Source: Ranitomeya imitator
Taxonomy: Eukaryota
Length of the DNA: 64,000 nt
Direction of reading: 5' to 3'
Assembly: GCF_032444005.1 (NCBI RefSeq)
Contig: NC_091285.1
Span: 632,276,001-632,340,000 of the forward strand
Shown here in pieces: positions 1-64,000 of this stretch. How positions within the stretch are numbered: position 1 is the stretch's first letter; each line of letters starts with the position of its first letter. The notes beneath the pieces are model-generated. The model saw only the letters and a program-made list of their open reading frames with translations. It ran no database searches and had not been told where the DNA came from. A program made the translations under genes and the position numbers.

Positions 1-589
1 AATAAGCCTACCTTGCCTCAGAGAAATTCCCCAAAGGAAAAGGCAGCCCCCCACATATAATGACTGTGAGTAAGATGAAAACACAAACATAGAGATGAAA
101 CAGATTTAGCAAAGTGAGGCCCGACTAGCTGAACAGAATGAGGATAGGGAAGATAACTTTGCGGTCAGCACAAAAACCTATAAATAACCACGCAGAGGGG
201 ACAAAAAGACCCTCCGTACCGACTAACGGTACGGAGGTGGTCCCTCTGCGTCTCAGAGCTTCCAGCAGGCAAGAAAAACCAATAAAGCAAGCTGGACTGA
301 AAAATAGCAACAAAATAACATTAGCAAAACTTAGCTTTGCAGAGCAGCAGGCCACAGGAACGATCCAGGGAAAAAACAAATCCTACACTGGAACATTGAC
401 AGGAAGCATGGATCAAAGCATCAGGTGGAGTTAAGTAGAGAAGAAGCTAACGAGCTCACCAGATCACCTGAGGGAGGAAACTCAGAAGCTACAGTACCAC
501 TTTCCTCCACAAACGGAAGATCCCAGAGAGAATCAGCCGAAGTACCACTTGTGACCACAGGAGTGAACTCTGCCACAGAATTCACAACA
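1..589. mobile_element. Partial LTR (same family as 26779-27541)
   Basis: Shares ...cttgcctcagagaaa.tccccaaagg... and ends AATTCACAACA. Confidence 0.75.
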
Positions 590-959
590 CTTTCCTCTGA
601 TGCTCACTACAATTCAACCCTTCAGGTTCTCTTCCTTTCCTGGAGCTACAGCACAGTCCTGGCTGCACGGCTCCACTCTCTCTGCTCTCCTTCCTCTCTC
701 CTCACTGTCTGCTCCAGACTGTACTCTCTGGTCTCCCTGGACCAACCGGCCAACTCCTCCTCCAGACCAGAATACTTAAAGCTGGGGAAGCTCCCCTGAA
801 TGCAGGTTAAGAGCTCCCCCTTCTGGCCTGGATTCTGAATGTGTTGCATGTAGGTGCTTTACCTGATAAATGGAATCCTCCTTGCCTCTAAGCATGATAT
901 CACCCTCCCAGAAAGGAAGGCAACATCACTGTAACAACCGGTTACCTGGGGTGTTGTGC

Positions 960-2956
960 TTCAACCGAACTCTGTTACAAATTTTGCAGACTCTGGAGGA
1001 GGACAAGAAGATGAGGTGGCCTGAATTTGTGTCCAATTTGGTGTAGGTCTACAATAACAGAGTCCATGCGAATACCAGCTACAGTATATTCTTTACATGC
1101 CACTATTTGAGTGAAGCAGATGATAAATCACTGAACTGGAACTAGATTCAGAGGACCCTTGTCTGGACACTAGTCCAAATGCCTCGGTCCGAGAGCACCG
1201 GCAGAGACTTCGGATGGTAAGGAAGTTGGTTGTAAAGCAGTTTCGGGAAGTGGAACATTCAAGTTGATCCACTCTGTTAGGTGGACAACTTCAGCCAGGA
1301 GACCATGTGTTAGTGCAGGCCAACTGACCCGGGAATAAGCAGCATTACGATTGGGAGGTGGTGCCTTTTCGAGTAGTGAAGAATCTCCACCCAAATAACT
1401 CCGTCTATGAGGTCAAGCCTGAGGGAGATGATGCCGTGGTACCTTGGGTATTACATTGGAATATGTTGTGACCCTGCTCTTTCGAAGCAGAAGACCGTGC
1501 CGAAGTCGAGCCCTCAACCAAAGTGGCCGAGGTCCCACAAAAGGGAATCTTAGAGGGAGAGGAATAATTGCTTGCAGGGCCCATGAGTTCACCAGAGATG
1601 CCAATGTCGCCCTCAAATGGGACAAAAAACGAACCAGGAATCGACTTCTGGTGGCTGAGTCTCCAAGTACCCCAGAAGCACCTCTACAGGAAGAGTTCCA
1701 GAGGACTGAGCGGGCCAATGCCGGAATTCCCCCTAACTGGTATGCACAAAATGAATTTGCCTAGTCCCCGATACAACAGAAAACAAAGGAATGCGCTCAA
1801 CTCTTTGCTGAACTCAGGCTACCTTTGAACTCGAAAGGATTCTAAATAACAAGCCAAAAGGGGGGAGGAATGTAATAAGATGCAGTAAAATCCCTGAAGA
1901 GCCCTTGCAGGATGTGCCATTTATGAAGAGAGACTGCCATCTTCTGGTCAGGCGAAATAAAGTGGAACTACATTGTGCTGGAAGATTTGCAAGGGGAGCG
2001 ACTTCGTCTGCTGGATCTGATCAGGAAGGACTTCCTTGTTTTAAAAGCTCTGCACGCCAAACCACAGGCAGATTTGGCACCAGAGAAGAGAGTGGAGCAG
2101 ACATGCTCTAGTAATGTCGCTGAGGCCAGCGTAACAGGCCTCAGAGGAAAGTCTACACCAGCAAGGTGTTGGCCATCGCCTGACAAGGCCCAGATTCTGC
2201 ACAGGAGGACTCCGAGTTCCGCATGCATGGGTGGGGACCATGATTCGTGCTCCACACCAATAAAGCTCAAGAGGCCATATGTTGCCTATCAAGAGCCGAG
2301 GCCTAGCCCAATCCATTCCAATCCTAAGAAACTTCTGTCGGCGGTCAAGCTGAGAAGATCCTTGAGGGGACTGCAACAGGCGGGACGTGACTGAGACTGT
2401 TGGAGGACAGTGCGTGTGAGCAGGGCCGTCACTTCCAGCTATCTTTCATGGTACCATGGTCGGCTGGGCTTAGGGTCTGAGGTCGGGAGGGTGCAAGTTG
2501 GTGGGTTGGAGACTCAGCTGGCTTAATGAGTATGTTAGAGAGAAAACCCTTGGCACCCAGATTTACAGAAAGAGAACTTACGTGGTGGCTCCCACGGCTG
2601 GGTACCCTTTGGGAACCAAACATTAACGTTAGATAAAGACTTCCTTTGCCTTTTCAAGTTTATTGTTACCTTTGTTTGTTAATATGCCTAGTACTTACAC
2701 TAATTGTTTAGAGTTACTTCAATTCACTATATATACAATAAATAGAATTATGATCATCCCTGACTGCCTTCGCATTGTGCCTCTTTGACAGGATGACAGT
2801 ATAGGATCCTCGGGGGCGCTCCTGTAGAGGCAATGTCTGGGTGCAGGTGTTGGTGCACCCCTGATGTTAGTGCAGTCAGAAAAAACAGACACACGTGTGA
2901 ACTTGTAAACATAACGCTTCTTTGCTGAAGGAAATAACAGGTTACTATAGTTTACA
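960..2956 (+). mobile_element. 3' remnant of a Gypsy LTR retrotransposon (integrase fragment, PPT, 3' LTR)
   Basis: FNRTLLQILQTLEEDKKMRWPEFVSNLV*VYNNRVH (integrase core, with a stop); PPT AAAAGGGGGGAGGAA at 1856-1870 followed by TGTAA at 1871. The right end (TTACA at 2956) is tentative. Confidence 0.75.
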
Positions 2957-5178
2957 GCATAGGATACATTTACTGTTTTGTGCATGAAAGGTGGTTTCAT
3001 TTCCTTGTGAAGCTGCAGGATTGGGGCTTCTCAGGCCGGCTAATCTGCAGTTCACTTCACTTGCTAGTGGAGGAATTGTTACAGGAAAGCACAGCCCAGG
3101 TAATGCTTCACTGAAAAAGCAACCTTCATGGGCTGGCTCCACGTGGTGACACACTAGTAGTACAATTTTAGGTTCTACGTTTCTCTATTGCAGCGGGAAA
3201 AGTAGACAAAGTTTGTGGCATGACAGACATGTTGCACTGATTCCGGCTGGAGGCGCATAAAGAAACTAGTGTGCAGAAAAGCACTTGTTCAGCCTTATCT
3301 CCCCTGACTTCATCAGGCTTCACTACTTTGTGAAGGGGACTATGTGAAGAAAGATGTCCCTTCAGCGTGGACTGGAATTAGATTCGGGTAGTAGTAGTTC
3401 TTCCTTTCCTTGAACTAGATGGGACTGAACTGGTTTGTACAGGAAATATGTACTGGGAGACTCCTCCTAGCCATTTCTTTGGTAGTTCGTGGTGAGGAGA
3501 CTGGATACCTAACTTTCAAACTCATTAGTTATGACCGAACGTGCTCGGAAAAGGTTTTATCCGAACATCCTCTGGTGCTAACCGAGTGTCTTTGGCGTGC
3601 TCGAAAAATATGGCCTAACAAACAGACAATCAATGCATGTCTTGCAGCTAACAGCCATGTGCGGGGACTCGAATATATTTTTCGATCACACCAAAGACAC
3701 TCGGTTGAGCATGGTCGCTTATCACTAATACACGAACATCAGCAAGTAGATGGCAGCAAAGTACAAAGCACCTTGCACAATAATCAGTCCTCAGTGTACG
3801 CACATACAGTGCATTAAGTCACAGAGCCCACAGGGCACACTGGCACAAATCTACTGCCACACCACAACTGTTTCATTCAGCAGCAGTAGAACATGTACTG
3901 GGATACCACAATATTACTTTGCATTGCATCTAGGAGAGTAGAATTACCGTATATAATATACAGTTGCTCTGTACTAAGAGATTTATAATAGTTAGCAATC
4001 TATATCTCTGGAATTTGTCAGAGCTATTATAAAAGCGTCTGTCGCAATGCAATCATGAAGTGATATTTGTTGCACAAGAGCTGACACTTCACATGACTCC
4101 TGCATGTTGAGCCAGCACCTGTGTCACTTCTCATTATATGAATAATCCTCTCGTCTGGGTAAGTTTACCTTGGACTCTTTCCGACACTACTGTGAAGAAG
4201 CCACATAAGTCATTCCCATGATACACTTCTAATCTCTGTGCTTGATGAAAGCATCAAATGACTGCGTTTTGTAAGACTAAATGTTATTTTATTACCGGCA
4301 ATAAGGAACATAACATTGCACAAAAGTAATTTGTTGGCAGTATGTAGCAACCCTCATGAGATTCAATGGAGAAAAAAAACGTTTTTATGTTGTGTTCACA
4401 CGGTGAGTTATTTTTTTTAAATTTGTCTGTTCCATTTAGAACATATAAATGGAAATAGCATCCTGTGCTTTCCTGTTTTAAATGGAGGTAGAGGATCCTT
4501 TTACTTTATTTAGGGTCTGCCTGGTTTCCGTCTATTGTTTATTATTAGAATGTCATGCAAACACTTATAAACTATTATAAATAATTTCATTTAAAAGGGG
4601 CTTACTACTTTGGGGGCATAACAGAGGCAGGAACAAAATTGTCTAGTGATTTGGGATAGAAAATGTAAATTGATGCATGTAAATATGTAATCAGTGCTCT
4701 TGTAAGGGTGGTTGACAATGACTGTCGTGTTCCTACCCCTGAAAACACCAATCGCGTTGTATATGTTGAGCCATGTGAATTGTGTTGTAATGCATTGTGA
4801 TATGGTTATGCATAGTGATATCAGTAATATAGGGATGTATAGTTTATGGCTTAGCTCATAAGGTAGGTAGTAAAAGATAGCTGACTGTAGTTTAGGTAGT
4901 TACATTAGGGTAAGTTAGGAATTAATTTTGGGACTAGCCCGTAGTGGGAGGGGCTTAATGTTAGGGTAAGTGACTGTTTTCTATTGCTAGTTCTAGTTCA
5001 AGTGCAAGTGGAAAGAGTAATATGAGCAGTGCTGTTGTTGGGGTGATCTACAAGAAAAGGAGACTAAAGGACAGGGGAATAGTGAGATCCTAAAGTCACC
5101 GACTAGACAGAGGGGCCTTCCGAAAAATGGTTCTTGGAATCTTGGATAGTACGACGAGTTGTGAGAAGCACAAGCTTG

Positions 5179-6347
5179 TGGATCTCCCCGTCAGGGCGGT
5201 GGGGTACTCGGTACCGGGTCCTGCGGTTCACAAGGGGATGTCACGGTGGCTGACCCGGTCTGTGGCCCTGGGACGTCCGTGTAAAAGGGAAAGGTCTTTA
5301 AAGGGTATAAAGTTTGTGTTTGTGATGCCACCTGTGGTATTCGGTCAGGGTGACCGACGCTGCTTTAAGGGGTCCGCTGGGGTGATGTTATGGCAGCTAG
5401 ATGGTATACCTTACCACAGGTGAAGTATGTCCCCAGGGCTTCCCAGTGTGTAGATGGTGAATGATGAATGGCGCAGTGAAGAACGAGGACACAAGGTTGC
5501 AGTCTCTTTATCTTTACTGAAGGCTTCAGCGTCCACAGTCTAGGGCACCAGACTACAGGGTAGGCAGAGTCCGGCCGGTTTGGAGGCAAGCCCAGAGTTC
5601 CCTTTGTCCAGGTGGAAATCAGTAGCCTTCCTTTGCGCTGCAGTGTTGTAGTCCCTTACTGCTAAGCTTCTCATAAGGTCCTCACAACTGTTGTAGATGT
5701 TATGTCTCTCTCTGTCCCCCGGATAGGAAAAACCCATATGACTGGTGGCTTGAGGCGGTTTATAGTGACTCTATCATGCCCCAGCCTCTAAGGGGTGCCA
5801 CCGTGCCTCCTGGGTGTAGGGCGGACAGGTAACGTGAAATTAGCTGTCCTGCCAGTCTCTGGAGCAAGGCATAATGGTTGTTACTCCCCTGGTTTTCCGG
5901 CTACTATGCTTCTGCGCTTCAGAAGGAGGCAGCCTGTATAGGGTTGGTCCCCTTCTGATATCCACTCCTTTGCTACGACTTCCTTGCACGCTCGCTGCAA
6001 TACAGTTCAGCCTTCGTTGTCTATTTCTAGGAGCTGCAGCTCTGAGGGCATGCATAGCTCCGTGTCCTTCTCCTTTGCTCTCTGACAGGATCCTACCTCT
6101 GCCAGGGACCAAATAACTGAGCGGAGCACAGCCAGCAACAACTGACTAACTTTCCCTACAGGCGACCAGTTTTACCAGTGTGGGGAGTGACCTAATAAAT
6201 AGGAGCTAGAGCTCCCCCTGGTGGCCAGGAGTGTGAAATGTTTGTAATACCTGGATGCAGTTATCCTTCTTTGCCTCCAAACATAACACCACTCTCCCCT
6301 AGAGGAGAATGACATTACTGCAACGACCAGGACCCTGGGGCGCTGCA
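5179..6347 (-). mobile_element. Solo LTR (Gypsy-type, 4-bp TSD CTTG)
   Basis: TG...CA ends, CTTG on both sides; reverse-complement homology to 13655-14933. Confidence 0.8.
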
Positions 6348-8626
6348 CTTGCAAAACGCCAAAACTAACAGGCAAAAATAGGACTGAATTTGTGTGATTA
6401 GTGTGGGTCCTGATTGGTAGATACAGGGCTTCAGTATTGGAAAAAATAGGACGCGGAACCGCTGCGTGAGTAGAGAGACTTGCTGATCAGGACTGTGGTG
6501 ACAAGCTTGGTTGTAACGAAGTAGGGCGAAACAGTGTGTTTCACTGGCCCTGGTGTAAACTACTGAAGACGGATACTGTGGGAATGAAAATACTGTAAGA
6601 GAAGACTTTGTACCCACTATCCCTTATACATAACCTTTACCAAGTTACAGTTCAGCAAAGATTTTATTTTTTAATGGAAATCTAATTTATTGAACTGCGG
6701 AAAGGAAGGTCCTGGCCAGCCAACACCATCGGCTACTACTGGCAGCATGCGCGGGTATACAGCCCTCACAGCATTAGCAGCAACACCCAGCCAGGACCCA
6801 CACTTTCATGTAGCATACCAAGGTGTAAAAAGAGGAGACAAGAGCCTCGCCCACGGCTATCGTCCTACGCCATGCTACACTTGGTGTAATTGGCAGGATC
6901 AAGTTTTGCATCTGCGAGGACTGTGCAGTGCAAAGAAGACTGACAAGGAAGATGGCAACCATTAAATGGTCTAAGATGGCACCGAACAAGGACAGCAAGA
7001 TGGAGGTGAGTGGCACCAAATGCGACACGGGCTCTCCCATCGTGGGTGTGACAGAGGCGAAAAGGTACAAAGTGCAGCCAAACCATTCAGCATGTATGCC
7101 TTCCCAGGGGAATACCACAACCAAAAGCACCAGCTGGGAGTGTCCGTAGTCGCAGAGTGAGGTGGAAGGAGAAGATCTTCCCAGGAAGGTGTGGCTTGAG
7201 GAAATGGGGAGGGACATTCGGAAAATGGTGAGTCAGGGTGGACTCCACCCTCTGAAAGGCGGGGCCATGACGGGCCTCAAGAAGTGGAAGAGACACCGCT
7301 ATTTGTGGATTGCGTCTGCGAACCCTGCCAAAAGCAGAAATAGTGGATCCAAATCCAAAAACGTTGATAGACCGCATCGGGGCCTGTAGTGGCTCACCTA
7401 ATTGAGAAGGGCGGGAATGCAGTGAGTGGTGGAGGCTTATGGCCTTGATGCAGTCAGAGGTGAAGCCAAGCTTCTTAACGGAACAGGTCACTCAATCTTT
7501 AGACTCTGAAATATGGACTGGCTGAATGCCTCAAAGCCTTGTTGGCCCAGTGTCCTGTTAGTCCCACACACTGAAGATTCCTCCTCCAACCCTGACGGTC
7601 TTTCCTCCAATCGTGGAGGCGCCTTCCCCAGACTTGGAGGTAGTGCTCAGCCCTGGGGATATACTTCTCATTACATAAAAGGAATGAAATGTGGGGGTCA
7701 TCCAGGTTATGAAGAAGAAAGAGCAATGGGTCTGAGCCCAGCTGGAAAGTCCTGACTGAGAGGAGTTTGTCCGACAGATGACCCAGGGGGTCATGAGGTA
7801 CTGTGACCACAGACAAGTCTTCGGTTTCATCATGGAGGAAGTGACCGGGTACAAGGTCTATATGAACGCCAGTTTTCTCCAAAAGGGGCCAAGCCTACAA
7901 GAAGAGTTCAGTTCCTCAAATAAGATGGACCAAGGTGCTGGTTCGCTACTGCAGTCTCCAGAATCAGGTCGCAGACAGGAGAGGTACCTGAAGATGTTCC
8001 TCCTCGACAGGGGGGGCCCTTCAGCACCTGGTGTTGCTACGTCCTTGGGAGCGAGACCACGGAACGACAGTGGGCAAATTGTCTTGAGTTCAGTCTTCTG
8101 AATCTCTGCAGTGCTCAGCAGGGGGCATGCTGTAGTGATGTCATTGTGCCATCTGCCCTGAGACATCACAGAGTCAGAGAACGCTGAAGACACTGGAGTT
8201 GCATGGAACAAGGAGAATATTTAAGGGGGGGCACCCGGTGTCAGCGCAGGCACTGGGTTCCCCCAACTCACAGATCCCATAGTGTGATGATGTCCCCAGA
8301 GGGCGAGTGGGCCCCCACTGTTCATCCAGGGCCCCGGCAGTTGCCTGGGTGTGGTGGGTTCTGACACCGACCCAAGCCGGTCGACCTCCTCCTCCTCTTC
8401 CTCCTCTTCCTCTTCTTCCACTTCCTCTTCCTCTTCTTCCTCTTCAAAATTTCTAATTTTTGGGGATTCAATTGACTTAAATTCAAACATATCCATAAAA
8501 ATTAGTACCTCCTCCACACATGACTGCAGACTCGTATAGTCACATAAACCTCAGCATCGGAAGAACCAAAGAACGAAGACCAGTGCGGTGGACTAAGAAG
8601 CTGCAGTAGCGGGAGAGGCGGCTTAA

Positions 8627-10634
8627 CCCCTTCCCCCTCAGCCAATTTTTCATTTTTTGTACTTTTTTTCCCTCCTCTTCTGCTAAAAACCGTAACTTTT
8701 TATTTTTCCTGACACATAGCTGTATGACTAGTTATAGTTTTATCTTTAATGTACTGGAAAGCATGCTAAAAATCACAAGTGTGGTGAAATTGGGGAAAAA
8801 ATGCAATTATTTTTTAGTTTCCTACATTCTGTGGTGAAAGTTACTCTGGTTCATGATTCTCCAGGTCATTACAATTACAGCAATACCAATTATTTGTTAT
8901 TTAAAAGGACAAAAAAAACCCCAGAAATTTGTATTAACAAATGTTGAGATTTGTGTTGCCATTTTCTGAGACCCACAATATTTTTTTTTTTCACTGATTG
9001 AGCTTAGTGAGGGCTTGTTTTTGGCCTGATGAGCTGATAGATTTTACTGGTCCCATTTTTGGCAATATACAGAGATTTTATCTGTTTTTATTGCATTTTT
9101 AGGGAGGAATAGTGAACCCAAAATACATTTTTGGCATTTATGAGGTTTTTTTTTCTTGTAACGTTGTTTACCAGCTAATTAATCTTCTATTTTGACCAGA
9201 CTTTTATGAACGCAGATATACCAAATGTGTATTTTTTTAAGTTACTTTGAGAAACTATTTTAATAGATTAGATAAGTGATTAGCGATTTTTATAGTGGAA
9301 AAAAAAAGCAAAATACCTTTATCCTCCCAAAATGCTTTCAGCAAACTTGAAATTTACAAAAATTCCATTTGAAAATGGGCATTTCTGGCTTAGATCACGG
9401 TGGAGCTAAAGCGACCAAAACTAATGTTGGCCACTGCAGTTGGTGTTACCTTAATTACTAAATGGCGGCAATGAAAATTGTAGAGATCCACCATAACGTT
9501 ATCTTATTGGTGACCGTACTAGTAAAGCGCATGTCGTGTCTCCCCCTTTGATGTGGGCTCCGGCGGTGAGCCCACATCAAAGTCGCGACATGTCGGCTGT
9601 TTTGTAAATCGCTATTCACCCACCGCTATTAACCTGTTAAATGCCACTGTCAAACGCTGACAGCGGCATTTAACTACCGCTTCCGGCCGCGCGGCTGGAA
9701 ATGAGCGCATTGCCGACCCCCGTCACATGAGCGGGGTCGGCGATGCGTCATGATGGTAACCATAGAGGTCCTTGAGACCTCTATGGTTACTGATGCCGGC
9801 CTGCCGTGAGCGCCACCCTGTGGTCGGCGCTCATAGCACGCCTGCAATTCAGATACATACCAGCGATCTGATGAGCCATGGAGGCTATTGAAGCATGGCA
9901 AAAGTAAAAAAAAATGTTTTTAAAAATATGAAAAAAAAAATAAAAAAAATATAAAAGTTTAAATCACCCCCCTTTCGCGTGAAACCTACACATATTTCGT
10001 ATGGCCGCATTCAGAATCGCCCGATCTATCAATAAAAAAAAGCATTAACCTGATCGCTAAACAGCGTAGCGAGAGAAAAAATTGAAACACCAGAATTACT
10101 TTTTTTGGTTGCAGCGACATTGCATTAAAATGCAATAACGGGCGATCAAAACAACGTATCTGCACAAAAGTGGTATCAATAAAAACGTCAGCTTGGAACG
10201 CAAAAAATAAGCCCTCACCCGACCCCAGATCACGAAAAATGGCACATTTTTTTAGCAAAGTTTTGAATTTTTTTTCACCACTTAGATAAAAAATAACCTA
10301 GACATGTTTGGTGTCTATGAACTCGTAATGACCTGGAGAATCATAATGTCAGGTCAGTTTTAGCATTTGGTGAACCTAGCAAAAAAGCCAAACAAAAAGC
10401 AAGTGTGGGATTGCAATTTTTTTTGCAATTTCACCACACTTGGAATTTTTTTTCCCGTTTTCTAGTACAAGACATGGTAAACACCAATGGTGTTGTTCAA
10501 AAGTACAACTCGTCCCGCAAAAAATAAGCCCTCACATGATCATATTGACAGAAAAATAAAAAAGTTATGGCTCTGGGAAGGAGGGGAGCGAAAAACGAAA
10601 AGGCAAAACTAAAAAGGGCCGCGACGGGAAGGGG
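8627..10634. mobile_element. piggyBac-like non-autonomous element (TTAA-flanked)
   Basis: TTAA|CCCCTTCCC ... GGGAAGGGG|TTTAA; palindromic core at about 9560-9900. A related right-end fragment lies at about 56470-57045. Confidence 0.55.
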
Positions 10635-10643
10635 TTTAATGTA

Positions 10644-12295
10644 CAGTTAGGGCCAGAAATATTTGGACAGTGACACAATTTTCGCGAGTTGGGCTCTGCA
10701 TGCCACCACATTGGATTTGAAATGAAACCTCTACAACAGAATTCAAGTGCAGATTGTAACGTTTAATTTGAAGGGTTGAACAAAAATATCTGATAGAAAA
10801 TGTAGGAATTGTACACATTTCTTTACAAACACTCCACATTTTAGGAGGTCAAAAGTAATTGGACAAATAAACATAACCCAAACAAAATATTTTTATTTTC
10901 AATATTTTGTTGCAAATCCTTTGGAGGCAATCACTGCCTTATGTCTGGAACCCATGGACATCACCAAACGCTGGGTTTCCTCCTTCTTAATGCTTTGCCA
11001 GGCCTTTACAGCCGCAGCCTTCAGGTCTTGCTTGTTTGTGGGTCTTTCCGTCTTAAGTCTGGATTTGAGCAAGTGAAATGCATGCTCAATTGGGTTTAGA
11101 TCTGGAGATTGACTTGGCCATTGCAGAATGTTCCACTTTTTGGCACTCATGAACTCCTGGGTAGCTTTGGCTGTATGCTTGGGGTCATTGTCCATCTGTA
11201 CTATGAAGCGCCGTCCAATCAACTTTGCAGCATTTGGCTGAATCTGGGCTGAAAGTATATCCCGGTACACTCCAGAATTCATCCGGCTACTCTTGTCTGC
11301 TCTTATGTCATCAATAAACACAAGTGACCCAGTGCCATTGAAAGCCATGCATGCCCATGCCATCACGTTGCCTCCACCATGTTTTACAGAGGATGTGGTG
11401 TGCCTTGGATCATGTGCCGTTCCCTTTCTTCTCCAAACTTTTTTCTTCCCATCATTCTGGTACAGGTTGATCTTTGTCTCATCTGTCCATAGAATACTTT
11501 TCCAGAACTGAGCTGGCTTCTTGAGGTGTTTTTCTGCAAATTTAACTCTGGCCTGTCTATTTTTGGTATTGATGAATGGTTTGCATCTAGATGTGAACCC
11601 TTTGTATTTACTGTCATGGAGTCTTCTCTTTACTGTTGACTTAGAGACAGATACACCTACTTCACTGAGAGTGTTCTGGACTTCAGTTGATGTTGTGAAC
11701 GGGTTCTTCTTCACCAAATTAAGTATGCGGCGATCATCCACCACTGTTGTCATCCGTGGACGCCCAGGCCTTTTTGAGTTCCCAAGCTCACCAGTCAATT
11801 CCTTTTTTCTCAGAATGTACCCAACTGTTGATTTTGCTACTCCAAGCATGTCTGCTATCTCTCTGATGGATTTTTTCTTTTTTTTCAGCCTCAGGATGTT
11901 CTGCTTCACCTCAATTGAGAGTTCCTTTGACCGCATGTTGTCTGCTCACAGCAACAGCTTCCAAATGCAAAACCACACACCTGGAATCCACCCCTGACCT
12001 TTTAACTACTTCATTGATTACAGGTTAACGAGGGAGACGCCTTCAGAGTTAATTGCAGCCCTTAGAGTCCATTGTCCAATTACTTTTGGTCCCTTGAAAA
12101 AGAGGACGCTATGCATTACAGAGCTATGATTCCTAAACCCTTTCTCCGATTTGGATGTGGAAACTATCATATTGCAGCTGGGAGTGTGCACTTTCAGCCC
12201 ATATTATATATATAATTGTATTTCTGAACATGTTTTTGTAAACAGCTAAAATAACAAAACTTGTGTCACTGTCCAAATATTTCTGGCCCTAACTG
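10644..12295 (-). mobile_element. Full-length Tc1 (DD34E) DNA transposon
   Basis: 35-bp perfect TIRs (CAGTTAGGGCCAGAAATATTTGGACAGTGACACAA), TA on both sides, 1652 bp long. Confidence 0.96.
10899..11936 (-). CDS. Tc1 transposase, 345 aa, uninterrupted
   Basis: Paired-like HTH N-terminus, GRPR linker, WTDETK / QMDNDPKH / SPDLNPIE catalytic triad with 34-aa D-E spacing. Confidence 0.95.
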   Translation of the reverse strand: MRSKELSIEVKQNILRLKKKKKSIREIADMLGVAKSTVGYILRKKELTGELGNSKRPGRPRMTTVVDDRRILNLVKKNPFTTSTEVQNTLSEVGVSVSKSTVKRRLHDSKYKGFTSRCKPFINTKNRQARVKFAEKHLKKPAQFWKSILWTDETKINLYQNDGKKKVWRRKGTAHDPRHTTSSVKHGGGNVMAWACMAFNGTGSLVFIDDIRADKSSRMNSGVYRDILSAQIQPNAAKLIGRRFIVQMDNDPKHTAKATQEFMSAKKWNILQWPSQSPDLNPIEHAFHLLKSRLKTERPTNKQDLKAAAVKAWQSIKKEETQRLVMSMGSRHKAVIASKGFATKY

Positions 12296-13202
12296 TATGT
12301 AATGTATGCCAGACCTTGCAAGGCATTAAGGGTTAACTCTTCTGTAATGCGGGAAGGTTTGCCGTGAGGTGTTTGCCGGCCACTTCATTAGAGGACTCTT
12401 ATTTCTAAATCTGAGAGTGCTTGAGGTAATGGCGGAGGACGTCACATAGTGTTGTGCTGATGACAGAGGTATATGTCACTGTGTGAAATGCCAAAGTGGA
12501 CACAGCAGAGAGGTGCTAGAGGATGTGAAATGCGTCAGGTGGCGGCTAGCTAGAATTCGGTTTTGCCAGATTTTACTGCTCCTCCTCTCTATAACCCCCC
12601 AAGTCTTAAGGTGCCCATGTTTTCCATGAGGGAGTGAAGTAAGCTTCTGCTGGACACTTTTGGTGACGGCAACGTATATTCTATGAGATCTAAAGGATTG
12701 GGAGAGTTGAGAAATCCTCATACTCTTAAAATAGTCCATCATTCCTGCTGACATCGGTGGGTTCTGCCAACTTTGCATTACTACGTATTTGGGCCTTTAC
12801 TTTCCTCACCCACCTTACTGTGGACATGCCACTCCCTGCAGGGATCACAGTAAAATGCCCAGAATATGTGCCACTGGCAGCATAAATGGCTTTTTATGAA
12901 ATTTGCTCTAGTGTGTCTGACATAGGGAGAATTGTGAGACTGTTGACAGAATCTGTACAGCGCTGCAGAATATGTTGGTGCTATATTAGCAATAGAAAAT
13001 AAATGATTTATAATTCTTTCTCTAAAACTATGTTCACCCAAATTAACAATAGTGCTCACTGCCCTCAGTTGTCTACACCCCATCATTTATTTATTAAAGG
13101 AAGCCTGATGCTTAATATGAATAGTCCTCAAATAAAAATAAAGAAATAATGTCCAATTTGATAGATAAATATGAGATAGATAATAGATAGATTATAGATA
13201 AA

Positions 13203-16007
13203 CTAGATGGTAGCCCTATTCTAACGCATCGGGTATTCTAGAATATGTATGTAGTTTACTGTATTTATGAAGATTTTAGAATAATACATTGAATACACAG
13301 GATTCGGCCGGCCTGGTGCGACCAATTAGTGAAGCGTGGTTCAAATCCCGCACCAATTCGCGGCTGGACTGCACCTGATGCTGATTGTTTGCGGCCGGCC
13401 ACGTAGTATATAGCACAGCCACGTAGTATATAACAGCCCATGCAGTAAATAGCACAGCCACGTGGTACATAGCACAGCCACGTAGTATATTACACAGCCA
13501 CGTAGTATATAGCACAGCCCATGGAGAACACAGCACAGCCACATAGTATATAGCACAGCCCACGGAGTGTATAACAGCCCACATAGCATATAACACAGCC
13601 ACGTAGTTTATAACAGCCCTCGTAGCATATAACACAGCTCACGTAGTATATAACTGCAGCGCCCCAGAGACCTGGTCGTTGCAGTATAGCGCTCTGCCAC
13701 TAAGGGGAGCAGCGGTACGTCTGATGGCACTAAAGAGTTATCCTGACCAGGTATCACCAGAACACATTACACTTCACACTCCGGCCACTAGGGGGAGCAA
13801 AAGGCTTTATTTATTGGGCCACTCCTCACACTGGTAAAACTAGGGGCTGGGGAGGAAGTTAGTCAGAAGCTGACTGGGTTGGATTCAGGCAACATCCCGT
13901 GGCAGGGGGTGTTGCAGGGAGAAGACACAGGGGGGTCCCTGTCAGGCGTGGGAACCTGGCAGGTGCCTAGCGAACAGAACAGAACGTAACGGGACCGCGC
14001 CTGCACTACCTTGCGGTGGTATCCTAAGAAAGAGACAAGAAGGGAAGGATATTGTGGAACAGTGTAAATGAGATCAGCACAAAGGAGAGCCAGTAAGAGT
14101 CGTGCCGAGAGAGGAAGGCAACATCTTACTGAGGCACGTAGCCGGTGGCCGGATCACCGTAGGAGTAACTGACTTCAGGCCTTACTTCAAATTCCGCTGG
14201 ACAGTTAATCATAGGTTGGCTGTCTACCTTCTACACCTACGAAGACATAGGGGGCAACATTGGGAGAGGGGCGTCTCTAGGGTCCCGGAAGACCTCCAAG
14301 CCTTCCCGTCAAACGGGTGGCGTCCTAGCCATAACATATCTGGGGGACGTTAGAAACTAGCAACATCTGGAACCAAAGAACGAGAGAGAGAGAGCTGTAG
14401 AGAACGAACGAACGAGAACAGCAGTTGTGAGGACTATTCCGAATGCTCAGCAGGGTAGGACTACAACACACAGGCGCTATTGGTAGGCAACGATTTCCAT
14501 CTGTGAGGGAAACTCTGGATGTGCCCATCGGTCCGGCCGGTCTCAGAGAGCCTTGTTGAACGTACTCTGGATTGAGGATCCTGAAGCCTTCAGTAAAGAG
14601 GTAAAGAGACTGCAACCTTGTGTCCTCGTTATTGACTGCGCCTTACACCATCACCATCCACCTTACTGGGAAGCCCTGGGGACATACTTCACCTGTGGGA
14701 AGTTATATCATCCAGCTGCCATTCCATCACCCCAGTGGACCCCACAGCAGCGTCGGTCACCCTGACCGAACACCACAGGTGGCGTCACGAACCATTGACA
14801 GACTGTACAAATCCCTTTACTGGACGCCCCTTAGCAGGGTCACGGACCGGGTCTAGCCACCGTGACAGCCTCAGAACCGAACCAGAGAGGCCCGGTACCG
14901 AGAACTCGTGGCCCTGTGTCTGGGGGCGCTCCATAACAGCTAACGCACACAGTATATAACACAGCCCACGTAGTATATAACACAGCCCACGTAGTGTATA
15001 GCACAGCCCATGTAGTGTATAACACAGCCCACGTAGTATATAGCACAGCCACGTAGTATATTGCACAGCCACGTAGTATATAGCAGCCACGTAGTATATT
15101 GCACAGCCACATAGTATATAACACAGCCCACATAGTATATAGCACAGCCACGTAGTATATTGCACAGCCACGTAGTATATTGCACAGCCACATAGTGTAT
15201 TGCACAGCCCACGTAGTATATTGCACAGCCCACCTAGTATATTGCACAGCCCATGTAGTATATTGCACAGCCCACGTAGTATATTGTACAGCCCATGTAG
15301 TATATAGCACAGCCACGCAGTATATTGCACAGCCACGTAGTATGTTGCACAGCCACGTAGTATATAGCAATGTGGGCATCATATCCCTGTTAAAAAAAGA
15401 ATTAAAATAAAAAATAGTTATATACTCACCCTCCGTCGTCCCCCCGGATCCAGGCGAGGCGGTTACCGATGCTCCTCGCGCGCTCCGGTCCCATGAGTGC
15501 ATTGCGGTCTCACGAGATGATGACGCAGCGGTCTCGCGAGGCCGCTACGTCATCATCTCGTGAGATCGCAATGCATGGAGCGGTCACCGGAGCGTCGTGA
15601 GGAGCGGGAAAGGCCTGTTCTGGATCCGAGGGGCCGACGGACAGTGAGTATATAACTATTTTTATTTTTTTTTATTATTTTTAACATTAGATCTTTTTAC
15701 TATTGATGCTGCATAGACAGCATCAATAGTAAAAAGTTGGTTACACAGGGTTAATAGCAGCATTAACGGAGTGCGTTACACCGCGGAATAACGCGGTCCG
15801 TTAACGCTGCCATTAACCCTGTGTGAGCGCAGACTGGAGGGGATTATGGAGTGGGCACTGACTGCGGGGAGGAAGGAGTGGCCATTTTGCTGCCGGACTG
15901 TGCCCGTCGCTGATTGGTCGTGGCTGTTTTGCCGCGACCAATCAGCGACTTGGGATTTCCGTGACAGACAGAAGGACAGACAGACGGAAGTGACCCTTAG
16001 ACAATTA
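13203..16007 (-). mobile_element. Non-autonomous Helitron-like element with ~20-bp minisatellite
   Basis: On the - strand it ends with a CCCGAT...ATAGGG hairpin then CTAG|T; internal (CACAGCCACGTAGTATATAG)n; 5' end in the gap. Confidence 0.7.
13655..14933 (+). mobile_element. Solo LTR (4-bp TSD TAAC) inserted in a Helitron-borne minisatellite
   Basis: TGCAGCGCCCC...GGGGCGCTCCA termini, TAAC duplicated. Confidence 0.88.
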
Positions 16008-16276
16008 NNNNNNNNNNNNNNNNNNNNNNNNNNNNNNNNNNNNNNNNNNNNNNNNNNNNNNNNNNNNNNNNNNNNNNNNNNNNNNNNNNNNNNNNNNNNN
16101 NNNNNNNNNNNNNNNNNNNNNNNNNNNNNNNNNNNNNNNNNNNNNNNNNNNNNNNNNNNNNNNNNNNNNNNNNNNNNNNNNNNNNNNNNNNNNNNNNNNN
16201 NNNNNNNNNNNNNNNNNNNNNNNNNNNNNNNNNNNNNNNNNNNNNNNNNNNNNNNNNNNNNNNNNNNNNNNNNNNN

Positions 16277-16360
16277 TCGATCGATCTATCCATCCATCTA
16301 TTGATAGATAGATGATAGATAGATGGATGGATAGATAGATGGATGGATAGATAATAGATA
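16277..16360. repeat. (GATA)n/(GATG)n microsatellite
   Basis: Directly visible, next to the gap. Confidence 0.9.
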
Positions 16361-16439
16361 GCCCTAATCTCTAAGAACAGTAGGAGTGGTGCGTTTATTC
16401 TGGGAGTGCCATTTCCTCCTCTCACCCCTCCTGTGCAGG

Positions 16440-16446
16440 TATATAG
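16440..16446 (+). promoter_or_regulatory. TATA-like box of the SFTPB promoter
   Basis: TATATAG about 44 bp upstream of the predicted ATG; a forkhead-like CGTTTATT lies about 50 bp further upstream. Function is inferred from position only. Confidence 0.55.
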
Positions 16447-16483
16447 GGTCAGCAGGTAAGGGACTCTACCCATTACAGTAATC

Positions 16484-16532
16484 ATGGAAGGACCACGAAT
16501 TAGCCTGGTATGTCTCCTGTGTCTGATCGCAG
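16484..16532 (+). CDS. SFTPB: SFTPB coding exon 1 (signal peptide MEGPRISLVCLLCLIA)
   Basis: ATG at 16484, about 44 bp after a TATA-like TATATAG; hydrophobic 16-aa stretch; donor G|GTGAGT in phase 1, matching the phase-1 start of exon 2 (gives ...LIA-AVSG-KVL). Confidence 0.8.
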
Positions 16533-16589
16533 GTGAGTCGTTTCTCTGGATTATAGGAGGTGGAGGGATGGAGCTGGTAGACTTGCTGT

Positions 16590-17870
16590 GATAATAGTAG
16601 ATAGCATTAGTAAGGATTGTCTCCATGAAGGCAAAGTTGAGAGACCTGTCTCTGCTGTCAATCAATATTGTAATAATTTTCAACCAAATGCTTTGTTATT
16701 CTCCACGTCTGGTCTTCTCTGTGGGGTTCAGGTTTCTCTATGTAATGTTCATGGTTCTCATGATAAGTCTGTGTGTTTTTGAGGATCATCTCCTTTTCCT
16801 TCGTGTTTTCTAAGCATGATCTAGATCTTCTCATAGAATAACCAACATAGAGCAGCTCTTCACGCTCGCTGGTCCTTGTATTAGCTTCAAGGTGAAGGTC
16901 TGACTTAGTTTGATCACTCTTGTCTTCTCCATCTCTGACCTTGAGAAGTATCAGCTCACCTATTTCTACAGATTTCACATCCACAGATGAATCTATACCT
17001 TGGACAAGACTATAGATAATTCACTGCATGGAAAAATCGTGCATTCTTTTTCTACTATGTCCCAGCTTTGGCTGTATCTCTATTGGGCACATTTTCTATG
17101 TCCATATCTTCACCATCAGCAAATAATCCTGCTGGATTTCATAGTGCCATTATGAGTTTTCTGAAAGTTTTTGGAACTTTTTTCCCAACTATCTTGAATA
17201 AATATCTACTGAATTTCCATTTGTTATCTGTAGATGACAATTTAGGATTAGGACTAAGACACATCAGTTTCCCTTCTGTGCGGTCTAGTCATCAGCTTGT
17301 AATGTTACCCACGTACAGCATTTGTCAAGCTAAGACTAATATAAAACTATCATTATGGGAGAGGGATAAACAGTTGTGGCCATAAATATTGGAACAGTTC
17401 ATAGATAAGGAGTGTGGATGTTTTATTGTCCTCTGATTGAGGTCTGGTTCTGTGTTGTGATGCCCCCACAAGGTCTGAGGAGCAAATTCCTTAATTGATG
17501 TAAAAAGACATAAATCCATGAGACACATTCATTCCTGCACGGAGAGTGTCAAAGGTCGTCATGAGTTTATACTCCCTGACTCTTCTGTCTCTCTGAGATT
17601 TGAAGTTACCTTTTAATACAAGTAATTTCATGTCCATGTTGCTGTGATCAGGGAGACAAAAATGCTTGGCCACAGGTAGATCCATTCTTTTTTTTCTTTT
17701 ATTGTGTGGCGATGAGAATTCATCCTTGTTCTAAGTGTTTGCCCTGTCTCCCCTACATACAGACCCCCGGCTGGACATTTGGTATAAATAATTAAGTACA
17801 CTACATTAGATGTGATGCAGCTGAAAGTACCTGGGATCTTGTAGTCCTGATGAATCAATTCTCAGAACTC
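16590..17870 (-). mobile_element. Penelope-like retroelement remnant with GIY-YIG endonuclease
   Basis: VVYLIIYTKCPAGGLYVGETGQTLRTRMNSHRHTI / DLPVAKHF...REYKLMTTFDTL, frameshifted in a poly-T run. Boundaries are approximate. Confidence 0.8.
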
Positions 17871-18115
17871 TGGTGTAGCATTGGAGTATATGCAGCGCTC
17901 CACTGGTACCAGCAAAAATCTACTATCATAGAAGTTTGGAATATCCATTAAAACTTTATACCAAGCTGTAATATAAGCTAAGGAAATTGTGAAAAAGAAG
18001 TCATATGCCTCCATAAGTCTGTTGAACCAGATTCAGCAGCATAGTGAGGGGTTTCATAGTTTTAAGGTTGAAGGTAGACTTGAGTCCATCGAGTTCAACC
18101 TATAGCCTAACATGT

Positions 18116-19218
18116 GTCAACATCAATCCTTATATAGATCCATTTAATCATAATAATATGGATGCACTCAATCAAATGAGAAACCAAGGAATGCGCTCCC
18201 GAGGGGAAAACAAATCCCAAGGAGACCAATGAGGTGCAATACAACTCCAAACTAAAATCACACATTTAGTCAAAAAATATTAAAATATAGTTGAAATACA
18301 CAAAAATAAAAAGCAACAATTCCACACAATTGTCAGAGCACAGTGGTGTCAAGAGTAGACCAATCAATATATATTAGGGATAATGTAAATATAAACTCCT
18401 ATGTGTTGTTGGATAGATTTCTAAGTATGGGATGGGACACACTGTGAAATATAAATCATGAATATGTATTCTGTGAATGATATGCACATAAGAATAATAA
18501 ATATCAAATATCTCATGCATATCACCGCCATATTACAATGTTAATAGTCATTTTCCTCAGAAAGCAGGGTGAATGAAACGCGCGTCGGGGCTCAGGCCAC
18601 ATGGGTCTGCACCAAAGTAAAGTAAGGTTTCTTCATATGTCCTTTTCTCCCCTTTCTTAATTTAGTGATTTATCTTCACTATAATGCCATAAAAACTTAG
18701 CATTATAATACGGAGGTTCCATGCACTAGCACTTTATATATCTACCTCATTTATTATTGTCATTGTCATTGGGAGTTACAGTATTTTGCAGTAGCGCCTT
18801 ATTTCCTTCGGCAACATCGATACATGTTATGGTATATGTGGGATTATTTTGAGACAACTATCGGTGATTTGTTTATAATCAATGTGAAATTTGATATTTA
18901 TTATTCTTATGTGTATACCATTCACAGAGTACATATATACATGATTTACATTTCACAGTGTGTCCCATCCCATGCTTAGAAACCTATCCTACAACACATA
19001 CAAATTTATATTTAGATGATCCCTAATACATATTGATTGGTCTTGACACCACTGTGCTGACAATTGTGAGGAATTCTTGCTTTTTATTATTGCGTATGTA
19101 AACTATATTTTAATATATTTTGAATAACTGTGTGATTTTAGTTTGGAGTTGTATTGTACCTCATTGGTCTCCTTGGGATTTTTTCCCATGAGAACCCTTT
19201 CTTTGGTTTCCTTATTCA
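18116..19218. mobile_element. 1.1-kb fold-back insertion (probably Penelope-derived) splitting a CR1 3' end
   Basis: Inverted arms at about 18180-18510 and 18885-19211; CTAACATGT duplicated at 18107 and 19219; the flanks join into one reversed CR1 3' UTR. Confidence 0.7.
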
Positions 19219-20379
19219 CTAACATGTTGATCCAGATGAAGGCAGATACCCCAGAGGGCAGACACTAATAGCTCCATATTAGGGGAAATATTCCTTTCCG
19301 ACTCCATACGGCAATCAGACTAGTTTCCAGGATAACAAAACTCTAGTAACTGGGGACACTTAAATGGAAAAACTCAGCTCCAAAAAGGCTATTTACCTGC
19401 CGGTATAGTGGTAATCTGCAGGTAAATAGCTTTTAAGTAAAATATGGCAGTATTCCTGGAGCAGTGGCTACTGAGAGAAAATTAAGTTATATTTTCCCTG
19501 CAGCTGCTCACTTCCAGTTATCGGGGTGGTGCAGGGAGCTGATACAGCCAGTCATCACTCATTATACAGTGAGTGCATTGTAATTACTCCCCAGCACAGT
19601 GATTGACAGCCTTCTGTGCAGTGTATTTGCAGTGTGTATGCAGTGTGTGTGCAGAGCAGAACCTCCTTGCATCTTGTGTCAGCATCAAGAGATCACTGCA
19701 GCCAATAACTGACCGTAGCAGTGATCCGATAGTCAACCTGCGGATGACCTGAATGTAAGGAGTGACCAAGATGACATTGAATATATGGAAGTACTGAGTA
19801 TACTGTTTGCCTGGGGAAAGGCACCCAGTGCCGGAATATAAGATCAGATCTCAGTAGGGTGAATCTCAAACTCCCCAGTTTGGTAATGATCCCCTTAATG
19901 TGAGTGGGTGTGGGGCAGCCTTTACCATGTCCCCTCCACTAGCTTTGGAGCTCATAGTCACACAAGCAAATTCATGCACATGCTAATCACAACTGGGGCA
20001 TGCATACGCCAAGGCTTAAAGGGTACAGAATTAGGAAAAGCACATACTAACCCTAGAAATGAATATTAAAATATAACAAGAAACGTAGCTGCCATCTCTG
20101 TTCCTTAGTCTGCAGTATTTTCTGCTGAAACTGAATCGTAAAAATCCTGCAGAGACCAGGGGTTAATCTGACGATCAGTTACATTTTTGAGATGTGGCAG
20201 ATAGAAACAGGAAGGGATCTCAGTAATTTTGGTCCTGCAGTAGACAGGACAGAGGGGGGAGGCTCCTGCTGCAGGCAGTTGTCTCACAGCCACACACAGT
20301 GTAGGATGGGGCTAGGGCTGTAGTCATGGCCGACAGTAATCCCTGTATCACCCGCTGGTCCCTTCCCTTCTGAGTACCT

Positions 20380-20753
20380 ATAAGTATATAAGGGGACAAT
20401 ACAAATATCTCGCTGAGGATCTGTTTATACCAAGGAAGGTGACGGGCACAAGGGGGCATTCTTTGCGTCTGGAGGAGAGAAGGTTTTTCCACCAACATAG
20501 AAGAGGATTCTTTACTGTTAGGGCAGTGAGAATCTGGAATTGCTTGCCTGAGGAGGTGGTGATGGCGAACTCAGTCGAGGGGTTCAAGAGAGGCCTGGAT
20601 GTCTTCCTGGAGCAGAACAATATTGTATCATACAATTATTAGGTTCTGTAGAAGGACGTAGATCTGGGTATTTATTATGATGGAATATAGGCTGAACTGG
20701 ATGGACAAATGTCTTTTTTCGGCCTTACTAACTATGTTACTATGTTACTATGT
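20380..20753 (+). mobile_element. CR1 LINE 3' end inserted in one LTR
   Basis: ORF2 C-terminus TRGHSLRLEERRF...RGFFTVRAVRIWNCLPEEVV..., (ACTATGTT)n tail, TACCT duplicated; absent from the sister LTR. Confidence 0.9.
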
Positions 20754-22055
20754 TACCTCGGTACTGCTCCTATACTCCATCTTGGTTCTCCCGGTACGGG
20801 GTTATTTCCTCTGCAGACGGTTCCACAAATAAAGAGTCACAGTCCGGCTTTGCTTTAACTTCAACTCTTTTACTCAGCACTGCATCATCCATGGCACAAT
20901 CAATCACAGCAATTGGCAACGCTTTCCCTTGCTCCTTCTCTGCCGCTAAGCCTGTCCCCGGGATGGACCATATTTTCTGCCGTTTTGCCCCGGTCCTAAG
21001 AATAGCGGCCCACGCAAAAATCTGCCACATGTTGGATTACTTGCTCCCATTCTGCTTTGCCTTCTTCCTCAGTGCTACAGCCCCAGTCACTCTGCGTAAG
21101 GCTAGCTCTGCTGCTGTACTCTCTTCTATGCTCTGGCCCCCTGGATGCTAGATGCTGGGCCCGCTCTACTAAAACGTTATGTAGCACCGTGTTACCCTGG
21201 GCTAGACAGCCCTAGTGAGCTACACAGGCTCCCCGGCCCCAACTAACTAAAACCGGGAAGACCTCACTATCTTATCCCACCGTGCCCCTCCTACGTTAAC
21301 TATTTCCTATCCTAACTACCTCTAAGCTATAAGGCTAACCCTGCAATGCTCCCATCTACTGGCCAATTTGAGGTACTACTACCCTTAGCACTATACCTTC
21401 AACTAGTGACCGGCCCAGGGTGCTCACTTTCCCTAACATGCAGTAGATGTGCAAGTCATATTAACAATCAGAACATTAATTGTAATACACATTATTAGTG
21501 TAGCAGTACCAAAAAAAAACACAGTAGTGATAATACACCAAATAGTGTAGCAGTATCACATTAAATAAACATATAAAAGGCATAAAACATATTAATATCA
21601 CACTCCTTACATTCCCCTTTCTTTTAATATGGTTGTCTTTAACCATTGAAAAACTTTAATAATATATATAACTATACTTTAATAACAAGGAGGACTCAGT
21701 ATGAGTCAAGTCCATATGTACACTTTTGTGAACGGGAGACACTAAGAACACAGTTCTTAGAAAAGTCCTGCTTTTCCAGTAGAATGGGCTCAATAGGTGC
21801 AACAAAAACAAAACAAAAGAGTCCATAGGCTCTAAATATAACACACCCAGCTCGCAGTCCTCTGGATCAAAATAGGCACACATAAAAGAAGACACAAATG
21901 TCCTTATGACTGCTTCTGGTTATGAAACTCCCCTGTTCTTTGGGGAAGGAACTCCAGGGCATCTACCTTTTCCTGGAAGGATGCAGTACAGTCCATCATC
22001 ATTTTTTTTTAGTGCAATGGCACAACACAAGTTCAGTCTCTACTCCTTCTCCTCT

Positions 22056-22814
22056 TTAATGGCACATGCCCCATGCCGCTCCAGTCTTAGCGGAATCCCA
22101 TTCCCGGTTTCGGGACGGGGGTGACTCTGCAGCCGCAGAAGCCACAGGCTGCCATGATGAGACAGCTGTGGTGGGGGCTTGGGAGGCAGAAGCTGTGTGA
22201 GGCACCGACCGGGCCAAACTCGAGCCCGCGTACAGCTTCATCTCCTCCGGGGTGCAAAGGGTGACAGCCACCGCAAAATAGCCCCGAAGGCAATTTTCTT
22301 TGAAAAAGGAGACCCAATCCCCTTCTTCCAAGGGTCTCCCAAACTTCACTGAGGCGGCATAGATCTTCTCATTAGACCCGACCTCGCAGATGAACCTGAA
22401 ACCACGACCTAATTCTACGTAGACCAGCTGGCCATAGGTACACCGACCAGCCATAGCACCACCTCCTGACCGACGTAACTCGGCCCACACCTCCTTTTCC
22501 CTCTTTTTCTTCTGTTCCACTATGTCAGCTATCCAGGCCAACTGGTCTGGAGAAGGAAACGGGCCCTCAGTAACATGGGCAGGACATGCGACTCCCTGGG
22601 AACCCTGGGTGCTCGCGACGTGCCTCCCCTCAAATACCCAGCGAGCCGTCGTACGCCCCAGGACTTCTGACTCCTCTCGCACAGGACGGTTGGCCGCGGC
22701 AGGGGTGAATAACCCGGATCGGGCTCTGGGAGCAGATGATAGGGAAGAAGTCTCGCTCTCTTGGGGCATGGGTCGATCCACACTCACCACCTCGGGTTGC
22801 TGTCTCCGGACCAT
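22056..22814 (-). CDS. Element-borne 252-aa ORF with a cold-shock-domain-like segment
   Basis: GQLVYVELGRGFRFICEVGSNEKIYAAS...LEEGDWVSFFKENCLRGYFAVAVT aligns by eye to the CSD consensus. Translation is not demonstrated. Confidence 0.55.
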   Translation of the reverse strand: MVRRQQPEVVSVDRPMPQESETSSLSSAPRARSGLFTPAAANRPVREESEVLGRTTARWVFEGRHVASTQGSQGVACPAHVTEGPFPSPDQLAWIADIVEQKKKREKEVWAELRRSGGGAMAGRCTYGQLVYVELGRGFRFICEVGSNEKIYAASVKFGRPLEEGDWVSFFKENCLRGYFAVAVTLCTPEEMKLYAGSSLARSVPHTASASQAPTTAVSSWQPVASAAAESPPSRNREWDSAKTGAAWGMCH

Positions 22815-24882
22815 ATCCTATCCGTGACTGCTGCATCTTTCCACACAGGTGGTGCGGACTGATCTTTCTGGAAGTAGTTTCGGCTTCGGCCTTGCTTCCG
22901 GTTCAGGCTCCCATTGGCGTGAAGACTCCGGTCCAGATGGAAGCCCCGGCTCCTGACGTCGGTCATCCCGCCCCACTGGGCCTGGTCGCTTGACGTCTTC
23001 TGGGTGTTGTACGGCCTCAAGCAGCCACTGGGGTCCCCATCAGGTAAGGGTACCGCTCTCCACGCCTCGCCGTTCCGCTGTACAGGTTGGGTACTCTCTC
23101 TCCCCTCCCACCATCTCCATTCTAGATGGCTCACTTCTCCGTAGCTCAGCGTGCAGGACCGATGCATTGCCGCTGGTGGCGGGTTGCATAATGGCACCGC
23201 GCAGCTGCACCCATGAGTTTCTTGTGGGCCCCACCCATTCCAGGGTGGGATAGCTTCCAGCCAATCCACCCATTCTCTTTCAAGTAGTCTCAGGAAGCGT
23301 GGGGCTAGGTGTCTTTAGCACTTCCTCCGGAGGTGCCGCCTGAAAGATCTTTGCGCCATTTCCGTGCAGTCACGCTCATGAAAGGTGTGGGCACAGCAGT
23401 TGTCTCTGTGTTTGGCGCCATTCTCTGCCACCTCGGCCGCCATCTTGGTCACATCAGTCCTTTGCAAATTTCTTGTCACCTCCAGATTTCTTGTCACCTC
23501 CAGGTGATCCGTTCCTCCTGGAGTCTCGGTTTTGGTCTAATCCAGTATATTATTTCCATTGTTGCAATGTTCAACCCGCTCATCTCGGGTCTCCTCCGCT
23601 ACGGTTTCACCACCATATGGGACAATGAGATGCTGCTGACTATGTCAAGTGTAGGATGGGGCCAGGGCTGTAGTCATGGCCGAAATTAACCCATGTATCA
23701 CCTGCTAGCCCCTTCCCTTCCAAGTACCTCGGTACTGATCCTCTACACCATCTGGGTTCTCCCGGTACAGGGTTATTTCCACAAATAAAGAGTCACAGTC
23801 TGGCTTCACTTTAACTTCAACTCTTTTACTCAGCACTGCATCATCCAGGGCACAATCAATCACAGCAATTGGCAACGCTTTCCCTTGCCTCTTCTCTCTG
23901 CGGCTAAGCCTGTACCCGGGACGGAACGTATCTCCCGGTCCCTCAGTGTCCTCAATGCCCAGAATCTCTGCTTCTCGTGGGGGTATTTTATGCCATATCG
24001 ACTCGGTCCTAAGAATAGAGGCCCACGCAAAAATCTGCCACATGTTGGATTACTTGCTCCTGTTCTGCTTAGCCTTCTTCGTCAGTGCTACAGCCCCAGT
24101 CACTCTGTGTGGGCTAGCTCTGCTGCTGTACTCTCTTCTATGCTCTGGCCCCCTGGATGCTAGATGCTGGGCCCGCTCTACTAAAACGTTATGTGGCACC
24201 GTGTTACCCTGGGCTAGACAGCCCTAGTGAGCTACACAGGCTCCCCGGCCCCAACTAACTAAAGCTGGGAAGACCTCACTATTTTATCCCACCATGCCCG
24301 ACCCACGTTAACTATTTCCTATCCTAACTACCTCTAAGCTATAAGGCTAACCCTCCAATGCCCCCATCTACTGGCCAATTTGAGGTACTACTCTCCTTAG
24401 CACTATACCTTCAACTAGTGACCGGCCCAGGGTGCTCACTTTCCCTAACATGCAGTAAATGTGCAAAACATATTAACAATCAGAACATTAATGGTAATAC
24501 ACATTATTAGTGTAGCAGTACCAAAAAAAACACAGTAGTCATAATACACCAAATAGTGTAGCAGTATCACATTAAATAAACATATTTAAGGCATAAAACA
24601 TATCAATATCACACTCCCTACAACAGAAAAAGAGGAGAAGGATGAGTGGGACAAGATTGAAAAGATTTCTTTGTTTATAACAAGATATGGTGAAGGAAAC
24701 ACAGAAAATGAAGAAAGGAATTCCACTGGTATTTTTATTTTGTATTCTTCAAATTGTAGTGATCTTTTATGTTACGCTCATGTCTTATGGATAAGCATGT
24801 GGGTCATTTAGAAGATAAATTCTATCAGAAGTCAAAGTGTGTTAGTGATAAATCTGGTTCTCTTGATGTAACATGACTCTTT

Positions 24883-25074
24883 GGCCATGTTCACATGGTC
24901 AGTATTTGGTCAGTATTTTACATCAGTATTTGTAAGTCAAAACCAGTGAGCGATACATACAGAAGTGGTGCATATGTTTCTATTATACTTTTCCTCTGAT
25001 TGTTTCACTCCTGATTTTGGCTTACAAATACTGATGTAAAATACTGACCAAATACTGAACGTGTGAACGTGGCC
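24883..25074. mobile_element. PIF/Harbinger-like MITE 26 bp upstream of SFTPB exon 2
   Basis: GGCCATGTTCACA ... TGTGAACGTGGCC|TTA. Confidence 0.7.
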
Positions 25075-25100
25075 TTAAGGTGTCTTCTCTCTTTCCACAG

Positions 25101-25231
25101 CTGTGTCTGGCAAAGTCCTGGTGAAGGAGGAATGCGCCCAGGGTCCAGAGTATTGGTGCCGGGATCTGGACACAGCGGTGCATTGTGGAGCCGTGGAACA
25201 TTGTCAACAGAATGTATGGAAGGAAGATGAC
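25101..25231 (+). CDS. SFTPB: SFTPB exon 2 (N-terminal saposin A-type domain)
   Basis: Acceptor ttccacag, donor gtaaga; translates (A)VSGKVLVKEECAQGPEYWCRDLDTAVHCGAVEHCQQNVWKEDD, matching the CAQGPEFWC...C...HC..VW motif of SP-B. Confidence 0.95.
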
Positions 25232-25603
25232 GTAAGATCTGAGCTCATCAATGGATTCACGTGACAATCATTTCATGTGATACCGACAGTAACACTGTAT
25301 TTAGATTATTGAAGAAGATCATTTGTTCTTTATTGCATATGATGATCTGCATGTGAAAAAGATTCTTTGTATCCATATGTGACTTTACTCAAAAGGCCAC
25401 AGACCATCTGTAGCTGAATAAAGACATGGTGCATTCAATTTTTCCGCAATATCATCAAGGTGCAGTGGCATGTAAAAGTTTGGACACCCCTGGTCAAAAT
25501 TACTGTTATTGCGAACAGTTAAGCAAGTTGAAGATGAAATTATTTCTAAAAGGCCTAAAGTTAAAGATGACAAATTCCTTTGCATCTTCAGCCAAAAAAA
25601 GTA

Positions 25604-26258
25604 CCGTATTTTCTGGCGTATAAGACGACTGGGCGTATAAGACGACCCCCAACTTTTCCATATAAAATATGGAATTTGGGATATGCCCGCCGCATAAGAC
25701 GGGGGCCATCTTATACGCCCAGTCATCTTATACGGCGTGTGGTTCCCAGGGTCTGGAGGAGAAAAGACTCTCCTTCAGGCCCTGGGATCCATATTCATGT
25801 AAAAAATAAAGAATAAAAATAAAAAACATGGATATAGTCACCCTCGGACGGGCCCTGGATCACAGCGCTGCTAGCGTCCGCCTCCGTTCCTTAGAATGCG
25901 GTGAGTGAAGGACCTTCGATGACGTCGCGGTCACATGAGCGGTCAGGTGACCGCAACGTCATCGAAGGTCCTTCACTCACCGCATTCTAAGGAACGGAGG
26001 GAGACGCTAGCAGCGGTGACAGCCAGGGCCCGTCCGAGGGTGACTATATCCATGTTTTTTATTTTTATTCTTTATTTTTTACATGAATATGGATCCCAGG
26101 GCCTGAAGGAGAGTCTCCTCTTCTCCAGACCCTTGGAACCACACGCCGAAATGCAGGATCGCTCCCTGCACACGCCGTACCCAGCGTATAAGACGACCCC
26201 CGACTTTTGGGACAATTTTTTGGGGTCAAAAAGTCGTCTTATACGTCGGGAAATACGG
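25604..26258. mobile_element. Tc2/pogo-like MITE nested in the Tc1 remnant
   Basis: Ends CCGTATTTTCTGGCGTATAAGACGAC ... GTCGTCTTATACGTCGGGAAATACGG, TA flanks, palindromic interior. Confidence 0.8.
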
Positions 26259-26778
26259 TATATATTTTCATCTTTTACATTTTACAAATTACAAAAAGGA
26301 AAATGGACTGTTGCAAAAGTGTGTGCACCCTGAATGGTTAGTACCTAGTAGCACCCATTTTGAAAGTATCACAGCTCGTTAAACGCTTTTTGTAGCCAAA
26401 GATCTTTCAGTTCTTGTTCAAGTGATTTTCATCCATTCTTCCTTGGAAAATTCTTCCAGTTCTGTGAGATTTCAGGGGCGTCTTGCATGCACTGCTATTT
26501 TGAGGTCTAGTCACAGATTTTCAATGATGTTCAGATCAGGAGACTGTGAGGGCCACTGTAAAACAATCAGCTTGTTCCTTTTAAGGTCGTCTATAGAGGA
26601 TTTTGATGTGTGATTAGGATCATTATCCATTTGTAGAAGACATCCTCTTGTCAACTTCAGCTATTTTACAGATGGTGTTATGTTTGCATCAAGAATTTGT
26701 TGAAATTTCATTGAATCCATTCTTCCCTCTACTTGTGAAATGCTCCCCGTGCCATTAGCTGCAACACATCCCCAAAGC

Positions 26779-27541
26779 TGTTATGATCTGGTGGCCTAGG
26801 AGCAGCATGAGACGGACTCTGGAGAAGGTGGTCCCTGTACTGACCGCAAACCCTGAACCTGGCAGCGCAACTAGAAGTAGCCGTGGGGGGTACCTAACAC
26901 TCCCTAGACCCCTCAGCACAGCCTAAGATCTAACTACCCCTAAAGACAGAAACAGGAAACCTATCTTGCCTCAGAGAAAATCCCCAAAGGATAGATAGCC
27001 CCCCACAAATATTGACTGTGAGAGGAGAGGGAAATAACATACGCAGATATGAAATGAGATTTTAGCATAGGAGGCCATACTAGCTAAAAAGAAAGAAAAG
27101 AACAGAGTACTATGCGGTCAGTATAAAAACACTAGAAAATATCCACCGCAGAAAATACGGATCACCACATCTGACTAAAGACATGGGAGGTATATCTGCA
27201 TCTCCAGAGAAATAGCTAGGCTGCAAAAAATCCTTCACAGACTAAGCTGGACAAGACAAAAACATGAAAAAGCACAGAACTATAAGGTCCACTGCAGGTG
27301 GACAGAAAAAACAAAGCCAGGACTTATCTTTGTAGAAAAGCACAGCAAACTGGAGAGACCAGCAGGGAAGTGAATCCTTCCAGAACAATGGACAACTGGC
27401 ACTGACTAAAGGATCCTGCAAAGCTATATACCCCAGTCAGTTTTGCAATTAGTAGATACACCTGTCCACTCCTTCAGTCCAGGCATAACTGCATTACCCT
27501 CTACAACCACCGGAGGGAGCCCAAAAGCTGAATTCACAACA
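26779..27541. mobile_element. Solo LTR nested in the Tc1 remnant
   Basis: TG...CA ends; CAAAGC duplicated on both sides; same family as 1-589. Confidence 0.85.
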
Positions 27542-29020
27542 CAAAGCATGATTGATCCACCCCAATGCTTAATGGTTGTCGAGATGTTCTTTTCCTGAAA
27601 TTCTTTGCCCTTTTTTCCCACACATACTGTACCTTTGATCATTGTGGCCAAAGATTTCTATTTTAACCTCATCAGTCGACAGGATTTGTTTCCAAAATGC
27701 ATCAGACTTGTTTTAGATGTTCTTTTGCATACTTCTGACCCTGAATTTTATGGTGAGGATGAAGGAGAGGTTTTCTTCTTATGACTCTTCCATGAAGGCC
27801 ATATCTGTGCAGGTGACTCTGAACAGTAGAACAATTTACCACAACTCCAGAGTCTCCTAAATATTTCTGAAGGTCTTTTGCAGTCAAGCAGGGTTTCTGA
27901 TTTGCCTCTCTAGCAATCCTACGAGCAGCTCTCATGAAATTTTTCTTGGGCTTCCAGACCTTATCTTGACCACCACTGTTCCTCTTAGCTGTCATTTCTT
28001 AATTACATTTTGAATTGAGGAAAAGGAAACTTGAAAACACTTTGCTATCATCTTATAGCCTTCTCCTGCTTTGTGGGCCTCCACCATTTTCATTTTCAGA
28101 GTGCTACACAGTTGCTTAGAAGAACCCATGGCTGCTGTTTTTTGGCACAAGGTCAGAGGATTCTGGGTTTATATAAAACTGGGAAATTTGCGTCACTTGG
28201 CATTTCCTAACGATTATAATGAACAAGCCATAACCCTAACAGGCTAATTAAGGTCTGAAACCTTGGTCAAAGTTATCTGAGCACACAAATCTACAAGGGT
28301 GCCCAAACTTTTGCATTTTCCTTTTTGCAATTTTTGAAATGTAAAAAATGACTATGTAATTTATTTTGTTTTGCCTAAAGTGCAAAGGAAATGTGTCTTC
28401 TATAACTTTAGGCCTCTCTGAGATCATTTCATCTTCAACTTGCTTAACTGTTCACAATAACAGTAATTTTGACCAGGGGTGCCCAAACTTTTACATGTAA
28501 TTGTAGCTTGGTTCTGGTGGTACGGCAATACAACTTTGGTAGGAGAGCGATCAGACATTTGAGTATTAAAAAATGTGTTGTACAGGTCTGTTCACACTGC
28601 CATCAGAGGCAAAACTAGTGATAAATAATGTTAGAAGCCCCAACAGACCCGATGGGAACCACCATAATAGAATATGTTCTGTCGCTCGCTATAGAGATCC
28701 ATTGTTTAGTAGATCCAGCACAGCATTCTTGCCTTTGCTATGAATGGAAGCCACGATGCAGATCTTTATCCTTACTCTCTGTGCCAACGGCACCTAAATT
28801 CTGGTTCCGCAACAAGCTCTCAATGTTAGCGGCCTTGTTAGGGGAAACCTTCCCCCCCATCTACTACATTTGATTTACGTGATATTGTACATTTGAGTGC
28901 TATACCTATATTTTTATCCATTCAGGGGACCTATTTGATGCTGTGTTATTTCACATCCATTTTATGATTGTTCTTATTATTATTTATATTAGTAATTATT
29001 ATTACAGAGTTTAATATATA

Positions 29021-30231
29021 GGCCCCATCCTGGTATAATGTCCCTCATTATGGGCCCCATCCAGTAATAATGTCTCCCATCCTGGGTCCCTTCCTGTAGT
29101 AATGTCCGCCAATGCCATCCTGACCTCTTCCTATAATAATGTTCTCCATCCCGGGCCCCTTCCTGTAATAATGTCCCACATCCTGGGCTCCTTCCTGTAA
29201 TAAAGTCACCATCCTGAGCCCCATCATGTAATAATGTCCCTCATCCTGGGCTCCTTCCTCTAATAATGTCACCATCCTGAACCCCATCTTATAATAATAA
29301 CCCACATCCTGGGCCCCTTCCTGTAATAATGTCACGATTCGGAGCCCCATTCTGTAATAATGTCCCCCTTCCTGTAATAATGTCACCATCCTGAGCCCCA
29401 TCCTGTAATAATGTCCCCCATCCTGGGCCCCTTCCTGTAATAATGTCACCATCCTGAGCCCCATCTTATAATAATAACCCCCATCCTGGGCCCTTTCCTG
29501 TAATAATGTCACCATCCTGAGCCCCATCTTATAATAATAACCCACATCCTGGTCCCCTTCCTGTAATAATGTCACGATTCGGAGCCCCATTCTGTAATAA
29601 TGTCCCCCTTCCTGTAATAATGTCCCCCATCCTGGGCCCCTTCCTGTAATAATGTCACCATCCTGAGCCCCATCTTATAATAATAATCCCCATCATGAGC
29701 CCCTTCCTGTAATAAGGTCACAATTCTGAGCCCCATCCTGTAATAATGTCCCCCATCCTGGGCCCCTTCCTGTAATAATGTCACCATACTGAGCCCCAGC
29801 CTGTAATAATGTCCCCCATCCTGGGCCCCTTTCTGTAATAATGTCACCATCCTGAGCCCCATCTTATAATAATAACCCCCATCCTGGGCCCCTTCCTGTA
29901 ATAATGTCACCATCCTGAGCCCCATCTTATAATAATAATCCCCATCATGAGCCCCTTCCTGTAATAAGGTCACAATTCTGAGCCCCATCCTGTAATAATG
30001 TCCCCCATCCTGGGCCCCTTCCTGTAATAATGTCACCATACTGAGCCCCAGCCTGTAATAATGTCCCCCATCCTGGGCCCCTTTCTGTAATAATGTCACC
30101 ATCCTGAGCCCCATCTTATAATAATAACCCCCATCCTGGGCCCCTTCCTGTAATAATGTCACCATCCTGAGCCCCATCTTATAATAATAACCCCCATCCT
30201 GGGCCCCTTCCTGTAATAATGTCACCATCCC
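29021..30231. repeat. ~31-bp minisatellite with higher-order variant pattern (SFTPB intron 2)
   Basis: Alternating CCCCATCCTGGGCCCCTTCCTGTAATAATGT and CACCATCCTGAGCCCCATCTTATAATAATAA units. Confidence 0.95.
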
Positions 30232-30424
30232 CAAGACAATTCAGCTGAATGTGTGTCCTTGGACTCAATTGCAGCTTAAATAGGTGCTAGCTTTGGCGGG
30301 CCCTCCTCCCAAAGTGGCCCAATCACAGCCGCACCTCTATAACAGCCAGGTTATGAGCCATTATATAAATGACCAGGTAACTGACCCTCCTACTATTCAA
30401 TGATTTGTCTCTTCCTCCAAACAG

Positions 30425-30496
30425 GTTGTCCTGTGCTTGCAGTGTAAGCAGATTGTCACCATCCTCATTAACATGGCGAAGTCATCCCCAATCCAG
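30425..30496 (+). CDS. SFTPB: SFTPB exon 3 (start of saposin B domain 1)
   Basis: 72 nt, phase 0/0: VVLCLQCKQIVTILINMAKSSPIQ; compare human [24 protein letters not shown] (recalled). Confidence 0.92.
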
Positions 30497-31106
30497 GTAT
30501 GGTCTATACTGACCGATCGGACCACCGTATATTACAGCTTGTTGAAATCCATGCTGATCCCATCATATAAGCTTTTGAAGGAATCTAACCAATAAAAAAC
30601 ATCTCAAGGGGTTATCCTTTGAGATTTATGTCATATCCATAAGCTTTGCTATAAATGTCAGACAGATCCGGGTTCCAAATATTGGTGAATTAAAAATTGA
30701 AAAGCGCGCTTGCTCCCTCATTTTTGGAAGTTCTATAATAATGAATTGGGAGAGATGCGCAAGTGCAGCCAACCGTCCATTTCCAGCATCGCCTAACAGG
30801 ACCCCATTCCTGATATGAACGAGCGTCCCACCAGTATAAATCTAATAGATGGGTCGCCTCCATTAAGTGGCTGGTACATTTTCAGACATGTTTCTCAGTT
30901 ATTCTCATCAGTGGTTGCCAACAATTCCAGAATACCATGTATGCTTACATTGATATTTTCTCCTGCTCCTATGTATGAAAAAGTGATGAGGAATTGCTCA
31001 TAGCGCATGTGTGGATCAAACAGTAAACATGTGCTGTGAGACTGAGCGTTTCAGATCACTTAGGACAATACATTTATTGAGGATCATAGAGTAAGGAAAG
31101 GTTTAA

Positions 31107-31636
31107 AGGAAATCCGTCAGTAGGATCGCCCCCTACTAAGCCATCTGCAATATACGAACATGCAGATCATAGAAAGTAAAATAAAATGATATTTTGATGT
31201 CTGTGATCCTATATCTTGTTCCAGAAAAATCCACGTTTTTGTTAATATGTAAATGAGCTGTTAAGATCTATGGGCCGGACATAGATCTTCCTGAAAAGCT
31301 GCCGCCAGAGATTATTGTAAATGAAAGGGAGAGATACCAGTGTGAGACATGTAACGACTGACAGTCTGCTCTCCTGATCTACATGTCAGAAGACATGTAG
31401 CAACACCTGATTAATTCTGGTAACACTAGAAAAACCTCCTTTCATGTAAAATAATCTCTGGAGGCAGATTCTCAAGAAGATCTATGTCTGGCCCATAGAT
31501 CTTAACAGCTCATTTACATATTAAGAAAAATGTGGATTACTCTGGAATCCATCAGATCAAGGTATCATTTTATTCAACTTTCTATGACCTACATGCCCAC
31601 ACAGACAGGAAGATTGATCCTTCTGACAGATTCCAT
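31107..31636. mobile_element. T2/Kolobok-type MITE
   Basis: TTAA-flanked, imperfect AGGAAATCCGTCAG...CTGACAGATTCCAT termini, internal inverted repeats. Confidence 0.75.
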
Positions 31637-32152
31637 TTAAAGTCTTCAGGCCGGCAAAATGTTGCAGGGTGCGGTAGCTCTCACTAGGCCAACTAAAACA
31701 AGAGCTGTTGAGGGGAGTGACTGAACCAATAGGACAGAGAGTGTCGTCTACTTATTAGGCAGCTATATATCTGTCTATTTACTACTAGGAATGAATCGCC
31801 TAAATTTATGTACAGAACACCTATATTCATGAAGGGTATAAAATAAACAGACACTCAGTCAAGCCTGGGAGATTAGTGGAAATCCCAAGCCTGGGTACTT
31901 CTTATTATCACCAAATGTAAATTCAATCCCAGTAATTTTTAATTTGGTGTAATGGCTGCTCTAACAATGGAAGTCTCAATCAGGGAAAAAATGCATTCGG
32001 GAGGTTCGGGAGGATAGTAGTTGCCATTAAAAAACAATTGTAAGTCTGGATGTTAGACGCACTCGTTTATCTGAATTCCAGTATGACATTGATTGAGTTA
32101 AAGGGAGATAGACAAGTTATGTTTCCCATTGCGTTACTATGCCTGACATTAA

Positions 32153-32653
32153 AGGGAATCTGTCACCTTAATTTGGAGGGCTATGTAAATGCCCTGAGTC
32201 CGGTCCGATGTTTCTTCTTTTTTCCTCCACCCCATCCTTCCCCGCTGTCCACAATATTTTCCGGAATTTAAGTAGGTGTCCTCCAGAGTTCGCGCGTGCG
32301 CAATGCAATTTTGTCTTGCGCACGCGCAGTATGCTTTGCCCATCTGCGGGCAAAGCTGAAAAGCATTGCTGCGCATGCACCGGCGCACAGAGAAACACTT
32401 CCGGAACATAGTATGCCGGTGCATGTGCAGTAATGCTTTTCGGCTTTGCCCGCAGATGGGCAAAGTATACTGCCCATGCGCGAGACAAGATTGCATTGCG
32501 CACACGCGAACTATGGAGGACACCTACTCCAATTCCGGAAAATATTGCGGACAGCGGGGAAGGATGGGGTGGAGAAAAGAAGACAAAACACCCCCCATCG
32601 GACCGGACACAGGGCATTTACATAGCCCGCCAAATTCAGGTGACAGATTCCCT
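32153..32653. mobile_element. T2/Kolobok-type MITE, near-perfect palindrome
   Basis: TTAA|AGGGAATCTGTCACC ... GGTGACAGATTCCCT|TTAA. Confidence 0.85.
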
Positions 32654-32710
32654 TTAAATACACCAATCCAGGTAGCTCCTCTAATCTTATGCAATGTCTT
32701 CTGCTTGCAG

Positions 32711-32830
32711 ACCTTTATCAAAAATTTTCTACATGACCAATGTTCTAGAATCCCTCCATTTCAGACAGAATGCATTAAGATGGTGGACGAGTATGAAGAT
32801 GTCTTATTAACAGTTCTGGAAAAGCAGTTT
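32711..32830 (+). CDS. SFTPB: SFTPB exon 4
   Basis: cttgcag/gtaagt; TFIKNFLHDQCSRIPPFQTECIKMVDEYEDVLLTVLEKQF with saposin Cys spacing. Confidence 0.92.
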
Positions 32831-33805
32831 GTAAGTAACCAGCTGCTTAATGCAACACCCCATGATCCATATATCATCATCATTAAAGATACACAGGGCC
32901 AGACCTACCTATAGGCATAGTAGGTATTGCCTCTAGACCGCCCTGCTGGAAGGCTGCAGAGGACACCACATGCCTTGTACTCTATTAATGAAAATGTTCG
33001 ATAGGTGGTTGACATGACCCGGCTAATGCACACCAAGTCATGTGGAACTATATGAAGGTAAAGTTCATCTCAAGGAAAAGGGAGTCCACACCCTTATTTG
33101 CACAAATAGGTGTCCATTAGCCGAGTTTCAGTCCTCCCCAGCCCTTATCCACATGCACGTCACTTGACAAATGGTAAGGTTTTAATACTAGAGGTTAGGA
33201 CCATCCCAAATAGGGTCACCTTGACGTGGTGGTATTGCTTTTACTTTTTTTTTAATCAAAATGATGTTAACTAAGCACTCTATATTATTTTCATGCCCTA
33301 TTGCTATTTATTTATTGCAGGGTGTTTGTTTATTTTGTCTTGGGTTTTATCTGCTTATTGGCCGGTGTGAACATGCGCCTACACGCTGCATGCACGTTAA
33401 TTTATAGTCCAGTTCACCTCTTTAGGTCTTAAGGCCCTCATACAAAATAAATTGACGTCGGACAAACCCGCCAATATTAATGAGTTCGGCTGATATTTAT
33501 TGTGTACGAGGGACCTCCCCGACGAATGATTGTAAAGATCCAGCATGTCCAATTTTAGACTGCTGATCTTTTTGGTCCCAAAGAGATAAGCCCCCACTAG
33601 AGATGATTGGCCGCAGCTTAGCGAGTGTTCCAGTGTATAGTAAAGCCGGGCAAGATAGCTGTCAGCCGAAAGATTGACCGAACCGTTGGTCGGCCAACAG
33701 CTATCTAAAATGTACGGGGCTTAAGAAGGCAGACTGTGCCGTAGTCACCAGTAGTGTAAATCCAGTACAGAAAATGTCTTATTTAAGTCATCCATTGTCT
33801 TACAG

Positions 33806-33955
33806 AATCCGACCTCAATCTGCACTAAACTAAGAGTATGCCAATCTGATGAATCCCTCCACTGGGATCCAGATCTTCTCTTCAAACCATCGCTGGAGAT
33901 TATCTTGCCGCTCGTCCAGCAGACTATACAGACCATGCACGCCAAGGCGACACAG
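33806..33955 (+). CDS. SFTPB: SFTPB exon 5
   Basis: ttacag/gtaaga; NPTSICTKLRVCQSDESLHWDPDLLFKPSLEIILPLVQQTIQTMHAKATQ completes saposin domain 1 (IC..L.VC). Confidence 0.9.
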
Positions 33956-34115
33956 GTAAGAGGAGGTCTTGGGGCTGTGTCTGGAGCAATCATAGACCCT
34001 TATAAACCTGATGTAGGCTACACCCACCACCGATGGCCACCTGTCCTCGTGCCCTTTGGTATTTTGATTAGCAAATTCAATAATGCACAAAATAATCTGT
34101 ATTGATGATTCGCAG

Positions 34116-34202
34116 GACACGAAAGCGGAATGGCCGATCCCCATGCCACTTTGCTGGATGTGTAAATCATTTGTGCAGAAATTCGAAGCAGCGATCCCAA
34201 AG
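34116..34202 (+). CDS. SFTPB: SFTPB exon 6 (start of mature SP-B)
   Basis: DTKAEWPIPMPLCWMCKSFVQKFEAAIPK, homologous to the SP-B hallmark [24 protein letters not shown]. Confidence 0.97.
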
Positions 34203-34309
34203 GTAAATTCAGTATTCCCTGTACCGAATATACTGCATATGTGTGGTCATGAATAGAAGCGCACAGACGTATATATACCCGCCTGCTGATAGATATCTCA
34301 TATATACAG

Positions 34310-34493
34310 GAAGCCATTGCAAAGGGTGCGTCACAGCTATGCCTCGCACTGCCACTGAAGCTGAGTGGGGTGTGCCAGTGCTTGGTAGAGAAGTATGTCG
34401 TTATTATACTGGAAACTATATTGGGAAAACTGGGACCAAAACTGGTGTGCGGACTGTTATTCATGTGTGTTTCGGAAGAAAACTGTGGGGCAG
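34310..34493 (+). CDS. SFTPB: SFTPB exon 7 (mature SP-B)
   Basis: EAIAKGASQLCLALPLKLSGVCQCLVEKYVVIILETILGKLGPKLVCGLLFMCVSEENCGA; CQC motif; ends in phase 1 at G|GTGAGT. Confidence 0.97.
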
Positions 34494-34600
34494 GTGAGTG
34501 CTTTCCTGACATTTCTATATTCCATAAGATCTGATGATCTTCCTCCAGTAAATGGCAATTTTAAGTATGTAACCTACAGATCCATATTTCTTTGTATTAG

Positions 34601-34764
34601 ATAATTATCCCGCGGTGATGCCAGTGCTGGAATCTGATCTCACCTGTGACACTTGTCTGGCCATCACCTCCATTGTGAAGAGTACGCATGGTGCCAACAT
34701 GACTCAAGAAGGAATCAGTGTGGCTCTCTCCAGGGTGTGCACCTCCGCAAAGGACTGGAAGGAG
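34601..34764 (+). CDS. SFTPB: SFTPB exon 8 (saposin B domain 3)
   Basis: Phase 1/0; DNYPAVMPVLESDLTCDTCLAITSIVKSTHGANMTQEGISVALSRVCTSAKDWKE; CxxC motif and an N-M-T glycosylation sequon. Confidence 0.92.
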
Positions 34765-36586
34765 GTAAGAAGGCAGCGGTGTGACTAAAGGAGCTGCAGA
34801 TGCAGGCTATAGGGCCAGATTATAAGAAGGGCCCCCGTAATACAAATTCAAGAACCTCCTTCCCTACTATCCGCCTGGTAATCGTATCTGGCAAAGACGA
34901 GGTGACCAGACATGCATGCAAGACTCTTAGGTTAGATTCTAGGACCACCTTCCCACTTCTCTACATTTTTTCCGTTGTCTGCACCAACATCCTTAGTAGA
35001 AATCTGCTCTGATTATTGCATTTTTTTATGTTTTTTTTTTGCTTTGCTTTACCCTTTTTTTTATGTGGATTTGAAATGACGTGTTTTTAATGGATTTTTT
35101 TGTGCGAAACCACAAGAATTCTGCACCTATAAAGATAATTACTAGTGATGAGCGAGTGTACTCGTTGCTCGGGTTTTCCTGAGCACGTTCGGGTGACCTC
35201 CGAGTATTTATGACTGCTCGGAGATTTAGTTTTCATCGCGGCAGCTGAATGATTTACAATGCTCGGACTGGCCAGCGGCTCTTCCGACCCGAGCGTGATC
35301 ACTTCATATATTTTTATGCAGCTGTCACAGTCGGGACGGATGAGCCGCCGGTCAGACCAAGCATTGCGGTCCGATCAGAGTCCGATTTATACGGCCGTCT
35401 GACTGCACCTTTACATGCCTCTTTCAGGCTCTCCATAAAAGCAAAACAAAGACTCTGTAAACTCACAGTGACCATTAGTTTTCTGCACAAATCCATGCAT
35501 TGCACAGAGCACAGCTTTTATATGTGCGAACATGGCTAAGGCTTCGGAGTATTTCGCAGCTGTTTTGTAGGATTGTAAAAAAAAATGGACTCCCAAAATT
35601 CATGACGTGCTTTACAGGTAGTATAGAGTGGAGTTTTCTTTACAGAGATATTTACTTTGCCTTCTCCATACACCTCGGTGGAGAGAGCCACGCACATGAG
35701 CTACCATCTCTGCTATATGTAAAGCTGGGCAGGAAAAGTCTGTATCCGAGACACAGCGTGGGGCTGTAGGGTTTCATTCGGCCGAGTGTGATTTGTAAAC
35801 CCCGAACACCAGTGAAACACGTGAGGGAAGATATTGTCACACTATCGGTACTGCTTCCTTGAGGGTCGGTGGCAGCAGCCTGCGATGTAGTGTGGTGGAG
35901 GGGATGAGCAAGGAAGAAGGAGAGGCCATCATAGATAACAACAGAACGGCCTTCGCTGAGGTAAAAGCTGAAGAACAGACATAACGGGCATAACATGGCC
36001 ACTTTGATTTGACAGAGTTGCCAAAGAGGTGACTGTACATGGCGACACTTTACATTTCTTTTTTCAAGGAGACTTCTCAGTCATTAGTTTCCGTCATTAG
36101 AACCTTCTTCACCGCAGTTGCCTTTCCAGATGCTTCCATGAGGCAAGAGTTAAACTTCCTTCTCTAAATCTTCCACACTAGGTTGGCGACTTGTAATCCA
36201 CCTCTGGTATGAAGGCGACCTTGTCCAGTCCACAGAGGTCTCAGGACCACCAATAGCTTCTCCATCGTGGTTCCCAACTACGATCCCGTTTGGGCCTCTC
36301 CCAGCTTCCAACTGAGCCACTTTGATGGCTTCCTGTTCTGGTAGCCTCTTCTTTCTGTCTGGTTGATGGTCACTGTGCTGTAACTACAGGCACCCTGGTG
36401 GACTAGGCCTCTACAGCACCTTAGGGTCGTCTCAGATGTCGGTGATAATCAGTCTGATGTCGGATCACAACGCACGAACCGGCTGCACATCTCCTGACCC
36501 GAAAGTGACAGCTTTAGATCAATTTACATGCGGAAAATCTCCACAAAATTTCTTAATATTCTCATTAATCAGCTAGTTCTGTATAA

Positions 36587-37956
36587 GGCTACTTTCACAC
36601 ATCAGGTTTTTGGTTTCAGGCTAAATCCTGCAAATTTGCAAGAAAACGGATCCGGCGTAAATTGTGAAAAACTGATGCACCGGATCCGTTTTTTAGGAGA
36701 GAGAGAGAGTGGAAGAGAGAGAGGGGGAGAAAGAGAGCGGGGGAGAGAGAGCGGGGGAGAGAGAGAGAGGAGGGGAGAGAGAGGGGGGGAGAGAGAGGGG
36801 AAGAGAGAGGGGGAGAGAGAGGGGAAGAGAGAGGGGGAGAGAGAGGGGGAGAGAGGGGGGAGAGAGAGTGGGGAAAAGAGAGTGGAAGAGAGAGAGGGGG
36901 AGAGAGAGAGCGGGGGAGAGAGAGCGGGGGAGAGAGAGAGGGGGGGAGAGAGAGGGGGGGAGAGAGAGGGGGGGAGAGAGAGGGNNNNNNNNNNNNNNNN
37001 NNNNNNNNNNNNNNNNNNNNNNNNNNNNNNNNNNNNNNNNNNNNNNNNNNNNNNNNNNNNNNNNNNNNNNNNNNNNNNNNNNNNNNNNNNNNNNNNNNNN
37101 NNNNNNNNNNNNNNNNNNNNNNNNNNNNNNNNNNNNNNNNNNNNNNNNNNNNNNNNNNNNNNNNNNNNNNNNNNNNNNNNNNNNNNNNNNNNNNNNNNNN
37201 NGGGGGAGAGAGAGCGGGGGAGAGAGAGAGAGGGGGGGAGAGAGGGGGGGGGAGAGAGGGGGAGAGAGAGAGAGGGGAAGAGAGAGGGGGAGAGGGGGGA
37301 GAGAGAGGGGGGAGAGAGTGGAAGAGAGAGAGGGGGAGAGAGAGCGGGCGAAATAGAGAGGGGGAGAGAGAGGAAGAAAGAGGGGGGGAGAGAGGGGGAA
37401 GAGAGAGGGGGGAGAGAGAATGGGGGAGAGAGGGGGAGAGAGAGGGGGGAGAGAGGGGAAGAGAGAGAGGGGGAAGAGAGAGGGGGGAGAGAGAGCGGGG
37501 AGAGAGGGGAAGAGAGAGGGGGGAGAGAGTGGAAGAGAGAGAGGGGGAGAGAGAGAGAGAGCGGGCGAAATAGAGAGGGGGAGAGAGAGGGGGGAGAGAG
37601 GGGGAGAGAGAATGGGGGAGAGAGGGGAAGAGAGCGAGGGGGAAGAGAGAGGGGGGAGAGAGAGCGGGGAGAGAGGGGAAGAGAGAGGGGGGAGAGAGTG
37701 GAAGAGAGAGAGGGGGAGAGAGAGAGAGCGGGCGAAATAGAGAGGGGGAGAGAGAGGGGGGAGAGAGGGGGAGAGAGAATGGGGGAGAGAGGGGAAGAGA
37801 GCGAGGGGGAAGAGAGAGGGGAGAGAGAGCGGGGAGAGAGGGAGAGAGGGGGAGAGAGAGAGAAACGGATCCGGCGTAAGAAAAAAAACGGATCCGTTTT
37901 TTTCAAAAACTGCCGGATTGTGCCTGAAACAAAGAACCTGATGTGTGAAAGCAGCC
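36587..37956. mobile_element. PIF/Harbinger-like MITE enclosing a GA-rich tract
   Basis: GGCTACTTTCACACATCAGG ... CCTGATGTGTGAAAGCAGCC termini with TWA-type flanks. Confidence 0.7.
36698..37863. repeat. Near-pure polypurine (GA/GGA) low-complexity tract containing an assembly gap
   Basis: Almost only G and A on the + strand. Confidence 0.95.
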
Positions 37957-38444
37957 TTATGCTATAGATTTTCCATATGCATTAACCATAAAGCTGTATT
38001 CATACAAATCAATGTCTGGGAGTCCGCTGTGATGTGACTCCATGTGAAGGACACAACAATCCATAGCTGAGGTGGTTTACCCAGGAAAGCACCATAATGA
38101 CGTGAATAGAAGTTACAGAAAACTCTGAGCCTAGGCAGATGGAAGCTTCTCTAATTTCCTTGTATTTTATTAGCGGGGGCTTAGCCAACTTTTCAATAGG
38201 GGCATTTAATTGGATGGCCTCTGGATGAATAGCAGTGTCGACAGCAAAACCAATACTGATCAATCCTTTCTTATATCGGATAGCATATGATAATTTTTTT
38301 ACTGAAATTCATCAAAATGCTGCCACCTAGTGGTCATATTTCAATGCAAAACATAAACGGAATAATTACCTATATGTTTACCATTACGCATTAATTCTGG
38401 AGGGTTCCTTCACTGTGAATGATGTTTTTTTTCTATTTTCTCAG

Positions 38445-38525
38445 TGTTACGCATTCATCCAAGAACACCAGACAGAACTATCAGATCTTCTCCAGAAACC
38501 TTGGGACCACAAGATCACCTGCCAG
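38445..38525 (+). CDS. SFTPB: SFTPB exon 9
   Basis: 81 nt; CYAFIQEHQTELSDLLQKPWDHKITCQ, compare human [27 protein letters not shown] (recalled). Confidence 0.93.
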
Positions 38526-38566
38526 GTTTGTAAGACTTAAATAATACTGCAAATTACATTGCTTAA

Positions 38567-39023
38567 AAGAAATCTGTCACCGTTTTTTGCTATTTAATCT
38601 GAGAGCAGTATAATGTAAAGTCTCAGACCCCGATTCCAGTGATGTGTCACTTAATGGGCTGCTTGCTGTAGTTTTGATAAAATTGCTGTTTTATCAGCAG
38701 GTGATTATCACAAGAGCACTAGTAAAGCCTGCTGCCACATAGTCTTCTTTATTCATTGAGTCTAAATAACCACGCCCTCACCACTGATTGGCAGCTTTCT
38801 GCCTATGCACAGTGTACACAGAAAGCAGCCAATCAGCGGTGTGGGTGGGGTTATACACAGCTTCTCATTCAGAGAACTGGTAGATCTGCATCAGATAAAA
38901 CAGGGATTTTATCAAAACATCAGCAAGCAGCCCGGTAAGTGACACATCACTGGAATTAGGGTCTATACCACTACATCATGCTGTTCTAAGATGGGGTAGC
39001 AAAAACCTGGTGGCAGATTCCCT
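38567..39023. mobile_element. T2/Kolobok-type MITE
   Basis: TTAA|AAGAAATCTGTCACC ... GGTGGCAGATTCCCT|TTAA. Confidence 0.75.
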
Positions 39024-39133
39024 TTAAGCCATACTAACCAAAAGGGGCTGAAGTTACAGACTGACTGTGAATGGAGTGGGTTAAATTGTATTGTTGTAGT
39101 ATTTATTATACAATCCTTATCTCGTGCTTTTAG

Positions 39134-39241
39134 ACACTGGGCGTCTGTCCAGCTCCTTCTACGACCATTACAGTGGACGCTCCCTGCGTAGCTGGGCCTT
39201 CATACTGGTGCCAAAGCCTAGACAATGCAAGAGAATGTAAG
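39134..39241 (+). CDS. SFTPB: SFTPB exon 10 (end of saposin 3, start of C-terminal SapA domain)
   Basis: ttttag/gtacgt; TLGVCPAPSTTITVDAPCVAGPSYWCQSLDNARECK. Confidence 0.92.
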
Positions 39242-39437
39242 GTACGTGGTGACCGAGGCTGAGGAAAGACCAAGATTGTTTAAAGCAACATCATCATCTT
39301 CATCGTCCCAGACAGAACCCATCTTCATGGGAACCATAAGGGCTTATTCACATGGGAAAAAATTTGCTGCAGGTTTCTGTCTGGAATGTCCAGATGTCAG
39401 TTCCACTCTGGTTTACAGGACTATTGTTGTGCACTTA

Positions 39438-39751
39438 GGCTACGTTCACATTAGCGTTTTGCGGGGCTGCGTCGGGCGCAGCCGCGGCGACGCATGCGTC
39501 ATGCGCCCCTATATTTAACATGGGGGCGCATGGACATGCGTTGTCGTGCGTTTTGTGACGCATGCGTCTTTTTTGGCGCAAGCGCCATGGCGCACAGGAC
39601 GCAGCAAGTTGCATTTTTTTTTGCGTCCTTCAAAATTCATGCCAAAAAAGGACGCATGCGTCACAAAATGATGCGTTTTGCATGCGTTCTTGTTTGCGTT
39701 GTGCGTTGCGTCGCCGACGCAGCACCGCACAACGCAAATGTGAACGTAGCC
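39438..39751. mobile_element. PIF/Harbinger-like MITE
   Basis: TTA|GGCTACGTTCACAT ... ATGTGAACGTAGCC termini, palindromic interior. Confidence 0.75.
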
Positions 39752-40546
39752 TTTACCGAGGACCCATCAAATCCCTGGACATACCCCAACAGTGGTCCTG
39801 TAGGTAGGCCCTAAGGTTAGCAACTAGTGATGAGCGAGCATGCTTGAGTATTTTTGACGTGCTCGAAATACATGTTCTAGTCCCCGCGGTTGCATATCTC
39901 GTGGCTGTCCTAAAGCCGCAACACAAGCAGCGATTGTCTAACAAACAGCTGTCGACACGGGCACGCTCATCACTACTAGCGACCAGTTTTCAGCCAAATT
40001 CAGAATTCTATGTACACAGACGAGCTGAGGGTCTCCCCATTCCAAACTCAACGTCCTGAGGCCTTTAGGAGGCCAAGTTTAGGGCTGGAGACCCACAGCC
40101 AGTCCATATACCACGGTCCTTACACAAACTGTGGTCTCACGAACTTCTAAATTTGGACAAAGGCCATGATTACAAAGGTTTCTGGTCTGTGTGAACAATG
40201 GACCATACATGGACCAACATTGGCCTAACCGTTAGTGCAGGTGGGCTGAGCTCACAAAGGAGGTCCACGTGAAGAAACCACCACACGAGCCAGTCTGGTC
40301 CGATTTATGGATCGGACTAATGCAGAAAGCTCCTGTACCCGCCACTATGCAGACAAGCACATGGAGCTAGTCTCGTCAGACTGGTGTGAGAAATTCAAGG
40401 CCCGTGACGACTTAGCCTTAGTCCAGGAGGAGCCCATGGGTCATAAAGGGCCGATTTGGATGGGTGAACAGGCACCAAGATAGACCTGCCTGCACAGAAA
40501 CGCTAATTGTCTTGATATTGTAATAAGTCTCGCTTTTATTTTCCAG

Positions 40547-40582
40547 GCCATCGGGCACTGTCTGGCACATGTTTGGCACTGA
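40547..40582 (+). CDS. SFTPB: SFTPB last coding exon (AIGHCLAHVWH*)
   Basis: Acceptor cttttattttccag; completes the SapA motif HC..HVW; TGA at 40580-40582; two AATAAA signals follow. Confidence 0.9.
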   Translation, partial: AIGHCLAHVWH

Positions 40583-40649
40583 AGTCCATCCTGCTTTCAT
40601 ATCATTTGTACCCAATCCTTTGTGAAAACGGCTCTACCCATGATAACTC

Positions 40650-40674
40650 AATAAACGGCTATCTCTTCAATAAA
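40650..40674 (+). terminator. SFTPB polyadenylation signals
   Basis: AATAAA at 40650 and 40669, 68-87 nt after the stop codon. Confidence 0.65.
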
Positions 40675-41277
40675 ATCACTCTCCTCTCCTACGTCTTCAT
40701 CCAGTCATGGGTTTGGGACATTATTATTATTTTTTAAATTTTTTTTTTTTTGGTAAAATGTATTTTTGTATTAGGTTTACAGGAAAATTGTTGGACCATG
40801 TAACTTCCACAGCCTTGATGTATCGCAGTCCTGTCCGGCTGGAGGAGTTACCAGTGAATCATCCCAACCTTACCTCTCTTCTCCTGCACCATCATCTGAC
40901 TTCTGGCCAAATGATCGGTCACCGGACGGCCATCTCTACCATGCACAGGAGGCCTAGCCGGGCACTCTTGTGTTCTCAGAGACTCCTCAGCAAATAAGAG
41001 ATCAGTCACTGAAATTCTAATGTCTGGATCTTTCCCTCCCCCGACATCCCCCGTCCTGGTAAAGGCAAGAGGTCCCCATACATATTAGTCAGCCGATTCT
41101 GCTTATTCTAATATGTAAGGGGTCTTAAAGGGATCTGATCACCTCAGAAAACACTATTTACCTGCAGATATGGCTGCCCGGCCACCTTACTGAAAATGCA
41201 GCCACAGGGAGAAAATAGAAAAGTAAGAATTTTGTTTTTAAAATGTGCTGGAGACGAATGGAAGTGGCGCAGGATGG

Positions 41278-42660
41278 GGGACATTATACCAGAAAGGGGC
41301 CCAGTACGACGGACATTATACCAGAAAGGGGCCCAGTACGACGGACATTATACCAGAAAGGGGCCCAGTATGACGGACATTATACCAGAAAGGGGCCCAG
41401 TATGACGGACATTATACCAGAAAGGGGCCCAGTATGACGGACATTATACCAGAAAGGGGCCCAGTATGACAGACATTATACCAGAAAGGGGCCCAGTATG
41501 ACGGACATTATACCAGAAAGGGGCCCAGTATGACGGACATTATACCAGAAAGGGGCCCAGTATGACGGACATTATACCAGAAAGGGGCCCAGTATGACGG
41601 ACATTATACCAGAAAGGGGACCAGTATGACGGACATTATACCAGAAAGGGGACCAGTATGACGGACATTATACCAGAAAGGGGCCCAGTATGACAGACAT
41701 TATACCAGATAGGGGCCCAGTATCGCGGACATTATACCAGAAAGGGGACCAGTATGACGGACATTATACCAGAAAGGTGACCAGTATGACGGACATTATA
41801 CCAGAAAGGGGACCAGTATGACGGACATTATACCAGAAAGGGGTCCAGTATGACGGACATTATACCAGAAAGGGGACCAGTATGACGGACATTATACCAG
41901 AAAGGGGACCAGTATGACGGACATTATACCAGAAAGGGGACCAGTATGACGGACATTATACCAGAAAGGGGACCAGTATGACGGACATTATACCAGAAAG
42001 GGGACCAGTATGATGGACATTATACCAGAAAGGGGACCAGTATGACGGACATTATACCAGAAAGGGGTCCAGTATGACAGACATTATACCAGATAGGGGC
42101 CCAGTATCGCGGACATTATACCAGAAAGGGGCCCAGTATGACAGACATTATACCAGAAAGGGGCCCAGTATCACGGACATTATACCAGAAAGGGGCCCAA
42201 TATCACGGACATTATTAGAGGAAGGGGCACAGGATAGGGGCATTATACCAGAAAGGGACCCAGAATAGGGGCATTATACCAGAAAGGGGTCCAGAATAGG
42301 GGCATTATACCAGAAAGGGCCCCAGAATAGGGGCATTATACCAGAAAGGGGCCCAGGATGGGGTCATTATACCAGGAAGGAGCCCAGAATGGAGGACATT
42401 ATCACAGGAAGGGGCCCAGGATGAGGAACATTATTACAGGACAGGGCCCATGATGGGGGCTATTATACCAGGAAGGGGCCCAGGATGGGGGCCATTATAC
42501 CAGGAAGGGGCCCAGGATAGGGGCATTATAACAGGAAGGGGCCCAGGATGAGGGACATTATTATAGGAAGGGGCCCAGGATCGAGGCATTATAACAGGAA
42601 GGGGCACTATAAACAAAAATGGGCCCAAGATGGGGGGGACATTCTTACAGGAAGGAGCCA
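41278..42660. repeat. 31-bp minisatellite between SFTPB and USP39
   Basis: (GGACATTATACCAGAAAGGGGCCCAGTATGAC-like)n grading into ACATTATTACAGGAAGGGGCCCAGGATG units. Confidence 0.95.
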
Positions 42661-44956
42661 GAACAACAGATATTATAACATGGGGGGCGAACACATGTCT
42701 TTATAGGATCTAGAACAGTGTTCCAACTCCAGTCCTCAAGGCCCGCCAACAGATCATGTTTTCAGGACTTCCTTTGCATTGCACAAGTGATTCAATTATC
42801 ACCTGGGCAAGACTAAGGAAATCCTGAAAACATGACCTGTTGGCGGGCCTTGAGGACTGGAGTTGGGGACCCCTGATCTAGAATACTACCAGGGCCCATA
42901 CATCTGACCAACATGCATGTTGTCACCCAGGTCCAAACTTTATAGAGAGGCCCATCGGATTCTAGTTATGCCACCGATGTAGCCTCTCCGTGCACACCCC
43001 CATGACTGAAAGCAGGTGGCTCCCAGGAGGAAATAAGTTCACTTTCTCTCAGCAGCCGACCTCTCTGTAAGGTGGCCGATCAGCATTGTAACTATTTATC
43101 TGCAGGTGACAGGTTCCCTTTCAGTCAGTCGCCTTCCTCGCTCTCAGAATACAGTCTTGCAGACACTGCAGCTGCACACTTCTGTGTGTCATGGTCTCTG
43201 AACCATCTTCATATATGAGACTGTCAAGTTCGGGTATCACAGCAGCCAGAGGTTTAAACACAGACTCCGATTTCTGCAGTACTACAAAAGATGAATAAAA
43301 ATCCTGCATATTTCGGGCCTCTTTCCTAACATTTCCTGACTATAGAGCCGATATAACAATGTAGCTACCAGTTTTCTCAATTTTACAGGATACAATCTAT
43401 TCTTGTAATATTAGTGCTGTGTGTAGTGCACTTGGTAGGGGCGCGGGAACCCACCTGATCTAATAGTATGGGTGTTACCAATATGCTATACGCCGGCATG
43501 GTGCACGACATGGCAGCACACTGCAGAAGCCTCATCTATGTGTGAGTACAACACCAAGCATCCCCCACCATGGATGATAGGTGTGTGCATTTGCATCCTC
43601 ACTAGTAAAGATGGAACATGCTCTGATAAGGTGTTATCCTTATGAGTGCTAATCGAGTGTCTTCGGCGTGCTCGAAAAATATGTTCGAGTCCCCGCGGCC
43701 GCATGTCTCGCTGCTGTTGTGAACAGTCACAACATATGTAGTGATTCCTAACTAACAGGTAATCCCTGCATGTGTTGCGGCTGTCGAACAGCAGTGAGAC
43801 ATGCAGCCAAGGGAACTCGAACGTACTTTTCGAGCACGGTGAAGACACTGTTAGCATCCGAGCATGCTCAGATAACACTTTATCCAACCACATTCGCTCA
43901 TCACTAACCCTGACCTGTCCCATGCAGCTCTACGGTCTCTGCGTGAGAATCAGGATCCCATTTCTTGTTATTCACATACCTAAAATACAACAGAAAGAAC
44001 AGCTATAAGGAGGACAATTCATATTGTGCCTGTAGATCATCCATTATGTGACTTTCCATTTTGGGGATATGTGGCCAACTAACTAGTAACTAACTAGTGC
44101 TGCTGTACCGTTTTCTAGATCATCCATAGTAGATTTAGTGTCCCTGTCAGGTTTTAGAGCTTCAGCACATCGGACATAACCCAACTGTGCAGCAGTATTC
44201 TCTTAAGCAGGTCAGGCTAGAGTTAATAGGGAGCGTGTGCTTGGTTTGAACAGTCATTTTGTGCCGATAGTCTCCCGTTAACAGTTCAATGCTAGAAACA
44301 AGTGCGAGTGTCAGTCTCCCTGTATTACCGGACGATGTACGACTATTATGGCTGCACATAGTATCAACGAACCCTCAGGATGACCGTGTGACTCCCGAAC
44401 CGGAGGGAAAGAAGCAAAAAAACGTCTGGAAGAAAACAGGTTTAATGTTCAAAACAACAAAAAATATAATGTGAACATGTCACCTCCTAGACACAAATAT
44501 ATACAGTCACACGGTGCACGGGATCACGTCAACTCCTCTATGGTGGGACAATAAGGGCAGCGCACCCCCTTCGAATTCAGGCGTTTCCCCCCTGTAATTA
44601 CTCATTTTCGATTCTTTAATGATATTTCAGCCACATGACGGGAAACTAAGATGCGTCCTGAAAACGTTCCAGTCTTTGCTCAACAGCAAGGTAAGCAGGT
44701 GCAGAGACATCCCGGGGGTCTTAGGTAGGTCCGCCATTGTCACCTGCATTGGGAACACACATTGAATATTCTGGGATTCCAGGTAGAGGAGGAGGGCAGG
44801 ATCCAGCATGGAAAACTGGTTCACTTCTTTCTTTAAAACCACGGCAGCAGAGGAGGCGCGGGTGAGTAGGGGACGGGGGTACGGCTGCCAGGATACCGCT
44901 GCGCCTCTCTCCTCCTCTCCTTACACCTCCATAGTTGTACGGTAGATGTGCGCGTT

Positions 44957-45004
44957 TCATGCTCCGTCCTGGTTCTGTTCACCGTCTTCTCGTCGCTTCC
45001 AGAT
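44957..45004 (-). CDS. USP39: USP39 last coding exon (IWKRREDGEQNQDGA*)
   Basis: Acceptor ctacag; IWKRR motif; TGA at 44959-44957. Confidence 0.93.
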   Translation of the reverse strand: MWKRREDGEQNQDGA

Positions 45005-46008
45005 CTGTAGATGAGAAATGACTGCTCATAACCAAGGAGCCGTCTGTGGCGGCAGAATAGTCTACGATGGCCATCTGATGAAGCGAGGACAGGGATTTAC
45101 GACCTTCGGCGCTGCAGCTGCTGGAAAACTACAACTTACACCGTGCCCTGGCAGCCTATGGCCATCACGGGAAGCTGGGAGTTGTAGTTAGACAACAGGA
45201 GAGTGCTGAAGACTACTGATCTCTGATACGGATTTGTACATAGGTTTTGGTGCATTTCAATGATTTAAAGGGGCTGTCCAGCCTTTGGGTACAACTCAGA
45301 CTGACTTCAGATTCTCACAGAGCATGCACTATGTGCTATGGGGATTCTCCGATGCAGGTAGTGGGCGTTCAATCAAGCATGCGACTGATTGGCATACTTA
45401 TGGTAACATTCCAACTAGACTTGCCCAATACACTTGCTTTAAGGGAGGCTGTGCACGTCTAGTCGGCACATGACCGCATGTATGCAAATCACTTCCTTGC
45501 AGTCACGAACCAACCTGCTTTCAAGGCCAGCACTGGAGAATCCTTACAGTGTGCAGTATGCGCGATGTGAGGATTCAGAAGACTGAACTCGCAGAGTGAC
45601 TGCAGACTTGTACCCCAAGGCCGGACCAACCCCTTTACAGCATGCGAGGGCGCACTTCTAACTGGACACGAAGGATGGTTGGTGATCTACGCAATGAGCT
45701 CTGACTTGTTTTTACCAGCACTTTACAATTGCAACCACTTTCTAACATGCGACTATCCCTTTAATGCCTTTACATTTAGGATTTCCATCAGAGGACGCAA
45801 TCTGTAAATGAGACGGCTGCAATACAAGGTGAAAGGCATTTTCCACTTTGCAAAGAACTATTGCTCAATCCTTGGTCTATATCCTGGAGTGGCCTGAAGT
45901 GCCGATTCCTCGAGTCTCTCCAGATAGCGGGGGCACATTCCGGAGAGATCACTCGAGACCTCTCCACTTCTGAAGTACGAGGTCTCCTCCGTGTGACCGT
46001 GCACGTAC

Positions 46009-46095
46009 CTGGATGTAGGCCTCCGACAGGGTGATCATCTGCGGCAGGATGTCGGTGACTTGCAAGTCCTGCAGCTCGTACCATTTCCCGGTGCC
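46009..46095 (-). CDS. USP39: USP39 exon 12
   Basis: GTGKWYELQDLQVTDILPQMITLSEAYIQ. Confidence 0.97.
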
Positions 46096-46615
46096 CTAAA
46101 TACAGAGGACGGAATCAGTTACCCAGACACTGAATAACCGCCCGATTCCCTTTAATTAAAGCTGCCGCCACAAAGGTGGATAAAGGGCCGAGGGCAATCG
46201 CACAAGAAAACCGTTCATCGGGCAGCTAAAAATACAAAATAACCTTTATGATAAACGGCATAAAACTACAAAAAATAAAAAAAAAAGTTTCAAAATGACA
46301 AAATGGATTTGGTCTTCCCCAAAAAGTGTAATCAAATAGTTGCAGCCCAAAATGATACCATTAAAATCATCTGATCGGCACACAAAAAAGTAATTTCTCA
46401 CATAGGTCAGTGGACAGAAAAAGAACAGTTATGGTCTCAGTATATGGCAACACAAGCAAATTTGTTTTTAAATATTTTAAAACCACTGATATATAATTGT
46501 GCTGACCCCAATCATCGCGTTGTGAAGTCATTTTCACTGCACAAAAAAAAAAAAAAAAAAAAAAGCTATAGTAGAATTTTTTTTTTTTTCACCATTTCAC
46601 CAATTTTTTTCTTAA

Positions 46616-47028
46616 AGGGAATCGGTCAGCTGTTTTTTTTTTGCTATGCAATTTGAGAGCAGCATGATTTTGGAGCAGAGACCCTGATTCCAGAAATGTA
46701 TCACTCATTAGGCTGTGTATAACTGTTTCAATACAATCAGGTGTTTTATCAGCAGGACATTATCACTACAGGACTAGATGTCTCGTGCCTCCTGGTCCAA
46801 CCACACCTCCACAACTGATTGCACACTAATCTGCCAATCAGTGATGTGGACGGGGTTATACAGGGCTCGGCATTCTGAACTCTGCTAGATCTGCAGCAGA
46901 GAAAACAGTGATTCTATCGCAACTGCTGCACCCAGTAAACTAAGCAGTATATCTCTGGAATCAGAGTCTCTGCCCCTACATCGTGCTGCTCTCAGATTAC
47001 ATAACAAAATCCTGCTGACCGATCACAT
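46616..47028. mobile_element. T2/Kolobok-type MITE
   Basis: TTAA|AGGGAATCGGTCAGC ... GCTGACCGATCACAT; interior homologous to 38567-39023. Confidence 0.7.
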
Positions 47029-47176
47029 TGAATGTTTTTCTATGGAAGTTTAATTTGCAATATTCTACAATTGTGGTGACCTCCATGACAACCTTGGTTG
47101 CACAGGACGAGGTGCTAATAAGGTGTGTTCTTAACAAATGGTGACAACATGCCACTGAAAATGACAGTATACGCAC

Positions 47177-47312
47177 ATGGTGGAGAACGTGGATCCGGTA
47201 TGAGCCTTCGTTGGGTTTCCCATCATGCACTATGTTGGCTATAAGATCATATGTGGTGTTCTTGTGCTGAGTCTGACATTCGTCTGCCAGATACTCCCGT
47301 AGATCCACGTTC
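47177..47312 (-). CDS. USP39: USP39 exon 11
   Basis: NVDLREYLADECQTQHKNTTYDLIANIVHDGKPNEGSYRIHVLHH. Confidence 0.97.
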
Positions 47313-47584
47313 CTAGGAAAACAAATAAAGGGGGAAAAATCCGACATTGGGAATCGCCAAAACCCAGAAATATCTTTTTCACATTGAAATTCCTAATAAA
47401 TCTGGAGTGATTAAATGGCGATATTCCTCATGGTAAAATATATGCACAAAAGCTCCAATGTCACCGTGCAATGAATGAGCAATCACCCATCATTAGTGAG
47501 CCGCCATTATTAATACACGGCCCCGCTCAGTCATCCAGCGCCATAATACCGCACTGTGGTCACCGTACGGTGCGAGATACTCAC

Positions 47585-47727
47585 GTGATGGGGAAATTCA
47601 CTATAGTTGGGTTTTTCTCCACAAAAAAGTTGTTCTTGGTAAAACGCTTTATACAGAATATCAGGTATGGAGGCAGCTTGGTCAGCTGGAAACGCTTCAG
47701 GAAGTTCTCCTTGTAGGTCTTGTACTC
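47585..47727 (-). CDS. USP39: USP39 exon 10
   Basis: EYKTYKENFLKRFQLTKLPPYLIFCIKRFTKNNFFVEKNPTIVNFPI(T). Confidence 0.97.
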
Positions 47728-47778
47728 CTGTAAAGACATGCTGGAGTAATATGTGACCTGCCAGGCTTAATAAAAAAT

Positions 47779-48479
47779 TTGTCTGTCACGGATATTCATT
47801 GGTCGCGGCCTCTGTCTGTCACAAAAATCCAACTCGCTGATTGGTCGTGGCTGTTTTGCCGCAACCAATCAGCGAAGGGCACAGTCCGGCGCCAAAATGG
47901 CCGCTCCTTCCTTCCCGCAGTCAGTGCCCAGCGCCCGCTCCATAATCCCCTCCAGTCAGCGCTCATGGACCGCGTTATGCTGCGGTGTAACGCACTCCAT
48001 TAACGCTGCTATTAACCCTGTGTGACCACATTTTTACTATTGATGACGCCTATGCAGTATCAATAGTAAAAAGATCTAATGTTAAAAATAATAAAAAAAT
48101 AAAAAATCATTATATACGCAACTTCCGCCGCCTTTCCCGCTCCTCGTGACAGCTCCATGCAAGCGGCAGGTTCCGGTGGCAAGGATGGTATGGGAGAAGG
48201 ACCTGCCATGACGTCACGGTCATGTGACCGCGACGTCATCACAGGTCCTGCGCTCATACCAACCCTGGGACCGGAAGTTGCCGTGTGCACCGCACACAGG
48301 CGCCAGGACTACAAAGGGCCCCTCGGAAGGTGAGTATATATTTATTTTAAGTCTGTATACTACATGGCTCTGTGCTGTATACTCCGTCACTGTGCAATAT
48401 ACTACGTGGCTGGGCAATATACTACGTGGACATGCATATTCTAGAATACCCGATGTGTTAGAATCGGGCCACCATCTAG
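47779..48479 (+). mobile_element. Helitron-like element, same family as 13203-16007
   Basis: Shared internal segments and 3' end TATTCTAGAATACCCGATGTGTTAGAATCGGGCCACCATCTAG; start is approximate. Confidence 0.7.
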
Positions 48480-48503
48480 CGTGTGTGTGTATATATATAT
48501 ACA

Positions 48504-50142
48504 CTAGCTATTGAACCCGTTCTACGGCCGGGTGGCGAGCATTTATATTGGTATATGGTCTCCATCCTGGTATGTGCTGCTCCATCCTGCGTCCCCATCC
48601 TGTCATGTGCTGCTCCATCCTGCGTCCCCATCCTGTCATGCGCTGCTCCCATCCTGCGTCCCCATCCTGTCATGCGCTGCTCCCATCCTGCGTCCCCATC
48701 CTGTCATGCGCTGCTCCCATCCTGCGTCCCCATCCTGTCATGCGCTGCTCCCATCCTGCGTCCCCATCCTGTCATGTGCTGCTCCATCCTGCGTCCCCAT
48801 CCTGTCATGCGCTGCTCCCATCCTGCGATGTGCTGCTCCATCCTGCGCCTCCATTCTGTCATGTGCTGCTCCCATCCTGCGTCCCCATCCTGTCATGCGC
48901 TGCTCCATCCTGCGTCCCCATCCTGTCATGCGCTGCTCCCATCCTGCGTCCCCATCCTGTCATGTGCTGCTCCATCCTGCGCCTCCATCCTGTCATGTGC
49001 TGCTCCATCCTGCGCCTCCATTCTGTCATGTGCTGCTCCCATCCTGCGTCCCCATCCTGTCATGCGCTGCTCCCATCCTGCGTCCCCATCCTGTCATGCG
49101 CTGCTCCATCCTGCGTCCCCATCCTGTGATGCGCTGCTCCCATCCTGCGTCCCCATCCTGTGATGCGCTGCTCCCATCCTGCGTCCCCATCCTGTCATGC
49201 GCTGCTCCCATCCTGCGTCCCCATCCTGTGATGCGCTGCTCCCATCCTGTGATGCGCTGCTCCCATCCTGCGTCCCCATCCTGTCATGCGCTGCACCCAT
49301 CCTTATGTGCTGCTCCATCCCGAGTCCCCATCCTGTCATGTGCTGCTCCCATCCTGCGTCCCCATCGTTATGTGCTGCTCCATCCTGCGTCCCCATCCCG
49401 TCATGTGCTGCTCCATCCTGCGTCCCCATCCTATCATGTGCTGCTCCATCCTGCGTCCCCATCCTGTTATGTGCTGCTCCCATCCTGCGTCCCCATCCTT
49501 ATGTGCTGCTCCATCCTGCGTCCCCATCCTTTCATGTGCTGCTCCATCCTGCGTCCCCATCCTGTTATGTGCTGCTCCCATCCTGCGTCCCCATCCTTAT
49601 GTGCTGCTCCATCCTGCGTCCCCATCCTTATGTGCTGCTCCATCCTGCGTCCCCATACTGCCTCTGACCCGCTCGGCGCCGAGTGCTGGGGGGCCTGAGC
49701 AGGCGGGGACACCGGCGCGCTGTGGGGGTCAGGTGCTGGTATCGCCGCCAGCTCAGGCCCCCCAGCACTTACTATATTCACCTGTCCTGCGTTCCAGCGC
49801 TGGGCGCCGCCATCTTCCCGGTCTCCTGTCTGTGACTGTTCAGTCAGAGGGCGGCGCCTGCGCGCATTAAGCGCGTCATCGCGCCCTCTGAACTGAAGGT
49901 CACAGGCCGAAGACCGGGAAGATGGCGGCGCTCAGCGGTGGAACGCAGGACAGGTGAATATGGCCGATACTCACCCTCCCTGGCGGTCCCTGCTTCTCTG
50001 TTGGAGATCGCGGTGTGCGTTCAGTGTGAACGCACACCGCGATCTCCTGGGAGCGTCACTCTGTGAGGCCCAGACTGCGCCGGCGCTTGCGCAGTCTATA
50101 AAGGCTTCGGACAGAGTGACGCTCCCAGCGTTATATTATAGA
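48504..50142 (-). mobile_element. Helitron-like element (second family) carrying a 34-35-bp minisatellite
   Basis: 5' TC at 50142, 3' hairpin CCCGGCCGTAGAACGGG then CTAG, inserted at A|T with no TSD. Confidence 0.75.
48563..49640. repeat. Minisatellite (CATCCTGCGTCCCCATCCTGTCATGCGCTGCTCC[C])n
   Basis: About 30 imperfect units, directly visible. Confidence 0.95.
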
Positions 50143-50878
50143 TATTATAGATATTTCTAAAGTTGTTGATAATGGCACTGGCCCTTTAAGAAAGGCATAA
50201 ATTGGGCTCTCTGCTCACTTTTCCGGCTGAGCTGGAGGATATCACTCTCTAGCGGAAGTGTGCAGTATGGAAATACAGGGAAGATGTGTCTTACTTCACA
50301 CCTATATTTATTATACAGGGGCAATGTAAGATGGATTCCTGTGTATTATGGAGCTGAAGAAAGAGAAGACCAGAAACAGAATTTTGTCATAGCCCTCTGT
50401 GTGCCTATGTAGTGAGATACTCAGATTAACCCAGATTCCTTATTTTGCAGATTAACCCTTTATAAGCAGCCATGTCCTCCTCTTTAGAAGCAGCTCTACC
50501 TCTTTACAAAGGGACATATTACTATATGGGTGATCAACAACAATACTTTGCATCAGGCTCCTGAATGGAGAATATTTTTTTCTGGTTTGCTGCACATCGT
50601 CATGGAGTAGTGAAATAATAATTCACCTTATCTATTTTCTCAAAAAAACAAAAAAAAACAATCACAAATTGCTTCACCCCATTATATTCTATGGACCAAA
50701 AAAAAAACAAAACAGCAAAACTGCCTAATTGCTGCCAGATCTGAGCACAGGACCCCATTTACCATTCTGGCGCTGTGTACAATCACCTCCCCCCCCTCAC
50801 AGTTGGTATCTCCCAGGGAAGAGAATCTCACTAGATTTTGCACTCCGTTAAAATGAAAGTAAACCCTACATCCCTGTA

Positions 50879-51155
50879 CGCGCTCCGGACTCACAGCCGC
50901 AGACGCACGCGCTCCGGACTCACAGCCGCAGACGCACGCGCTCCGGACTCACAGCCGCAGACGCACGCGCTCCGGACTCACAGCCGCAGACGCACGTGCT
51001 CCGGACTCACAGCCGCAGACGCACGCGCTCCGGACTCACAGCCGCAGACGCACGCGCTCCGGACTCACAGCCGCAGACGCACGTGCTCCGGACTCACAGC
51101 CGCAGACGCACGCGCTCCGGACTCACAGCCGCAGACGCACGCGCTCCGGACTCAC
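50879..51155 (-). repeat. 29-bp minisatellite variant attached to the duplicated exon 6
   Basis: 10 GGACTCAC cores; unit GCAGACGCACGCGCTCCGGACTCACAGCC. Confidence 0.95.
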
Positions 51156-51355
51156 CCTGCTTAGTGATCTGAAAATTCTTCTTGCTGCAGAGAACGACGG
51201 CCTGCAGCATCTCATGTGGAGACACGTGCGCCTTAAAGTTTCTGGGGTTCCACAATTTACGCATCAGCTCTCCGAACCTCTGCACCAAGAGGAACATTAT
51301 GTCCCCTGGAGGGCGCTGAATTCCACGGTAGTTCTCTTCCTCCAAAAAGTAGTTC
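51156..51355 (-). pseudogene. Partial duplicate of USP39 exon 6 (3' 200 nt with donor) inside intron 9
   Basis: Matches 58020-58219 with one difference seen (synonymous TCC>TCT); lacks the first 26 nt and the native acceptor. Confidence 0.9.
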
Positions 51356-52234
51356 TCTGCTCACTTTTCCGGCTGAGCTGGAGGATATCACTCTCTAGCG
51401 GAAGTGTGCAGTATGGAAATACAGGGAAGATGTGTCTTACTTCACACCTATATTTATTATACAGGGGCAATGTAAGATGGATTCCTGTGTATTATGGAGC
51501 TGAAGAAAGAGAAGACCAGAAACAGAATTTTGTCATAGCCCTCTGTGTGCCTATGTAGTGAGATACTCAGATTAACCCAGATTCCTTATTTTGCAGATTA
51601 ACCCTTTATAAGCAGCCATGTCCTCCTCTTTAGAAGCAGCTCTACCTCTTTACAAAGGGACATATTACTATATGGGTGATCAACAACAATACTTTGCATC
51701 AGGCTCCTGAATGGAGAATATTTTTTTCTGGTTTGCTGCACATCGTCATGGAGTAGTGAAATAATAATTCACCTTATCTATTTTCTCAAAAAAACAATCA
51801 CAAATTGCTTCACCCCATTATATTCTATGGACCAAAAAAAAAAAACAGCAAAACTGCCTAATTGCTGCCAGATCTGAGCACAGGACCCCATTTACCATTC
51901 TGGCGCTGTGTACAATCACCTCCCCCGCCTCACAGTTGGTATCTCCCAGGGAAGAGAATCTCACTAGATTTTGCACTCCGTTAAAATGAAAGTAAACCCT
52001 ACATCCCTGTAATACTGAGGGAAATTCTCTTTTTTACTAATGACATATAATGGAGAAAAGTCTTAGAATCTCTTCTACTCTTACGTTTTAAAGTTTTTCT
52101 CACAACCTATATGGCCCCCTTTAAGTGACCAGCCTTGTGAAAGCCGGGTGTGGGTGTAATGATGACCTCTGTTCTCCAGCTGATGATTGGCTGCCTACAG
52201 ACAGTAGAGTAAGGCGCCGTTTGTTGCCTTATAC

Positions 52235-52423
52235 CTTTTCTGTGATGCCATTAAACTTGGCGAGGATACTGAAGAGCGGCACTTGGGGGATGATGAGCTG
52301 CTCCTTCTCGTCCTTGTAGAGAGGGGCAGTGGGAAGGTCCAGAGTCAGGTACATAAAGGGCGACTCCAACGTTTTCTCCTGGTACTCCTCGTTTCCCAGT
52401 AGCGCCTCCTTTTCCTCGGCTGG
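52235..52423 (-). CDS. USP39: USP39 exon 9
   Basis: PAEEKEALLGNEEYQEKTLESPFMYLTLDLPTAPLYKDEKEQLIIPQVPLFSILAKFNGITEK; 189 nt, phase 0/0. Confidence 0.97.
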
Positions 52424-53063
52424 CTGTGGGCAGAAGACACCAGTTATGGAGCAGATGATGGTCACACATTCCTACAGTAAACAGCTGATTTTCCCAGACA
52501 GCTCCCCTGCAGGGTAAATGCAGTACTGCAAGGAAGCCATTGATCGATGTGGCCGTCAATCTCACACATGAATCACTCATATGTGCCAGTAGGAGAGCGG
52601 CTGCTGGTCATTCTGGCACACAGGGAGAGGGTCTGCAGCAGGGGACCCCCACACTGACATCCTCGTTCCCTGCAGCTCCATTAACCATCTCTATAACTCA
52701 TGCAGCTAATGGAATAAGGGGGCATTCTGGTGATCGTAGGGGTACACGGATCTAATAGTTATCACCACTGGATAAATGGTCACTAGATTGGGGCTCGAAA
52801 ACCCCTTTCATTTATCACACAGTGGTGTAATTATGCAAGATGGAAAAAGTCCTATGTCCAAATGGGCAAAAAAAAAAAAATCAATTTTTTGTTTATTGAG
52901 TGTTTTGGAAAAAGGAAAGTCCAGACCCACAGAAGAAATTGTTCTCCTGTAGAACATTTTTATATTTTCTTAAAGGGACACTAATCTCCAACGTTCTATC
53001 CGGGTGTCCTGATGATCTCGGCTTTATACCTCTGTGTGACGGCAGCAGGTCTTCTGTCCATCA

Positions 53064-54473
53064 CCTGTCTCAATAAATTAGCATATCAAGAAAAGGTTCT
53101 CTAAACGACCTATTACCCTAATCTTCTGAATCAACTAATTAACTCTAAACACATGCAAAAGATACCTGAGGCTTTTATAAACTCCCTGCCTGGTTCATTA
53201 CTCAAAACCCCCATCATGGGTAAGACTAGCGACCTGACAGATGTCAAGAAGGCCATCATTGACACCCTCAAGCAAGAGGGTAAGACCCAGAAAGAAATTT
53301 CTCAACAAATAGGCTGTTCCCAGAGTGCTGTATCAAGGCACCTCAATGGTAAGTCTGTTGGAAGGAAACAATGTGGCAGAAAACGCTGTACAACGAGAAG
53401 AGGAGACCGGACCCTGAGGAAGATTGTGGAGAAGGACCGATTCCAGACCTTGGGGAACGTGAGGAAGCAGTGGACTGAGTCTGGTGTGGAAACATCCAGA
53501 GCCACCGTGCACAGGCGTGTGCAGGAAATGGGCTACAGGTGCCGCATTCCCCAGGTAAAGCCACTTTTGAACCATAAACAGCGGCAGAGGCGCCTGACCT
53601 GGGGTACAGAGAAGCAGCACTGGACTGTTGCTAAGTGGTCCCAAGTACTTTTTTCTGATGAAAGCAAATTTTGCATGTCATTCGGAAATCAAGGTGCCAG
53701 AGTCTGGAGGAAGACTGGGGAGAAGGAAATGCCAAAATGCCTGAAGTCCAGTGTCAAGTACCCACAGTCAGTGATGGTGTGGGGTGCCATGTCAGCTGCT
53801 GGTGTTGGTCCACTGTGTTTCATCAAGGGCAGGGTCAATGCAGCTAGCTATCAGGAGATTTTGGAGCACTTCATGCTTCCATCGGCTGAAATGCTTTATG
53901 GAGATGAAGATTTCATTTTTCAGCACGACCTGGCACCTGCTCACAGTGCCAAAACCACTGGTAAATGGTTTACTGACCATGGTATTACTGTGCTCAATTG
54001 GCCTGCCAACTCTCCTGACCTGAACCCCATAGAGAATCTGTGGGATATTGTGAAGAGAAAGTTGAGAGACGCAAGACCCAACACTCTGGATGAGCTTAAG
54101 GCCGCTATTGAAGCATCCTGGGCCTCCATAACATCTCAGCAGTGTCACAGGCTGATTGCCTCCATGCCACGCCGCATTGAAGCAGTCATTTCTGCCAAAG
54201 GATTCCCGACCAAGTATTGAGTGCATAACTGAACATTATTATTTGATGGTTTTTTTGTTTGTTATTAAAAAACACTTTTATTTGATTGGATGGGTGAAAT
54301 ATGCTAATTTATTGAGACAGGTTTTTTGGGTTATCAGGAGTTGTATGCCAAAATCATCAGTATTAAAACAATAAAAGACCTGACAAATTTCAGTTGGTGG
54401 ATAATGAATCTATAATATATGAAATTGTAATCATTACATTATGGTAAATAATGAAATTTAACACCATATGCTA
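53064..54473 (+). mobile_element. Tc1 (DD34E, ZB/Tc1-8-like) transposon in USP39 intron 8; left TIR truncated, right TIR runs into gap
   Basis: 23-bp inverted repeat CCTGTCTCAATAAATTAGCATAT at 53064 and 54299-54321; a further ~150 bp of presumed right TIR with no left-hand partner. The subfamily name is recalled similarity only. Confidence 0.9.
53216..54220 (+). CDS. Tc1 transposase, 334 aa from MGKTSDL, uninterrupted
   Basis: FSDESK / FQHDLAPAH / SPDLNPIE triad with 34-aa spacing; ends KGFPTKY. Confidence 0.95.
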   Translation: MGKTSDLTDVKKAIIDTLKQEGKTQKEISQQIGCSQSAVSRHLNGKSVGRKQCGRKRCTTRRGDRTLRKIVEKDRFQTLGNVRKQWTESGVETSRATVHRRVQEMGYRCRIPQVKPLLNHKQRQRRLTWGTEKQHWTVAKWSQVLFSDESKFCMSFGNQGARVWRKTGEKEMPKCLKSSVKYPQSVMVWGAMSAAGVGPLCFIKGRVNAASYQEILEHFMLPSAEMLYGDEDFIFQHDLAPAHSAKTTGKWFTDHGITVLNWPANSPDLNPIENLWDIVKRKLRDARPNTLDELKAAIEASWASITSQQCHRLIASMPRRIEAVISAKGFPTKY

Positions 54474-54665
54474 NNNNNNNNNNNNNNNNNNNNNNNNNNN
54501 NNNNNNNNNNNNNNNNNNNNNNNNNNNNNNNNNNNNNNNNNNNNNNNNNNNNNNNNNNNNNNNNNNNNNNNNNNNNNNNNNNNNNNNNNNNNNNNNNNNN
54601 NNNNNNNNNNNNNNNNNNNNNNNNNNNNNNNNNNNNNNNNNNNNNNNNNNNNNNNNNNNNNNNNN

Positions 54666-54728
54666 CAGGATGTGGCAGTTTCTTGGTGAAAATCCGCATC
54701 GATCCCTGGAATACGTCTGTCACAATGG
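54666..54728 (-). CDS. USP39: USP39 exon 8 (3' end lost in assembly gap)
   Basis: (T)IVTDVFQGSMRIFTKKLPHP, then N-run; about 5 nt plus the donor are expected inside the gap. Confidence 0.92.
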
Positions 54729-57139
54729 CTGCAGAAATGAGAAATATATGCAGAATTGTGCAAGCTTACTGAGTGAACGAAAGGTAAAATTAAACCATCA
54801 TTGCGTTCTAAGTCGTGGTAAGATGCTAGGAAAACATGGCTGCTTTCTTCCAAAGTCCACAGTTTTGTCTTGGGACTAATTTAAAGGTGTAGTCCCATCT
54901 TCATACATGGGTATTGTCAGATAAGACTTGTAAATAGAAGCTTTTCGTTGTCAAGTTATTAACACTTTTGTTTACAGTTAGTTGCCTTGGAGACCGACCA
55001 CCATTGCCAGAAAGCAGAACATGCACAGTGCTTACAAATTCTTTTCCATTGAGCTTGTAAGTACTGAAGTTGGACAGGATCTTTGGAGTGCGCAGTTACT
55101 TCCTAATCCCAGCCACCTACAGAGCAGTGCTTACATACTGGACAGCAGCGATGGTCGGTTTCCTAGGCAACGAGCAAAAAAAAACAAAAAAAAAAAAAAA
55201 CAGAAAACAATTAATATCTTCAGAATGGTTACAAATTTTGACATACAGTAAATTGCAAAAGTGCACGTTTTTACAAGCACTATCCATCTACAAAGATGAG
55301 ATTAACCCTTTAAAAAAGTTTATGTCGTGTTGTGGCATCTGTCCTCAGCGCATGACTAGCATACTTACTCATCATAGGAGGACAAACCAGTTCGTATCTG
55401 AGATAAAGCAGAAAACATCCTTCTCGGCTCAATATGTGCGCACAAAATGTCTGCGTCTCACTGGGCAGGGGATGGATGCCAGCATGAAGTCTCCCGACAA
55501 GAGTCCTAATCACCGGGGTAATATGCCTGTAAGGGGAAGTGATGGTGGACGAGAGCATGATCCGAGACCCCCACAGCAGGGGGTGCAATGTGAGGAGGAA
55601 TAAGTCACAGAGTCTGACGATCCCTGCCAGCAGCCGTCATCAGATATTAGCTGTAGGAAGCGTCCACCATCACGCGGGTCATAAAATTCTACTTTGGAAA
55701 ATGAGGATCATATTGAACGATGCACATTTCTGCCATATTTTAAGAAAACATTGTTTGTTTTTTTACAAGATTCACTTAAAGAGACAGTACACCAAAAAAA
55801 TCAGTATGTGGTTTTGTTCTCTCTAAAGTTGAGATCAGGTGTCGGGCAAAGTTGTCAGAAAATATCAGATACTTGTACAGTACCAGGAGCACATATCACG
55901 ACCGATATGGATCACCAGATGGTACCTTTAGGCCAGGAATGGACAATAAGAGCCATTCTTATTTAATTTTTTTTCACTAGTCAGATAAGAAGACCCTTCA
56001 TATTTAATTAAAGGGAACCTGTCATGTCGCAGAAGAGCATTTTCCTGCAGATATAGGGTTACTCTGTATGTGAGTGGCTTTAAAATCCCTCGGCTACCAG
56101 GAGAAAATGATATAATATCCTCACTGCAGCCGCCTTCTATACAGTAAGAGCACTATAATCTCTCCCCGGTATACGGACAGCTGGCACTGCACACAGTCAG
56201 ACGGGCTACAAAGTAGAATGTCAAATCGATGTGCTGGGGAGTTATAACAGTGCACTCATTGTATAGAGAGCAGCGACTGCAACAGCTCGCCGCACCGCCC
56301 CGATAACTGGAAACCAGTGGCTGCAGGGTGGATATGACAAAATTTCTCCCTGCAGCCGCTGCTCCTGTTAAGCGGGCACAGGGAGAGCATGCCCCATAAC
56401 CGGCAGATCATGGCTGTGTGTTACAGTCAGGACCGGCCTCTAACAATCATGGGTGGAGTGGATCCCGTGACTGTCAACCTGTTAAATGCTGCTGTCAAAC
56501 TGTGAATGCGGCACATCGGGGTGCGTCATTCCACATGTCCAACGGGACGCGATTGCAGGTTGCCAATTGGTTGATATGACAGCCGCTATATAATTGATAT
56601 AACCGCTGTGCTTGTCATCACGGAGCTCCTTTGACACCCAGCCAGTGGCCGATCAGACGATTACAGATTTAAGTCCCTAAGGGGGTTAACATTACGAAAA
56701 TGATAAAAAAAAACTGGACATGTTTGGTATGACTGTAATCGTACTGATTCATATTGCCAGGACATTTTTTTAATACAAACTGTACACTGTAAAAAAAATT
56801 CCCCCCCAAAAATGTCAGAATTGTGGGGGTTTTTTTCACAAGTTCTCCCCACCTGGAACATTTTTTCCAATTTTCCAGTACACTGTGATAAAATTATTGG
56901 TGTCATTCAAAAGTACAACTCATCCTGCAAAAAAAAACAAACAAAAAAAACAAACACAAGCCCTCATATGTCTATATGGATAGAAAAATAAAAGATTTGG
57001 CTCTGGGAAGAAGGGGAGAAATTGGACCCTTCATGAAGGGGTTAATAACTAAGCCACAAAAAAATTGTCCACCTAGATCCTGAGATGTGTTCAGCCAAAT
57101 TACACTGCCTTCCCAACTGTATGAGGAGCATTTACTTAC

Positions 57140-57214
57140 TTCTCTTTTTTTTGGTGCCGCCGAGAGCAGAGTTCAAAGCATTTAAGAACCAAGAAAGAAA
57201 GTCGACGCCATCAC
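57140..57214 (-). CDS. USP39: USP39 exon 7
   Basis: (G)DGVDFLSWFLNALNSALGGTKKKR; phase 1/1, gtaagt donor. Confidence 0.95.
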
Positions 57215-57674
57215 CTAGAAAACACACAAACAATAAGTAAAGGGATCTGTAAGGCTCTGATTACAAATGCTATACACTAAAGGCTACGCGGCCCGGGACC
57301 AGTCAGACCCATCGTGTTATGTTCTATGCAGAGGACAGGAGCGTGTTAGGGTGCTGGGCAGTGTTCACACAGTGCAAGGATAATGAACACCTACAGCTGG
57401 TGCCCTCAAAAGTGTTGTGGCCCACGTACCCAAGCACCCAGAGGCCCACGTAGCCCAGGCACCCAGCAGCCCACGTAGCGATTAAACGTCAAAAACAATC
57501 TAAGCATTTTCCCTGCCATAAAAGCAACTGAATGAACAACTCTGAGAAGACTTCATAATTACTGGTAACATAGAAACCAATTTCTTGCAACAACTGAAGG
57601 TTCAAGGTCACGCAGAGAATAGAAAAATGTGCTACATGGTCAAACTAAAATGTATCTGGACAAACAAGAAGCTG

Positions 57675-58019
57675 CCGACGCAAGCGCCCCGGACTCACAG
57701 CCGCCGACGCAAGCGCCCCGGACTCACAGCCGCCGACGCAAGCGCCCCGGACTCACAGCCGCCGACGCAAGCGCCCCGGACTCACAGCCGCCGACGCAAG
57801 CGCCCCGGACTCACAGCCGCCGACGCAAGCGCCCCGGACTCACAGCTGCCGACGCAAGCGCCCCGGACTCACAGCCGCCGACACAAGCGCCCCGGACTCA
57901 CAGCCGCCGACGCAAGCTCCCCGGACTCACAGCCGCCGACGCAAGCGCTCCGGACTCACAGCCGCCGACGCAAGAACCCCGGACTCACAGCTTCCGACGC
58001 ACACGCCCTCCGGACTCAC
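57675..58019 (-). repeat. 29-bp minisatellite containing GTGAGT, abutting the USP39 exon 6 donor
   Basis: 12 GGACTCAC cores counted, the last being the authentic donor. Confidence 0.95.
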
Positions 58020-58245
58020 CCTGCTTAGTGATCTGAAAATTCTTCTTGCTGCAGAGAACGACGGCCTGCAGCATCTCATGTGGGGACACGTGCGCCTTAA
58101 AGTTTCTGGGGTTCCACAATTTACGCATCAGCTCTCCGAACCTCTGCACCAAGAGGAACATTATGTCCCCTGGAGGGCGCTGAATTCCACGGTAGTTCTC
58201 TTCCTCCAAAAAGTAGTTCCTCAGCGGGGGAACATTGGATAATGC
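58020..58245 (-). CDS. USP39: USP39 exon 6
   Basis: ALSNVPPLRNYFLEEENYRGIQRPPGDIMFLLVQRFGELMRKLWNPRNFKAHVSPHEMLQAVVLCSKKNFQITKQ(G); 226 nt, tag/gtgagt. Confidence 0.97.
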
Positions 58246-58449
58246 CTAGAATAGATACACAAAACATATAATGAAAACAAAGCATCAGGAAACGTGGAAG
58301 CTGATAATATACCAACTGTGACACCCGGTTCTCCCTTATCGCATGTCACTCACTGATCCTGACACCAGGCATTGGTTCTCCTGCTCTTTCATAACTACGA
58401 CTCCCAGCATGCCCTAACAAGTTCATCAGTCATGATTTCACAGACTCAC

Positions 58450-58602
58450 CTGCAGTACGGCATTGGCGTAGTCATTAGCTTTGATGTTGTTGAGGCCCAC
58501 GATGCCCGGCAGGTAGGTGGTGCCATCGTACGCCCGGGACAACTTGGCTTGTTTGTCCAGATGATTGATTTGAGCTTTGGTGAATGTTGGCTTCAATACG
58601 TA
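58450..58602 (-). CDS. USP39: USP39 exon 5
   Basis: YVLKPTFTKAQINHLDKQAKLSRAYDGTTYLPGIVGLNNIKANDYANAVLQ; Asp in place of the catalytic Cys, as expected for USP39. Confidence 0.97.
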
Positions 58603-59296
58603 CTGAGGAAGAAAGGAAAAAGCAATGTACAGATCATGGAGGAGTGGGATTTTGGCTATAAAGGTCACTTCTGCTCATCTAGAAGTCGCGGTAAAATGGT
58701 AGCATGAGGATAGGTAATAAATGTACGATCACTGGGGGTCTAATCTTTGTGACCACCAATGAGCACGAGAACAAGGGTCCCCAATTCCAGTGTAAATGGA
58801 GAAGCAAAGCACTTGCATATTTAAATACACAGAGGGACGAAATTAAAAGCTTGGACCAAGTTGCGGACCAATCTTGATATTTATTAAGAAAAGGTCTACA
58901 ATTGAGGAAGGTTTTCTTTATGAAATATAACAATGAACCTTTTCATATGGAAACAAACTTAAAGGCTTGTCCCACGAATAAAGTACATTTTAATTAATAG
59001 ATCTTAGCATATTGGAATAATAGAATGTTATGTAAAAGCAGCAAAAAGCATTTGGCCCATGGCCTAATTTACCGTAAATCTGTAATAACAAAGGATAAAA
59101 AAAACTTTAATAATGCAAATAAAGCAAGATGATAAAAAAACACAGTATCATATCCCCACAGTGAGTTCCTCTACACATAAGGTATGATGACCCTATTGTA
59201 CCTACCCCCCCCCCCCCCCCCCGGGAAAGTATGGACACCCCATCACAATATGATTCCCCAACTGTAATCTCCACACAGCAAAACAGACCCCAAAAA

Positions 59297-59997
59297 GTCC
59301 TCCATACAGTATAATGGCCACAAACAGTCTTCCATACAGTATAATGGACCGTGCATAGTCCTCCATACAGTATAGTGGCCCCACATGGTCCTCCATACAG
59401 TATAGTGACCCCACATAGTCCCATAGTCCTCATTACAGTATACTGGGCCCTGCATTGCCTTCCATACAGTATAGTGGCCCCACATAGTCCTCCATACAGT
59501 ATAATGGGCCCTGCATTGCCTTCCATACAGTATAGTGGCCCCACATAGTCCTCCATACAGTATAATGGGCCCTGCATTACCTTCCATACAGTATAGTGGC
59601 CCCACATAGTCCTCCATACAGTATAATGGGTCCTGCATTGCCTTCCATACAGTATAGTGGCCCCACATAGTCCTCCATACAGTATAATAGGCCCTGCATT
59701 GCCTTCCATACAGTATAGTGGCCCCACATAGTCCCATAGTCCTCAATACAGTATAATGGGCCCTGCACTGTCTTCCATACAGTATAGTGGCCCCACATAG
59801 TCCCATAGTCCTCAATATAGTATAATGGGCCCTGCACTGCCTTCCATACAGTATAGTGGCCCCTGCAAAGTCTTCCATACAGTATAATGGCCCCAAATAG
59901 TCCTCCATACAATATAATGGGCCTTGCATAGTCCTCCATACAGTATAGTGGCCCCACATAGTCCTCCATACAGTATAATGGACCCTGCACTGCCTTT
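59297..59997. repeat. 30/31-bp alternating minisatellite (USP39 intron 4)
   Basis: CCATACAGTATAGTGGCCCCACATAGTCCT and CCATACAGTATAATGGGCCCTGCATTGCCTT units. Confidence 0.95.
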
Positions 59998-60850
59998 CAT
60001 TGCACTATAATGGTCCAGAAGTGCTTTATAAATAAAAACCCAGTGGCCTCACATAGAAAAAAAATGCTCACGTTTCCCCGATGCTCCGGTCTCTACAGTG
60101 CATCTTCTGATCCTCTGCATTGCTCAGCACAGTGGGTGCGTTGTAATGACGTCATCACACCCACTGCACTGAGACGCCAGAAGCAGAGAGAGAATGATGG
60201 CGGAGGGACCTTCAGCTGACACTCCATCATTCATCATTGCTTTCAACTGTATCGGAACACAGAATGCAGCTACAGTTGAGATTGCGATGCCAGCCAGGGG
60301 CCTGCCCAGTGTCGTGTGCCAAATATCTTCACATTGTGGGCCCAATATGGCCCATGGGCCAGAGCTTGAAATGTGTAGTCTAAGGTAAAGGTGGAGCGCG
60401 TGCCTGACCTCCGCTTCCATAGATTAATGGAGAGGTGGTCACATACGCAGACTATGGCTCCCAGGGAGATGGGACCCTCGTTCTTGTGACCCAGTTATCA
60501 TACATTTGCCATCTGTCCTGCTGATACTTGATATTGTCTGTGGTTTATCCATTTTCCTCAATTTGTAAGGCTCCTAAAACTAAGGCACCCCCTGGTGGTA
60601 GGTGTGGTGGAGATGGGGAGGTCAGACGCTGTAAATTTACAGCACCTGGTCCTGGCGCACCAGTGCCTGAAATCAAGAAGGAGCAGATCAGGTCTCCGGC
60701 AGTCAGAACTGCTGGGTCCTATTAGATCAACTCTATCAGCGATGTGGAGTACAGCAGGGGGCTGTATTCCCCGGTAACTGGGGCAACTTTGGATGTTTTC
60801 ATATTCCCCTGTAATTGGGGCTCAACTGTAATGGATGTTTGGTCATTAGT

Positions 60851-61159
60851 AGTGATGAGCGAATATACTTGTTACTCGAGATCTCTCGAGCATGCTCGGG
60901 GGTCCTCCGAGTATTTTTTAGTGCTCGGAGATTTAGTTTTTCTTGCCGCAGCAGAATGATTTACAGCTATTAGGCAGCTTGATTACATGTGGGGATTCCC
61001 TAGCAACCAGGCAACCCCCACATGTACTTAAGCTGGCTAACAGATGTAAATCAATCAACTGCAGCAAGAAAAACTAAAACTCCGAGCACTAAAAAATACT
61101 CGGAGGACCCCCGAGCGTGCTAGAGAAATCTCGAGTAACGAGTATATTCGCTCATCACT
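60851..61159. mobile_element. Palindromic MITE with AGTGATGAGCGA termini (related copies near 3525, 35142, 39825, 43600)
   Basis: AGTGATGAGCGAATATAC ... GTATATTCGCTCATCACT; superfamily not assigned. Confidence 0.75.
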
Positions 61160-61487
61160 ATTGGTTACCATTATGCCTGTAATGGGGGCTTTGGTTGCCA
61201 CTATTGTGAGGGGGCAGGAGCTGAATGTGGCTCACGACCCTCTCTCAAGGCTGGATGTGGCTCTCAAGGTCAGAACCGTTGGGGACCTCTGCTCTAAACC
61301 GTTCAGGGCTCCATAGGAAGGAAGGAGCTCAATGGAAAAGGCTGATTGTGCTAGGGACCCAATAACCCAGGCTGGACACTATCTCCATGTTGGTGTGGAC
61401 TATAAAAGTTGTAAGACACCCACATTAAAGGGGTCTATCCAACAGACAAACTCCCCTTATATCCCCCCCAACACTGCAGCCACGTAC

Positions 61488-61624
61488 CGTGATGTCTTCC
61501 AGGGAGGAGTCGATGATTTTGTAGTTATCGGGCAGACAATAAAACATTAAGGTGTGCAGATTTAGGAAAACGTGGTGACTAAACTGAACGCTGTGGATGT
61601 ATGCATGAGACTTCAGCCCCCGAC
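61488..61624 (-). CDS. USP39: USP39 exon 4
   Basis: GRGLKSHAYIHSVQFSHHVFLNLHTLMFYCLPDNYKIIDSSLEDIT. Confidence 0.97.
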
Positions 61625-61706
61625 CTGCGGATGGAGGAGAGAACATTCAGGGGGTCACACTCTGCCCCCCCAGTCGGATCCTAATCAGCCGGAGCCGGTC
61701 ACTTAC

Positions 61707-61801
61707 CCTGGAAGTACTTCCCGCACACCAGGCAGGCGTAGGCATTAATGTGGGACAGGGATATAGAGCACAACTTCTCAAAGTCAAAATCCAAGACGCT
61801 C
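61707..61801 (-). CDS. USP39: USP39 exon 3
   Basis: SVLDFDFEKLCSISLSHINAYACLVCGKYFQ; AG/GT boundaries, phase 2/1. Confidence 0.97.
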
Positions 61802-62305
61802 CTGTAAGAAGAGCCAGAGAGTAAGGTGAGAACGGAAACTTCTACATTACCAGTCCAGCCTTCTCACTGTAAGGCACCAGTCACACATCTACAAGAGTTA
61901 CTACATGAGAAAAATAAAACTAATTTTTTCTCGGGTGTCATCTTAGTCAAATAAGTTTTCTTTTTCCACTGAAAAGCTGTGATGGATTCCAAGACCCCCT
62001 GAAGGTCACACGTTATCATTCTAATTGATAAACAGATTGACAAGACATCAGAAACCTTCTGATTTGTATCTGTGTCTCCAGGATCCTCATAGACTTTAAG
62101 GGCCAATTCTGACAAACAAGGTCAATCAGAATAGGACCTGCTCCGAGCCTCCCGGATCTGGGATTTCAACTGATGTTAGAACAAATCTAATCTACGCAAA
62201 GAAAAATGAATTGACAAACAAAATAAATAAATAATGAAAAAGAAAAAATCATCGGACTGCACTCAGACGTTGCATACGGATGTGAGAGTGCAGCCTAACA
62301 CTGAC

Positions 62306-62381
62306 CTATTGATGGTGTCCAGATATGGGCAATGCCTGCTGCGCCGATCCTTCTGCTCATAGCGAACGTACTTGGCTTTAA
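62306..62381 (-). CDS. USP39: USP39 exon 2
   Basis: (V)KAKYVRYEQKDRRSRHCPYLDTIN(R); the DRRSRHCPYLDTINR motif begins the ZnF-UBP region. Confidence 0.95.
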
Positions 62382-63589
62382 CTGAAAGATATAACATAGG
62401 GATTTATTGTTCATGTACAGGAAGTGTTATAGAAATCAATAACAATGATCTCTGAGGAGTCTGTACTGAAATACACAGGTGCTTCTCACTAAATTACAGT
62501 ATCAAAAGTGGCATGGAGGCGATCAGCCTGTGGCATTGCTGAGGGGTTATGGAAGCCCAGGTTGCTTTGATAGCTGAGCACCACTGATTGGTGTGGGGAT
62601 TAATCACATTTTTTTCCTAGAGTAGGAATTGTCCCTTCAGGACAAGCTGTTTCCATCTTTACCATCTTGCTGCTGGGTCCCCTTCTATTATAAAAAATGG
62701 CGGATCTGCTCTAAAACACGTGTCCTGCTCTGGGGTATTTGGTATGACTGAGTATTACATAGTCACTTATTGATCTGAATGGATGACATTTAAGGAAGCC
62801 GCCCTCCTCCTGCCATCAGTTTTTATCCCCTTAATATATTGCTATCATAATATTATATAGCCCTGCGTTCTTACAATTGCTCATTTTCCCTTCTACCCAG
62901 TTTATTCTTCTCTTTTCCATGACATCACATGATTAATAACTGATTAGCTGAATTCTTCTTAACTCCATGTAGAAACAGGAGGTCAATTTTACCTGCATGA
63001 GTCATAAGTCACTCCAAAAGTCCCTGGAATGGGGAGGTGAAGAGGGGAAATGATAGATGCAGGGACAAGAGACTTCCTGTTTCTACATAGAGCAGAGAAA
63101 AGAGACGAATTATCTAGGTAGAAAGGCAAAATGAGCAATTGTAAGTGCACAGTGCTATATAATGTGAGGACTGCAATATATTAGGAGGATACAGCCTTTG
63201 ATGGGAGGAGGAGGAGGGTGAGGGCTTCTTTAAGAATTCCATTCTCGCCACAGCTTCTTATAGTGAGCAGATATGATATGTAGACTCTTAGTGACCTCAC
63301 TTAGAAGGGTTATGGGGGCCCTCATTACTCAGCTCTACAGTCTGCAGTAAGGTTCCCACCTGTAACACAGGCTGCCCCCACAGTAAAGAGTGGCAGTGTA
63401 AGCAGCCACGTTGTTTATCACATGAGGAGTCGTGATGACCAGAACAACCAATCACAGGTCGGCTTGTATATGTGCACAACAGCACAGAAAATGAAAGCCG
63501 ATTGCTTATTGGTTGATGTAATTTAGATCGGGTAGATGCCAGCGAACAGCACGTAACTACAGCCCGTATCATAATCCCAGTGTACACAC

Positions 63590-63659
63590 CTACAGCCGCC
63601 GCCTCCTCTTCCTTCACGTTCTCCTCCGCTTCACGTTTAAGCCGTTTCCCCACGTTCAT
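63590..63659 (-). CDS. USP39: USP39 exon 1
   Basis: ATG at 63659; MNVGKRLKREAEENVKEEEAAAV, then G|GTGTGT (phase 1, fits exon 2). Confidence 0.8.
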
Positions 63660-63936
63660 TTTTCTCACACCGCCACAGTTGCGTACCGAGCCTCGAATCT
63701 AAGAAACACCTCGCCCCCTTAGAAAAGAGATCATTGATTGGTCGATGCAGAACTAGAGCGAGGCTTGACACGCAGACAAGTTCTAGGCTCTCATTGGTTC
63801 CCTCTGTGTAACTTTTGACCCGGACACCAATCATCTTTGAGCTCTGTTGGGTCTGCCGTCCAATCAGCAGGAAGGAGGATTAAACCGCATAGAAAGGGGA
63901 TTTGGAGACTCCGCGACCGCCAGTGATCGGAGGGGG
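63660..63936. promoter_or_regulatory. Bidirectional USP39/C2orf68 promoter
   Basis: 277 bp between divergent ATGs; CpG-rich; CCAAT boxes at 63737 (ATTGG), 63793 (ATTGG) and 63860 (CCAAT). Confidence 0.75.
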
Positions 63937-64000
63937 ATGGAGGAAGAAGCGGAGTCGCGGGTGAGAGCGGGGCCCGGCGGACGGCTGGACATGAATCATG
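63937..64000 (+). CDS. C2orf68: C2orf68 orthologue, first coding exon (runs off the window)
   Basis: MEEEAESRVRAGPGGRLDMNH(G) matches the recalled human N-terminal motif PGGRLDMNHGF; head-to-head with USP39 as in human. Confidence 0.8.
   Translation, partial: MEEEAESRVRAGPGGRLDMNH

What the first reader, a model, noticed from the sequence alone, without database searches (positions are those of the whole stretch)
20300..24622. Complete non-autonomous LTR retroelement whose cargo is a cold-shock-domain-like ORF instead of gag-pol
Seen in sequence: two ~0.95-kb LTRs with TG...CA ends, a 4-bp TSD (ACAG), a PPT, and a PBS (TGACATAGTCAGCAGCAT) matching 14/18 to the tRNA-Ser PBS TGGCGTAGTCGGCAGGAT, two of the mismatches being CpG-type. 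The interior is only 2 kb with no recognisable gag, protease, RT or integrase motif. Its largest ORF (22814-22056, sense to the element) has a charged helix (IADIVEQKKKREKEVWAELRR) followed by GQLVYVELG-RGFRFI-CEVGSNEKIYAAS...LEEGDWVSFFKENCLRGYFAVAVT (about 22436-22260). Established: cold-shock domains (CspA/YBX1/LIN28 type) read G.VKWF...KGFGFI...VFVH...LEEGQ.V.F......G..A.NV and are ssRNA/ssDNA chaperones. Inference: this parasite, mobilised in trans by a Gypsy element, carries its own nucleic-acid chaperone. It could replace nucleocapsid function, bias packaging, or counter host silencing. I know of no described vertebrate LTR family built this way, but cannot check novelty here.
Basis: partly seen in the sequence, partly recalled or inferred. 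Interest (0 to 1): 0.82.

Follow-up and report, generated by a model that had tools for sequence, protein, structure and literature searches.

The report
Pol-less frog LTR element encoding cold-shock-like protein
This is a real but dead copy of a frog LTR retroelement with no gag-pol genes, whose single protein ends in a very divergent cold-shock (RNA/DNA-binding) domain; it is an unusual variant of things already known, not a wholly new kind.

Summary
Window 20300-24622 is a complete LTR retroelement on the minus strand. Its two LTRs are 93% identical and end TG...CA. It has a 4-bp ACAG target duplication, a 14-nt polypurine tract and an 18-nt site matching the tRNA-Ser primer site 14/18. No reading-frame piece of the 2-kb interior hits gag, protease, RT or integrase.

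The cold-shock-domain (CSD) reading is supported by sequence profiles only. Pfam CSD is the top but sub-threshold hit for the relative. A three-sequence family profile against PDB sequences returns 29 CSD proteins among 30 hits (best E 2.7e-5). AlphaFold failed, so the fold is untested.

I found a second, far more decayed relative at window 6881-7959 (+), with a better tRNA-Ser site (15/18). The ORF therefore belongs to an old, diversified element lineage.

The Gypsy helper and the proposed functions are untested. Precedents exist: bird ERVs that repeatedly captured CSDs, and Xenopus pol-less single-ORF LTR elements. Verdict: new variant of a known kind, moderately interesting.

The parts
20296..20299 (.). 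Target-site duplication, left copy (ACAG)
   Evidence: Read directly from the sequence. Identical 4-mer at 24623-24626. A 5-bp reading does not match.
20300..21611 (-). 3' LTR in element sense (left LTR on the + strand); 933 bp of LTR plus a later insertion
   Evidence: Direct-repeat families D1-D6, blastn and MAFFT alignment to the other LTR: 93.3% identity, K2P 0.070.
20380..20758 (+). Secondary insertion inside the 3' LTR: a 5'-truncated LINE (CR1/L2-like) 3' end with an (ACTATGTT)n tail, plus the second copy of its 5-bp TACCT duplication
   Evidence: Appears as a 379-bp gap in the LTR-LTR alignment. TACCT lies at 20375-20379 and 20754-20758. The CR1-type assignment rests on my recollection of the ORF2 C-terminal motif; Pfam gave no hit.
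21612..21625 (-). Polypurine tract (AAAAGAAAGGGGAA in element sense), directly abutting the 3' LTR
   Evidence: Read from the sequence. It fixes the element's sense as the minus strand.
21626..22055 (-). AT-rich non-coding stretch between the ORF stop and the PPT
   Evidence: GC 0.29-0.42. Only short frame pieces, with no Pfam hits.
22056..22814 (-). 252-aa ORF (stop codon included), sense to the element
   Evidence: and the shuffle test. Single database relative P0001 (XP_073436531.1, Dendrobates tinctorius), E 7.5e-17.
22470..22535 (-). Charged/basic helix (ORF aa 94-115) preceding the domain; conserved in P0001 and recognisable in element B
   Evidence: BLASTP alignment. Low-confidence AF2 models place a helix at aa 89-115, and at residues 5-27 of the P0001 domain.
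22260..22436 (-). Divergent cold-shock-domain-like region (ORF aa 127-185). RNP1-like RGFRFI; RNP2 position KIYAAS
   Evidence: 46% identity to P0001. Profile searches of PDB sequences hit cold-shock proteins almost exclusively, over their full length: E 0.0027, then 2.7e-5. NCBIfam CspD models are the only weak hits for the window copy.
22815..23443 (-). Upstream GC-rich region, probably the decayed N-terminal part of a longer ancestral ORF. In the ORF's frame there are stops at 22818-22820, 23040-23042 and 23280-23282. A second frame is open over 22787-23314, with a stop at 23315-23317.
   Evidence: P0001 residues 39-98 weakly and colinearly match the second frame: tblastn E 0.003-0.07, and phmmer E 0.045 as the top of 2148 six-frame pieces. 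Tentative.
23630..23647 (-). Primer-binding site, 14/18 to the complement of the tRNA-Ser 3' end, 2 nt (CT) after the 5' LTR
   Evidence: Reference string verified in PMC3299991.
23650..24622 (-). 5' LTR in element sense (right LTR on the + strand), 973 bp
24623..24626 (.). Target-site duplication, right copy (ACAG)
6881..6898 (+). Second element (B): tRNA-Ser-type PBS, 15/18, preceded by ...GCTACA + CT, the same CA-CT-PBS junction as element A
   Evidence: Window-wide scan: this site and element A's PBS are the only two with 4 or fewer mismatches. Sequence.
7688..7959 (+). Second element (B): heavily decayed remnant of the same helix + CSD-like domain. Stops at 7733-7735, 7757-7759 and 7921-7923; frameshift near 7900
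   Evidence: Top non-self hit of an unbiased six-frame hmmsearch with the A+P0001 profile (E 0.028; next hit 7.3). tblastn E 0.007. Pfam CSD is its only hit (E 0.14). Default BLASTP of the 50-aa piece finds nothing.

Best explanation
Window 20300-24622 is an old, dead copy of a non-autonomous (pol-less) LTR retroelement lineage of frogs.

The lineage keeps what reverse transcription and integration need in cis: LTRs with TG..CA ends, a tRNA-Ser-type primer site and a polypurine tract. It encodes a single protein of roughly 400 aa. That protein has a low-complexity N-terminal part, a basic helix and a C-terminal, very divergent cold-shock domain.

Shown: the element anatomy; the absence of recognisable gag/pol; the conservation of the helix+domain in a Dendrobates tinctorius protein and in a second decayed element in the same window; and remote but consistent sequence-profile similarity to cold-shock domains.

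Inferred: RT, integrase and capsid come in trans from an unidentified autonomous element. The CSD protein binds single-stranded nucleic acid. It most likely binds the element's own transcript, acting as a nucleocapsid-like chaperone or packaging adaptor that helps the RNA enter the helper's particles.

This copy no longer works. Its LTRs have diverged by 7% and a LINE fragment sits in one of them. The PBS carries four mismatches, and the upstream part of the coding region is interrupted.
For: Anatomy: (LTR pair at 93.3% identity, TSD, PPT, PBS 14/18 with about 0.5 such sites expected per window).

No gag/pol.

Coding signal: only 1-2% of shuffles give an ORF this long. The ORF's frame has 3 stops in 406 codons, against 7-16 in the other frames.

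Homolog: an exhaustive phmmer search of 1.84 billion representatives gives one hit, P0001, E 7.5e-17, 46% identity and 70% positives over aa 94-191. In P0001 the domain lies at the C-terminus.

CSD:
- Pfam CSD is the top hit for P0001 (E 4e-4 to 1e-2).
- NCBIfam returns CspE, the Se72 retron effector and CspA for P0001, and CspD models for the window copy.
- The two-sequence profile against PDB sequences gives 19 of 19 hits as cold-shock proteins, best E 0.0027.
- The three-sequence profile gives 29 of 30 as CSD proteins, best E 2.7e-5, aligned over residues 2-63 of a 66-aa CspB.

Lineage: a second element has a 15/18 tRNA-Ser PBS and a decayed domain remnant about 900 bp downstream on the same strand. 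It shares no detectable DNA similarity with element A. Protein-level similarity has therefore outlived DNA similarity.
Against: - Both AlphaFold runs were uninformative (pLDDT 37.5 and 37.8), so the beta-barrel fold is unverified.
- No family member reaches the Pfam CSD gathering score (best 20.6 bits against 27). The window copy alone gives no Pfam CSD hit.
- Only two of the family sequences are independent of my own judgement. I first noticed element B's piece by eye, and its statistical support is marginal (E 0.007-0.03; BLASTP finds nothing).
- No copy-number data, no dN/dS and no expression data are available.
- P0001's genomic DNA could not be fetched, so it is not shown to sit between LTRs.
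- No helper element was identified.
- No canonical AATAAA or TATA signal is present in sense orientation in either LTR.
- The functional role of the protein is pure inference.
Confidence: 0.68

Rival explanations
1. The ORF is the gag of an ordinary autonomous LTR retrotransposon or ERV family whose nucleic-acid-binding end happens to be CSD-like. On this reading, elements A and B are internal-deletion derivatives that lost pol.
For: The ORF sits where gag sits, after the PBS and leader. Its layout, a disordered N-terminal part followed by a C-terminal nucleic-acid-binding module, mimics MA/CA-NC logic. Deletion derivatives are common. Gag proteins are often invisible to Pfam (searches are negative evidence only).
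Against: The exhaustive search found no polyprotein or gag-pol containing the domain, only the 431-aa P0001, which ends 4 residues after the domain's end. Neither A nor B has any pol remnant downstream. In both, the ORF is followed by AT-rich non-coding DNA. TE proteins are under-annotated in frog genomes, so this absence is weak evidence.
Confidence: 0.17
2. The CSD-like ORF is a passenger: a host cold-shock-domain gene transduced by a retroelement, as in bird ERVs, with no role in the element's replication. A variant is that P0001 is a host or domesticated gene.
For: There is direct precedent: 46 bird ERVs carry CSDs acquired several times (PMC12287698). P0001 is annotated as a single-exon gene nested in a SLAIN-family gene and is the only annotated protein of its kind.
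Against: Three copies (A, B, P0001) are deeply diverged from one another (46% and about 29% identity). A and B share PBS type and layout but no DNA similarity, which implies long evolution within the element lineage. No vertebrate CSD protein (YBX, LIN28, CSDE1, CARHSP1 type) scores at E<=0.001 in the exhaustive search. Among PDB hits only human CSDE1 appears, at E 1.1.
Confidence: 0.12
3. There is no real gene. The ORF is a chance open frame in 60% GC DNA, and the CSD resemblance is noise.
For: The GC-rich core makes long ORFs easier: 1-2% of shuffles reach 253 codons. Several long antisense and overlapping ORFs exist. The window copy alone has no significant family hit.
Against: There is a protein-level match to P0001 at E 7.5e-17 against 1.84 billion sequences, with 70% positives confined to one 100-aa block. 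Three libraries agree on CSD, and significance rises as members are added.
Confidence: 0.03

Closest known systems
CSD-carrying endogenous retroviruses of birds (Mol Biol Evol 2025, PMC12287698)
   Same: These are vertebrate LTR retroelements that carry a cold-shock domain ORF. The authors argue for repeated, possibly adaptive acquisition.
   Different: Those ERVs were identified and classified through their RT, so they keep pol. Their domains were reported under the pfam00313 (CSD) accession, and the CSD sits at varying positions. Here pol and recognisable gag are absent, the CSD-like domain is sub-threshold for Pfam, and the host is a frog.
[quoted passage not shown]
   Same: These are anuran LTR retroelements with two LTRs and a single ORF, and no amino-acid similarity to pol. 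They are thought unable to transpose on their own.
   Different: 1a11 encodes a 71-kDa Gag-like protein. Xretpos(L) is reported to use tRNA-Arg. No CSD is reported. The exhaustive protein search from the window ORF returned only P0001, though I could not confirm that those Xenopus proteins are in the library.
Mammalian non-autonomous LTR elements (MaLR/THE1-MT, VL30, ETn); my own knowledge, not tested here
   Same: They have LTR-PBS-short interior-PPT-LTR architecture and are mobilised by the proteins of a related autonomous ERV. They have short interiors without pol.
   Different: Their interiors are non-coding or carry gag-derived remnants. None is known to me to encode a CSD protein conserved across subfamilies.
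Bacterial cold-shock proteins CspA/CspB and eukaryotic CSDs (YBX1, LIN28, CSDE1), Pfam PF00313
   Same: The length and spacing of the five-strand pattern match. There is an RNP1-like motif (RGFRFI, REYGLI and VFGFI against KGFGFI), a conserved aromatic at the RNP2 position, and the G-x-x-L-x-E-G-D/Q-x-V-S/F turn. The alignment runs end to end with CspB.
   Different: The match is below Pfam's gathering score. The RNP2 His/Phe are replaced (KIYAAS, KVYVNVAS). There are two conserved cysteines and an added N-terminal basic helix. The domain is embedded in a retroelement protein of about 400 aa.
Retroviral nucleocapsid and LINE-1 ORF1p (functional analogues; established knowledge)
   Same: These are small nucleic-acid-binding chaperone modules encoded by a retroelement, which coat or remodel its own RNA. 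That is the proposed role here.
   Different: They use other folds: CCHC zinc knuckles, or a coiled coil plus RRM plus CTD. No chaperone activity has been shown for the frog protein.

Membership tests
LTR retroelement (structural definition) | Two long direct terminal repeats | tested here: met
   973 bp and 933 bp (plus an insertion), 93.3% identical.
LTR retroelement (structural definition) | TG...CA termini with short inverted ends, and a flanking target-site duplication | tested here: met
   TGTA(A/G)GG...CCTACA. ACAG lies on both flanks.
LTR retroelement (structural definition) | tRNA-complementary PBS next to the 5' LTR, and a PPT next to the 3' LTR | tested here: met
   The PBS is 14/18 to tRNA-Ser, 2 nt from the LTR. 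The 14-nt all-purine tract abuts the LTR. I had no tRNA set for this species, so other tRNAs were not excluded.
Autonomous LTR retrotransposon / ERV | gag and pol (PR, RT, RNase H, IN) coding capacity | tested here: not met
   No Pfam hit to any of these in any stop-free piece on either strand. The interior is only 2038 bp.
Cold-shock domain (Pfam PF00313) | Score at or above Pfam's gathering threshold (27 bits) | tested here: not met
   P0001 scores 16.1-20.6 bits. Element B's piece scores 12.5 bits. The window ORF gives no hit.
Cold-shock domain (Pfam PF00313) | Significant full-length profile similarity to proteins with solved CSD structures | tested here: met
   Two-sequence profile: 19 of 19 hits are cold-shock proteins, E 0.0027. 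Three-sequence profile: 29 of 30, best E 2.7e-5, covering residues 2-63 of 66.
Cold-shock domain (Pfam PF00313) | RNP1 (K-G-F-G-F-I) and RNP2 (V-F-V-H-F) nucleic-acid-binding motifs | tested here: inconclusive
   RNP1 is well kept in the window copy (RGFRFI) and in B (VFGFI), less so in P0001 (REYGLI). RNP2 keeps one aromatic (Tyr) but loses His/Phe (alignments).
Cold-shock domain (Pfam PF00313) | Five-stranded antiparallel beta-barrel (OB-type) fold | tested here: inconclusive
   AF2 pLDDT was 37.5 and 37.8. The strands predicted at aa 130-135, 139-144 and 152-158 coincide with beta1-beta3 of the CspB alignment, but the models are not trustworthy. No fold search was run.
   The window holds no other copy of the LTR and no RT/IN-like frame piece of 110 aa or more. 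No frog genome is searchable here.
Avian CSD-carrying ERVs | ERV with RT assignable to ERV-A/B or ERV-G, plus a Pfam-recognisable CSD | tested here: not met
   No RT is present and the CSD is sub-threshold. The analogy is functional, not membership.
Xenopus 1a11 / Xretpos(L) type pol-less LTR elements | LTR pair plus a single ORF, with no similarity to pol | tested here: met
   The family description comes from PMC4585706.
Xenopus 1a11 / Xretpos(L) type pol-less LTR elements | Sequence relatedness of the ORF; tRNA-Arg PBS (Xretpos) | tested here: not met
   The only protein relative in 1.84 billion representatives is P0001. The PBS here is Ser-like.
TRIM / LARD-type non-autonomous LTR elements | Interior without conserved protein-coding capacity | tested here: not met
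   The interior encodes a domain conserved at protein level in P0001 and element B.

The most novel reading that the evidence does not exclude
An old lineage of anuran LTR retroelements has replaced gag-pol with a single protein built around a divergent cold-shock domain. It has kept this protein under selection through subfamily diversification, with PBS type and domain retained while all DNA similarity was lost. If so, a CSD protein serves as a self-encoded nucleocapsid substitute or packaging adaptor that lets a pol-less element parasitise another element's particles. That would be a retroelement 'structural' gene of a fold not previously used for that purpose.
Probability: 0.3. Interest if true: 0.75.

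Novelty: new variant of a known kind. Interest (0 to 1): 0.55.

Why it matters
Non-autonomous LTR elements are usually thought of as non-coding hitch-hikers (TRIM, LARD, VL30, MaLR) or as gag-only parasites. A pol-less lineage that maintains its own nucleic-acid chaperone of a different fold would be a third strategy.

Together with the repeated CSD captures in bird ERVs, it would suggest that cold-shock domains are a recurrent solution for retroelement RNA handling, or for evading host control.

It also assigns a likely origin and domain to an 'uncharacterized protein' in the Dendrobates tinctorius annotation.

For this specific locus the practical importance is small, because the copy is dead.

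Tried and rejected
- AlphaFold2 on the 252-aa ORF and on the 107-aa domain with a two-sequence alignment gave pLDDT of about 38. I therefore did not run a fold search, since matches to such models are meaningless.
- Word-indexed protein searches with the ORF, the P0001 domain and a two-sequence alignment found nothing beyond P0001 itself.
- phmmer of the ORF against PDB sequences found nothing.
- Scans of viral and metagenome contigs for the domain found nothing.
- P0001's genomic DNA could not be fetched because the file is too large. Its LTR context and any dN/dS are therefore unavailable.
- Rfam over 19800-25100 gave no ribozyme or other structured RNA in the element, only a sub-threshold miRNA-family match outside it. 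This rules out a retrozyme-type element.
- I looked for canonical poly(A) and TATA signals in sense orientation and found none. There is only an AGTAAA variant, conserved in both LTRs. An AATAAA exists on the opposite strand, but its position (about 136 nt into a 973-nt LTR, upstream of any TATA-like site) does not fit a plus-strand element, and PBS and PPT fix the minus orientation.
- I looked for a 3' LTR of element B and for DNA similarity between A and B. I found neither.
- Default BLASTP of B's 50-aa piece against A or P0001 finds no alignment. B rests on the sensitive tblastn and hmmsearch results plus the PBS.
- I considered a deletion derivative of ordinary gag and a chance ORF; see the rival explanations.

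Full report
**1. The observation**

- **LTRs.** Direct-repeat search and blastn recover two terminal repeats, 20300-21611 and 23650-24622.
  - The left one is longer because a 374-bp fragment plus a 5-bp TACCT duplication (20380-20758) was inserted later.
  - With that removed, the LTRs align over 916 sites at 93.3% identity (K2P 0.070; 0.057 outside CpG), with five indels.
- **Ends and target duplication.** Both LTRs start TGTA(A/G)GG and end CCTACA in element sense. ACAG flanks the element on both sides (20296-20299 and 24623-24626).
- **Orientation.** The element's sense is the minus strand.
  - A 14-nt all-purine tract (21612-21625) abuts the 3' LTR.
  - An 18-mer lies 2 nt inside the 5' LTR (23647->23630). 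It matches the complement of the tRNA-Ser 3' end at 14 of 18 positions.
- **PBS check.** I confirmed the tRNA-Ser reference string in a paper that prints the antisense template of human tRNA-Ser (PMC3299991). About 0.5 sites of this quality are expected by chance in the whole window, and only two exist.
- **Age.** At an assumed 1-2e-9 substitutions per site per year (my assumption), the LTR divergence implies an insertion roughly 20-35 million years old.

**2. The interior**

The interior is 2038 bp (21612-23649).

- No stop-free piece of any frame on either strand hits gag, protease, RT, RNase H or integrase in Pfam.
- The largest ORF (22056-22814, minus, 252 aa) is sense to the element.
- It lies in a 58-62% GC core, so long ORFs are easier by chance. 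Even so, only 23 of 2000 (interior) or 48 of 2000 (core) dinucleotide shuffles reach its length. Its frame has 3 stops in 406 codons, against 7-16 in the other five frames.
- Rfam finds no ribozyme or other known RNA in the element.

**3. Relatives**

- Word-indexed searches found nothing.
- An exhaustive phmmer search of 1.84 billion representative proteins found exactly one hit, P0001 (E 7.5e-17). P0001 is XP_073436531.1, an 'uncharacterized protein' of Dendrobates tinctorius. It is 431 aa and single-exon, nested within the range of a SLAIN-family gene.
- The match is 46% identity and 70% positives over ORF aa 94-191. In P0001 this block is the C-terminus.
- P0001's N-terminal part has no Pfam domain. 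Residues 39-98 weakly and colinearly match the window element further upstream, but in another reading frame.
  - tblastn gives E 0.003-0.07.
  - phmmer gives E 0.045, the top of 2148 six-frame pieces.
- I read this, tentatively, as follows. The ancestral ORF was about 400-460 codons. The window copy is interrupted upstream of the present ATG: in the ORF's frame by stops at 22818-22820, 23040-23042 and 23280-23282, or by a frame change relative to P0001.

**4. Is it a cold-shock domain?**

Every library I could query points to CSD and to nothing else, but always weakly.

- **Pfam.** CSD is the top hit for P0001's domain (E 4e-4 to 1e-2; 16-20.6 bits against a 27-bit gathering score). The window copy alone gets no Pfam CSD hit.
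- **NCBIfam.** This returns CspE, the CSD-type Se72 retron effector and CspA for P0001. It returns three CspD models (E about 0.1) for the window copy.
- **PDB, two-sequence profile.** A profile of the window domain plus P0001, searched against all PDB chain sequences, returns 19 hits. All are cold-shock proteins. The best is E 0.0027, aligned over essentially the whole 66-aa CspB.
- **PDB, three-sequence profile.** Adding the third family member (section 5) gives 30 hits, of which 29 are CSD proteins, including human CSDE1. The best is E 2.7e-5 at 27.3 bits.
- **Motifs.** RNP1 is recognisable (RGFRFI, REYGLI and VFGFI against KGFGFI). At RNP2 one aromatic is kept, but the His/Phe are replaced.
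- **Fold.** Both AlphaFold runs failed (pLDDT 37.5 and 37.8), so the fold is not verified. The low-confidence strands at aa 130-135, 139-144 and 152-158 coincide with beta1-beta3 of the CspB alignment, which is at most a hint.

My conclusion is that this is very probably (about 85%) a highly divergent CSD. It is not a member by Pfam's own criterion.

**5. A second element in the same window**

- The window-wide scan for the tRNA-Ser site turned up one better match, 15/18 at 6881-6898 on the plus strand. It is preceded by ...GCTACA-CT, the same CA-CT-PBS junction as in the first element.
- About 800-1000 bp downstream on the same strand lies a badly decayed remnant of the same helix plus domain (7688-7959). 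It has three in-frame stops and a frameshift near 7900.
- In an unbiased hmmsearch of all 2148 six-frame pieces of the window with the A+P0001 profile, this piece is the top non-self hit (E 0.028; the next is 7.3).
- Sensitive tblastn gives E 0.007. Pfam CSD is its only hit (E 0.14).
- Default BLASTP of the 50-aa piece finds nothing, so each line of evidence is marginal on its own. Their coincidence with the PBS is what persuades me.
- The two elements share no detectable DNA similarity, LTRs included, and I found no 3' LTR for the second one. No pol-like piece follows its domain.
- PBS type, layout and protein domain have therefore persisted while the DNA diverged beyond recognition. This argues for a long-lived element lineage in which the ORF mattered, and against a recent one-off capture.

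**6. How it most likely works**

- **Shown.** The cis-acting anatomy of an LTR retroelement is present, pol is absent, and there is a conserved ORF ending in a CSD-like domain.
- **Established knowledge.** Such an element needs RT, integrase and a particle in trans. CSDs bind single-stranded RNA and DNA and act as chaperones.
- **Inference.**
  - The protein most likely binds the element's own RNA and substitutes for, or bridges to, a helper's nucleocapsid.
  - The helper's identity (Gypsy or ERV) is open. A 4-bp TSD, TG..CA ends and a Ser PBS do not discriminate, and the window holds no RT/IN-like sequence.
- **State of this copy.** It is inactive, as the 7% LTR divergence, the LINE fragment in one LTR, the degraded PBS and the broken upstream coding region show.

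**7. Comparison with what is known**

- Bird ERVs carry CSDs acquired repeatedly (46 ERVs; PMC12287698), but these retain RT and a Pfam-grade CSD.
[quoted passage not shown] No CSD is reported for them and none turned up as a relative.
- Mammalian MaLR, VL30 and ETn are non-autonomous, but to my knowledge carry no such gene.
- Literature searches for a frog or other vertebrate pol-less LTR family with a CSD ORF found none. I could not query Repbase or Dfam.
- I therefore rate this a new variant of a known kind.

**8. Limits and steps left out**

- No frog genome was searchable. Copy number, intact copies, selection, the helper and expression are all open.
- Where alignment tools printed a consensus line, I did not use or reproduce it.
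- The N runs in the window (16008-16276, 36985-37201, 54474-54665) lie outside the finding and were left alone.

Noticed in passing
window 6881-7959 (+): A second, much more decayed element of the same kind. It has a tRNA-Ser-type PBS (15/18) after a ...GCTACA-CT junction. About 900 bp downstream there is a remnant of the helix + CSD-like domain, with three stops and a frameshift. No 3' LTR was found and it shares no DNA similarity with the first element.
   Followed up: partly
window 20380-20758 (+): A 374-bp fragment is inserted into the element's left LTR, with a 5-bp TACCT duplication. It has an open frame ending in a motif I recall from the C-terminus of CR1/L2-type LINE ORF2, followed by an (ACTATGTT)n tail. 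It postdates the LTR element. There was no Pfam hit.
   Followed up: partly
window 10899-11936 (-) and 53153-54220 (+): Two apparently intact Tc1/mariner-type transposase ORFs of 345 and 355 aa (HTH_Tnp_Tc3_2 + DDE_3, E 1e-13 to 1e-22).
   Followed up: partly
window 5204-6350 (+) and 14905-13652 (-): Two segments (5204-5694 and 6142-6350) recur in inverted orientation, at 72-76% identity, about 8 kb away. They are bordered by 20-21-bp-period tandem arrays (13398-13652, 14946-15369). They could be LTR or TIR material of yet another repeat bracketing element B and the Tc1 copy.
   Followed up: no
window ~47180-47325 (-), within frame piece 47000-47392: A frame piece hits the ubiquitin carboxyl-terminal hydrolase (UCH/USP) domain (E 2.6e-6, above the gathering score). 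It is probably an exon of a host USP-family gene, so the elements may lie in or near that gene.
   Followed up: no
window 24918-25037 (-): A sub-threshold Rfam match to the MIR6149 precursor family (29.6 bits against a gathering score of 100, E 0.008), about 300 bp outside the element. It is probably a chance hairpin or a small inverted-repeat element.
   Followed up: no
window 23463-23510 (+ coordinates): A short tandem duplication (about 19 bp, 'ttcttgtcacctccag' twice) in the element's leader between the PBS and the coding region.
   Followed up: no
window 29051-30240 (-), 36498-37981 (both strands), 48480-49931, 57546-58239, 59110-60004: Long open frames made of short-period tandem repeats or low-complexity sequence. 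These are not genes by any Pfam evidence. The repeats explain most of the other long ORFs in the window.
   Followed up: no
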